A stretch of 59,641 bases of DNA, filler included, from Circinaria calcarea (taxonomy: Eukaryota): NCBI GenBank assembly GCA_051942165.1. It is 12 parts of 12 records of this genome, joined end to end, with 100 filler letters (N's around TTAATTAATTAA, not from the genome) between each part and the next. Parts side by side here need not be neighbours in the genome. Positions count along the whole stretch, not along the records: positions 29,908 to 34,781 come from JAVECS010002141.1; 11 more parts are not named here. One strand, 5' to 3'. The notes below the pieces were generated by a model. The model did no database searches. It was not told the DNA's origin and was given only the letters and a program-made list of their open reading frames with translations. Shown in pieces: positions 1-59,641 of the stretch. Position 1 is the stretch's first letter. Each line of letters starts with the position of its first letter. Made by a program: the position numbers and the translations under genes.

Positions 1-1588
1 TCTGTATGCATCTATGAATATGTACGGATACAAGTCGGTTGAGGTCTTCCACTAGGATCTGAAGCTCTTCGCCCCGTTCGAAGACAATGAGAAGCTTAGC
101 TTTTAAAAAATCCCACGCATCCTCAGGCCTCATGTTGGATAAGCCAAAGCCTTGCAGGTTGCTGGTATAGTCATTAGTGCACGCTCCATGCACGCTGCCC
201 GTGCTGTTGGTGTTAACAGGCCCGAGGAAAGAATGGGCAATCGAAGGTCCAAAGCATGCCGAGGGTGCCCAATCAGCTCTATCAACATCAGGTCTTCTAC
301 TCTCCAAGATAGGCATTATCGACGCTTTTTCTTCTTTCTTCTTTTCCCTCAGGGCGCGTCCCCCATGCCTCAAATCCAAACCACTTACGGATTTGGAGAA
401 TGACGTTACCGATGGACCAGGCGAGACTGGGGCAAAGTTATAGAGCGACTGAGGTGCGTTTGGATCCGCAGGTCTTGAGTTGCTAGACGCGGATGACAAT
501 GTAAGAGCATGGTCGTCGATTTTGTCTTTGAGCTTATGCTTCTGTCGAGATAAGAAGTTATGTTTATGAGCCTTTTCTTTATCTTCCGTCCGTTGCCGGT
601 CCAAAGGAACCAGCGTAGATGTAGATGTATTGGCGGTACTATACAGCGAGGAGGCACTTGAGGAAGGGACATCTACAAGGCTAGTGGTAGATATATTGGA
701 AGCCTTCGACAGCATACTAGGTCCTGGCGATGTCGCCTTGCCTGTGGGCGAGTGTAGCGGCCGATCTTTACGATCGGCATCTTTGTAGCTGGATATGCCT
801 ATATGCTTTGGCTTGGAAAACAGCTTCATCTTCGATCTCTCCGTCCTTAGCTTATGCTCCTTTTCAGCCGGTTGCTCAAATGTCGTACGGCCAGGTGAGA
901 GCTGAGCAGTACTTCGAGGAAATGCTGCTGCCGCCGCAGTTGCGGCCGTTGCATTATACCCTCCAATTGATCCGTTATAGTATTGTCCGTTTCCACTAGG
1001 TTTCCGCGGTGGAGGTTGCATTTGCAGCGGAAGCGGCTTACGAGATCCATCATTGTTATCGGGTGGAGATTGTGGGCTTGGAACCGTCTGCGAACGCTTC
1101 CGAATATGCTGGTTCACGGACTGGTGCTGCATAGCGGCTTGGGCCGCGATCTGGGAGGCTGTCAGTTGTGGCATGTTGGATTGTTCGCCTTGTGAGGCGG
1201 TCGGTAGTGATGGCTCGAAGTAGCCTTGCGAGTTCTGCCTTTTGTGTCGCTGTATTTCCGGGTTTAGCGGCGAGTTTCTTCGTTGAGGTACATCGCTGAC
1301 CACATGAGCTATGGAAGGCCGATGAAGGGTATGGAGCGATGTAGAGCTAGCGTTGGAGCTGGCCGAAGATAGGACTTGAGGACGGGAACTATGAGGCTGT
1401 TGCGGTGGTTGCCTTTGCTGTGAGGGCTGCTGCTTATTAGTAGACAGTGAAGTGAGCTGTGACGAGCCTGATGAATCGCTGTCCGAGGACCCGGCTCGTT
1501 GACGCTGTGCCTGCGATTGGGAGCGCGACGAGGATGCAGAGGTCACTGGAGAGAAAGCACCAGGCCGTCTGTACGTAGAGGAGTCCAT
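1..1588 (-). CDS. HbrB/Bit61-like TORC2-associated protein, 3'-truncated at the contig edge
   Basis: Manual translation: open frame from ATG at 1588 (MDSSTYRRPGAFSP...) to base 1. The ORF track misses it because there is no stop. It has a Ser-rich N-terminus, then HKHNFLSRQK, SKSVSGLDLRHGGRALREKKKEEK and MRPEDAWDFLKAKLLIVFE..EDLNRLVSVHIHRCI, which I recognise as the start of the HbrB domain. Confidence 0.75.
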   Translation of the reverse strand, partial: MDSSTYRRPGAFSPVTSASSSRSQSQAQRQRAGSSDSDSSGSSQLTSLSTNKQQPSQQRQPPQQPHSSRPQVLSSASSNASSTSLHTLHRPSIAHVVSDVPQRRNSPLNPEIQRHKRQNSQGYFEPSLPTASQGEQSNMPQLTASQIAAQAAMQHQSVNQHIRKRSQTVPSPQSPPDNNDGSRKPLPLQMQPPPRKPSGNGQYYNGSIGGYNATAATAAAAAFPRSTAQLSPGRTTFEQPAEKEHKLRTERSKMKLFSKPKHIGISSYKDADRKDRPLHSPTGKATSPGPSMLSKASNISTTSLVDVPSSSASSLYSTANTSTSTLVPLDRQRTEDKEKAHKHNFLSRQKHKLKDKIDDHALTLSSASSNSRPADPNAPQSLYNFAPVSPGPSVTSFSKSVSGLDLRHGGRALREKKKEEKASIMPILESRRPDVDRADWAPSACFGPSIAHSFLGPVNTNSTGSVHGACTNDYTSNLQGFGLSNMRPEDAWDFLKAKLLIVFERGEELQILVEDLNRLVSVHIHRCIQ

Positions 1589-1929
1589 CTTAGCTGAGAT
1601 AGAGACCGATTCAGGTCAAAGGTTGAATGACCGTAAGGGGCTTCTTTGCGCGTGGTTTCTTTCTCACCCTGCTTCATACCAGGACGAGTATCTATTTGGC
1701 TTACTCCGAGTGTAGGTATGATTGCAAAGCATTGTCTGAACGACGGGGTACTGGGCACAGGCTGACTCGGCGGGACGATGATTGAGTTCACGGTCGAAGT
1801 CAATAGGGTTATCATTATTATTCGAAATTCAAATCGAGGCTCTAAAGCTACCATACAGCTCACGCCGCTTTCCCTTTTACCCCACCTACCTCACCTACCT
1901 TCCTCCACCACATCAAAACCTTCTCGACG

Positions 1930-2229
1930 ATGCCCTCTGTGGATCGAAGCGCACGATCACCAGTGGTAAAGGCCGAGTACACATCGCCCGAATCCACTCA
2001 CGTCTTCGAGCAACCGCTACCTCGGCTTCCTCTAGAGCCATCCACAAAGGAAAAAACGGCCTACCTCTCTGCTCTACGGTCTTCGGTAGTAGCCTTGCAA
2101 AACGATGTAAACATGTTCCTTACGGCAAAGATGGAAGAGGACAAGGCGCTTGCCTCTGTAAAGGATCTAAAGGTGGACGAGAAGAAGGAGGAGGAGAACT
2201 ATGGAGAAGAGGTTGTTGAGGGGGACTAG
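1930..2229 (+). CDS. GON7: EKC/KEOPS complex subunit Gon7
   Basis: 99-aa ORF with AEYTSP, KTAYLSALRSSVVALQNDVNMFLTAKMEEDK and an acidic EEENYGEE tail, typical of Pezizomycotina Gon7. Confidence 0.85.
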   Translation: MPSVDRSARSPVVKAEYTSPESTHVFEQPLPRLPLEPSTKEKTAYLSALRSSVVALQNDVNMFLTAKMEEDKALASVKDLKVDEKKEEENYGEEVVEGD

Positions 2230-2498
2230 CCACGGGCATATGGTCGTGATGGACAGTATCGTTAAATCGAGAATGATAGGAATGATATGCTAAGACTGTC
2301 TCTACATTTTGCCGCTGTTCTATAAACTGCTGGATACTTTGGCAAATAGGGGTATCAGGCAAAATTGAAACGCCAGCCATTCTTCCGATTCCTAGACATC
2401 ACCACAATACTACAGATATTGATAATTTCTTTCCCGAGCTTTTATCTTGCCCATGGGTCTAGACCCAAACGCCTCCGACGCAATGGCCATGCAATTCC

Positions 2499-4888
2499 TT
2501 AGCGTACGGAGCAGCCATAATGCACAACAGCATTACTGTCGATTTTATGAGTTACCAGCGCTCGAAGGAGGGACCTGTCTGGACTTACTTCGGAAGTACT
2601 TTGATCACGCTACCACCAAACCTCTTATGACAAACACCACATACTCTCTCCTCGGTAACAACTACCTTCCGATTACGCCCACCGCGTCCACCGGGGCATC
2701 CATCGCCAATTCGGAGTTTAGCTTCTTCGCTGATATTCACGGTTTTTCGCAGACCGGCAACTATACGGCTTTCATTCACAGATGTGTTTGCAGCCCTCAT
2801 TCGTGCACGGAAATAGGACTCTAGCTCTTTGATGGGTAGGACTTCCGGTATGAGATCCATTGTGGACGACGCTGGGAGGCGGGAGCCGTGCTTTGCCAGA
2901 ATTTCTAATGCAGGGCCCCATTGTGGTTGGTGTGGAGGGGGTGGCGAGAGATACAAGCCAAGTAAGGAATGATATATCGACGGCCCGCCACTCTCTGCGG
3001 CCGTAGTCGAGAGTCGACGCGATTTAGTGGGCGAAGAAGCGGACAATGATTGTGCCAGATAAATTTGGTTGCAGTAGCTATACATATGTCAGCTTACATA
3101 CAACACCAACGGAACGATTTCCGGGGAGTAACTCTTCGGCCTTCTGGGGATCTTTAAGCTTGAAGACGTAAATGTCAAGCGCTTGGCGGTGTTCGCCCAT
3201 ATTGCCCAGGACGATGGCGCGGGCCTCGTATAAATCAGGATCTTTGATATGTATCAGTGAGAATGTACGATCCAAGTCGTTTCAACATACCGTCTCTGTT
3301 CAATTGTCTTATAACTTTCCACGATTCGTAATGTTTACTACTCTTCAGAAAATCTAGGAAATCCTTTTTCCAGGCAGACTTTTCCGCTTCATCTGCAAAG
3401 GTTTCTGACTTCAAGCCAGCCAGGTATACGTCTATTAGTCTTTGGTGGAACTCCGGCGTTGAGTCATTAAGCTCGTGAATTATATGCTGAAGATACTTGA
3501 TTTCTAATTTGCGGTCAATGCTGTGCGAAAAGTCCAGCACTTTTGATCGTGGAAGTGTCTCCGCGTTTTCCGTGTCTGCCAGGAAGATCTCCATGCCCAA
3601 ATCCGGATCAGTTCTGATTGGCCATTCGGCGTATTGAAGTATCACGTCAATCATTTCTGGCGGTAGGTTTTGCAGATATCCAACCGTTCGCTGTGGTCCC
3701 TTGAGTTGGGGAACTGCGCTGTTCTCCTCTGCTTCCTGCCCAAACCTCTTGAGTAGATCGAGGGCTTCGCGATGTAGGCCCTTTCCAAAAAAGAAATCGA
3801 TAAGATCATTATAGCGACCTGTCTCCAGAAGCTTCTCACTGACAACTTCGGCATCACAAAAGTTGGGAAGTCGGAACAAAGGACCTGCCATCGACGGCCT
3901 CGCAAGCATGTAAGCGCGAAATAGCGTAGTATCTACAAGCTTAGCCGTTTCAAGCAATTGTTGCTGGCGAGTCTTCTCAGCGTTTGTTCGCTTCGGAACA
4001 AGCAAGTTGTCCACACTCGTCTTGTGATCACAGTCATTAGGGTCATTACTGTTTGGAAGAGACTCCTTGAGGCTTCCATCCGGATTGAGATAACGCTGAA
4101 GTTTAGTTCTAGCATCCACAAGGAAGCCTGCTAGCTCCGACGTTGCGATTTCAAGGTCCTTACCTTCTTAAAAGCCCATTAGCATAATATCCGACAGTCA
4201 CGAACTTAGTTGCTTACTCACCTAATTCATGCACCGATGGTGGATTATGTGGATGCTTGACGTATATACTCCCACTGTCGCTACCCGCGGCAGTTGCCTG
4301 CTTTTTGACAGTTTGAACCGATGCTCGGTCTGCTACATCGGTCGTCTCACCAGCCTCGCTAGCTTTTGTACCTGCCTCCTCGGTGGTAGTGGACCTTTGT
4401 TTTGGCTGTTCCCCGTTCAAAGCCGGATCTCCATGGTCTTGACTTTCCTGGCCGTTGCATGGATCCGCTAGATCACCGGTAATCACACTTGGATATAAGC
4501 GAATAACTCTTTCTGGAGGTGCAGCAACCTCGATAAAGAGATCAATTGCATCTCTGTATCTGCCTTGATCAAACAATATCTGCGCCCTTTGCATTTTCAC
4601 CTCCCGCAAGCGCCCCTCCTTATCTCTAAGAAGGGCGTCCTCGAGCATACCCATGAGGCTAATAGCTTCGTCTAGTTTACCGCGATCAACTAGAGCGTCG
4701 ATCTGAGCATCATAACCTAGAGCATCCATCCTCCAGATACAACGTTCACTCGATATCAAGAAGCCTTTACCGGCATGGGCAAGGCTGACGTTCGGTTGTG
4801 CAACGTGCAGTTGGTTTGCGTTGGGTAGGGATATGGATTGAAGACAACTCAGAGTTTCCGGATTCCGAACCTCTAGTGTTCCTTTTGT
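2499..4888 (-). CDS. VPS39: HOPS subunit Vps39/Vam6, 5'-truncated, multi-exon
   Basis: Exons contain VDTTLFRAYM..P..GPLFRLPNFC, LIDFFFGKGLHREAL, GEHRQALDIYVFKL and a C-terminal CGVCHKRFGGSVIKVLP|NNAVVHYGC zinc knuckle. GT-AG introns include 2536-2588. Stop at 2499-2501. Confidence 0.93.
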
Positions 4889-4988
4889 NNNNNNNNNNNN
4901 NNNNNNNNNNNNNNNNNNNNNNNNNNNNNNNNTTAATTAATTAANNNNNNNNNNNNNNNNNNNNNNNNNNNNNNNNNNNNNNNNNNNN
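4889..4988. other. Artificial contig spacer (N44-TTAATTAATTAA-N44). Also at 9876, 14861, 19845, 24827, 29808, 34782, 39756, 44728, 49700 and 54672
   Basis: An identical 100-nt linker with stops in all six frames occurs 11 times. Contig lengths decrease monotonically from 4888 to 4870. Confidence 0.99.
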
Positions 4989-5120
4989 ATGGCGAAGTTG
5001 GAAAGTGAACGTGCACAACCCGCAGCTAGAGCTCTGGGAAATCTTGTCAAGTCGGAATTGGTTTTTGATCCTGCGATCGAGGAATCGGGATACCTGAACT
5101 TCAAGGGGACGTTAAAGTAA
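4989..5120 (+). CDS. Probable 3' end of an unidentified gene
   Basis: Open frame from the contig start (MAKLESERAQP...YLNFKGTLK*), convergent on eIF2B-beta. No family recognised. Confidence 0.3.
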   Translation: MAKLESERAQPAARALGNLVKSELVFDPAIEESGYLNFKGTLK

Positions 5121-5248
5121 TTGCAGAAACGATAGGGTCATAATAAACTATAATTACGGTTCATGGCAAATGTTCACTCTGCATGCATCATTGATTGACA
5201 TGGATTCGATCATCAAGACACAGGCGATGATTCAAGAGGATCAAGTTT

Positions 5249-6834
5249 TCATTCCACTTTAGCAAGATTGGTATCTTCCGTTCTGTAGTGATCTGAAACT
5301 ATCCGATACAAATATGAGGGAGCATGACCGCCCCTAAATCTCGAGTTAGCAATCACGACGACAATTCTACGCGAGTGGCTCGGGAATACTAACAAATTCG
5401 TAATGTAGAGATCTACGAGCTCTGCCGGTACATAGTCAAACAACGGATTTTCGACATCGACCTTATCCACCAGGTCTCCATCCTCATACCCAAACACTTT
5501 ACTCGCGTCCCCGTACTCTATCAAGGAGTCGAAATCGAAGGGATAGATCGGACTGAGCTTGTACACTCCTGTAACGACCACCACGGGCGTTCGATGCATC
5601 CTTGCAGCTTTTGCGATTGTCTTGGCTCCAGCTGCGGCGACAAGGCCCCCGTTCGCAAGCACAACATGTGTTCCAAGAATAACCTTATTCACACGGGACA
5701 TCAAGGCGAAGACTGCTGCATCTGGTATCAGGATGACGGTGATGCCAGCTGCAGTCAGGGGCTTCTGGAAAACTTCAGAGCTCATATCGTCTTCTGAATC
5801 CCCTTTTTGCGGACCGATGATAGTAGAGTGGGTGGCATGATGATTGTTAGGAAACGCTTCAGCGTGGATTACCGTGAACTTCCGCTTTGCGGCGGCTTTG
5901 AGGAGAAACTTTTGAACCGTGACGGAGGATGTATAGGTTAGAATGATCTCGTTAGAATGGATGTGATCAAGTGCATAGCCGGCAATTTGGTCGTCCACTT
6001 GATCCAACTCGTCAATAATTTCCTCAATGCCTTCAATTACTTCTGCTCGGAGGTCTTTAGCGGCGTTTAGATGGGCGAGGTTTAGAGCACTAAGGGAGGT
6101 TCTGCTGGCTGGAGACTGCGTACCCGGGGTGGTCGTAGGTGAATGTGTGGTCGATTTGGGATGTGAAAGAAGACTAAACATGGATGTCACCATGGGCGCC
6201 GTGTTATTGACAGCATAAGAGGTATGAGATGTAAGTAGTGGCGGTCTCCGAAAGTCCTCGTCTCCAGCAAGCGCAAAGACATCATCTGAGCTTCTGCTCA
6301 CCGTCGTCACATCCGTAGGTTCCAAGCCACCTTGTCGTAAGGGGCTAAAGGTTGAGATTGTGGATGACAAGCCCGGTCTTTGAGGGGGTTTGTCTCGGGG
6401 CGTATGAGGGCGACTTTCGGTACCCGTATCACTGAAGCCACTTGTCTCTCCGTCTCTATCCTCCTCTGCCTCATCCCGTATGACGCCTAGTATTCGACGA
6501 ACAATGTTCCCCACAGCGATTTCTCTTGGTTGGGCTGCTGTCAGCCTCTGCCCGACCCCCTGTACTCGCTCAATGAGTCGTGCAATATCTGTGACCCGGA
6601 ATGCCGCCACCACCCGGCGCATGAGATGTGCTGTCGCGATTGCACTTGATCTGGAGCCATGAATCTGACGGCGTTTGAGGAGACTGTTTTAATTGGTAAG
6701 GACTCCGGTTCATAGATTGTAAGGCTTCTTACATACGAGATGAGGTGCTCTACAGATGACTCGACCGGAGAGCTTCTGACATGCTTGAGGAAAGTGGTAA
6801 GACTAGGAGTCATTGTCGAAGTAGACTTCGACAT
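5249..6834 (-). CDS. GCD7: Translation initiation factor eIF2B beta subunit
   Basis: AQPREIAVGNIVRRILGVIR, DHIHSNEIILT, VFALMSRVNKVILGTHVVLANGGL, NPLFDYVPAELVDLYITN|GGHAPSYLYR. Introns at 6684-6736 and about 5334-5395. Confidence 0.95.
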
Positions 6835-7447
6835 GATGAAAACAGCTGGTTTCTAGCCAGACTGTGCGCAGAAAATAAAACGTTGTGTCTTCGTAACGCC
6901 AGTCTTGCAGATATTTGCTAAAGTTGAGAGCTCGATGACTGTTACCGGTCTCAATCTAAATAGATGGGACACCCCCTTTACAGACGTATTCCACTCTGGC
7001 AAGCATTAATACAATTAATATTGAATGTTAAACACTCCGTTTCTGCATCATCGATTTGATTTGGCATGTGCTGCTGTGTCATCTCTTTTTCAGAGTTTCG
7101 TTTGACTGGCGGCGCATCCCGATCCAACATCAACATCGTCATCTCGAACCTCCCCCTCCAACAGTCAGTTCGCATCTTTCAATCGGGGCGTCAGGAGTTT
7201 GATGCATTGTTACTTACCTCATTGCGACTGGAGTTGAGTTAGACCGTTCATCCGATTGTTTTCATAGCGCCTCTCTACGCTAGGTTACGAAATCATACAG
7301 CTCTCTTGCATCAAACGGCGCAATAGCTACCTAAGGTCCGCAACGCGCATCCATTATGCATAAAGGTCTCCTGCTTTTCCCAATGACTAACTTGGTCCTA
7401 CAGAGTAACCCGAACCTCAACTTGATATCTATGGCGTCTTTAAGACG

Positions 7448-9063
7448 ATGAACTCTCTCAATATCCTCTCTGCCCGCGTCATCGGCCAAACCCTCCCTCA
7501 AACACCTGCTAAGCCTACTAGATCGAGGTCTGTCAGTGAGATTAGTCCTAGCAAAGGAGTCACGGTATCTCAGCCTAGACGGAGCGCAAGCCAGCATGAG
7601 AATACAGGCCCTTTAGCAGCAGCCGAGAAGTTTGGGCAGACTGATAACAATAAGCGGGAAGATGACAACACCAGTGAAGCAGTGGATGAGAAGACGCCAT
7701 TGCTCGATGATCCAAAGACAGAACTGAGCCCAAAGCTGAAGAAAAGTCGGCTGCGCCTGGTAGCCAAGCGGCTTGTGGACGCCCTTACAGAATCTCTCCA
7801 ATGGGTTTTGTCGACATTAGTATCGCCGGGTGTATACGTGGTAACATGTTTCTACGACGAGGAAGGGCATATTTCTCCTTTGATGCCTATTCGTAAGATG
7901 CAGCATCGGTTACCGAAGCGGAATGGAAGCAGCTCAACGGCCCATGCTGTTGGTCTTTCGGGGTCCTCGGATCATTCGGAACGTTTATCAGGGCCAGATG
8001 CTAAGAAACAGACAAAACGCCAAAGAGCATCGGAGAGGCGCGCCGATAAGATCAGCGACTCTGCCTCTTCAGCAACGTCCGAATCAGATATTGATAGTCA
8101 AAAGAAAGAGAACAGTAGGAACCGATCCAAATTACAGCCATCAACTTCAGTGAACGAGGTTACTCCCGCTCGGAGATCAATACGTATCAAACTTAAGCAA
8201 GAAGATTCCAGCCGTTCAAAGAGGCAAAGAAGAGGGCAGGAAAACTCCACCAACACCACAGATACCGAGCAACCTCTTGTCACAGCCGCGAATCTCAAAT
8301 CACCAACATCTCCGGCAGCCTCTTTACGGATGACCAAATACCCCCACGCGCCTACTCCTCCACGTCCCCTCATCCCCCGACGCCAACCCTCGTACTCCGG
8401 CCGTACGTCACCTCGCTCCTCGGCTCTCGCCCAGAAAACCCTCGTCATCGACCTCGACGAAACCCTAATCCACAGCCTCGCCAAAGGCGGCCGTATGTCC
8501 AGCGGTCAAATGGTCGAGGTTAAACTGAATACCGCCGTCGGCTTCAACGGTACCACCCTCGGACCCCAACATCCAATTTTATACTACGTGCACAAGCGAC
8601 CCCACTGCGACGATTTCCTCCGATCCGTCAGCAAATGGTACAATCTGGTCGTGTTTACAGCTTCGGTACAGGAGTATGCGGATCCGGTCATCGACTGGTT
8701 GGAACAGGAGCGGAAATACTTTTCCGCGCGCTACTACAGACAGCATTGCACATTGCGGAATGGAGCATACATCAAGGACCTCAGCTCGGTGGAGCCGGAT
8801 TTGAGTAAAGTGATGATTCTCGATAACAGTCCCTTGAGCTACATTTTCCACGAAGGTACGTACCTCCCCGTCCCCTTGTCCTCAACAATCCAAACTAACA
8901 CACAATCCCAGACAACGCCATCCCCATTGAAGGCTGGATCAACGATCCCACCGATAACGACCTCTTACACCTCATTCCTTTACTGGAAGGCCTGCAGTAC
9001 GTGACGGATGTGAGGGCGCTGTTGGCATTGAGGAGGGGCGAGGCGGCAGATCCGGCACATTAA
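7448..9063 (+). CDS. NEM1: Nem1/Dullard NIF-domain (HAD) phosphatase
   Basis: MNSLNILSARVIG start, KTLVIDLDETLIHS catalytic motif, LVVFTASVQEYADPVIDWLE. Intron 8856-8911 joins to DNAIPIEGWINDPTDNDLLHLIPLLEGLQYVTDVRALLALR. Stop at 9061-9063. Confidence 0.93.
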
Positions 9064-9975
9064 GCTTGACGCTTCTTCGTTTTTGTGCGTGTGTGCGCGT
9101 GTTTTATGTCTCTGTGTGTATGTGGGATGTGGGATTGGGGAGGTTTCGTGTATACATGGACCTTTTTTTATATGACAGGAGCTAGCGAGTTTCTTCTGGC
9201 TTCTGGCTTCTAGCGTAGAGCGGAAGGGAAGGAAACAGAACCCGACGGGCAAGGAAAGCGCTTAGACGGGGAGGATTCCTTTCTTGTAGTTTAACCAAGA
9301 TTCTACCTTGACGACTCGATCTCGTCCCCTTTTCTCCCCCTATCCCCCCGGCGAACATGTGACTAGGCAGGCGAGGCGAGGCGAGGGAGATTTTTGGCTT
9401 TGGCTTTGGCTTTAGCTCTTCTTGGCAGGGGTATGGGGCTTTCTAACGTATATGTATGTGTATGCCACTTGTACGCTTTCTATTTCCAAGGGGGGTTGAA
9501 ATTTGCTAAATGCTAGTTTGAACTTAGGAGTTTTGGTTTTGTTTTTTTTGGTTTCCGTGGCAAGGGCTGAGGTGTAAAGAATGAGGTATAAAGGATAAGG
9601 GCGAAGTGGGAGCTGTACCTTGTAAAATTCGGCGGTATTCCGTACGATAGATGGAGAATGCGGTGACAGGAGGGTTTTTTTCTCCTGGACGGGGTAGGAG
9701 GGAGGAAGCTTTTTATATAGCCTGCAAGGATATCTAAATCCCCCCCCCCTTCTTTCTATATATATTCAAAAACCAAATTAATACTCAGTATATAAGAAAT
9801 CTCGGGGGCGAAAGGCGAAAGGCAAAATAGATTTGGATTGGATTTAACGTAATCCATATATATCTCTTGAAGCCCNNNNNNNNNNNNNNNNNNNNNNNNN
9901 NNNNNNNNNNNNNNNNNNNTTAATTAATTAANNNNNNNNNNNNNNNNNNNNNNNNNNNNNNNNNNNNNNNNNNNN

Positions 9976-10871
9976 TAGAAAGCGCTTTCGTCCCTGCTCC
10001 CACCGCCGGCCAACAGCCACTCGTCACCTTGCGCATGTAACCCGGCAGAAAGGGGGCGTAAGGAGGGCGAGCGGGTACGGCTTGAAGTCCTTGATCGACG
10101 TGAAGAGTGACGCGAAAGCTCGACGGAGCTACGTGGAACGGGCGAACGTGGGCGGGGATTGGTGACGGACATGGGAAGGGTGGGAGGAACGTTAGGGAAG
10201 GAAAAAGAACGCTCCGACGTTGGAGTGGAATCGTCGACTGCGGCGGTGCTGGTGGAAGGGGTATAGCTGGCGCTCTGTTGAATTGCTTGAAGTTGGGCTT
10301 GCTGCAGACGGATCATCTGGAGAAGACGATTCTGTAGGGGTGGATATCCCGTTAGAAGATAACTTGAAAATGAACTGCCAAGAGGCCTTACCACTTGAGC
10401 TTCTTGCTCCTGCTCTAGCTCTTGATGCAACTCCCCCAAGCTAGGGGCCCGCTGATGATGGGGGTCTCCGGTGGCTATGGTGGAGGAACCTCCAAGAGTC
10501 TGAGGGCTGGTTGTGCGAAAGGCATGACCGATGGATGAGCGCGGGTCACTCGACTGAAGTTCCCCTGGACTAGGTAGAGTCGGGTCATTGAGGTTGAGGT
10601 TCGTTACTACATTGGACCTTCGACGTTCGGCCCTGCTGATTTGCGGCGAGCCCCGGTTTCGGTTCGAGCTGATGGATGAGCGTCGTGACTCTTGATTGTG
10701 GATGCCGGCATTGATGGTCGCTGCAGCTGCGAGAGACACCGACGAAGAGCGGGGCGACGGAGAGGGCGTGGACCGCCTGAGGGCTTCGGGACTGTTGGCC
10801 ATGACGCGTGATTGGAGGGGTGAGCTGGTGAGGGAGCGTGAGGGGGGAAGCGAATTCAGATCCGGAGCCAT
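9976..10871 (-). CDS. Conserved fungal Ser/Arg-rich coiled-coil hypothetical protein, 3'-truncated
   Basis: MAPDLNSLP...HHQRAPSLGELHQELEQEQEAQV|NRLLQMIRLQQ...RDESAF. An in-frame intron at about 10335-10394 is read through in the ORF track. Confidence 0.7.
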
Positions 10872-12260
10872 TTTCGATCAGATGGAATCTCGCCGGGTGC
10901 CTTCTGGACGATACGGAGTAGTGGTCGATCTGTATCTTGCAGGTCGGTGATGCAGGCAGAGAAGGGTTTGCTACGATGTGAAAGTCAAAGCTACTACGGT
11001 GGAAGAAGTCGGGATGACGCTACCAGTGGGGTGATTGACAGGAGCTTGGACCATGAGACGCACTGGTCTGTGTGTCCGGCAGCAGGCACCCCATGGAAAC
11101 GCGCATTGTGCTTTACAGCGTACGCTGTATGGGCGGTGAGTATCTCACCAAAATTGGGGGTTCAGATCCCATTAGCGCTTGCCTCTTGGGTGGTGGCCTT
11201 GGTGTAGTACCCCGTCCTGTTTTCTCCCCATTCTCGATTTGAGTGCCGCTGTCAAAAGCTCCACATGGATTCTCTACACCCTTATTCGCTACCGCAGCAT
11301 CTCCAGGTGTAACTCGGTAGCCCCGGATGATTCAAAATTACTGGTGATGGCTGCCTTTGACTCGAGGCTTTGGTCCGGAATAGGCATGGCCTCGCTGTCG
11401 ATCAGCCTATCGGACTCAGGCTGAATCAACTCCCACCCCCCTTTGATTACCCGTCCAATTTTAAGACTCGGAGCTTGTCTGTTGCTATTACCGCGGTACA
11501 GATTGCTCTACCTCTAGCTTTGCATGGCGCGGGGGGGTGGCCACACTAAAGCAATTTCCCCACTGGACTCGGTATGCTCATCAAAACATCCCCAGTATAC
11601 AAAATGGGAGCAGGAGATGCAGCTGTAATGATCATGATGATGGTGCTATCTATCCGCCCAGCTGCCATAGGATACCGCAATCTAATCACTCCCAAAGTCC
11701 GCCTTCACCTTTCCTTTTCCTTTTACTTTTCCCGTTTCCTTTTCTTTCCCTTTTCTTTTCCCCGGTCCTCAATCGTCAGTTCCGGCGTCCAATCTTAAAG
11801 CATCGCCGCAACTGGGCAAGGCCGTGTTGGAATCCCTGGGTCCCCTCATCTTATGTTTCATTTACCACCACATCCCGCGTCCGGCCTACAACAGCAGATA
11901 AGGCTGGTTTCAGCGACGGAACTTGGTATATCTTCAGCTGCCCCTTCTCCACGTATGCCACTTCGCCTCCCAATCTTTACCTAGCCTGTGCATTTCATCC
12001 CACTCCCTTGACCAAGGCCCCGCTAACACAAGTTATCACAAGCCAGGTGGTCAGAAAGCCTTGCGACCACAAAGGGAAGTTGGAGATGTCCCGGAACACC
12101 GTCGAGTTACCGTCTTGAGCTTTGTGTGAGCTTATTCTGGGAGCATTGGAACTTGCCAAACATATCCAAGTCCGGGCTTTCTGTTATTTGGGACATACCT
12201 TCAACAAAACGCTCCGTCAATGCGCCAACACAGCTCTAGTAGCGGCTATAATCGATCGCT

Positions 12261-14840
12261 ATGTCATCACCCGAGACACCAATTGAGCCTCATCAAGGGT
12301 CGGCCCTTCGAAGAGGCAAGCACCTACCACCGATTCAGACCGACCTCGCCTCGAAATTGAACCCTGGCCGACTTCAACGACCCAGGCCAATTGACACAAT
12401 CATCTACGAGAAGCCAGTCGGTCGGGTTTCTGTTGTACCTGAATCACCTCTTTTAAAGCGTCGGGATTCTAGGGCAGGACTGCTAGCTCTATTCAGTCGT
12501 AGCAAATCTTTCAAAAAGGACAAGCAAGTGAATGTCGCGTGGGAGGAGGATGAATCGACGGAGAAGAATCCCGTGGTATCGTCCAAGACCTTATCATCTA
12601 CAGCTTCACCAAGGCCTTCCCTAGTCCCGGTTCCTTTGACCGAGTCAACACCGAAGCCCATATTGAAGTCGACCCACTCAGGCACAATTACTCCGAAAAT
12701 CAAGTCCCTCAGGAATGACCGCGAATTGACAACTCTCAAGGCCTGGGATCCTCCTCCTCTATTTCAAGCCTACCCTCAGGCTGTCAAACATGCAACTTTA
12801 CCGGCACTCATACTGGGTGCGGATGCAATATTACGGATGGACAGAGATAAACAAGGCACCAGCACCCGCCAAGGTATGGCTCAGAATGAGTGGCATGTCG
12901 CCAGCACATCAGACGTTGCGACTGAAGAACAGAAAGATGGCGGTAAACGAAAACACAAGCATCGGATATCGGGCTCGATAGCAAAGCAGGAGTGGACCAC
13001 CAAGGTATTTGTGTTGGCGACATCTGGATTCCTGGTGCAGTATGCAGGAGAGGGTGACCATGATCGGCTACCTGAGAAGATCCTACAACTCGGGAAGAAT
13101 TCCGTGGCTTTCGCGTCGGACGCAATTAAAGGGGAATACTACGTGCTGCAGATATCACAGATGGCGAATGAAGATGGAACCATTATCAGGACACCGTCAA
13201 AGTCCGTATTCTCCAAGTTCCGACTTCGTGGCGATTTTCGACGCTCCGTATCAAACTTCCTCCTTGTGTTTGATAAAGCCGACGAGATGAATGCATGGCT
13301 TATAGCAGTCCGAAGAGAGGTTGAGGGGCTAGGTGGGAAACCGTACCGCCCGACCACTAACGTCCGAAAAACCACCGACGAGGTAGTACAGCAGCTCCGG
13401 GAACGGCCAAGTCGACGATACCTGATCCAGAGAGATCCAAACCAGTTCTCTAGGACGCAAATCTCTGCAGGAACTTTGCCAGTAATGACGTTTGAGGACA
13501 CGGGAAGTGAGGTCAGTTCGTGGATCCAGCCAGCTACAGACGGCCTCTCTTCCTCGGACTTTAGTCGGAGGCAGTCATTCGCACATAGAATGTCTGTCGA
13601 TGCTCCCTCAACTACACATACTTCAGTGTCACTGGACCAAGTGCAACTCGATAAGCTCCGAGAGAGCTCAATGTATTCATACACATCTACTGACGCAAAG
13701 ACATTTGCAACTTCGTGCGGGCCTTCGCCTGTTCATTCACCATCAAAATCTCGGTTCACGGTCGATGAAGTCTACCTGGACGATAGCAACTCCCGACCCC
13801 CAACAATTGCCGAACGGTCCAGACGGAAATCGTTCCAGACGCTGCCATCACCCGCTATCGCACTTCAACAATCCTTCAACAAGAGCAACAACTCCAGCCT
13901 ACCGCGACCACAGTCTATTAACGATTCTGGTCTTCGTAGTTTTTCACCAGCTCCTCCAAATTTCAGTGCACCTATCTCTAGTAAGCGATATTCGAATGCT
14001 AATATGCTACCAAACGGTCCTGTCCGACTACCCTCGTCCGGAACCAGCGACAGGGAGCCTTCACCAGGCCATCAACGTGTGATCACCAATACGACCGACC
14101 GTCCTGAGTCAATAGTTGGAGAACTACCATCTTCAATCCATATGGGTCCCAAGCTCCCAAGACATTTCGTCAATTCTAATAGTGAATGCACGCCATTTTC
14201 AGCAACCTTGGCGGCATGGAATAAGCAGTCTCAGGATGGTGAATCTCACGCAGAGCCTTCAAGTGCTGAAGATTTGACCCCGCGTCGTTACTCGTCCCTC
14301 GATTACTCCAGAGGCGCGCTGCCTTATAACTTTACACGAGCCAACCCGTCACCGCATCCTCCACCACAAATAGCATTACCCGACATCCCGGTTTCAAAGA
14401 CAATCTCACCCAATTCACCTTATGAAAACCGGCATCCCAGATCCTCTACTAGCTGCCCGGCTAATGCACAAAAACTCCGTCGACCCGCGAGCCTACAAGT
14501 GAACAGCGATCCCCTACCTCTCCCTAACCCAAGATCTTTTCCCAACACCAAGCCACCAATTTCCAAAGCGAATAGCACATCACTCTCGTCCTCTACACTT
14601 ACTAACCAAGTTTCATCAACTTCGACCTCACTGCAACTCCCGGCCCAAGGCTCCCAAAACCGGAGATTAGATCGCAAGAGCATGCCTCAAATCGCATTTA
14701 GGGGACCGCCGCCTCTAGGCCCTCTGCCCAGTATACCACCTCTCATGATGGGCCGCAATAATGCTGAGGTAACATCGAGCCGCTGGCCGGAGTACTCGAT
14801 TGGTGGGAGGAGGAGTTTTCAAGGTGTTCAGGTATCTTGA
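12261..14840 (+). CDS. PH-domain-containing Ser/Pro-rich protein
   Basis: 859-aa single ORF. WDPPPLFQAYPQAVKHATL is followed by a PH-like block (WTTKVFVLATSGFLVQY...FLLVFDKADEMNAWLIAVRREVE) and a disordered C-terminus. Confidence 0.75.
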   Translation: MSSPETPIEPHQGSALRRGKHLPPIQTDLASKLNPGRLQRPRPIDTIIYEKPVGRVSVVPESPLLKRRDSRAGLLALFSRSKSFKKDKQVNVAWEEDESTEKNPVVSSKTLSSTASPRPSLVPVPLTESTPKPILKSTHSGTITPKIKSLRNDRELTTLKAWDPPPLFQAYPQAVKHATLPALILGADAILRMDRDKQGTSTRQGMAQNEWHVASTSDVATEEQKDGGKRKHKHRISGSIAKQEWTTKVFVLATSGFLVQYAGEGDHDRLPEKILQLGKNSVAFASDAIKGEYYVLQISQMANEDGTIIRTPSKSVFSKFRLRGDFRRSVSNFLLVFDKADEMNAWLIAVRREVEGLGGKPYRPTTNVRKTTDEVVQQLRERPSRRYLIQRDPNQFSRTQISAGTLPVMTFEDTGSEVSSWIQPATDGLSSSDFSRRQSFAHRMSVDAPSTTHTSVSLDQVQLDKLRESSMYSYTSTDAKTFATSCGPSPVHSPSKSRFTVDEVYLDDSNSRPPTIAERSRRKSFQTLPSPAIALQQSFNKSNNSSLPRPQSINDSGLRSFSPAPPNFSAPISSKRYSNANMLPNGPVRLPSSGTSDREPSPGHQRVITNTTDRPESIVGELPSSIHMGPKLPRHFVNSNSECTPFSATLAAWNKQSQDGESHAEPSSAEDLTPRRYSSLDYSRGALPYNFTRANPSPHPPPQIALPDIPVSKTISPNSPYENRHPRSSTSCPANAQKLRRPASLQVNSDPLPLPNPRSFPNTKPPISKANSTSLSSSTLTNQVSSTSTSLQLPAQGSQNRRLDRKSMPQIAFRGPPPLGPLPSIPPLMMGRNNAEVTSSRWPEYSIGGRRSFQGVQVS

Positions 14841-14960
14841 ACACATTACGTCCGGGATCCNNNNNNNNNNNNNNNNNNNNNNNNNNNNNNNNNNNNNNNN
14901 NNNNTTAATTAATTAANNNNNNNNNNNNNNNNNNNNNNNNNNNNNNNNNNNNNNNNNNNN

Positions 14961-16589
14961 TCTGTTAGGAATACTATGTTGGAGGTTAAAGGACGTATCT
15001 TGCCTTGCCCTATCCCGATTTACAGATCAGGAACCGATAACAGAGGGCCAAATTCAGGATCATGGAACCTCAGAAACAAAGTACTCCTGCATCCACAAAC
15101 ATTCAAATCCTGGGGCGTACTGTATCTACCAGGTGATCGAGGGGTGGATGATCGGACACTACAGCAATTTCTTCGGGCTTTAGCCTCCTCCTGCTCGAAT
15201 CTCGGTCTAACTACTCCTGACGGTCCACCAGCGTTTCTTAAAGGAAATCCCCAAGGCAATATCAAGGAAGAAATAAGGAATCTCTACGCGAAAACTGGCA
15301 ATACTTTCGGCCAGAAGCCCCAGATTCTGTTTTTCTTGCTTCATCAAGGAGCGAGCCCTTCCATTTACAGAGCAATCAAAGCGGCGTGTGAGGTAGATAT
15401 TGGTAAGTGGAATTACGAGAGCGATCAACGGGTAGAGGGTATACTAAGAACAGATGTGCAGGCTGTCCTAGCCAAGTAATGCTTGTTGAAAAGGCCCTCA
15501 AGAGTAATGGGCAACTGCAATACTTGGGAAACATTGGCTTAAAAGTCAATCTCAAACTTGGGGGTTCAAATTCCAAGGTCAATCTTCCAACGTTCAAGCA
15601 TTCACGAGTCATGATACTCGGTGGTAAGACTCTTCCACTACTAACAGAATGGTTAAATAATCGTGTGCCATAGGTGACACCTCTCATCCATCTTCAGGCG
15701 AACTTCGCAAGATGCCGCCTCCACCATCTTACACCGCATTGGTAGCTAGTTACGATGAAGAATGCAGCAAGTACAGCGCCGTCTCCACGTCGCAAACTGC
15801 TACGGTAGAACTCATCGAGAACTTCAAACCTATGATGAAGGAGCTCTTGAAACGATGGCAACAAAAGAACCAAGGTCTGACACCAAACTCCATCATCTAT
15901 TGGAGAGATGGTATCTCGGAGTCTCAAATTCCGGCATTTATGGATTCAGAGATCAAGGCCCTTCGAGAGGTTTGTGAGGAATCACAGCAGAAGATTAAAA
16001 TCACCGTGGTTAACTGCATAAAGCGGTATGTTATCAGAGGCATTTCAAAGTTCAGCACAGTAAAGATATGAGAGTTTCTAACCTGGTTCTTCGCAGTCAT
16101 CACACCCGCTTTTTTCCTGGACAAGGCGAACGAGGGGACAAGCTAGGTAATGTACTACCAGGCACCATAGTGGAGGCGAGCCGAGAGCAGGACGTCTTTT
16201 TAGTCTCTCAGAGCGCACTCCAGGGAACGGTCAGGCCCTGTCATTACACTATCCTCCTTGACGAGAACAAACTCAGCCCAGACGACTTTCAGTCGGTGAC
16301 AAACGGCCTGTGTTTTAGTTATGGGAGGGCGACCCGATCGGTTTCAATGTAAGAATACGCTTCAACAGCTGAACTATATGTTTACCAGCTAATAAACTGA
16401 GTAGAGTTCCCCCCGTGTTCTATGCCGATCAAGTTTGTGAGAGGAGCAAGATGCACCTCACCACCGGTGGGCCTAATAACGATCAGACATTCCACAACGA
16501 TGTCCATAAGAATCTTATCTACACCATGGTATGTGATATACGGTCGTCAGAGGGACGTCTAGCTCACTTCAACATAGTACTGGCAATAA
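14961..16589 (+). CDS. Argonaute (MID-PIWI portion), 5'-truncated, multi-exon
   Basis: GSWNL, Y..IK..C..DIG|CPSQ, NIGLKVNLKLGG, MILGG|DTSHP, YWRDGISE, KR|HHTRFFP, GNVLPGT, QSALQGTVRPCHY, YGRATRSVS, PPVFYADQVCER, terminal TM|YWQ*. Five short GT-AG introns. Confidence 0.95.
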
Positions 16590-16969
16590 GATATCAGATC
16601 TGGCGTCGCTCCGTTTGCATCTTCTCTCGCTCACAACTCTACCTTCCATCGTACTTGCTCCTTCCCTTTCTGGACGCCGCCCAAAATTTCTATTTTACGT
16701 TACCTTACGACTTGAAAGGTCGTTTCGCGTCGCAACAGAGGCCGTTAAACCTTGCCGAGACCAAGATCGGTCTAGTCTCGGATGGGAGGAAACGGCGGAC
16801 GGGGTATTTTGATGTTGTACTCCGTACATGATACCTTCTTCTCCTGGCGGTGATATTACACCTTTGCGCCGGTCAGGATTGATTCATACCCAGGACGATC
16901 ATAAGTGTTGGAAATTGACCAGGTTTGTTAGGGAGAAGTCGATTTTGAGGGCTTCTACGTATTCCTCTG

Positions 16970-17949
16970 CTATCTGAAACGTACGCTGGGAGGTCTCAGG
17001 ATGCTTGTCTCGACGCTCTTTGCTGCTACGCGCTCTCGTTCATGAAACCGCTCTTGCTCTAGCTTCACATAGGAAGTACCGTTTGAAGGCTTTTTTATTC
17101 TCACTGCAGTTCCCCCTGATGATGGTGCGTGATGTAGAGTAAGCGGGCTCCAATGCCCATTTGGACTAGGCCTGTCACGGTGAAGGTGTCCGATGCCTTG
17201 GCCTCTGCCTCCAATCTTGAAGATTCGAGTCCCGTATCTTGGTAGCGACGTGACAGCCGATGCGACAGGCACGGAAGTCATGGGGACCTGGTGTCGCCCT
17301 CATCCGCCCTTGAGCCCGTGTACCGGTACCTCTGCTAATGTTGTACCGTCTGCCCGTGCCTGAGCCAGACAAGCGGTTTCATCTTTTGCCCGAGTAAGCG
17401 CGGTAAGCTTGGTAAGTTTTTCGCGCCCGGGGGGACGAGGCCCGAAATACCCCGACCCCTGCTCTTCCCCGCTTCCTTCCCTTCCACATCGAGCACCAGC
17501 AACGGGTGGCGATTGCTGAAACCAGCCTCAGCAGCTCTCGATGTCGCATAGCACAGATGCAGACCGGGACTGTGGGGATTGACGCTATCCAGCAAAGGTG
17601 CAGGATCCCATCTTAACATGTCCAGTCAGAAGCAGAAAGAACAGTCGCGGCCTTGCTTACGGAGTTTTCCAGCTTGCGATCGTGGGGTGGGGGGGGGTGA
17701 CCAATCTTTGACGGTCTTTAAGCGGCTTTGGGGAAAAGGTGCTATGCGTGCAGCAGTCGTCATTATCGTCGAAGCTGTGTTCTCATCGCCCTTGCCTCCA
17801 GGCCTAGACAGTGCGAGCTTAGAGGACGAGTCCACATCGATCATGATGGGTCGATCGACTGCTGCAGACGATGGCTCAGGGTGGCGATTGTTACTTTCCT
17901 CAGGGAGCTTATGCTTGAACAGAGGCGCGGCAATAGGGCTACATGCCAT
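16970..17949 (-). CDS. Possible hypothetical gene or relic convergent on Argonaute
   Basis: Several consecutive ORFs and a GTAAGC..CTGAC..TAAG intron-like segment near 17613-17661. I could not build a coherent spliced product. Confidence 0.25.
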
Positions 17950-18394
17950 TGTGCTGGATTATCCCATATCCGGCAACCACATGTTTCACTGGTGGGCTTG
18001 AGGGCAGTAAAAAAAGCAATTTGCATTTCGTGCATTAAAGCGCAAGTGGGAGTGTTGAGCTGGTGGCTTTTACAGCGTTGATATCAGCAAAGCTTCATAG
18101 CGAGGACCCTCTCGTCGGTTGGCGGTTCTTGCGGCGCTTCAGACGCTTCAATGGAGAACCTTTTCATCGTCCTTCTCGAAGGTAGCCCTGACGCAGTGAA
18201 GCTTTCGATATGCGGAGATTTTTTGCGTTCTTAAGACGTTGATGTCCCACGGCCGTTGCATTCTCGTTATCCCCCATCCAAGTATCCACAGGCATCGGAT
18301 TCAGATCTTCTTCTCAGCTCAAAGTGATTTGTGACATCTTTTACTTTACACAGCTACACCTACCCTATCCCAGGCTCTGTCCTACACGGCCACC

Positions 18395-19813
18395 ATGCCA
18401 TCCATCGAGAAGGACTTTTCCACCGCCTGCCAGAACTGCACACATAATCCCAGCTATCTGGTACGGCAAGGAGGCTCCGGCGACTCACACAATACCGGGA
18501 CAGTACGTATCTCATAGCTCTCCGGCCTTGTGAAACCGCTGATTCCTCTGCAGCACTTCCTCAATCAGGACAATAGGACTCAGTCCAATGACGACTTAAC
18601 AACTGAACAAGCGCTCCACAAGGCTTTAACGGCGGGTCAGATTAACATATCTCCTGAGGTGATTCTTGTGAAGACCTTTTCTTGGAAGGTTGTCTGACGC
18701 CTCATTCTCCATCAGATGTTCGAAAAGTTATACCTAAGTCCACACAATGCTGTCAAGGGAGACCTAAGGAAAACCTTTGGAAATCCAACGCCCCTTGCAC
18801 TTGCGGGTTTACTCCTTACTCTTACGCCTCTAAGTTGCGACTTGATGGGATGGCGTGGCGCTGGAGGTGGCGTAACTGGAGCCGCTAGCATAGGTGCTTA
18901 CTATTGGCTTGGTGGCTTGTTGATGTTCACCGGCGGGATGCTCGAATTCTTCCTAGGGAACACGTATGAGCTCTGGCATTGAAATAAAAGAATAGAAATC
19001 TAACGGGTAATAGTTTTCCGTTTGTGGTCTTCTGTTCCTTCGGAGGCTTTTGGTACATTCGGACTCCTCAATCGTCATGTCGAGTAAAGAACTAACCATT
19101 CGAATAGGTTTGCCTTCGGATCCACACTGAATCCGTCCTTTGGAAGCTATGGTCTTTATTCCACGGATCCAAGCAATCCAGCTGCTGGCTTGACTTCACC
19201 TGCTTTCCAGGCTGCTTTTGGTACGAATACGCTCAGACCTGTTGTATACCGCTAGCTTAAAGTTAACGATTCCACGTCAGGCTTCTTCTTACTCTTCGTG
19301 GCCCTTCTTACTTTGGTTTATCTCATATGCAGCTTGCGGACCAACATCATATTCTTTACGATATTCTTGACATTGATGATTGCGTTCATACTCTTAGCAG
19401 CGTCAGTTGGCCCCCTTCCCTCTTCCTTTCCCTTCACCCAAACACGTTCCCCTAGTTATCATCAACGTGCAAACTAGACGAAGATCCCGCACACTCCTTC
19501 GGCGCTCATCTCTCAAGCTTAAGGCTAACTTGAAATAGCGAATACTTCAGTTTAGCATTGGGTAAAGCTGCAGCCGCGCATCAGTACCAGGTTGTTGCTG
19601 GTGGATTCTGCTTTGTTGCGACTTTGGCAACTTGGTGGATCTTCCTCGCCCAGATGTTAGCTTCCGTCGACTTTCCCCTCCAGCTCCCCGTCGGCGATAT
19701 CTCGCAAATGATCAAAGGGTACTCCATACTGCTTGTACTGCCTAAGGTGGTCTGCACTAAAACGGAGTCCTAGGTATTCCGAGAAAGCGGCCAAAGAACG
19801 TTTCTCCGTTTAA
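18395..19813 (+). CDS. GPR1/FUN34/YaaH (Ady2/AcpA-type) acetate transporter family protein
   Basis: Multi-exon. ISPE|MFEKLYLSP..VKGDLRKTFGNPTPLAL, GGMLEFFLGNT|FPFVVFCSFGGF, CSLRTN, DFPLQLPVGDIS. ATG at 18395, stop at 19811-19813. Confidence 0.9.
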
Positions 19814-19944
19814 TCCTATCCGTATGAATCCCACAAGTGGGAAANNNNNNNNNNNNNNNNNNNNNNNNNNNNNNNNNNNNNNNNNNNNTTAATTAATTAA
19901 NNNNNNNNNNNNNNNNNNNNNNNNNNNNNNNNNNNNNNNNNNNN

Positions 19945-20425
19945 CCTTGCTGCATGGCTAGCCTCACTCCTACTCTCCATCTTCCCTCCTCCCACCCACT
20001 TCTCCTGGCGCGCTCAAGCCCTCTTCGCCCTCGTCTTCGCACCCCCAGGCTGTCTCCTCCGCTTCTACCTCTCCCGCGCCTTCAATGCCAAAATACCTTC
20101 TTTCCCGCTCGGAACCTTTACAGTCAATATCCTGGGTACAGCGCTCGAAGGCATGTTCTTCGACCTCCAGCACTCTCGCCTTCCCAGCTCTGGAAGCGTG
20201 GGGGGTGGAGTACTCGGCTGCCAGATCCTGCAGGGCATGATGGATGGGTTTTGCGGGTGTCTGACGACGGTTAGCACGTGGGTGGTGGAACTGAAGGGCC
20301 TGAGGAGGCGGCACGCTTACGGGTACGGTGCCGCGAGTGTGGCGGTCGCGTTGGCGTTCTTGGTCGTGGAAATGGGTCCTGTAAGGTGGGGGAAGGGGTT
20401 TGAAGCCCCGGCTTGTGGAGGCTGA
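19945..20425 (+). CDS. FEX1: Fluoride exporter FEX (CrcB/Fluc domain 2), 5'-truncated
   Basis: Frame from the contig start: FAPPGCLLRFYLS..N...FPLGTFTVNILGT...GMMDGFCGCLTTVSTWVVEL, the Fluc signature. Confidence 0.92.
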
Positions 20426-20991
20426 TTGTTTTATATCAAAGGCTTTTTGGATTTATTACAGTCAGTCGTAAGCTGATAGAAATGCATATTGTTTCTTTAA
20501 AATCTCTACTCTTGATTTTTTTTCAACTCCTTTCTAGCCCTAAGTCTTACCCGGCAGTATCGATACCGCAATATCGTTTTTAATGAGGAAAACCCTTTGC
20601 TTCTCCTCTCCTCCCCTTCCTTCCATCCTTCCCTTCTCTTCCCTCCTTCCATTCTCCTTCCATTCTCCTCCCCTTCCCTTCTCCTTCTTCTCCAACTTCG
20701 CCATCAGAATCCCTAGGGGAATCTCTCCAGGGGGTGGGAGGGGGTGGGATGATAAAGGGGAAAAGGGGAAAAGTTGGTATTTTTGTGGGGATTTCTTCCA
20801 CAGTAACGACGGTGAATGGATTCATGGGTTCATAGGTCCATAGGTTATGGTTCGTTGAAAAAAAGAAAAAAAAAAGAAGCCGAATCTGACTGGCCCTGGC
20901 CCCTAATTTCTTACAACCCAACCTAGTGGGATTCGTTATTTTTCATAATTTCACAGTTTCACAGTTTCGCGTTTTCCATGCACGCGGGGAC

Positions 20992-21118
20992 GGGGTTCTG
21001 AGCCTTTGTAATAATTATATTTTTTTCTTTCTCTATTTTGGTTTTGTGGGGGGGTTCTGAGCCCTTGTAATAGTTATATTTTTTTCTTTCTCTATTTTGG
21101 TTTTTTTTTGGGGGGGGC
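20992..21118. repeat. About 59-bp direct tandem duplication (2 copies)
   Basis: GGGGTTCTGAGCCYTTGTAATARTTATATTTTTTTCTTTCTCTATTTTGGTTTT occurs twice in succession. Confidence 0.85.
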
Positions 21119-21583
21119 GGGGAGGTTGGAGAAAATAATGCTGTTCGGGCAAATTCTTCAATAGAGGTTGTATATCATTTCCCGTTAACAACAAGTAAAA
21201 CTAGTTAAAAAAAAAAAAATAAGGATATAAAGATAACGGGGTATTTATTACGAATACCGCTCTGCCGCTTATTTATACTTTCCCGGCCCCCCCTTTTTGG
21301 CCTTTAAGAAAGGGCTTCCTTGCCCCCCCTGGACTTAGCTATTCTATTTGACTTGGTTCATGTTTAGGATTTTTTTAACGTTCACATTGGGGGGAAATAG
21401 GGATGAGAATCTCTTTTGGAGTTTTCACGGAAAGTTGAAGTTGTTTCTTCGTTGAAAGTGTCGTGCCGAGTGAGATAATCAAGCCTTCACTGCATGGTCT
21501 GGGAAATCTTTCGGATAAGCTGTCATTTCATTTCATTTCCCCCGACTATCTTCACAAAACATCTATCTAATTCAAAGATCCCC

Positions 21584-22444
21584 TCATCGCTGTTCCAACT
21601 TCTCCTTCATCTTTCCACTCGACACCGTAACCACCGGATCCCCGATCCACCCCTTCTTCCCCGCTCGATTAATCCCCACAAACCACGCATCCCCCATATC
21701 CAAATACCCTTGATCCGTCGGATGGATGCCGTCAACCAGATCCGCTCGCGTCGTCGGCATGGAAACTTCCAGCACATGAAGGCCCCGGGTCGCGAAATCG
21801 TCGACGACAGAAGTCAGAGCGGTGTTGTAGATATCAGTCTGATGTTGGCGGTCATCTTCGCCGCTGGGGATAATCGGCGCGACGAGGACGGCGGCGTCCG
21901 GGCAGGCTTTGACGAGTTGCTGGATGAGACTCCTCAGGCGGTCCGGGGCGGTGGTGAGATTGTAATTGGCGATGATGTCGTTGGTGCCGGCCATGAGGAG
22001 GATGATGCTGGGACGTTGGCTGAGGGTGGGGACGGCGGCGGCGGCGATCTCGGCGATCCTGTAGCCACCGTGGCCTTCGTTGGCGTTGTTGGTCATGTTG
22101 CCGCTGTGCTGGGAGCCGATGTATTGGACCGTATTAGAATTGTCTGTTAGTTCTTGCAGCAGCTCTTTCCGATAGCCGCATCCGTCCGTGCTTAGGAATC
22201 CGTAGGTGATGGAGTCGCCCAGGGGCAGGATTCTCATCTTCCGGCCTGTGACCTCAGCTGGATCCGTGCATACGACAGAGGCAGGATCTGTAGAACGTCG
22301 GCCTAAGACTGCATTGCGTTGACCTGTAGAGTCTGATGTAGCCGCATGAAAGGGCTGCGTGAGAGCTGTGGGCAGAATGGTGGAGGCAATCCAGAGAAAG
22401 CAGTTGAACAGCCCAAAATGAGAAAACTGCATTGTCAAAGACAA
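21584..22444 (-). CDS. Secreted SGNH/GDSL hydrolase (CE3 acetylxylan esterase-like)
   Basis: Hydrophobic N-terminus. Block I LPLGDSITYG, EGHGG, block III LLMAGTND, block V DGIHP. Confidence 0.9.
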   Translation of the reverse strand: MSLTMQFSHFGLFNCFLWIASTILPTALTQPFHAATSDSTGQRNAVLGRRSTDPASVVCTDPAEVTGRKMRILPLGDSITYGFLSTDGCGYRKELLQELTDNSNTVQYIGSQHSGNMTNNANEGHGGYRIAEIAAAAVPTLSQRPSIILLMAGTNDIIANYNLTTAPDRLRSLIQQLVKACPDAAVLVAPIIPSGEDDRQHQTDIYNTALTSVVDDFATRGLHVLEVSMPTTRADLVDGIHPTDQGYLDMGDAWFVGINRAGKKGWIGDPVVTVSSGKMKEKLEQR

Positions 22445-23562
22445 AGGGAAAGCAACTTCAACGGAGCCGATATATCAGGTTGGAGAGCTGACTATCAAAG
22501 GAGAAGGGCACGGAGCTATAAGGTATGGTGAAACGGGATAAAGGTGGGCCGTTAGGTGCTTATGACAGTTTTGCTATACGCGCCAGAAGCCGCTATACTC
22601 GGATATAGCTGGCAAGAGTTTCATGAAGGAACAACGATACCGTAAGAGAAAACGGATCAAGTACACGTCTATATAAGAAACCCCCCCCCTCGGCGCATGA
22701 TTGAACCTGCATGGAGGAGATAGTGGTAGGTCCCATGAGTACCTACGTTGTTATGCAGCAGCGGGTCGTATAGGAAAGCCCGTCTGCTGCGCCGTTACGC
22801 ATGCTCGCAGATTAAGGTACTCATACCTGGTCTGCAGCAGCACACCATACCACACAGAGGTGCTGTTCGAATCGAGGGTGTGCTGCAGCTGCTCGATCTT
22901 GCGCCTCAGATAGGCAAACCTCGAGGGGAACTTAAGCAATCTATTTTAACGGCGGACTAGGCAGTATCGGGAGATTGCAAACCCGTCCCGCGTGCGCCAA
23001 GACGAAAAGGCTTGATTGAACGTCACCGACCCGTGGCTCCCTCTTTTTCTCTGGCCCGAGATCCCGACAGACAAAGTCATCCGACCCGACCCGGGAAATG
23101 AACAGGCGGCCAGGTTCGCTTTTACCTGGTCAAATAGAGGCGCATGGAATTCTGTAAATCACACTTATCCTATGCCAAAAGACATTCGATGTGGGGGGAT
23201 GTCGGGAGATTCTATTAATACTTCAAACAGTCATACCTTGGATATGACATGCACGCTACAGCTACAGGTAGCGGATAAGAGGGGGAAAAGGCAAGTTAAG
23301 ACAAGGGCATTGTTATGGCGTCAGGGCCATACTAAGGGAAGACTAGCTCCGGAACGGAGGAACCCCTAGGCCGGTTGCTTATGGAGGTGAGCAGGGCGAG
23401 CAACGTACTATATAGGCAGGCCATTCCCGCTCTTTAGAATAGCATGCTTATAGACACACACGGAATAACAATAGGCCAATATTACATTCCGGTAATCGTG
23501 CATCACGGAGTGACTCTATCCCTTATACAAGTCTAGCCTATCCTAGTACCCTTATAGGCATA

Positions 23563-24107
23563 TAGTAAACCTTGGTTATAATGAGTTGAAAAAAGTTAAT
23601 CAAGTTCTCGGTGAAGTCAAGTCAGATAGGGCTGAGTAAATAGCCGGGTAGTTGTACTGTATAAGACTTGAATTATACATAGCTTACGGAGTATGCCATA
23701 ACGTTTGCCTTACGCACATAGCCCCTATCACAATTTTTATTTTATACACGATTATGCAGCTTGTGTATATAACGAGATACCGCCAAAGAAGTTGAAATTA
23801 TTAATTATTTTACCGTCAGGCTCTACGCTTAGGGGGTGACGATACCTCGTTTAGTTGGCGTCTTGGCGTATAGTGAAACCCTTTCACTCACACACTTCTT
23901 CTTCTGTAATGATTAGTTCTCGCACATGCTACGTATGGCCATCGTATTGCTCGTGCCTCATATTACCACATACCTTGGCCTTAGGTACCTTTCAAGTAAA
24001 GTACTGTACGGTTTATATTTACATACAAAAAACATAAAATTCCCAAAAAATCCTCGTTGTACCTAGGTTCTCGTTAAAGTCAAACTCGTTATAACAAAGG
24101 TCTACTG
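23563..24107. mobile_element. Putative non-autonomous pogo/Tigger-like (Tc1-mariner) MITE
   Basis: Imperfect 25-bp TIRs: TAGTAAACCTTGGTTATAATGAGTT on the left and CAGTAGACCTTTGTTATAACGAGTT on the right (reverse complement). Both are flanked by TA. The interior is AT-rich and non-coding. Confidence 0.6.
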
Positions 24108-24543
24108 TAGTAGGCATGCTTTGGTGATTAGACTGGTTCATCATAACAGACCAAGCTAAACTTCACTTCTTCTTCTTCCTTTACCCGTCCTACTTTCAAC
24201 TAGAATAGTAAACTCACACATCTCCTTCTATCGGAATTTATATTGACCACCGGCATGAAACTCAACTGGCATCAACCTATCAACTCCGCACAATAGCCGA
24301 GAGGGGTTTCCAAAGCAAGAAGACTCCGCCCTGACACTGAAGCCTATGTGTACGCTAAAACCCCATCAACAAAGCCAAAAAACGCGCAAAACTTCAGGGT
24401 GGTGGTGGCTGACAACCGCCATTGCCGGAACCGGTTATGTCCGGAGGCCGTTCCTTTTCAGCGGCGATTCGTAACTATCACCCTTGCAGGCGCCTTGGTA
24501 GAAGTATATCAAACGTGGTGCATACATATGCCAGGTTGTACAG

Positions 24544-24826
24544 TTAGGCTCCTTGCCGGGGAGGAGTGTGAGATTTTCCAGTCAGAATTGTGCCCTGCAA
24601 CATGCTCGCGGGGATCTCCCCGCTGGACCCGCTGGATGGCCACTTGGAATTTCCGGGAGAATGCCCGTGGTTATGGGCTTCCCCGGGTAATACTGTAGCT
24701 TGCGCCATCTTGTCTAAAGCGGACGGCGAAGGTGAAGCTCCCGGCGACTGGGCTTTCCCCGGCAGGATGGTACCTTTCGAGAGATCTGCCACGGAGTGGG
24801 TACTCGATAGCGAAGAAGAAGAGTAG
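24544..24826 (-). CDS. C-terminal fragment of a low-complexity protein
   Basis: Frame open from the contig edge, with three similar TILPGK/TVLPGE/TILTGK motifs. Confidence 0.35.
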
Positions 24827-24926
24827 NNNNNNNNNNNNNNNNNNNNNNNNNNNNNNNNNNNNNNNNNNNNTTAATTAATTAANNNNNNNNNNNNNNNNNN
24901 NNNNNNNNNNNNNNNNNNNNNNNNNN

Positions 24927-25712
24927 TATCTCGTCGGCTTGCAAATCTTCTTCCATCTCCCGCTCTACATATATGGTCTTCAACCCGCACTCCTTGGCAG
25001 CTATCAGGTCACCAAGGTGGGCAGCTACCATGGCGCATTCTTCCGCTTTCAGTCCTAACTTCTCCACGGCACCCTTGTATACCTTTGGCGATGGCTTATA
25101 GGCGCCGAAGTGCTCGGAGGAGAAGACATGCGTCCAGGGCAGATGGGCGTATGTCGCCATGTCGGTTAGTAATTCGAGATTACCGTTGGACAGCGCGCAA
25201 GTTTGGATACCGAGAGCATTCAGTTTACCAATGCCAGATGACGAGTCTGGCCAAGGCTCGAGGAAGTGCCATACTCGACTGATCTCCAGGACCTCGTCGG
25301 GTGGCCAGAGAGCAGGCAGACCATTGGAATCTAGGAGGCCAATCAACGAGTCGTGGTGATGTTGATCAACAGTCTTAAAGGGGATATGGTCATTCGCGGC
25401 CAGAGACTGCGACGGAGCATAGTTGCGGGTAAAGTCCTTGTAGCCGTTTCGCCATGCTTGCGCGAATGACGGCCAGTCCATGACTGATGCGCGCAGGCGG
25501 ACAACGGATGGGAGGGATGAAGTAGGGTCGGAGAGGGTGGCGGAGGCATGTTGCCGCAGAGTGTGGGTAACGGTGTGTCTCCAATCGACCGTTGTCCCGA
25601 AAACCTAATTCGAATGTCAACGAGTCCGAACGACGACCGCTCGAGCGCCGTTTTAATTGGTGGTACCAACGTCGAATAGGAGAGCTTTGGGCTTGATTCG
25701 TGTTGCCGCCAT
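24927..25712 (-). CDS. Haloacid dehalogenase type II (HAD superfamily), 3'-truncated
   Basis: MAATRIKPKALLFD|VFGTTVDWR (intron about 25608-25670), LSNGN, YKPSPKVY, MVAAHLGDL. Confidence 0.9.
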
Positions 25713-27516
25713 ACCACATTGACAGCAAAGCGAGCTGATGTGTTGTTGAGCATGGGGTTAGTGAGGGTCTTGATAGACGGACGATCGATGATTGGTGGCA
25801 ATGACCTCAGTCACATCTCTCCTCTTTCGCTCCCACACCAAACGGTTCAATCCCAATTCGGGCGCCCTGCCCCCCCTCCTCTTCGATTCAGGTACCCGGA
25901 CGTCTGACAGCGCATGCAGCCCCGACTGTCAAAGGTGCATGCAACGGTCATGCATCTCCATACCTCCAATGTATCGACGACATTTATTGTCCTTCATTGG
26001 CTCTTCCAAGTCAAACCGGTTTTGAGGGGGGGGTTGTGTTTGGAGGTGTCGGAAAGTCTATTTACCCCTGAGCTGTCCGGAGTCTTGTTTGGGCGATGGC
26101 CGGCGGTGCCTATCATCCTCCCCGAACCCAATTGACCTCCGCAATGCGTGTCGGATCCGATCCTCCTATCGTACTTTATTCTACAGAGTAAGGCTTCATC
26201 TTACTTCTGACAGCTTAGCTACCTACTGTGCTATTTTACCCCTATCCAAAGTCTGACCAGATGGCTGACTACCTGACTACATGGCAGCTTCAGGTGTGAG
26301 CTTTTTTGTTCGGGGAACAGCGTTGCTCCGTAATTCTGTTCGGCGCTACTGCACGATCGGATTGGCCAACCCAATCCCACCAATGATGCACGCTGAATTT
26401 CCTTTCCTGGAGCCGATCTACCGATACCGCAGTCCAAAGTCATTGAATCAACCATTGGCTCGATAATGATCTGGCCCGTGCCCCTCGCCCTGGCCGTGAG
26501 AGCTAATTCTTTTTGGTCGAGGCGATCGTGTGGAAATCTCTCGCGGTTCCGGAAATGGAGGTGTGAGATGGTTCATGTTCATTCCCGTACTCTACCGTGT
26601 TTTGTCGATATACCCGCTGCTGTTGGTGGGGGACGATGCCTTTTCCCACAGGTCACTGAGGTCGCTGGCGTACGAGGATGCAGTCGGACAGATTTCAATT
26701 GGGCAAAGGCGTCACGGATGGGATTCGGTATGAGCATCAGCCAGTTTGAGGTAAGCCTCCAACAACATTGGCGCGCCCCGTTCCTTCCGGGAAAATTCCC
26801 GGACCCTGTTTCAGGCTTCAATGCGTTGGGCAATGACTTTGAACTGCTATGACCTATCAATCCTTTCCGGAAGTTAATCCGGGTTACACCTCATGTTGCT
26901 TCCGGCTCGACGTCTCTCAGTCATCAGCTGTACAGAGCATTGCAGAACCTCGACTGACGCCGGCTTAAACAGCTTTGCGGAGTCAATAGGCTTCTAGGAG
27001 CGAAGACAAAAGAAGCAATCGCCTGAGAGCTCAAAGGTATCTCGTTGCGCTGTTATGGTGCCATTGATAGCACGTGCTGAGGGGATACTAGGGGCACAGA
27101 TCAAGCCAGACTCGACTAGGTGAACGTCACCTAAGCTCCGAACCACAACTGACGTGAAGGGAGTCAAAGATCGGTAGGGCACTCAAGGAGTTCGGTGAAC
27201 GGTAGGGTCTACCCAAGCAGTATCACCACCTCAGGGCTAGGGGCATCCGGTAAGCCGGGTATGGATATGGACACCGGCGTGCTTGGCTCGAACTGACTTG
27301 AGCCTTCACAGACATTTGCCTGGTGTTCACCTCCAACCCTTCGACAATCCGTCTCACCGTTCGTCTGTCTGTGGTCCAAGGAGTCTCGTTGAAGACCGGT
27401 GGGGATGCTTGGCTTGTACGAGAAGTTCAAGATGTTGTGAGCTGGCTCTGCACGAAGACTTGAACCCTAGCCACCATCGACAATCATAAGTTACATATAT
27501 CTTTGCCAATCGCACA

Positions 27517-29807
27517 ATGGCTCTTACCAGCAGCTACGGCTCCGCATCGTTTGCGCAACCAAACCTGACTCATACACCATACACAACGCCAACGAGAGGG
27601 TTATCGGTTCGGTCAATTCGGAATGATTCTTCATCGCCAGCTATATCCTCCTCCCCGCCGCCTGTGCCTTCCAATAGCGAAGACTCATACTTTTACGGAA
27701 CGCGGGAAAACAACGTTGCCAAGGACGAAAACATTTCCGTACTCGATCCTAGAAGATTCACACCTACACTACACGCAAACCTGATATCGGAGATACTCTC
27801 GTTGCGACGAGAAGTAGAAAATAAAAATGGGTTGGTAGAGAGCCTAGAGGAAGGCTTGTACGCGACCAAAAAAGAAAACGACAGGTTGAACAATTCAATC
27901 ATCAACAGTGCCAAAGAAAGCCGGTCGATGAAACGCCAGTTAGAAGTTCTTGAAGGAGGCACGTTGGCCGCTCTTGAGGAACTGACCCAAGAGAAGAACG
28001 GCGCCGCCAAAAGTCTAGCCGATGCACGGAAACGCCTGGACTTATCACAGAAGAAGATCAAGAGTCAGGATGACGAAGCTGAAAGGATACAGTCCATCTG
28101 GGAGCGCGATAGGCAAGGATGGGATGCCGAGAGACGAGCCTTGGATCACAGGGTACACATTGCTGAAGCGCGCCTTAAGACGATGCTTGCGGAAGTTACC
28201 GGCACTCGAGGTCAGGATTCCAACCAGCCCGACGTTTTTGGGGACTATGGGCAATCACTGCGCCCGGCGAGCAGCATGAGCAATAGTACTCACGACGGGA
28301 GTGAGATTCGCAACGGCAGAACCTCAAATATGAGCGGAAGATTCGGACTTGGAGGCCCAAGACTGGCCGGCATGAGTCTAGCAGAGGAACTGCAGTTGGA
28401 CGAAGAGGACGAGATGAGCGTGGATGAGAGTGATCTTGAGTTGGACTACGCCTCTCGAGAAGAGTTACCAAAGGACTCGCCACACAGGCCTCGACCCTAC
28501 TCTGCGCAATCGCACCATCCATCCTTGAAAGCCCGAAGACTATTGGGCCTTAGGGTGGAAGAAGATGAAAGAGCTCACGAAGAAGAAGCGGTTGATGTGA
28601 CACCGCATGCTGTAGTCAAAGTGACGGATGGCATGCAGGAAGTTTATTTTCCAAAATCTCATTACATCAACACTGCCACCCAGTTCTCCCCACCGCCATC
28701 TCCAGTACTCTCGAAGCAAACTCGTATTGAGTTTGAGGGGGTCAGCAATCAGCCTTTGGCAGCTGCAGCTCAACGCCTAAACCCTGCAGATAACAGTCAC
28801 GATGCATTAAAGCAAACCTTATCCGATGTTCCAGAGGGAGCACATATAGTCTTGGTATCTCGGGCATGCCAAACAGTAGGGCAACCAGCAAGCCCACTCG
28901 GTGCCTGCGATGTTGCTACATTTACACAGGATGATGGTGTCAATTTGACGGATGCGAAGACAATGTCTACGCAAACGAGCGAAGATGACCTGCTCCCTTG
29001 TCCTGCAGGTGTCCGAGATGATCCATCAGGAAGCGTGGGCGTGCCAGTAATTGCCATTCACCCTCCAATTACAGGGTCAGCTTCGGATCGCTTCAGCGTC
29101 ATGCTTCCACCGCAAACGAAAAACGCTGTTTGTCAGGTGTCTATTGGCTTGCCTATCTCAATGCGCTCTGTGTCCGTCCAGACCGAAGAGATCAGAGTCG
29201 ACCGGCGGCCTATCAAACTCCCAGCCCACCTCCTGCCATCCGCTATCTCGTCCAAGCCACCTTCACCTAGACTTAGATCGCCGAAAACGGAGGGCGCTGT
29301 TGAAGATCGGTCACTAGGACCTGAGGACCAGAAATCGGAGGCTGCTGTGGGAGGTCAATTACTAGGAGGAGCTCCGGTCTCTGTTGTTCCAGGCCCCATG
29401 GTTCAAGAGCCCGATCCTGTTAAAGGCACAGTTTCCCGGAAGCAGCCTACGTCTCGAGCGGCCCGCGATAGCTACCCTAGTATTAATGATAATGGCCCCT
29501 TGCATGTCGACTCCAACCTAAAACGTCCAGTTCGGTCTGGGAGCCTTTTTGCCGGCTTAGATGATCTCAACGGCAAAGCTTTTGAGATCAACGACAAATC
29601 TTTTGAGATCAACGACAAAGCTTTTGAGATCAACGACACCGACTATAGCGACGATGATGCCCATGCAGAGCCGATCCGAAAGACCCTATCAAAGGTTCAG
29701 AATTCTTGGAAGCTTGTACCGCAATCAACAGACTCCGTTCTAGACCGACTAGAATCTCACAAGCAAGATTTACGAGCGTCTCCCTCTGATACCGTACTAT
29801 TTGACAA
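27517..29807 (+). CDS. Num1/ApsA/Mcp5-like cortical coiled-coil protein, 3'-truncated
   Basis: ENISVLDPRRFTPTLHANLISEILSLRRE followed by a long coiled coil and repeated TQT/VQT motifs. The expected C-terminal PH domain would lie beyond the contig. Confidence 0.65.
29575..29637 (+). repeat. In-frame 21-bp x3 coding tandem repeat (KAFEIND/KSFEIND/KAFEIND)
   Basis: AAAKCTTTTGAGATCAACGAC occurs three times, nearly identical. Confidence 0.95.
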
Positions 29808-30637
29808 NNNNNNNNNNNNNNNNNNNNNNNNNNNNNNNNNNNNNNNNNNNNTTAATTAATTAANNNNNNNNNNNNNNNNNNNNNNNNNNNNNNNNNNNNN
29901 NNNNNNNCTGGTGGGCTATTGTAGTGGTGTGCTGGGGTTTTTGAGGAGTGGACGGTGAATTTTTGGGGAAGGAGAAGGAGAAGGAGAAAAAAGGGGGGGT
30001 TTGAGGAATAGGGATAGGGATGGAGATTTGGGTTACGATTAATTCGCTGGTTGATTGATGAGTTTGATTTGTGAGGATCCGTGGAAAAGGAATGCGTTCA
30101 GGTGGAAAAAGAAAGGAGTGAGATGCCAGATCGTGGTATAAGTAAGACTTTTTAGCTTTGGCCTTGACCTTGGGAATACATAGAAATAAGGTAGTAAGTG
30201 GTATCTCGTACCATAGCGAAATGAAATAAAATAGGAAAGAAAGAACAAGGTGCAAACGAGAGAGAGAGAGAGCATTGATGTAACGTATAATACCGGTGAG
30301 AGAAAGTTTTCCAAAGTAGTGGAGTTCTAGATTGATTACAGCTTAGCTACAATAGATTGTCCATGACATAGACAGCCGGCTATCCTTTAAAAAACCAATC
30401 TGGTGTTCAAGGTAAAAAGGGGGCCACACCAAAGGGAAACATCCAGATATCCGCCCGCCCGCCCACGTCTAATCCACACAAAAAATCCCTTGTGGACTAT
30501 CCCAAACTAGCCTCACCCAAGAATATCCCTTCAACCCACCGGCGACGCCCAATTACTGAAACCTTTGACTTGAAGCCTCCGTAAACCTGATTTCGGATTG
30601 GTGACCTCATGATATATTCATGTACAGTATCAAGTCA

Positions 30638-32151
30638 TCACCAGTGGCATATGCCCCCTTCACTATCATCCATTGCCCACGTTCCGGCCAGTCCTACGAT
30701 CTCCCCGTTGGCATGCTCGCCGACTTTATTGAGCGTTGCAACGTTGGCGCCTCCATCCGCGGGCCCGTTGCTGAGCAGTCTCCTCGCCCATGCATCGATA
30801 GCTGGCTCGCCTGTTTCGTCCCGGGCTTGCTTCAGGAAGGGAATCAATGCGGTCCCGCCGGTACCTCGAAGCTTTCTGTTGCCCGCTTTCCCGTCTTTGG
30901 ACACAGTCGCGATATTAAGGGGCAGAGGTGCGGACCGAGGTGAGAGGGATCGAGAGTGAGAACGTGACTCGCGCGATTTCACGATGATGTAGCGAGAGAC
31001 CATCTGAATATGCTTATCACGTAAAGCGCGAAGCATAGCTAGACAGGCATCATAGGCTATGCTTAATGATCGATTTGCCTTATGGGATTCGACATATTCA
31101 CGGATATTTGCAACGCTCGAAACGCGCTCAAGAAAACGGCGGTGGGGTCCAGGCATGTAAGAGCGCATGTCCTGAATGAAGTTGTGGCGTGAAGGGGGAG
31201 CTGTACCTTCCATTTCGCTCTCTGAACTGTCGTTTCGCTTCTCACCAGTAGGGCGATGCTCGACACCGAGAACAATGTCAAAAAACTGTATGAGGGAACT
31301 TTGTGCATTGCTCCCGCCTCCATACTGCCGGTATACTTGTTCTCCGCTACCATCATCGTAAATCACACCATTAGGAAGACCTGCCTCTGCCATGTTCTTA
31401 CTCCCAGCTAGAAACGGCCTTATGCGATGATAGAAGACATGCGGATCACAATGCTCGTACATCCGAACCAGTAGTGTGCCTAGTTCGTCGAGCCTTTCAG
31501 CAAATGTATGTAGATACTCCGTCACTGCCCTACTGTCTTGTCTTCGTGCCGCTCCAATGGCATTAAGCATAAGTGAGAGTGTTGCAGCACCACGGGCTTC
31601 AATGGCCACTGACACCAGGTAGAACCATGATTCATCTAGCGATCCGGTAAATGTTGTAAGTGTGGAGAGGTTTTCGAGAGAGTCGATAGGTTCATCGGAA
31701 AAGATGGGTTTAAAGTTCCAAAGACAGACCGCGGCATAAGTGGCTACTGGTGGTACTTCAAGGAAGTGACATATTTCTAGGAGAGGAATTGAAATTGATG
31801 GTGGAATTCTCTAAGGACCAGTTAGTGGAGTCAAGGCCTACTTGAACAATCAGACCAAACCTCTTCTGGTTTGTCTCCACCCCAGATGTATGCATGCGAA
31901 ATGAATGCCAACAGCATGTATGCCCTTCGCCACTCAGCCGGATGGTGTAAATTTGAGGTGGAAAGGATGGGTAGCCTGGTAACAACCTCTCGTAGCCTCC
32001 TACTCAATACAAGGGCTTGTAGATTTACCACCACTGCTTCCCATCTATTGTAGTATGGATCTGGGAGGCGCTCCAACGGTAGCTCCTTTGGAAGGAAGCC
32101 ATACTCTGGTGAAATGTCATAGTCGTCCAACGAAGGAATAGGCGGGATCAT
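30638..32151 (-). CDS. BNA2: Indoleamine 2,3-dioxygenase
   Basis: GFLP, EWRRAY..L.FISHAYIWG, LPPVATYA-like motif, DESWFYLVSVAIE, GGSNAQSSLIQFFD, MRSYMPGPHR, RDKHIQMVSRYI, GTGGT. One intron at about 31813-31861. Confidence 0.95.
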
Positions 32152-32789
32152 CACAAGCTCTGTCGCAGAACGGAGTGTTACGTCAGTGATACGCTCCCAA
32201 ATTTGGGATTGTCTTCAGTGTGGATTGCGGAGACAATGGCAGAGACGTTAAAGTTTGTTGGAAAACAAGAGCGGGAAATCCGGAAAGGGACAGCGGTATC
32301 TCAGCTTCAGTTGCAGAGAAGAGAAAGGATGGAAGAGATCTGCACGTGGAATGAATAATCAATTCAATGGACGATGAAGCAGGAACTAGAACCTGTGAGC
32401 TCACGCGGGTGCTCTCGGAGACCAGTAAGGTGAATTGACTGAGTTTTGCTGAGAAAGCAAGCGATCTCTGCGGCACGCTATGAGTGATCTGATCTCGTGC
32501 CAGGTCCAATTAGTGATGCCATGGCGTATCCCTCCCTTAGCCCTGCGGATTAGAGTTTGGTGTTTCATGGTCTATTTTTCTTTCTTTGGTTGCGAACCCA
32601 CGCCGTCTGAAGGTCGGATGCTTTTGGAAAATGGAGTAGCAGTCTTCCCACGATCGGGGGCGACGGAGATTCCGGTATCGGAACGGCGGAAATTCCCCGG
32701 ATCGAGGAAGTTTCGGAGAGATAAGGGTCATGATAAGTTTCATCTCTCCCATATATATGATATTGGTAACACCGCCTTTTGGCTTACAT

Positions 32790-33100
32790 TCGGAGGCAGT
32801 ATATTCTCAGCAGGGAAAGGATCTGGAGAAGGTGGCAAAAGATTACATCTACGGCTCTAACGGAGATATCCGAGTTGTCATTGATATAGATCTGGTTACT
32901 TTAATCCATGCAAACCTCCTAACCTAACAGTCGCCGCCTTGCTCATGGTGGTCCTCATATCTCGAGGAATAGAGCGGCGAGATCGTGTTCAATGTCTACC
33001 TTAGGGCGAAACGATATTCGTCCGCCGTGGGTTCGCGCATGTACGTCCATATCTATGGCCCGGCCCCCGTCCTCCGTTGAAATCTTTCTGGTCCTGGAAA
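32790..33100 (+). pseudogene. Degenerate fragment of a fungal hypothetical-family gene
   Basis: EAVYSQQGKDLEKVAKDYIYGSNGDIRVVIDID resembles the EVxYSQ...LAxxYIxGSxGxIxVVxxxD motif I recall from a widespread ascomycete family. The frame is short and broken by stops. Confidence 0.45.
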
Positions 33101-33236
33101 GTGAAAAAGCCACTCAGCTGTTTCGTATCGGGTGCCATTAGCAAAGTAATTTGGCGGCCATTTGCGAGTATATCGAACAGTAGTAACAACACTGGCACAT
33201 AAAATATAGCAGGGAGACGAAATAGGAGTGAGCAAA

Positions 33237-33660
33237 TCATACAATTTCACGAGCTAGGTCAAACGCAAATCCAAAACTATACGGCCCATTTTGACGCTCC
33301 GCATGCCCCATAATAAAGCACACTCCCGTTCTTCTGGAGCCACGAAGCCACTACCAGCACAGTCCATTCGCATTGAACATGCCGTTCTGTCCAGCGTCGG
33401 CAACTTGACAGATGGTAGGGACGATACCCCAACCTTGCGTGGGAGGCGGCACGACCTCGAAGCTCTTGGGATTCCACGGACAGCAGTACGGCACCTCGCC
33501 GAAGTTGGTCGAGTAGATGCCCATCATATTAAACCAGTTGGGGGGATTGGCAAAGAGTTAGTCAAGGTATACAGGGACCGCACCCGGGCTTTTGGTGCTG
33601 CTGGTGGTGAGGGAGGCGGGAAGGAAAGGGAGGGAGGCTGAAGAGGAGCAGGACTGTCTA
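33237..33660 (-). pseudogene. Small Cys-containing protein pseudogene with two nonsense codons
   Basis: Frame AVPVYLD*LFANPPNWFNMMGIYSTNFGEVPYCCPW...ICQVAD..NGLCW*WLRG...EIV* has coding-like C/G-ending codons. Stops at 33558-33560 (TAA) and 33351-33353 (TAG). Confidence 0.5.
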
Positions 33661-34173
33661 GAAGAAGTCTCAGTCCGGCGGTACAGAGGTACCACCTTAA
33701 TTGAGAAAGGACAAATAACGAACGTCCCATCTATGCAATACGGTAGGTTAGGAAGGAGCGTAGTCTAAAAATGCGTAAGATGCAGCTGCCTTAAGAAAGA
33801 TGTCACCAGAAAGTATCAAGTGCTTGAAGACGAAGGATAAGTGAAAAGGATTGAAGCCGATCATAAGCAAAACTTGCCGAGTTAGGTTTGTAGGTTTGGG
33901 AGACCAGGGAAGCTTTTCACCCTTTCCACCGTCCAGGATTGTAAACATCTTCCAGTTGTAACCCACTGGATTATATGGGACTCGAATGCTGGTTATTAGG
34001 ATCTTGGTCGATTGCTAGGTGGTTATCTATAGATATCTCAGCGTCTTCCGGTGGATTGGATGTAGGTTTGCGCTAAATCAGCTAGGAGGACGAGGAGAAA
34101 AGAAGCCTGGGGAGAGGCTTTTTGTGAATTAATAGTACTAAATATGTAATAAAATTTTAAATACAGACGTTGA

Positions 34174-34298
34174 GGACCCATGGCGCAATGGTAGCGCGTC
34201 TGATTCCAGACCAGAAGGTAGAATTACTTACTATTGAAACATTTAAGAAATTTGACTGACTTTCGTTAAGGTTGTCCGTTCGATCCGGGCTGGGTTCA
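34174..34298 (+). tRNA. tRNA-Trp(CCA) with a 53-nt insert (34218-34270) in the variable loop
   Basis: Acceptor stem GGACCCA/TGGGTTC plus discriminator A. D stem GCGC/GCGC. Anticodon arm TCTGA-TTCCAGA-CCAGA. Variable loop AG|GTT. T arm GTCCG-TTCGATC-CGGGC. Intact A and B boxes, with T-runs just downstream. Confidence 0.9.
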
Positions 34299-34882
34299 GT
34301 TTGAAGCTTTTGGATTTTTGCAAGTTTGCGACATGGTGTATAAATCTACATACACACCTTTTAAAAAATCTTTTTTCATATGTTAACTATTTTATGTTTC
34401 TATAAGCTTGCTATCTTTTTGGGTGGATTTGCTACCTATTCCAGGACAAAGCTTTGGTTAGTCTGCGTGAGGCATCCGTGCATAGTGCCCATTATGAAGA
34501 AAAAATACTTCAGCATAGGTTACGAAAACGAGCTTATACTAGGCCGGCGATACATTTAGCACGGTTAGTAACAATGGAATCGATAAATGGCTAATATCAG
34601 TTAAGGATTGTGATGATTTGTCTTGGATATCCTAGTCGCAACCTTGATCCCACTGCCCATCACCAAAGCCCAGCCAGACCCCACCTCTTCAAGAACTCCT
34701 TCCCTCCCATCTTCACCCTCTCATCCTAGAAATCCCACATCTCTTCCTTCACATCTCGTACCCTCACCCACCCCTCGGTACNNNNNNNNNNNNNNNNNNN
34801 NNNNNNNNNNNNNNNNNNNNNNNNNTTAATTAATTAANNNNNNNNNNNNNNNNNNNNNNNNNNNNNNNNNNNNNNNNNNNNG

Positions 34883-35065
34883 GTTGGAGATGGGGAGGAC
34901 GAGGACGAGGACGAGGACGGGTACGGGGAGTGGGAAGACGTGAAGGACGAGGACTGGGACGGGGCGAAGGAAGGGAAGGACCAGGAGGGTGACGAGAAAG
35001 AGAGAGAGGAAAAGCAGGCGCAGGAAGAAAGCGACGATGAGTGGCCGACGGATTTTCTCGAGTGA
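34883..35065 (+). CDS. Acidic C-terminal tail of an unidentified gene, 5'-truncated
   Basis: Frame VGDGEDEDEDEDGYGEWEDVKDED...DDEWPTDFLE* from the contig start. Confidence 0.5.
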   Translation, partial: VGDGEDEDEDEDGYGEWEDVKDEDWDGAKEGKDQEGDEKEREEKQAQEESDDEWPTDFLE

Positions 35066-35388
35066 ATCTTGATAAGTAAAAAACGGCTGTTGCATCGAAT
35101 GCCGGAAGCAATACCTGAACCGCTAAGTCGAATCCCACTACACAAAAGGGTTAATTCAACATATATCCTTCCACATTAAGTGGTATAAAGTAATGCGATA
35201 AGCAGCGCGAGAGCAAAGATATGAACGGCTTTAATTATTGGGTAAACGTACCATACATTTTGCAGTGCTATGCACACTAGGCCTCCCCGGAAATTTCCCC
35301 CTACTTAGCATAGCGTGCACGGTTCTTTCCGCCAGAGCAACAGCTTAAGGGATAGTTTTTTTTGACCGCCGCCGCACATATCCACTTC

Positions 35389-35793
35389 TTATTCTTCTCT
35401 CCCATGTTCTTGTTCTTCTTCGTCGTCCACCATCTCCACCTCTGTAGTCACGAGCTTTTCTGACCCGCCGCCAATAGACTTTAATATCTCCTCAAGATCG
35501 ACTGGCTTTTCCACTCTTCTCACGTCATTCGCCACATGGTTCCAAAAATAGTATCGTTCCTCGCTCTTAAAGTAATATATCAGATTGTTAGGGTGGGCCA
35601 AAATGGACGTGATGGGCCCTAAGCCATAGTCTTCTCGCGCCAGGCAGTCGTGGACAGCTTTCAGTTCCGAGGGGTTATCAGACCATCCAGCGGGGATCGA
35701 GTCGCTGGGAAGTTTGTGGCGTGGAAAGTCAGGCTCCTGGAATTTCGTGAGTTGCGTGATTAATATTGACCGGTCAGTAGAGTAGGAGGCCAT
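35389..35793 (-). CDS. Hypothetical protein, 134 aa
   Basis: ATG-initiated ORF with globular composition and an acidic tail. No family recognised. Confidence 0.6.
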   Translation of the reverse strand: MASYSTDRSILITQLTKFQEPDFPRHKLPSDSIPAGWSDNPSELKAVHDCLAREDYGLGPITSILAHPNNLIYYFKSEERYYFWNHVANDVRRVEKPVDLEEILKSIGGGSEKLVTTEVEMVDDEEEQEHGREE

Positions 35794-37199
35794 ACCCTTT
35801 GACTCCGGGAGATTGTATCAGGAGAATTGGGTGTCCTAGATTCACTTGATAAACGGGTCAGTTGCAGCTTCTGGCATGATCAACGATTAGTTTCGGGTGG
35901 ATGCAAAAGAAAATAGAGACATGAGCGTACCGCCGGGACGTAAGAATGGTGGAGTGACACGGAGCCGAGTGGTTGACGGGTGAAAAGGACACGGGATTGT
36001 CCAGTGGCCTTAAGTGGTTGGCTATGGAACGGCAATGTCCTTAAAACACGACACCAGCTCATTGCTTTTCATAGTGTGCAAAGAAGTCTAGGTGCGCAGA
36101 AAAGGTCAGCGTGGACTCGGATGGATAAGCTGTATTTTAGCTAGCTTTTATAAAACACGACCAAAGGTTATCGGTTTTGGAATTCGTTCTATCCCAAATT
36201 GAGACTAGCTTGTTGAAAAGGAACATGCTGCTCCTAAAAGAGACTAATCTCAGAGAGGTAAGCTACGGAGTAGCTAATCCAGTTTCGGAATAAATGCTCC
36301 CCGCACGATTGGCCTGATATATTGTTCATAGCTCGGCGCTAGTAGATCAATGCCTAATTCAGTTAAACTCCGGAAGAGCTTTGTTATTTAATTCTAGTAT
36401 CTTGTATGCATAACAGCTGAACCAATCAGAATAGGATGTGGAGTTAAAATAGCTGAAAATTTAAATAGTCTGAGTGAGGATTCTAGTGACTTTAGCGCCG
36501 AGCTATGAACAATTTCCCTTGCGACCACAGTACAGTAGCGTGTTATTTAATACCCTACAACGGAGTACACCGTGTATTTACCAGTCCCTTCCCCTTTCGC
36601 GCCCTGCCTTTCTCTTCGGCCTTATCGTTACAATCCCTTATCTCTCCTACTACCTTTACCAATATCACCCCAACAATCCTCACAGATATTTGGGTGTTTT
36701 TGGCCATCCATTACCAAGCACCTCCATCTTTGTAAGCGGAAATGCGGCCACCAGTGTGTTGGCCCCTGCAGTACCATGGCACCATGGTTCCCGGATCGTA
36801 GTGACTGCCGGAGCCGAACCAGGGGCTAAGCTACAGTAGCTCGAAAGATCTTACAGTTGTGCCTGAAGGGGGTTATCTTGAAGATTTGCCAAGGATGTCA
36901 AGATTGCGGGTCGGGTTTTGATTTTGGGAAAGAAGATTTTAAGACAAGTGACTGATAGACACAAATTCAGGGTTCGGTCGAGTCGGTTGGCGGTAAAGTT
37001 GTACAGCCGCCCTTGAATGGCCTGCCTGATAAAGATTTCAAAGCAGCAACTTCACGGTTTATTCGGCGAGCGACATTGATGAAAGGTATATAGTTCAGAC
37101 ATAGTCTCTCTGTTATCCTATGCATCCGAATACCAGATTCCCATTATTCTCTCGAGCAACAGCAACTATTACTGATCATCCTCCCCCAATTAACCCACC

Positions 37200-38195
37200 A
37201 TGCCTTTCATAACCACTTTCCTCCACTCCCAACTCCTCGTCACCCTCCCCTACCCCACAAACCCCTTCACCAACCAAACCATCATCGTCACCGGCGGCAA
37301 CAGCGGTCTGGGCCTCGAAGCTGCTCGACACTTCATCCGCTTAGACGCCGCCAAAGTCATACTCGCCGTACGCACTACCTCCAAAGGTGCCGCTGCCGCC
37401 GCGGACATTTCTGCATCCACAAACACGCCCGCGTCCCGCATTGAGGTCTGGCCACTGGACTTGGCGAGTCATGATTCGATCAGGGCATTTGCGGCTAAAG
37501 TGCAGAGAATGGAGAGACTCGACGCGGTGGTGATGAATGCCGGGATTTTGACGGGAAAATATGAGTTGGTGGGCGGAGAGGAGAGCACGATTGCGATCAA
37601 TGTCGTGAATACAACTCTGCTCGGATTGATGCTGCTGCCGAAGTTGAGGGAAAGCGCAAAGAGGATTGGAGCGACGGGAAGGTTAGTCTTCATAGGGTCG
37701 GATTTGCAGATGGTGGCAAAGTTCACGGAGCAAAACGTGCCCGGGAAGAGCATTTTCGAGGCGTTGACGGACAAGAAAACGGCAAACATGGCGGATCGGT
37801 ACAATACTTCGAAACTCCTCCTGCTTTACGCCGTGCGCAGCATCGCCGCTTTGAGCCCAGTTTCTCCAGAATCAAACATCATCATCAACTATGTGACGCC
37901 CGGCGCGTGCAAAAGTGACATCTTCCGGGACGAAGCCAGCTGGATTTCGAGGGTTGCCATGGGAATTGCAGTCGCCCTCGTTGCTCGGACGACGGAGGCT
38001 GGGAGTCGGACGTATCTGGATGCTGCGAGACAGGATGTGAGTGAGGAAACTCATGGCAAGTTTTTGATGGACTGTAAAATCTGGCCGAATGGAGAGAATG
38101 TGGATAGTGCTCATGGCCAGGAGCTGCAGGGGATATTCGTCAAGGAGCTCTTTGCGAAGCTGGAAGGCATCCAACCCGGTGTTACGAATATCTGA
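37200..38195 (+). CDS. Short-chain dehydrogenase/reductase (retinol-dehydrogenase-like)
   Basis: TGGNSGLG Rossmann motif, LDL, MNAG, catalytic YNTSK. Intronless, 331 aa. Confidence 0.93.
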   Translation: MPFITTFLHSQLLVTLPYPTNPFTNQTIIVTGGNSGLGLEAARHFIRLDAAKVILAVRTTSKGAAAAADISASTNTPASRIEVWPLDLASHDSIRAFAAKVQRMERLDAVVMNAGILTGKYELVGGEESTIAINVVNTTLLGLMLLPKLRESAKRIGATGRLVFIGSDLQMVAKFTEQNVPGKSIFEALTDKKTANMADRYNTSKLLLLYAVRSIAALSPVSPESNIIINYVTPGACKSDIFRDEASWISRVAMGIAVALVARTTEAGSRTYLDAARQDVSEETHGKFLMDCKIWPNGENVDSAHGQELQGIFVKELFAKLEGIQPGVTNI

Positions 38196-39599
38196 ATTGG
38201 TTCCTGAACAGTTGTACCGGAAGTGTTGAGTCAATTGTCTGTGCATCAGTGTTCGATTGATCTCAATCATATAGGAGAACTTATCTATAATAGGTTATTA
38301 ACAACATGGACTGAATCATGACATAACAGTTGCAACTTTTTTTGTATACACTAGTGAAGCTCCCTTAATGTATGCTTGTATAGAATATCCCAAGTCCTTG
38401 GCGCGGTTCCTTTTGAGGGAGCTGCACAACTACGTCGGAACATCTCATAGGTTAAGTTTTATCGAAGTTCGATCATAACCGCGTCCCTACCACCACACTG
38501 AGATCCTATGAAAAATGTTACAGTTAATGTCGGGGAAGAATTGAAGTGAAAGCTCGCCCTGTATTTCGTGGCCTCTTTGGTGGCCTCCTAGGTGACAGTA
38601 GTAGGTGGCAATAGAAGGTATCTTTGCGCGCCGTCTTTAAGGTATTGGCATTCGTCGCCAGTACCAGCTGCCTCATTTAGTCACTTGCAAGACCTCCAAT
38701 TTAACCGTCGCCGATATCTTCTTGAATTTGATCGAAGCCTTCTTAATGACAAATCTGTCTAACTCTGCATGTGCGTCTGGACTGAGCTTAATATAAATGT
38801 CGTCCAGTAGCTTCTGACCACCACGTTCCGCAAATGGCAAGGTAGTTATCGCGTTCCTCTGGCCCAGATTCGCCAATGACCACCGCGAATGAACGCTGAA
38901 ACCCCTTAATACGCATCATTCAAGGTCAAGATATAATGGTAACCTTGTTCATAAATAGCAAGGCTGGTCATTTCAGCAAGGACAGAGTTGAAATGAGTCT
39001 CTGTAATGAACAAAGGGCGAACAATAGGACGACACCGTGTTAGGGGAGTAACTAGAACGTGTATACAAGAAGAACATATTGTATCAGTGATAAGTGCCAT
39101 ATATACTGAATATTGGAGGTTCGAACTAAATCTCATGGTAGCCAGAATCTAAATTGGTGTCACCGGCAAGTTAAGTGTCAGAGAAGGGGAGTCTCCTAGA
39201 CCGAGACTCTTATAGATTGACCAACAAGCAATGAAAAAAGATATGTAAGCATTGTCCAAAGACTCGCCTGAGATATTCATCTACCATAAGGAATCGGACT
39301 CTGATTCAGGGTTTTCGAAATATTGCCCTGAGTGACAGAGTAAGAGCCTGAGCACACTTGATTGTCAGAAGGTAAGATGGGCGATATAGGCAATGTAGAA
39401 TATATGTAACTCAGTGATAGAGGAGCCTTTTCACCAAGCATTAGTTGATAAAGACCTTTCTTCTATGTTCGTGAGCGTACTCCCGAGTGCTCAACGCTCC
39501 GTATATAGAGGGCTTCCACTAAACTACTCGCGGACATTACCAGAGATCCCTAAGCTATGCCGCATCCGGTTAAATGCCGCAGTATGTCCCCCCCCCCAA

Positions 39600-39755
39600 T
39601 TTTCAATAATTGATTATTATAGAACAATAAAAGCAATTAGCGTTATAAAAATTAAATATATTATAAATTAAATAAATATAAATAAGAATTAATTATGAAT
39701 AAATTAATTATTTAAATACTTAGGCCTATAAATAAGCCTTTTATATAATATAATT
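39600..39755. repeat. AT-rich, TpA-rich relic (RIP-like) at the contig end
   Basis: Abrupt switch to almost pure A/T with many TA dinucleotides. Confidence 0.55.
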
Positions 39756-39855
39756 NNNNNNNNNNNNNNNNNNNNNNNNNNNNNNNNNNNNNNNNNNNNT
39801 TAATTAATTAANNNNNNNNNNNNNNNNNNNNNNNNNNNNNNNNNNNNNNNNNNNN

Positions 39856-40260
39856 CTTTCCATGCTATACTGCATGCTTATTCCATGCTATGCTGCATGC
39901 TCTTTCCGTGCTATACTATATACTCTTTCTATGTTATATTATATAATCTTTCTATACTATGCTGCATGCTCTTTCTATGCTATGCTACGTGCTTTCGCTA
40001 TTCTATGCCGCGTGTTTTCACTATACTATGATCCATGCTGTGCTGCGTGCTCTTTCTATGCTATACTACGTGCTTTTGCTATGCTATACTCCATGCTATA
40101 CTCCATGCTATGCTTCATATTATACTCCGTTTCATACCATATTTCATGCCTATATTATTTTATATTATGCCGCGTGCTATTGCTATGTTATATTACGTGC
40201 TCTTTCCATGCTATATACCAACGGAAATCGCTACCTTTCCCCCCTATTTTCCATGCCGCA
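39856..40260. repeat. Degenerate 23-bp minisatellite
   Basis: Units such as CTTTCCATGCTATACTGCATGCT, TATTCCATGCTATGCTGCATGCT, CTTTCTATGTTATATTATATAAT and CTTTCTATGCTATGCTACGTGCT. Confidence 0.85.
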
Positions 40261-41329
40261 CTAATAACTGCATCAAGCTATCACACCTAAGTAAGATGCG
40301 TGTGTGGAACTACCACGCTAGCGCCATATGCGAAACCAACTCATAGATGCACTCGTCTTCCCTGCACGTCCCTCACGAAAAACTGGGGGAAGGATTTTAC
40401 AGCCCTAGTTTATGCAGGTAGTCGTGTGCGGCGTCCATCGTTTGCGTATGGAGGAGCTATTGTGAGATGTCAGGCGCCCAATATGGCTCCAATTATCTTA
40501 GCTCACACGGCTAGCATTTTAACACCAATGCAGCGACGAGCCGCAACGTTGGAGCTGCCAGAGTGGAAAATTGCTAGTAGATTCCTAAGCCTATCCCATG
40601 TATTGCCTCATCTGCGCCACGTTTTCCTGGTTGATACCTATGCATACCCTAGTTTCCGGACTTAGCGGGAGGAAAGTGTGCGGAGACTAGAAACAGAACC
40701 CTCTCGTATCCTCCTTCCACAAATTTTCCAGTCCCTGTCGTGCATGGCCGCTTCATTTGGTGGCGTACCAACATAGTACTAAGCATTATGTGGGTAGGGT
40801 TGAATCGCCGGCTTGAGCGGTAAGCACTAAGGCAATACAATGGACTCCGCTTACGGAGTATGTACGTGAAATAACCATTGCTCTGGAAAAGTTAAGGCAG
40901 CATTATTTTAACCGGGCGACCTTTCCCCAATTTTCTTTGCCTTGAAACGCTGCACTCTGCTGATCACATCCAGTGTACGGAATCCCCAGCCAAATGTCGC
41001 AGGGCCCCATAGTGGAGCCCACTCAAGACGAACTCCTTCGAAGGCCTCGGGATCCAGAGTTGGGAATTCCCGCTACAACGATGCACTGCCCAATGCTACC
41101 ATTTTAGGCTTTCCATCATGTAAGACAGGATCTTGAGGAGCCCAGCATTGGGAAAATGCAGAGAAATGAATGTCGCATGCCCCCTCCTTAGTTCATAGGA
41201 TCTGCTTGAATGTTGCTTTGTGCGGTGATTCCCTTTTTACGCAGACATTATGACCTATAAATCACATGCCCTGTCGTCCCTCAGGTGTTCAGCCTCCTAA
41301 AGATTTTGATATGCAGCAAATCATGACAG

Positions 41330-42787
41330 ATCAAGGATGATTGTGCATCCGCCAGACCCTCATGTCGAGTCATCGTTGTCGGGTGTGGGCTGGGGGATCT
41401 TCTGGCTGCAATAGGCCTCCGGGCATCCGGGCACGAGGTGACCATTATGGAGAAAATGGCAGAGCTGCAAGAGGTCGGTAAGCTGGGAGAATTTTGTACC
41501 TGGAATAATTTACTAGGCTGAACCTCAAGGCATCTCTGTAGATTGGAGCTGGCATCCAGATTACACCCAACGCAACGAACGTTCTCAAAGCATGGGACCT
41601 TCTGGACGCTGTGAAGTCATGTGCCGTGCAACCTGATGCTGCAATCTTGCGCTCTTATCGAGATGGCAAGGTTCTGTCGACCCAGCCTCTAGGCGCTTTT
41701 ATGGAAGAAACAAATGCAGCACCTTACTTGGTCATTCATCGAGTCGACTTGCATAAAATCTTACTGGCTAAAGCTGAGAGTCTTGGGATTGTGATACGAC
41801 TAAACTCTTTTATCTCAAATATAAGTCTAGTCAAGCCGTCTCTCGAGATTTTTAATGGCGAGATATACGAGTGTGACTTGATCCTGGGTGCTGATGGCGA
41901 AAAGTCAATGTGCCGGGAGGCACTGCTTGGGCATGCTGATCCGTTGCACGATACGGGAGACGAAGTCTTTCGGTTCACGATCCCCAGAGCTGAAGTGGCC
42001 CAGCATCAAGATCTAGCTGAATTGGTAGAATTCCCAAATATCAATTTCTGGGTAGGACCAGATGGCAATGTGATAACATATTTGGTCAAAAAAGATAATC
42101 TGCTCAATTTCGCCCTCACCCGAGCTCGTGGCAGCAATGGCGAGGTTCACTATAAACCCCAGAAGGCAGAAGTGAGTGAACTGAGTGCCGCGATTAGCCA
42201 ATGGGATCCAAGATTCAAGACACTGTTAAGCATTTCTCAGGCGTTAAGCAAGTGGACGCTGTTTGAAGCCAATGAAGCACCCTACTGGACCCATTGTGAT
42301 GGCCACTTTGCTCTCGTAGGGGACGCAGCTCATGCAATGCGTCCGCATCTGTAAGTCCACAATGACCCGTGAACTTCAAGAGAAGCTAAGAGGGATCCTC
42401 AGTGCACAAGGCGCCGCACAAGCGTTCGAAGACTGCGCTGTTCTCGCGGTTCTCTTCTCCAAAATCCAATCTAAATCGCAAATCCCCGATATCTTGTCCA
42501 TTTACGAACGTATCCGCAAGCCCCGAGCGAGAGAGGTTCGGATTCGCGCGCGGGAAATGCGGACGGTTTTTGGGATGAGGGATGGTCCACTGCAGCAGGA
42601 GCGAGACCGGCAACTGTTGGAACATGCACCGTTTGAGGGTTATCCCAACCCGTTGGCGGACCCCGTGCTTCAGAAATGGCTCTATGGGTATCGTGCCATC
42701 GAGGAAGCCGAGAGAGCTTGGGAGGTTTACTTGAAAGGAGAGTGGCCTGGAACGAGAGGGATGTGGAGACAAGGTAGCGGTGCATGA
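41330..42787 (+). CDS. FAD-dependent monooxygenase (salicylate-hydroxylase-like), possibly defective
   Basis: RVIVVGCGLGD, E|IGAGIQITPNA, HRVDLH, DLILGADG, LVGDAAHAMRPH|AQGAAQAFED. Two introns. No in-frame ATG found before the first motif. Confidence 0.85.
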
Positions 42788-43001
42788 AGTATTAGAACGT
42801 TCATAAACTCGCGATAAGCAGACTAAGCAACGAGGATTATTATCACAAACAGCATTGACTAATAACAAGTTCAAATGAAGCTATTCAGGAATACCTTGAG
42901 AAAATGGCCATGTAGAAATCGGTTTGTTTGCTCTATATGCTATTTTAACTTGACTGAAGGTGTTTTGTTATCCACGGAAATAAAAAAGCATTTTAGTAAG
43001 G

Positions 43002-43967
43002 CTATAGTCTGGTAAAATACTCGCCCAGGAGCCCCACAGAAATGAATTCTCCTATGGCCAAGCACCCATACTGGAACCACCACCAGCATTTATCCGGATT
43101 ATCCAAGTCCACCTGCCATATCATGTATATTAACAACGCCGCGTTGGAAACGGGAGCCCCTATTGCGTACAGGATACCGGCGTTCATAAGTCTCCCGGTA
43201 AGAAGGAGCATGCCAATCTGCGCCGCCGCGAGGCTGGGAAGTAAAAGCGTCATGTGATGCCGATAACGTATAGTCATAGATCGAATACCCACCCTTAGAT
43301 CATCCTGAATATCTTGATATGCATGGATGGTATCATGGATGATGGTCCAAAGGACATAGGACATGAACAGGCAAACGAGGCCTGCTCCCGTGGTCGCCGG
43401 GTGTTCGACAATCAAGTCCACCGGGTCTGCTCCGACGACAAGATACCCAATGAAGACTCCCCAAGCCAGAGTAAGCCCTAGGATGACCTGGGCGTAGTCT
43501 GTGACACGCTTGGCGAATGGGTAGAACGCAACCATGCCGGTCAGAGGGACGGCATAATAAAGACAGTTGGTCGAGATCTGGGAAAGGATACCCAGCCAGA
43601 TGAAGCACTGAGCTGCAGTAAATAGATAGCCATCTCTTGGACGAATGGCGCCTCGGGCTATTGGGCGCAGCCGGCAGCGAGTGACTTGACGATCTAAGTC
43701 CTGATCGATGATGTCGTTCCAAGTACAGCCGGCACTCCGGAGCATGAATGCTGCGGCAAAAAGCATAATGATCGTCCTCAGGAGTGACTTGGGATCAATA
43801 AATGGCTCCGTGGTGCAGGCGGCGTAGAGGGCGCCAAAGACGTAGGGGGAAAAGATGTTCATGATACCCACGGGTTTGTGGGGCCGCATGAACTCCGCGT
43901 AAGGAACCCATGATGTTGGTAGGTGGGAGAGAATGCCGGTATCTGGGGATTTGTAATGGGAGGACAT
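43002..43967 (-). CDS. UbiA-family aromatic polyprenyltransferase (secondary-metabolite type)
   Basis: PYAEFMR.HKP.G, RSAGCTWNDIIDQDLDRQV.RCR.RPIARGA, YPFAKR, QDIQDD..GIRS. Multiple TM segments and no mitochondrial leader. Confidence 0.92.
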   Translation of the reverse strand: MSSHYKSPDTGILSHLPTSWVPYAEFMRPHKPVGIMNIFSPYVFGALYAACTTEPFIDPKSLLRTIIMLFAAAFMLRSAGCTWNDIIDQDLDRQVTRCRLRPIARGAIRPRDGYLFTAAQCFIWLGILSQISTNCLYYAVPLTGMVAFYPFAKRVTDYAQVILGLTLAWGVFIGYLVVGADPVDLIVEHPATTGAGLVCLFMSYVLWTIIHDTIHAYQDIQDDLRVGIRSMTIRYRHHMTLLLPSLAAAQIGMLLLTGRLMNAGILYAIGAPVSNAALLIYMIWQVDLDNPDKCWWWFQYGCLAIGEFISVGLLGEYFTRL

Positions 43968-44371
43968 GGAGAAAGCTTTTGTCTAGGCTTGAACTTGGCA
44001 AGATGATACACCTATTCGATTGCTTTGAGGAAGATGATAGTATTGAAATGAACTAGCGGAAGCACAATTAAGCTAGAAATCAAGCTGACAAGAAAAGGCC
44101 AAATACTAGAAGGAAAATAGTCACAGAAATATGAACTGCAGAGGGAGAAGGCGCGAGGGAACGCGGAGGGAAAGGGCAGAGTGGGATAATAGGACTATGA
44201 ATACCGGGAGGCAATGTCCTGTTATGGTCGCCTGACATCCCATACCATCTCGATTGGAGGGGTAGAAACCAATGTAGATCGTTCAATTTACTTCATAATA
44301 CTTTGTATTCCTACACCAACATCCGCAAAATCGACCTACCGCCCCGGCTCATGTGAAATCTAAACAATACT

Positions 44372-44712
44372 CTACCTCTCCGCCGGTGGAGATTGCCCGC
44401 CCACATAGAACCCGCGCTGCACGCGGATATTCTGCGCGTGCGGCGCCGTCGCCTCAACTTCATAAACTTCGCCCTTCGAGCCGTGGGCACTAGTACTAGT
44501 CGTAACTTGGGTAGAGTTGCCTCCGCTACCATTGATAAGGCCGGCCTTACCAGAGCGGCCTATGTGATCGGATTGCAACTGGTAGACGCTCTTGCCCGAG
44601 TAGCCGCTGGAGCGCTTGTGGGGGCCGATGGCTTTGCCCTTGACGGCGGCGTCCCAGAGGGGTTTAACAGTGGGGATGCTGCCGCAGATGATGACGAGGG
44701 AGAATTCGAGGC
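44372..44712 (-). CDS. Last exon of a Pth11-like (rhodopsin-domain) integral membrane protein
   Basis: After a TAG acceptor: LEFSLVIICGSIPTVKPLW, the typical TM7 end, then a polar tail ending NIRVQRGFYV...*. Confidence 0.7.
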
Positions 44713-44827
44713 TAGGGAGTGAAGAGGNNNNNNNNNNNNNNNNNNNNNNNNNNNNNNNNNNNNNNNNNNNNTTAATTAATTAANNNNNNNNNNNNNNNNN
44801 NNNNNNNNNNNNNNNNNNNNNNNNNNN

Positions 44828-45267
44828 GCTACTACGGCAAGAAGAGCCAGTGGAGTGGCACCTGAGACGCTGTGGGGACGACCATTGGGAAGGTGCAGAA
44901 TCTTGAAAAAATATGTGAGGATAAATTCGTTGGAGACGCCTTTCGGAAACTGGCCGACGTCTGCGATAAAGACACGAGGTAGAGCTGATAGCGGCGCGAG
45001 TGAAATGTCCGAATATTGAGCTCGCATTTCCTTAAGTGATCTATCGACCATTATGCCCTCATTGAACTTTGTTGGATCCAATAGGTTTCCAAAGTATGCA
45101 GATGCCTTCTTTAATATGGTTGTACAGACTCGATAGCATATGTTGGCTTGCTGCAGAGTATCCTGGATTTCTAAAAGTATATCCCCCTCGCTACTGATGA
45201 TCACGATTGCCTCCTTAGACTTCCCATTTTCCAAAATATCCCCATCCGCTGCTGTCGAGTAGCCCAT
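44828..45267 (-). CDS. BTB/POZ-like domain protein, 3'-truncated
   Basis: IISSEGDILLEI...YRVCTTILKKASAYFGNLLDPTKFNEG pattern. Confidence 0.65.
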
Positions 45268-46103
45268 GGTGAACTACAGCGCTGGCTACGCCGAAGGCCA
45301 CCCTGGATTTAGGTAGTTGAAGGAGCAAAGTGCTTATCAAATTCATGCACCAAGATTGGCGGACGGGAGATACGATAGTCGTAAAAGGACAGCTGTATAA
45401 CAAGGACGGTAGTGTGTTGGTTTGATATCACTTCAGCTACGCAAGCTGGGTAGCTCCTCAAGGATATGGCCAGGCCATGATTTGTAGCAGACTTAGATCC
45501 GCGGCTATGAATCAATAGTTGAGATCTGAAGACTCATACGCCAGTTGGAAAGAGCGAAGTGGGATGTAAGGAAGCACAGCTCCGGACTATGGAATAATAA
45601 AACCGCGAGACTAGCCAAATATAGCTAGCGAACTTATCCTGGCCAATGATAATGTACTGACAATTGCGAATGATATGATTTGCTGCTCAGCTTCGCAACT
45701 TTACTCTATTAACGTCTTTGATTTTCCCGCTCCCCCATCCTTCCTCAGTTGCTCTTCTTTCGGACCACACATTCTACGTAGAAATCCGATGATGGAGATG
45801 GCCTCATCGCCTTCTTTGCACAGACTTGGTTCAAGCTAGCTCTCTACCTCTGGCTATCTAAACTACCCTTTGATAGAAAACTCGACGAATCGCAGCAAAG
45901 CGCCTATCAGCAGAAGCTCAGATGAAAAACTGTCAAACTCAGTGCTCAGGAGCGAGGGCACGTTTGCTTTGCGATCGCGATGGTTGATGGCGTCGCCTTG
46001 CAAAGGGATTCCCAATGGAAAGCCGACGAACGCTAAGCAGGCTATACATGTAAAGAATCCCTCCACTCCTTCAGCAATCCTCAAGTAAGTGAAAACGGAT
46101 CTT

Positions 46104-47482
46104 TCAACTATCAACGCTGCGAATTTCTGTTGAAACGCCTTCCATGGGCTTGCTCCCCTTCTCACTGGTTACTACACCTTCTTTGATGCTATTTCCCTCA
46201 CTATCCGAGGATGTCATCCCCTCGGTGTTTGCCGGATCCGCTTGTTTCGCTTTCATAAGTGGCCAATGACCGTTCTTCTCGTTGTACCGCATTTCCAAGA
46301 ACGCCAGGATGACGGTAACCCAATAAAGGTTGTAGGAGAGGACTGAACCGTAAGTAGCAGAGTTTTGCCATCCAAATAAGGCGTTGAAAATCCCCCATCC
46401 GCCACCTCCATTTATTAGAGGACTGCAGCACTTGACGAAACATCAGTGAGTTACCGGAAAGGTAAGCCGAGCGAGAGACTAACATTCACGTGCCAAACGC
46501 TCTGGCGAATATCATACGAGCCTGCTCCTGCGCCCGTCTCCGCTGCGTCACCACCAATCAGAGTATTCCACTATGGGTTATTAGCTTTGAATCTACTTCT
46601 AACAAGGTGAGGAACAGTACCTTGTGGGCCTCCAAAAACCATACGGCCTTGGAGAAAAGGCCGGCTGCCACAAGGTAGAGAAATGAAGTCGAGACAATCA
46701 GAAATATCTGGATCGAAGCAAAATTACCACCCCTAATTTCTTTAGTTACATCGGATCAGATTGGATACATGAACCGAGCTCACCGGTAAATAAAGTAACC
46801 GATCAAGCACCCGAGGCCAAGACCAGTAATCACCGGAATAGGGAATGATGTTGCCGGTAGACCTAAGCTGATACCACTGATGAAGACTACCGCTTCAAGG
46901 CCTTCCCGAAGGACAGTGACGAATGGAAGGATGAACATGGCATATTTCTCACACCATGTTTTGAATCTGCTGCCAGCAGTACCCTTCTTGGTACTGTCTT
47001 TGGCTTCAAGAGCTTTTGCAAGCTTCACGCGCCATTTGTCCTGCAGTTTGGAGACTCGCAGGAGAGCGGCGCCCATCAAGGTGATGATAACAGAGGAGAG
47101 CAGTCCGAAGGCGCCTTCCCAGATATTCTCTGTGGCCCCAAATATATCTTTACCGAGTCCATAAAAGGCCCCGATCATACCGGCTCCAATGGCAACGCAG
47201 ACGGCGAGGCCCAGCGCTGTGCCCAACCATACCTGGAGATTGTTAGCCTGGGATTGCATGCGTAGTCCCATCTGTGCATTTACCTGGCGCCTGAGACGTT
47301 TTAAAGTGGACGCATCCTGGTCTGGTCCGAGGGTCTGCTTCAAGAAAGCCAGCAGGATAGAGACCACGATACTGGTCTCCAATGTTTCTCGCAGACAGAG
47401 GAAGAATACTAGGGAACACTTAATGGACCGTCAAAGTTATAGCACCATCGGACTTACCTGGCACCGCGAAGACGTTCACCAT
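46104..47482 (-). CDS. FTR1: High-affinity iron permease FTR1/FtrA
   Basis: [22 protein letters not shown] and [11 protein letters not shown] (two REXXE motifs), [24 protein letters not shown]. Several short introns. Confidence 0.95.
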
Positions 47483-47620
47483 CTTGTCCGCGACTGTCGG
47501 GCAATTGGACTGTCTCCAAGGGAATAATCTAATATGCAAGAATGGTCTCTACGGTTATAGCGGACCCAGGTCAATTGGACAGGCCAGACTGGATATAAAT
47601 GATGGCGAGTTGCACGATTC

Positions 47621-48595
47621 TTATCAGATCCTCAAAGGCTCGATCTGATAAAAAGCGGGCAAAGGTTGTTGCCGGAATCAGGCGGGTGCGCACCCACAGC
47701 CTTCTGGCGCTAAATCCTTAGCGGAGCCTAGCGACACAACACCAAAAAATGTCTCTTTCAGGGATTTGCGGCTGATGATTGGATTTGGGAGCCACTTCGG
47801 CCGTGTGTGCATGGACTGAAATGGCTGTGAATGGCCCCGCCGATATCGGTCGGGAATGACTTGACGAGCTCGGACAGCTGAGCTTTTCGCAATTGCCGTA
47901 TCTAAACGCAAGTGGGGATGTCTTACCGAAGCGAGCCTCCCACGCTAGTCGATTCTGCGGTCAACTACGGAGGAACACATGGCGAAGGTTTCATGCCCAC
48001 AGTCGCTTCCCGACGGTAGCATCCCTCACTCGTCCATGCGAGCCTTTATTGCTTTTGTCTGGGCTTCAGTTGATCCCGTTCCGTTTAGGCACGATCTCTT
48101 GCATGACACCAAGTCCATCGGTGACATCGACCACTAAGGCCTAAGGCCTAAAGCTCGGGAAGAAGACCTTATCAGATCAGATGAGAGCTTTGACCAGTCC
48201 AAATTCAAATTTAGCCCCGGACCAGGCACGAGGAGACTAATTGAATTACTTTCGAGGCTTCACTGTGGCCAGCAGCATCACTTGACGATCCATTCAGCCA
48301 TCGAGCATAGGTTGTCTCATCACATCCACACCTGTGAAGCAACCTGGCAAATAGCCTTGTCGAGACCCTCGACCCGAGTTATCACGCTGTGCAGACCGGG
48401 CAAGTCCGGTGTCGGCACTTCTCCCATTGACCGCATTGGATCCTGGGACGTTGTTGAACTCGCATACAAGTCCATCTTGGCTCTTCTTGGCCTGGCGCGA
48501 TCAGATAAGAAAGAGTCCGGGGAGTCAGGATCGGGGCGGAGACACGGGAGAACCAAAATCCACAGTCAGACAAGCCATCATCATTCTTATCAGAT
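47621..48595. promoter_or_regulatory. Five SreA/Sre1-type ATCWGATAA sites in the FTR1-FET3 bidirectional promoter
   Basis: TTATCAGAT at 47621, 48169 and 48587. ATCTGATAA at 47643. ATCAGATAA at 48500. Confidence 0.85.
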
Positions 48596-48801
48596 CCTCT
48601 CGAAGGCGACACACATCAACATCTAGGTTACCATCGCGCACTCCAGGTGTTGGCGGACTATCTCTTGCTGTTGCGTAGACAACATTCATATCATTCGCAC
48701 ACGGCCGCCTCGTACGTTGCTGCCTCCGGGGACCTTCAGCATATGGTGCCAACGAAATCTCTTGCTTTCCCTACTTTTACCCCTGATTCCATTCCATCAC
48801 C

Positions 48802-49699
48802 ATGTTCCAGTTTTCTTGCTTGTCATGGTCACTGATTCCTCTGCTATACGTTGTGGGCTTGGTGCATACTGCCACAGTCACGTATGATTTCAACATCACC
48901 TGGGTTACAGCCAACCCAGACGGTGCTTTCCCTCGTCCTACGATAGGTATCAACGGACAATGGCCTCTGCCACAGATCACGGCCAGCGTTGGGGACCGGG
49001 TGGTAGTGAACGTACTGAATCAGCTTGGCAATCAGAGTACGAGCTTGCATTTTCACGGCCTCTACCAGAATGGGTCTACCCATATGGACGGCTCGGCTGG
49101 CGCTTCCCATTGTAGTATTCCTGCAGGTGCCTCGTTCAAGTATGATTTCAAGGTAGGTAATGGTTGTTATATCATGGACGACTTGAGCTTATCGAAATTA
49201 GATTGACCAACCCGGGACTTATTGGTATCATTCACACGATAATGGGCAATACCCCGATGGACTACGTGGAGCTTTGATTGTGAACGACCCAGACTCTCCT
49301 TACAAAGGACTATACGATGAGGAGATTGTCTTGACCCTGTCTGACTGGTATCATGAGCAAATGGCAACTTTGATTCCTGCCTTTATCAGCGTGACAAATC
49401 CGACAGGAGCGGAGCCGGTACCAGCGGCCGCACTTTTCAATGACACTCAAGACCTCACAGTCCGCGTTGGGCCGGGTAAAACTTACATGATCCGCATGAT
49501 CAATATGGCTGCCTTTGCAGCACAGTATGTCTGGTTCGAGGAGCATACTATGCGCATTATCGAGGTCGACGGCATATACACTGAGCCAGCTGAAGCGGAG
49601 ATGTTATATCTAACGGCAGCTCAACGTTACAGTGTCTTGATTACAACGAAGAATGACACATCATCAAACTTTGCCTTCGTTGGCAGCATGGATCAGGTA
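48802..49699 (+). CDS. FET3: Multicopper ferroxidase FET3/FetC, 3'-truncated
   Basis: Signal peptide, [46 protein letters not shown]. Divergent from FTR1. Confidence 0.95.
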
Positions 49700-49799
49700 N
49701 NNNNNNNNNNNNNNNNNNNNNNNNNNNNNNNNNNNNNNNNNNNTTAATTAATTAANNNNNNNNNNNNNNNNNNNNNNNNNNNNNNNNNNNNNNNNNNNN

Positions 49800-49887
<88 letters not shown>

Positions 49888-49950
49888 AAAAAGAAAAAAG
49901 AAAAAAGAAAAAAGAAAAAAGAAAAAAGAAAAAAGAAAAAAGAAAAAAAA
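49800..49950 (+). repeat. Poly(A) run of about 86 nt followed by (GAAAAAA)n
   Basis: Directly visible at the contig start. Confidence 0.95.
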
Positions 49951-50475
49951 GCTAGATGGCTAAATGGGGGGGGCAAAGGATTCTTGGTTTGCTGAACTCG
50001 AATTGTTTCACAACCTGGATCCAGCCCCGGTACCGAGAACAATCCCGCCTGGTGTGTCCCTCCGTCATCAAACGAGGATTTGCGGCCTTTTGGAATCATG
50101 ACCATGGACTAACTGCTTCTGTACCTGTAAGAACCAGCACACCGCATCATCATTGCAGATTTTTACTCTGGCACTACAACATCGAGAGTCTGGTTTATCT
50201 TTAGCTCTGGTCCGGTTATCCAAGTGCATTTCTATAAACATTCTTTGTGTGGATTTGTGCGGTTGCCGATAATAGTCGATTCGGAACCGTTTTTGAGGAT
50301 CCTCCAGCTCTTCAAAATTTCAGAACCGTTTCAGGGGCACATTTTGCGAGCCAAATCACTCCATGTTTTTGCCCCGTAGAGTTTTCCACTTCGTGCCAAT
50401 ATTGCAACAAACATCTTTTATCATCAGTAAGCAGCGGGTAACTGGAGAAGTCGGAAATCACCGCAGAGAATTCGA

Positions 50476-51031
50476 TCAAGATGTATAACCCATAGCTTTT
50501 CGCCACCACGCCAATACCCCCTTCTCCTCCATCTTCGCCCCAAACTCTTTCACCGAATCAATTTCTACCAACCTAGCTTTCTCTTCGGTCACTTCCTCTG
50601 GTGGGGTCGGTTCCTCGCGTGCTTCTGGGCGCGCGAGGAGGTGATAGTCCTTATATCTGAGATCCTAACTTGTAAATCAGTCAGAAAACCCGGCATCAGA
50701 ACCCAATCCATAAATGTCAATGTCACTTTTTCGAGAAATCGTCATTTTCTATTTACTCTCCCAACTCCCAAATCCAAGAATTAAAACAGAGAAATACACT
50801 TACATGCACAACGCCCACCCACGCTTCCACCCCTTCCTTTTCCCTCCCTTCCACATACATGATTCCCGGCACGCCGCCAGAACGTAACAATGCGAAGACG
50901 CCGTGCTGCTCGGCCGCAGCTTTTAGCGTCGAGACTTTTTTGCGGGAGGTGATGTGGTGGGTTTTGATCAAGGCGTGGTAGATTGGCGTAGACAAAGACT
51001 GGGGATTGGAGGGAAAATGGGTACGGGGCAT
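50476..51031 (-). CDS. Small DUF1115/RWDD2-C-terminal-like protein
   Basis: ALIKTHHITSRKK...LRSGGVPGIMYVEG...WVGVVH|DLRYKDYHL...EIDSVKEFG..M...WWRKAMGY. One intron at about 50675-50803. Confidence 0.7.
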
Positions 51032-51675
51032 TTTTGGTAGAAGTGGATCTTGCTTTTTCTTTTTCTTCAACAATGATAAAGGAGATCAAGTAAGGAGAGT
51101 GGTGGCTATAAGCTCTTCATGATGTTCGCGTGAGAGATGGGCTCGAGGTATGACGTAGGGAGTTGGAAGTCGTTTTTACACTTCCTTCTCCCGGGTACCT
51201 TCCTCCACCTACAACACTATTCGAGATATTTCGGCCAGTTACAATTGCGTTCGGTAGCCACCCTTCTGATGCAGTTTGTCTTAATGGATGAGCGCACTCT
51301 CCGCTTTGGTCCTGTCTGAGCGGGAATCAGGAGCCTTTGATATCGCGGGGAAAGCGTGTCAAGATATTGGCGCTGGGAAGATAAATCGCCCTTGTCTGAA
51401 TGGACGGGAAACGATTTAGGCAGCAGAGAGAGAGCAGAGTCTGCAGATTCTTGTTTGATCGGATACACTGCGCCTTCGAATGCCTAAGCCTCTTTCCTTC
51501 TCAGCCTCTATCCCAGTGTACCTTTATGACACTGCAAGCTCCATTTCCTTGGAGTCTTGTATCTATCTTACCATATCACTCCATCGTGAATAGTCCCGCG
51601 GCCAACTCCAAAATTTGTACCTTATCGCACTACATTTGAGAGCGGGATCAACCATGACCTCCACATCCCTCCGAG

Positions 51676-52212
51676 GTGGCCATATCCCTCTCATCCATTC
51701 CACCCCCCAAACCCTCGAGATTCCCCCTCATCCCTTTCTACAAAGGCAGTAAACTATCCTTCAAATTCAAATTGAGTTCCTTGCTCGTCTTCCTCACCAC
51801 CGTCTGCTCCACAATCTCCATCATCTGCTTCCTAGCAGGATACCCGGACCGAATAATCCTCCCATTAATCTTCCTCTTCCTGTCTCCCCTCTCCCACCTC
51901 GGCGGCGCATTCTACTACGGCTTTACCTCCCTCGTTCATCTCGAGTACCACTGCACTTCATCTTCGGTTCATCTGGAGTGGAAGGGCAAGGACAGGAAGA
52001 ATGCGCTCTCAAACCCCGCAAAGTATCACAAAGGCGAGAATGCAAAAACCCTAAGAATCGGCCGTGCCTTCTGGAACTTTGGCATTGGTTTGATGATTGC
52101 CATTGGTGCTATACATGCAAGTGGTGCGCGCACCATCTGTTTGCGGAAACGGTGGCAACAGGAAGAGGAGGCAGCACCTCCTGGGTTAAGTCCCCGGATT
52201 CTCATGAAATAA
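51676..52212 (+). CDS. Hypothetical membrane protein (start uncertain, possibly degenerate)
   Basis: Three hydrophobic segments. The nearest upstream ATG (51654) is out of frame. Confidence 0.35.
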   Translation: MAISLSSIPPPKPSRFPLIPFYKGSKLSFKFKLSSLLVFLTTVCSTISIICFLAGYPDRIILPLIFLFLSPLSHLGGAFYYGFTSLVHLEYHCTSSSVHLEWKGKDRKNALSNPAKYHKGENAKTLRIGRAFWNFGIGLMIAIGAIHASGARTICLRKRWQQEEEAAPPGLSPRILMK

Positions 52213-52920
52213 TACCATTCAACAGGACTAACCGGCACGAAGGATGTGAGGATTCTAGACTGCGGAGTCTTCGCGATTTTTCCCCATTTCCGTCTCCCGT
52301 GGCCTGCAAACGGAAAAGGGGGAGAAGAGCAAGCGAGGAGGGGGGGTGGAAGATAAGAAAAGAAAAGAAAAGAAAAGAAACCGGCCCGAAGAAGTTTAGT
52401 ACCAGTAGAGGGCGGGGATAGAAGCACGAGATGATAGCGGTAGAACCGGAGGCCAAAAACGAGCGGAGAGGTTGTTTTCGAGCATGGTCGGAAGTGGGGG
52501 CGGAAGTAGGGAGGCTGGAATGGGAGGCAAAAGTGGCTTTGGGGGAATTGGGGGGACTTGGGACAATTCGCGGGGTAGAACAGATTACTAATGGTTAAGT
52601 ATCGTTGCTTGCGGTCGCCCAACGTTAATTGATCAGGGGTGGGTGATAATATTTTCAAAACGAGCGTGAGAGCTGGTCTCAAGGACTAAAATGAGACGGA
52701 TGGCATACTCCAGCAACACACCGCAGAGCACTCACGCGAGAACTCTCGCCTCCCTCCCCAAAATACATGTATCGGAGCTAAACCGGCTATATACCCATAC
52801 CCACATTCAACCGCGGGCCCCAATGGTTATATCGAAAAGGAAAAAGCCCATCAGCCTGGTTCCAACAAGCCCATGTTCTCTTTTGCCTCGGACCAATCAC
52901 CCTTGCTGCAATGTAGCACG

Positions 52921-53928
52921 CTAGTTCCTGGGCCTTTTGGACCTGGGCTCGTTTCTTTGCGTAAAGGAAGTATTCGGCGTCGTCGGCTGCGAGCCAACGA
53001 TAGCGTCATCATCTTCCTCGGGCGCGGACTCGGACTCGGACTCGGCGTTCGACTGCTGGGAGAGATGAGTGTCCAATTCGAGGGAGAGCTGGAGGCCGGA
53101 GTCGTCGGGAAACTGCAGCTCGGAGCCGGAGACGTCAAAGTTAACGCCGGCGGGGATCTGGTCGATGGCGGAGCAGATGCGCCGGAAGTGCTGCGGCATC
53201 CAGACGTCGTAGATATTCCTGGTGAACTTGTATGCCGTCCACTTCTCTCTGCCGTCCAATTCGGTGAAGCAAAATTCACGGACGGGGTGACGGTAGAAGG
53301 TCGTTTTGTCCTGGTCGATTATCGGATAATGGCCATAAATCCTCACGGTTGCATGGTCGTGCGAGATTGAAAAGCCAAGGATCTCTCGATGAACATCTTT
53401 TTCGCGCTTGGCAAGTCTGAAGAGTTCGACGACGGCCCTGACGGCGATAGTCATGCTGTGGGCATTCTGTCGGTCTGCAACTTCGAGCCCTGCGGCACCG
53501 CACTTGACCTCGCACGCGAGAAAGGGGAAATACATGTAAAAGGTGCCCATGAAAAATGAAGTATCCCAGAGGGAACCGACAAAAGGTTGAAGCTTTTCAA
53601 GTTGATCGTCTGTAAAGGTAGATCGCCTGAATCCCACAGAATAGTCGGGTTGTGGGCGAGTTTTGGTCACAGGAATAGAATTATTCCAACCCTCGTTGGC
53701 GCTCTCAATCAAGTGCTCGAGATGTGTGGCGCCGTATATGGCGAGGTTTTGGGCCGGAGACCCGAACCAAGTTGGAGGACGTTGAGTGCCTCTTGAGACT
53801 TTCTTCGAGTTTCCCTCAACTTCCATGTGTTTGTACAACCGAATGAGTCTCGACCGGACGTGTACCCTGCGACTCCTCCGAGCCACGATACTCCTCTGGG
53901 ACTTGCTCCTCCACAAGGGCTTTTTCAT
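52921..53928 (-). CDS. DUF7924-type fungal protein (PD-(D/E)xK-like motif)
   Basis: LIESANEGWN..IP....PQPDYSVGF, YFPFLACEVKCG, ADRQNAHSM..AVRAVVELF, FSISHDH..VRIYGHY, FYRHP. Confidence 0.8.
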   Translation of the reverse strand: MKKPLWRSKSQRSIVARRSRRVHVRSRLIRLYKHMEVEGNSKKVSRGTQRPPTWFGSPAQNLAIYGATHLEHLIESANEGWNNSIPVTKTRPQPDYSVGFRRSTFTDDQLEKLQPFVGSLWDTSFFMGTFYMYFPFLACEVKCGAAGLEVADRQNAHSMTIAVRAVVELFRLAKREKDVHREILGFSISHDHATVRIYGHYPIIDQDKTTFYRHPVREFCFTELDGREKWTAYKFTRNIYDVWMPQHFRRICSAIDQIPAGVNFDVSGSELQFPDDSGLQLSLELDTHLSQQSNAESESESAPEEDDDAIVGSQPTTPNTSFTQRNEPRSKRPRN

Positions 53929-55068
53929 CCGTAACCGAAGAGAGAGAAATGGCGACGCGGTAGTTATTGATGAGGGAAAGGGCTAGTGGGATGTGCATGG
54001 CTCTGTTGTCGAAGGTTATCATCCTGTTGGCAAGATATCCGGACATTACCGGATAGACAAGAAAACTGACGCAGTAAAGAACGCAGAGCATTTTACCACC
54101 TCCCTCCTGTTGCATTTCCTCTCATTCCTTCCCCCTAGTGCCTAGTGCCTAATGCCTAGTGCCGAGGGACCCAAAATAGTACCGAGCTCTTTCCCTCTCT
54201 GCTTCCCTCTCTCCTTCCCTCGCCCCCAAACTTGCTCGGAAGTCAAAAAATAACCACACAAAAAAGAGAAAAAAGGAAGCCCCTTTTGGACCGCAAGGTA
54301 GGGTGAAGCCTTACTTTGCCCCGGCTCATTTTGGGCTAAACTGAAACGAGAACATAAAAAACCCCAGGAATCCCCCTTTCCTTTTTCCTTTTTCCTTTTT
54401 CTTTTTTCTTTTTTTCTCTTATTCCTAACCCCCCCCCCCCGGGAAAGCGGGGAGGAAGGGGGTTTGATGAGTTGGCGCGGAGGCCTAGATAGAACCGATC
54501 TAAAATAGAATTCCCAATCTCAATCCCCGTTCTAGGTTCGGATCCGGATTTTAACTGGGGGCACACACCATCGTCTTCGCACCCCCCCCGGTCTCACAAA
54601 CTCATTTCATGCTTCATATCTCACACCTCGTTCTCGTTCTCGTTCTTATATTTTCCCCTGATCAGGCCCCCNNNNNNNNNNNNNNNNNNNNNNNNNNNNN
54701 NNNNNNNNNNNNNNNTTAATTAATTAANNNNNNNNNNNNNNNNNNNNNNNNNNNNNNNNNNNNNNNNNNNNTGCTGTCTTCGCCGCCTGTTCATGCTGCT
54801 ACTATGGTGGAGCCAAGACGACTAGTGACTGGGCGCGCATATGGAATGGGTAGGGCAGGCATGGAGGACTCCTACACACTTACATACATACACACTCTTT
54901 CGACAGATAGCAGAGCAGCATAGCAGTCAGAAACGCAATACTGAAACTGGTCCTGATATTTCCTTTATATATACACTGTACTGTAGCAGCCAGTTCGTGC
55001 TATATACCCTTTGATTCTTCACTATTCAGGCTCCATTACCCATTCTCGACAGCGTTTTTGCCTATGCC

Positions 55069-57303
55069 TTATTCTAGGAGCATAACAGAACACCCTCTAT
55101 CCTTCACACAAGCCTCCTCAAACATGCGTTTCTTATCCTCGCCAGGCGCAAATTCGATATCGAACTCCGTTAGCATCAGCGCTGCGGCGACGCGGATTTC
55201 CATTAGACTTAGGTTCTTACCGATGCAGGCGTATGTGCCTGGATATAGTAATGGAGGTTGGGTTGGGGTAAAGGCTTGAAGGGGTGAGGTAAATGTGGAC
55301 GAACCTGCGCTCCAGGGCGTGAAAGCTTGTTTGTTGTGGATCAGGTGAGATTGAGTGGTGAACCTTTCAGGGATCCAGTCCTTTGGGCTCCCGAAGTTAC
55401 GTGGATCTGCTGGATGCCAGTGAGGTGGTCTGATAATACTTAAGGTAGCTTCTATAAATTCTGTTAAAGGTGGATGGTCTTTTTCTATGTACAAGTACAG
55501 GTACCCCTCCTAAAAAGAAAGGGAGACATATCTCTAAAAAGGCTGTACTGAGGCACGAGGACCGTCGTGCCCTCCGGGATATACGTGTTCCTAATCATGA
55601 GACCCCCACGACGACCAACTCGAAGCCCTGCGGACGGGACGGCAGGGTTTAGACGCAAGGTCTCGCAGATACACGTGTAAGTGTGACAGGCGCTGGACGG
55701 CTTTGTAGTTTCTTATGTCGACGGAAACTAACTCCTCGTGAATGCGCTGAGTGTGTTTGAGCTAGCGGATCAAATAATACATCATGTTTGCGAGGACCTG
55801 ACGTATTGGATCACTGTCGCGCGAAGATTCAGCTTGTGGTTGCGGCATGGACATCAGCGGTTATCGCAAAAAGGTACTGGTATTAACCTGCCCGCTGCAA
55901 TGTTAAGAACGAAGTCTCCTAAGATGAACCTCCAGTTCGCTTCGATGCCACCATTTTCTCTTGCATCTTTGAGGACGTAACCGATTACGTCGTTTCGTTC
56001 CTTGTTGGAGTCCTACAGCCCACGATGTCAGCATCTGATTGCAGGCGCCACATCGACGCATCAGCATCCCTTGATGTAGACACAACCCCAGCATATCAGT
56101 CTCACCTTGATGTTTCTATCGAGCTCATCGGCTGCCCAGTTCATGAAATTGCCGGTAATACTTCATCCTTTCTATGTATGGAATGCCCATCATCAAATGC
56201 TTAACCCAAGATACTGCACCTAGAGGGCCGAGTTTTCTGTAAACTATATGATACATGCTGAGGATCGGGTGAGGTCGGCCCCTAGAAAGATTGCTGAACT
56301 GGGTGGCGAGGCCGGATCTGCCCATCGAATCGAAGGTGTAGTATTCCAACCATGTAGAGATGTCCATGGGCTCGTTCTCGCGCTTCCGAAGCTGTTTAAT
56401 AAGCTCATCCGCGTCCTTCGTAGATTACCGACTCGAGTCTGCCCCAGGGCTAGAATCTGGACGTTAGAGGATTAACGTAAGGGGAGCTTTCTCTGGCGGA
56501 AAGCTACAACTAGGATAGATTTCTTGCCTTTTATGCTAAACGCCTGATCCCAAACCTTGCGCTTATGAGAGTGAATTTCTGGATTCCTCGTTGTGTCCAG
56601 TGAAACCATGGGATGAAGTAAGTCATAATATACTGCTCGCCCGCAGGTAGACTCTGGACCGTGGACTTTGTAAATGGCCTCGGTTCTAAAAAGCGTGACC
56701 TCATCTGGATCTAGTAATGCGTTAGATAGCCTGCTACTTGAAGCTGGTCAGGCCAATTTAACATGAGCTTAAATTGTAAAATGGAACAATAGAGGAGAAT
56801 AACAGGAAAAGTATATAAATTGAGGCCAAAACCCCTTGAGTAGTAAATATCCGCAATTATCACAAACTAAAAGGTTTTCTATTGAATACTGATTTATAGA
56901 ACTAACCAGTGCGCACCACATCACCATACTTGGTATGCAGCTCATCCAGAAGTTTACAATTCTGAAATCGCACCATGTCCCACATGTGAGTTAGCTTTGC
57001 TAAGTGGAGGCGGAGGGGACCTGGAACATGTCGCACTTCTGACGAGAATAGTCGGAACACTGTGATGCTACCAAATAGTGCTAGAAAATAGGCTGCATCG
57101 ATGGCGAAGCTCTCCCTCAAGGCTTCCCTGAACGGTAGCTCTTCCAATTTACATTCCGCAAAGGGAATAAGCATGCCCGCGAGGATGTAGAGACGTGAGA
57201 TATTCGCTGCCGCCAGATCATATTCCCCACGAAGAAAGAATATCCAGTGTGATGCTAGGCCAGCCGCTGCAGCAACGGACAATTCAATATAGAAAGCGAG
57301 CAT
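55069..57303 (-). pseudogene. Cytochrome P450 with apparent frameshifts
   Basis: LHTKYGDVVRT, FDSMG, I-helix AAGS, ETLRL, PERF, PWSAG|TYACIGKNL (heme Cys). The frame breaks near 56420-56447 and 56146-56150. Confidence 0.8.
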
Positions 57304-57810
57304 GATAAGAGGGATAAGCACTCCTTTACCTGCTAATCTAATTGAGTAAACAATGTGTGCCTTAAGGGAGTCAGAAGGAGTAAGAAAGCAGCGTTGGCAA
57401 CACGGGAAAAAGGGTTCACGGGACACAAACACTATAATGCATTAGGAGATGTGACTGGGGAACTAGGACCCTGTCCATAATAGTTATGTCCTATTAATAA
57501 ATCTGTAGTTCCGAGCTGATAGCTCTCTGTAACGGCTTGATCGATCGATTCCTTGCATATGCAGATCTGGTATTTGGTATCTGCTTAGGGTCATAGGACG
57601 CTATACAGTGGGAACGGCTAAGTAGCTTACCTCGGTGAAGGTAGGCGTACATTGCATAATCAGGAAAGGTTTCTCCGATATGCTGCATGTTTACGCCATA
57701 GCCGTTTATGATCTTAACTGCATTGCCGCATGAAAGTACTGCAATCTATTATCCCGATCTGCATTAGGTAAGGCGTTTTCTCCTAAAGGCTAACACTGCA
57801 GTACACTTTC

Positions 57811-58605
57811 TCAAACCTTCTTCGCCTTCACCTTTTCAACTACGTCGTTAACAACATCAACTACCTCCTTCGTCATTGTAACATGAGGACAATGCCCTGT
57901 TTCCAGCTCCACAGTCTCAACCTCTTTCCCCTGCAGCTTCATCCCTTCCACCATATTCTTCTGATAATCCAAGGGCACGGTCATATCGCCACTTGTCATA
58001 ATGTACGACACACCTACGCCCTCATCCTTCCACGCACACTTCTCAATAGCCTGATACATTGACTTCCCATTCCAACGCACAAGGCCCGCCACATACTCGT
58101 CTGCCTCGGCATCAGAAATTCCAGGTCCAAGGAGTAAGAGTTTCGGATCGCGGATCACGCAGCTATCATCGTCCGCGAAGTCGAATGCGAGAGGGAGGAG
58201 GTGCTCGTGCCCAAACTCCTTTACTTTTCCCACCATGGACCCGCCCTCTGGAAGGGCGAAGGCACACACATAGATCAAGTGCGCAACACCACCCTTCAAG
58301 CCCTGTTTAGCGCGCTCAGCAACGCCTAGGCCCGTGAGAGCGTTGGTGCCGACTTGTCCACCGTAGGAGTGCATGATGGCGATTACGGTGTGGCCAGCGG
58401 AGACGAGGCTGGTGACGTAGGAGCGGATCAAGGCGGTGTCGGTTGCGAGGTCGGCATTGGGGGGGCGGGAACCGTTCATGGAGCTGAGGGCCGGGAGGTG
58501 GACTTCGGAGCCGGCGGTGCGGAGGGCCGTGGTTAGTTTGGTGTAGGCGCTGGGGGTATGCCAACCGCCATGGATTAGGATGATAGTTGGTTTAGCGGCG
58601 GCCAT
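57811..58605 (-). CDS. Alpha/beta hydrolase (AB hydrolase-1/6, methylesterase-like)
   Basis: KPTIILIHGGWH, nucleophile elbow HSYGG, D in GDMTVP, His in TGHCPH. Confidence 0.9.
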   Translation of the reverse strand: MAAAKPTIILIHGGWHTPSAYTKLTTALRTAGSEVHLPALSSMNGSRPPNADLATDTALIRSYVTSLVSAGHTVIAIMHSYGGQVGTNALTGLGVAERAKQGLKGGVAHLIYVCAFALPEGGSMVGKVKEFGHEHLLPLAFDFADDDSCVIRDPKLLLLGPGISDAEADEYVAGLVRWNGKSMYQAIEKCAWKDEGVGVSYIMTSGDMTVPLDYQKNMVEGMKLQGKEVETVELETGHCPHVTMTKEVVDVVNDVVEKVKAKKV

Positions 58606-59129
58606 ATTAGTATCAACGTCAATGTCGAGATTGCTTTCAGGATTAGCTAAGTTAGAGGTTTCCAACCACACACGATTGTAAAACGGAATATCTCAGCTGG
58701 AAAGAGAGCAGCAAATGAAACCCTTAAAAAACCTTTCTAATACATAAAAACCTGCCTTGCTTCTGAATCTCGTTCAAGGAATTCAATTGCAGCAAAGTTA
58801 GATTATGAACCTAGAAATACCTTATCCCGCAGACTCTCGTGTAACGTGGGCCGCGCGATTGTTGCGATTGGTGAATAGTATAAGTTATTATTTGTTATCT
58901 AGCCAAGGGATCTCAACAAGCGGTACGATTTATATCAAATCGTGGCGATCGCAGTGATCAAGTTCCCCAAGGGGCTTTCAGCTCCGATCCTGCAAAAATG
59001 CACAGCGGGGTGGTGCGTAGAAAGGCCGGTTGTTCTCGACTATGGTATGGTACCGAGACACCCTAGATCTGATTATGGTATTGAAACACCCTCTATTTTG
59101 CTATTAGGATACGCCCCCGCCTCATTATA

Positions 59130-59530
59130 TAATATCGGAATGATAGCGGTAGGTAATTCATAATTATAATTATTTTCACCACATCTTTTATCCCTGCCCA
59201 TGGTCGCAATCGCTGTTACTTGTGTTACTTACAATCGCTGCCACTTATCTGTTACCCACTATCGCTGTTATTATCGTTATCGCTGCCTTTGCCACTGTAA
59301 TTGTTATTGCATCATTCTTAGCGACAGTGAAAGACAGCGATAAACGGCAGCCATAATAAGTAATAGCGATAGCGGCAGCGACGATAAAACCCTTTTAATA
59401 TTTATAGAGTCCTTCTAATATTAGAGTCTTTCATATATCGTGATCTCGGTTTTAATTTTATGAGTGACTCTATAATTTTAAAGGTCTCTAAGTAATATGA
59501 ATTAATTGTTAATAGATTTATCTGCTGCTA
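59130..59530. repeat. AT-rich relic with ATCGCTG direct and inverted repeats
   Basis: ATCGCTG occurs four times (59209-59286), followed by CAGCGAT/TAGCGAT copies and TpA-rich sequence. Confidence 0.45.
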
Positions 59531-59641
59531 TAGCCCCCGTTTAGAGAGGGTGTCTTAGTAATCGGATGGGGTGTCTCTGTAGTCGAGACCGGGTCGGTTG
59601 GGTGGATCGAAATCTGACATGAGGCTCACTCAGTGCCACTC

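Follow-up and report, generated by a model that had tools for sequence, protein, structure and literature searches.

The locus at positions 34174-34298 of the Circinaria calcarea DNA analysed here, a 59.6-kb stretch referred to below as the window, raises the question of whether a tRNA can be matured by the spliceosome. It is a tRNA-Trp(CCA) gene whose variable loop is interrupted by 53 nt. In textbook accounts nuclear splicing in eukaryotes is divided in two: the spliceosome acts on transcripts of Pol II, whereas tRNAs are cut and joined at position 37/38 by a dedicated endonuclease and ligase. Exceptions to this division are known, and spliceosomal introns are found in snRNA genes and in rDNA, as described in passages of PMC5855946. 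A search of the literature outside subscription journals and bioRxiv supplements found no tRNA gene described as carrying a spliceosomal intron. From its features we read the locus, with about an even chance of being right, as a nuclear tRNA-Trp(CCA) gene with a variable loop split by a spliceosomal-type GT-AG intron. The host is placed by its sequences among the lichen-forming Lecanoromycetes; the best named matches of its eIF2B-beta are from Xylographa (80-83% identity) and Trapelia (77%).

Architecture of the tRNA-Trp locus

The Rfam tRNA model RF00005 (gathering score 29 bits) covers 34174-34298 on the plus strand along its whole length, model positions 1-71 of 71, with a score of 42.9 bits, and the alignment has a single insertion, located after the anticodon arm and before the T arm. 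With 34218-34270 taken out, ARAGORN draws a normal cloverleaf for a 72-nt tRNA-Trp(CCA), in agreement with the preliminary description, which had proposed that removal of these 53 nt leaves a complete tRNA and had called for tRNA models to be run on both the unspliced and the spliced forms. The only flaws that ARAGORN leaves after removal of the insert are the A31·C39 mismatch, which the same description had noted and which is present in the Rfam alignment and in the sequence, and a G2·U71 wobble; apart from A31·C39, the tRNA-Trp stems and conserved loop bases are all intact. There is no normal tRNA intron at 37/38, the insert lying at 45/46. For comparison, the uninterrupted Trp genes of seven fetched loci score 62.5-67.6 bits with RF00005. 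The features of the locus are as follows, a slash within a motif marking the candidate cut.

34130-34165, plus strand: AT-rich region with TATA-like stretches, 9-44 nt upstream of the tRNA start (direct reading)
34174-34217, plus strand: 5' exon, tRNA-Trp positions 1-45, comprising the acceptor 5' strand, D arm, anticodon arm and first two variable-loop bases (Rfam alignment, ARAGORN on the spliced sequence)
34181-34191, plus strand: element TGGCGCAATGG, resembling the A box of internal Pol III promoters (direct reading)
34203-34211, plus strand: anticodon loop with the non-standard closing pair A31·C39 (A31 at 34203, C39 at 34211; marked 'v' in the Rfam alignment and unpaired in the ARAGORN drawing)
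34206-34208, plus strand: anticodon CCA, Trp (Rfam, ARAGORN, direct reading)
34215-34219, plus strand: AAGGT direct repeat, copy 1, across the 5' junction (direct reading)
34218-34270, plus strand: insert of 53 nt, a candidate intron of spliceosomal type, separating tRNA positions 45 and 46 (insertion in the Rfam alignment)
34218-34223, plus strand: candidate 5' splice site AAG/GTAGAA, weak, with A at +5 (PWM score)
34256-34260, plus strand: candidate branch point CTGAC, in which the A at 34259 would be the branch site, 11 nt from where the insert ends (motif position)
34268-34272, plus strand: AAGGT direct repeat, copy 2, across the 3' junction (direct reading)
34269-34270, plus strand: candidate 3' splice site AG, in the context AAG/GT (direct reading)
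34271-34298, plus strand: 3' exon, comprising the remaining variable loop, T arm, acceptor 3' strand and discriminator A73 (Rfam, ARAGORN)
34278-34286, plus strand: B-box-like element in the T arm, GTTCGATCC (direct reading)
34308-34319, plus strand: candidate Pol III terminator, T4 at 34308-34311 and T5 at 34315-34319, 10-21 nt past the tRNA end (direct reading)

In its default mode, with the intron option off, ARAGORN reports no tRNA gene at the unspliced locus or anywhere in the window, and a search of the window to E<=10 found no further tRNA-like matches. As ARAGORN without the intron option is blind to this tRNA-Trp, some fungal tRNA gene counts could, if such tRNAs are indeed spliced, be too low.

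The elements TGGCGCAATGG and GTTCGATCC, which from the consensus sequences we take to be an A box and a B box, together with the downstream T runs and the lack of a terminator inside the unit, suggest a Pol III type 2 layout. The 60 nt upstream of the tRNA have a GC content of 23%, and the AT-rich region there is a putative Pol III promoter element. The insert has no run of four or more T (the longest is 3), as the preliminary description had stated; the weight that it placed on this as a sign of compatibility with Pol III falls away, because 49% of insert shuffles equally lack TTTT. The gene sits in a stretch of ~870 nt between ORFs without a Pfam match, which leaves room for unannotated transcripts, and the insert could be a real spliceosomal intron of an overlapping Pol II transcript (a non-coding RNA or UTR), with the tRNA either freed by RNase P/RNase Z or a mere passenger. 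Pol II transcripts are the usual substrates of the spliceosome, as passages of PMC8527467 put it. The locus nonetheless has the look of an independent Pol III gene, with its own A and B boxes, an AT-rich upstream region and an adjoining T-run terminator, and we consider an overlapping Pol II transcript decidedly unlikely.

The insert runs from GTAGAA to TTAAG, with CTGAC at 34256-34260; GT comes directly after the insert, and AAGGT is found at both junctions. All of this had been claimed and is borne out by reading the sequence. The repeat allows six cut registers with an identical product, and by itself it supplies both a GT and an AG, so that a plain insertion with target duplication would also show GT-AG ends. 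This leads to the main rival of a spliceosomal-type intron, a dead or dying tRNA-Trp copy in which 48 nt of AT-rich filler and a 5-nt AAGGT target duplication are never, or no longer, spliced; its intron-like appearance would be in part built in by AGGT and in part chance, and intact Trp-CCA genes elsewhere would supply the cell. We hold this to be a serious possibility, if not one that we would back. Beyond the automatic GT...AG, it is favoured by the GC content of the insert, which at 26% is below every one of 11 host introns (36-52%) and near that of the AT-rich flanks (23-35%), and by the A31·C39 mismatch, which fits decay. Odd-site insertions in one of many synonymous eukaryotic tRNA genes are, moreover, usually taken for pseudogenes, according to parts of PMC4090602. 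Against a dead copy stands the preservation of the stems, conserved loop bases, promoter boxes and terminator, with the exception of A31·C39, where more damage is expected in a decayed gene. AG/GT occurs a single time in the 72-nt mature tRNA, precisely at the insert. No other copy of the insert is present in the window, where no further match exceeds 10 nt, so nothing there speaks in favour of an introner-like family.

Candidate splice signals and host mRNA introns

The host reference set consists of 11 mRNA introns of the window, each verified by Pfam-split domains or by homologues. Calling introns from ORF logic alone or from a motif pattern yielded many false candidates and was dropped, as was a codon-usage score that gave no separation of coding from non-coding DNA; mapping of Fet3 homologues added no further host intron. 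The tRNA-Trp locus is bracketed in the window by an IDO-family gene at 30.6-32.2 kb and a short-chain dehydrogenase gene at 37.2-38.2 kb. The host introns are 49-71 nt long with a median of 53 nt, 10 of the 11 falling within 49-56 nt, and the length of the insert equals the median. Two of them had been named in the preliminary description as matching the insert in length, and both are real introns of 53 nt.

2536-2588, minus strand: VPS39 mRNA intron, 53 nt (verified host intron)
6684-6736, minus strand: eIF2B-beta mRNA intron, 53 nt (verified host intron)

The donor had been called weak for its GAA at +4 to +6, and rightly so: it has A at +5, where G is found in all 11 verified host introns, so that at this position it is weaker than every host donor, a point in favour of a dead copy. 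Its PWM score of 3.09 bits is within the range of the real donors (2.2-8.7 bits, leave-one-out, n=11), three of which score lower, and 16.6% of the 6169 GT sites in the window score at least as high. One real donor, AAG/GTAGGT of the copper oxidase gene, has the same first seven letters.

As for the candidate branch point, a CTRAC 8-25 nt from the 3' end turns up in 1.8% of shuffled inserts (200,000 shuffles) and in 1.7% (111 of 6372) of the GT..AG stretches 45-60 nt long that the window contains. The host introns have branch-like motifs 10-16 nt from their 3' ends, with a strict CTRAC within 8-25 nt in 3 of 11, and an AAG 3' splice site is used by one of them (VPS39 4167-4221). Were the gene a dead copy, the median-intron length, the CTGAC 11 nt from the end and the sole AG/GT would have to be a joint coincidence. 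The insert resembles a U2-type spliceosomal intron in its GT-AG ends (in one of the six registers), branch-point placement and length, and departs from one in having no extended donor with +5 G.

Folding, other intron classes and related loci

Folded alone, the insert reaches -3.0 kcal/mol and the centroid fold leaves it open; the unspliced molecule has a z-score of -1.36, and in the predicted ensemble the tRNA stems are formed (unpaired probability 0.01-0.2) with the insert about half unpaired. In the predicted precursor the insert loops out and all four tRNA stems are kept, which would suit an insert that is never removed and persists as a giant variable arm. Class II tRNAs have variable arms of ~13-21 nt, which 53 nt far exceeds, and positions 45-48 of a tRNA make tertiary contacts that would break; with the near absence of structure in the insert, we find this reading scarcely credible.

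Group I introns are defined by a 5' exon ending in U, an intron ending in G and a conserved P1-P9 core. Only a cut after 34219 leaves the exon with a terminal T, and the intron then ends in T as well; moreover, 53 nt folding at -3.0 kcal/mol are too small for such a core; a group I intron was rejected on these grounds. An endonuclease-type tRNA intron defined by a bulge-helix-bulge (BHB) was rejected for its position at 45/46 instead of 37/38 and for the absence of the BHB motif: a central helix of 4 bp is formed in none of the six equivalent registers, the best giving 3 of 4 pairs and using a strand of the anticodon stem. An ectopic tRNA-type intron, cut by SEN through a BHB and joined by tRNA ligase as in archaea, algal nucleomorphs and Cyanidioschyzon merolae, is accordingly judged very improbable. 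The lack of a stable fold also stands against it, as does the view, set out in parts of PMC4090602, that the fungal endonuclease finds 37/38 by its distance from the body of the tRNA. In its favour, 45/46 is a known non-canonical archaeal site, a variable-loop intron of Thermofilum pendens is on record in the reference list of PMC3978253, and eukaryotic endonucleases are able to cut BHB substrates, ectopic introns being present in nucleomorph and C. merolae tRNA genes (passages of PMC4090602).

Scans of sequence collections for interrupted relatives used exact patterns and covered few fungi. In metagenomes, the Trp 5' half followed by a T-loop 48-78 nt on was found at four loci, all of which are uninterrupted Trp genes with a chance T-loop match downstream. 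In a collection of prokaryotic genomes the pattern of the interrupted Trp gene had no matches, and the Trp 5' half had three, all uninterrupted and on contigs resembling eukaryotic contamination. The lack of an interrupted relative in these fungus-poor collections is a further point for a dead copy.

Several lines converge on the reading of a spliceosomal-type intron: the complete tRNA without the insert, its host-median length, the GT-AG ends at the sole AG/GT site, the placement of CTGAC, a donor score within the real range, the missing BHB and weak fold, the intact A and B boxes with T4/T5, and a lichen-forming host, with precedents in the rDNA of lichen mycobionts and in the U6 gene of Schizosaccharomyces pombe. 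Counted against it are the +5 A, the low GC content, A31·C39, the AAGGT repeat, the want of an interrupted Trp gene in exact-pattern, fungus-poor scans and of a second insert copy in the window. Of the case originally made for splicing by the spliceosome, the arguments from length, GT-AG ends, proto-splice context and branch placement have held in silico, and the one from T runs has not. The absence of a BHB or stable fold adds support, and the donor, weak at +5, does not.

Proposed course and known systems

If the insert is a spliceosomal-type intron, Pol III would transcribe the whole unit from its intact A and B boxes through to the T4/T5 run. The four tRNA stems are predicted to form, and the AT-rich insert to loop from the variable region as a loose 53-nt arm. 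The spliceosome would take AAG/GUAGAA as donor and AAG/GU as acceptor, with branching at the A of CUGAC, releasing the insert as a lariat and restoring the variable loop AGGUU, and end processing would give a 72-nt tRNA with G1-C72 and A73. Entry of the intron was most likely at the only AG/GT proto-splice site of the tRNA and may have been by reverse splicing or by repair of a staggered break, an event in keeping with the AAGGT direct repeat. With so weak a donor, splicing may be inefficient.

The consequences of this reading are all conditional on RNA evidence. If it is true, a Pol III transcript of ~130 nt that is highly structured and has no cap can serve as a spliceosome substrate, and the locus is a natural system for spliceosome recruitment without Pol II; it bears on the origin of new introns from a proto-splice site and a short direct repeat, and tRNA-gene finders in eukaryote mode miss or mis-score such genes. 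A bolder proposal, which we think improbable, is that lichen fungi route an essential, single-isoacceptor tRNA-Trp through the spliceosome, that mRNA-type introns have colonised rDNA, snRNA and tRNA genes (thus genes of all three polymerases) at proto-splice sites, and that a deliberately weak donor ties tRNA-Trp supply to spare spliceosome capacity as a brake on translation. Ectopic rDNA introns have been proposed to make lichens grow more slowly and withstand stress better, and a weak-donor brake would be in line with this.

Four known systems bear comparison with the tRNA-Trp insert. Introner-like or transposon-borne introns, reportedly the subject of van der Burgt et al. in 2012 and Huff et al. 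in 2016, are said to have splice sites made through target-site duplication, and intron turnover in Zymoseptoria is said to be the subject of one study. As in those elements, a short flanking direct repeat contributes to each of the two splice sites here; introner-like families have many near-identical copies, whereas the tRNA-Trp insert has a single copy in the window. The tRNA introns of archaea, nucleomorphs and C. merolae likewise lie outside 37/38, and 45/46 is a listed archaeal site in parts of PMC4090602 and PMC3978253. They are defined by a BHB and cut by the tRNA endonuclease, in contrast to the insert, with its spliceosomal signals and no BHB in any register.

In lichen-forming and other ascomycetes the rDNA harbours ectopic spliceosomal introns, for which passages of PMC8527467 and PMC5855946 cite Bhattacharya et al. 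2000, and a 57-bp rDNA intron of Cladonia grayi tested in yeast is removed by the spliceosome from Pol I transcripts (PMC8527467, in part). The lichen-forming hosts are Lecanoromycetes, the introns are ~50-60 nt and the genes lie outside Pol II, as with the tRNA-Trp insert. The rDNA introns occupy a Pol I gene and are absent from the mature rRNA; the insert is a candidate intron in a Pol III gene.

The sole U6 gene of Schizosaccharomyces pombe, a Pol III gene, contains an intron that the spliceosome removes (passages of PMC5855946), and mRNA-type introns in fungal U6 genes are attributed there to Tani and Ohshima 1989, 1991 and Canzler et al. 2016. Splicing is demonstrated for S. pombe U6, whereas the tRNA-Trp insert is a candidate intron, and the U6 introns are described, in the parts of the source cited, with canonical sites, unlike the non-consensus donor of tRNA-Trp. 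U6 is also a component of the spliceosome and a tRNA is not, so a gain of the tRNA-Trp insert by reverse splicing cannot be put down to proximity to the catalytic centre. The U6 introns of S. pombe and other fungi and the tRNA-Trp insert are alike in being short, of GT-AG type and equipped with a branch-point motif, and in lying within the gene of a small, highly structured Pol III RNA with internal promoters, and in both the exons and the intron are each ~30-50 nt in length.

A split tRNA-Trp gene

The Rfam tRNA model RF00005 matches 34174-34298 (+) over its full length (model positions 1-71 of 71) and scores 42.9 bits, the curated threshold being 29 bits. This is the sole match in the window exceeding any Rfam family threshold, and the search to E 10 returned no further tRNA-like match there. 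In the RF00005 alignment a single long insertion separates the anticodon arm from the T arm. ARAGORN in default mode reports no tRNA, either for the window or for the stretch before splicing. When 34218-34270 (+, 53 nt, the insert) is taken out by script, it draws a 72-nt tRNA-Trp with anticodon CCA, in which the acceptor stem has seven pairs (one of them G·U), the D and T arms are normal and the single flaw is A31 facing C39. The complete cloverleaf claimed in the preliminary description is confirmed. Three other Rfam matches lie far under their cut-offs and are probably due to chance.

Promoter-like elements of the tRNA-Trp gene and sub-threshold Rfam matches
34181-34191, +, A-box-like element, intact
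34278-34286, +, B-box-like element, intact
23243-23345, +, TLS-PK1, 22.8 bits (cut-off 80)
39172-39201, +, Ocean-VII, 22.4 bits (cut-off 53.5)
59252-59363, -, MIR7526, 25.7 bits (cut-off 110)

The 60 nt 5' of the gene are 23% GC with TATA-like stretches, and its 3' end is followed at 10-21 nt by T4 and T5 runs. The insert extends the A-B box distance by 53 nt, which intron-bearing tRNA genes can tolerate; canonical tRNA introns of up to 133 nt are on record (PMC4090602). These elements give the unit the look of an independent Pol III gene, and this makes it unlikely that the insert belongs as an intron to some overlapping Pol II transcript. The gene sits within ~870 nt lacking a Pfam-matching ORF (33640-34170 and 34300-34780), with short ORFs around it at 33258-33638 (+) and at 33751-34014, 34882-35175 and 35392-35817 (-). 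About 480 nt downstream is a pair of 44-N runs (34782-34825 and 34838-34881); the window holds 22 such runs (968 N in total), paired at ~4.97 kb spacing from 4889-4932 and 4945-4988 to a last one at 54728-54771, and they have the appearance of masked sequence, not of gaps in the assembly.

The insert begins GTAGAA, ends TTAAG, and contains CTGAC at 34256-34260, where the candidate branch A lies 11 nt before the 3' end; T runs within the insert reach three at most. AAGGT occurs at both junctions (34215-34219 and 34268-34272), and therefore six cut registers yield one identical product, one of the six having GT...AG ends. These features, together with the A31-C39 mismatch and the sliding boundaries, are present as first described. 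The lack of TTTT, earlier offered in support of Pol III compatibility, proves uninformative, as 49% of insert shuffles also lack it. No second copy of the insert was found in the window.

Comparison with host mRNA introns

An mRNA intron was accepted if it interrupted a Pfam domain whose profile coordinates continued across it, or if its removal restored a conserved motif or homologue alignment, giving eleven host introns; ORF logic, motif patterns and codon-usage scores each yielded an excess of false candidates. Both 53-nt introns cited earlier as comparators, in VPS39 and eIF2B-beta, are among the eleven.

Verified mRNA introns of the window
2536-2588, -, VPS39
4167-4221, -, VPS39
6684-6736, -, eIF2B-beta
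8856-8911, +, NIF phosphatase
15624-15673, +, Argonaute
16026-16096, +, Argonaute
16349-16404, +, Argonaute
31811-31860, -, IDO
42351-42402, +, FAD monooxygenase
46733-46783, -, FTR1
49153-49201, +, copper oxidase

The host introns are 49-71 nt long (median 53; ten of eleven within 49-56 nt) and 36-52% GC, and most have a branch-like motif 10-16 nt before the 3' end. Strict CTRAC 8-25 nt from the 3' end is found in three of the eleven and an AAG 3' end in one. The donors are GTACGT, GTAAGA (twice), GTATGT (twice), GTGAGC, GTTTGG, GTGAGT, GTAAGT (twice) and GTAGGT, all with G at +5. GTTTGG, an unusual donor that keeps the +5 G, belongs to the IDO intron, which splits an indoleamine 2,3-dioxygenase domain (exon profile positions 2-95 and 93-411), and non-consensus donors are thus in use in this genome.

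The FTR1 iron permease gene (46561-47430, -) and a Fet3-like multicopper oxidase gene (48793-49696, +) are divergently arranged; FTR1 and Fet3 together form the classical pair for high-affinity iron uptake. Alignments of five full-length Fet3 homologues to the oxidase gene stop at about residue 281-283, and their C-terminal halves have no match on the plus strand past the N run at 49700-49799, so the gene is truncated, diverged or partly masked. The Argonaute gene (14961-16828, +) has ArgoMid and Piwi domains, at least three short introns, and a start beyond the N run at 14861-14960. Elsewhere, a 353-aa ORF (52924-53982, -) matches DUF7924, a domain of unknown function (E = 3.6e-100).

The insert equals the host median length, and its CTGAC lies at a typical host distance from the 3' end; CTRAC falls at such a position in 1.8% of 200,000 insert shuffles and in 111 of 6372 (1.7%) GT..AG segments of 45-60 nt across the window. 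The mature 72-nt tRNA has a single AG|GT, the classical proto-splice context, and the insert sits precisely there. On its exon side (AAG|) the donor is good, and its first seven letters recur in the copper-oxidase donor AAG|GTAGGT. Scored with a weight matrix from the eleven host donors it reaches 3.09 bits, within the leave-one-out range of real donors (2.2-8.7 bits; three of eleven score lower), although 16.6% of 6169 window GT sites score at least as high and the score by itself therefore says little.

An unspliced, decaying tRNA-Trp copy is a real possibility, though we lean away from it. A dead copy would be expected to show the non-consensus donor, whose +5 A is seen in none of the eleven host donors, the GC content of 26%, below every host intron and near that of the AT-rich flanks (23-35%), the A31·C39 mismatch and the direct repeat at the junctions; a DNA piece inserted with a 5-nt target duplication would generate GT...AG ends by itself, given the AAGGT repeat. 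The median length, the use of the only proto-splice site, the placement of CTGAC and the lack of an alternative excision signal are, taken together, a poor match to random insertion. We give roughly even chances to the insert being a spliceosomal-type intron that does undergo splicing, perhaps at low efficiency.

Other routes of removal

The tRNA-endonuclease route requires position 37/38 or a bulge-helix-bulge motif. The insert is not at 37/38, and when all six equivalent registers were checked for a central helix of 4 bp linking the cut sites, none gave four of four pairs (the best gave three of four and would take up the anticodon-stem strand); an endonuclease-type intron is thus highly improbable. 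A group I intron is ruled out by the end bases and size of the insert.

Folded alone the insert reaches -3.0 kcal/mol, and the centroid fold of the precursor leaves it open. All four tRNA stems are present in the ensemble (unpaired probability 0.01-0.2), in which the insert is about half unpaired, and the whole precursor has no excess stability over shuffles (z = -1.36). We give almost no credence to the insert staying in the tRNA as a giant variable arm, a most unlikely fate for 53 unstructured nucleotides.

Relatives and known ectopic introns

The best named relatives of the largest eIF2B-beta exon (5252-6688, -) are lichen-forming Lecanoromycetes: Xylographa species (Baeomycetales, Ostropomycetidae; 80-83% identity) and Trapelia (77%), then Toensbergia, Umbilicaria and many others, with 94% identity to an ENA protein. 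The Fet3-like gene agrees with this, and the window is accordingly assigned to a lichen mycobiont of the Lecanoromycetes. Exact-pattern scans for an interrupted Trp gene returned four loci in a metagenome collection, all uninterrupted with a chance downstream match, and none in a prokaryote-genome collection, where a second exact-pattern scan gave three Trp genes, all uninterrupted, on contigs that resemble contaminants. With so few fungi in these collections and a search limited to exact patterns, the blank scans carry little weight. Among the contigs fetched, L005 (labelled a Desulfobacteraceae MAG) carries several tRNAs of eukaryotic type together with a U6 snRNA (117.9 bits), while L006 carries a 5S rRNA and tRNAs; these and L007 are filed under bacterial MAGs with eukaryotic genes aboard. 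The metagenome contig L003 has a metazoan-type SRP RNA, three 5S genes and two Trp tRNA genes. All four are suggestive of contamination by eukaryotic DNA or of clustered small-RNA genes.

In the consulted part of PMC4090602, a review of tRNA introns, the non-canonical eukaryotic examples are limited to nucleomorphs and Cyanidioschyzon merolae, each linked to bulge-helix-bulge-like motifs, and odd insertions elsewhere in tRNA genes are usually classed as pseudogenes. The preliminary description knew of no spliceosomal intron in a tRNA gene, and the literature we searched likewise yielded none. At the tRNA-Trp locus a spliceosomal intron remains a well-formed hypothesis. Spliceosomal introns are catalogued in U6, U2, U5, U1 snRNA and rRNA genes, tRNA genes being absent from the catalogue as excerpted from PMC5855946, which also describes the intron of the single S. 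pombe U6 gene as excised by the spliceosome. Lichen mycobionts have 'ectopic' spliceosomal introns in rDNA, and yeast excises a 57-bp Cladonia grayi example from Pol I transcripts (PMC8527467). Those introns reside in Pol I-transcribed rDNA, whereas the candidate here interrupts a tRNA gene; if the reading is true, this would, compared with the published record, give a known type of ectopic intron a new host.
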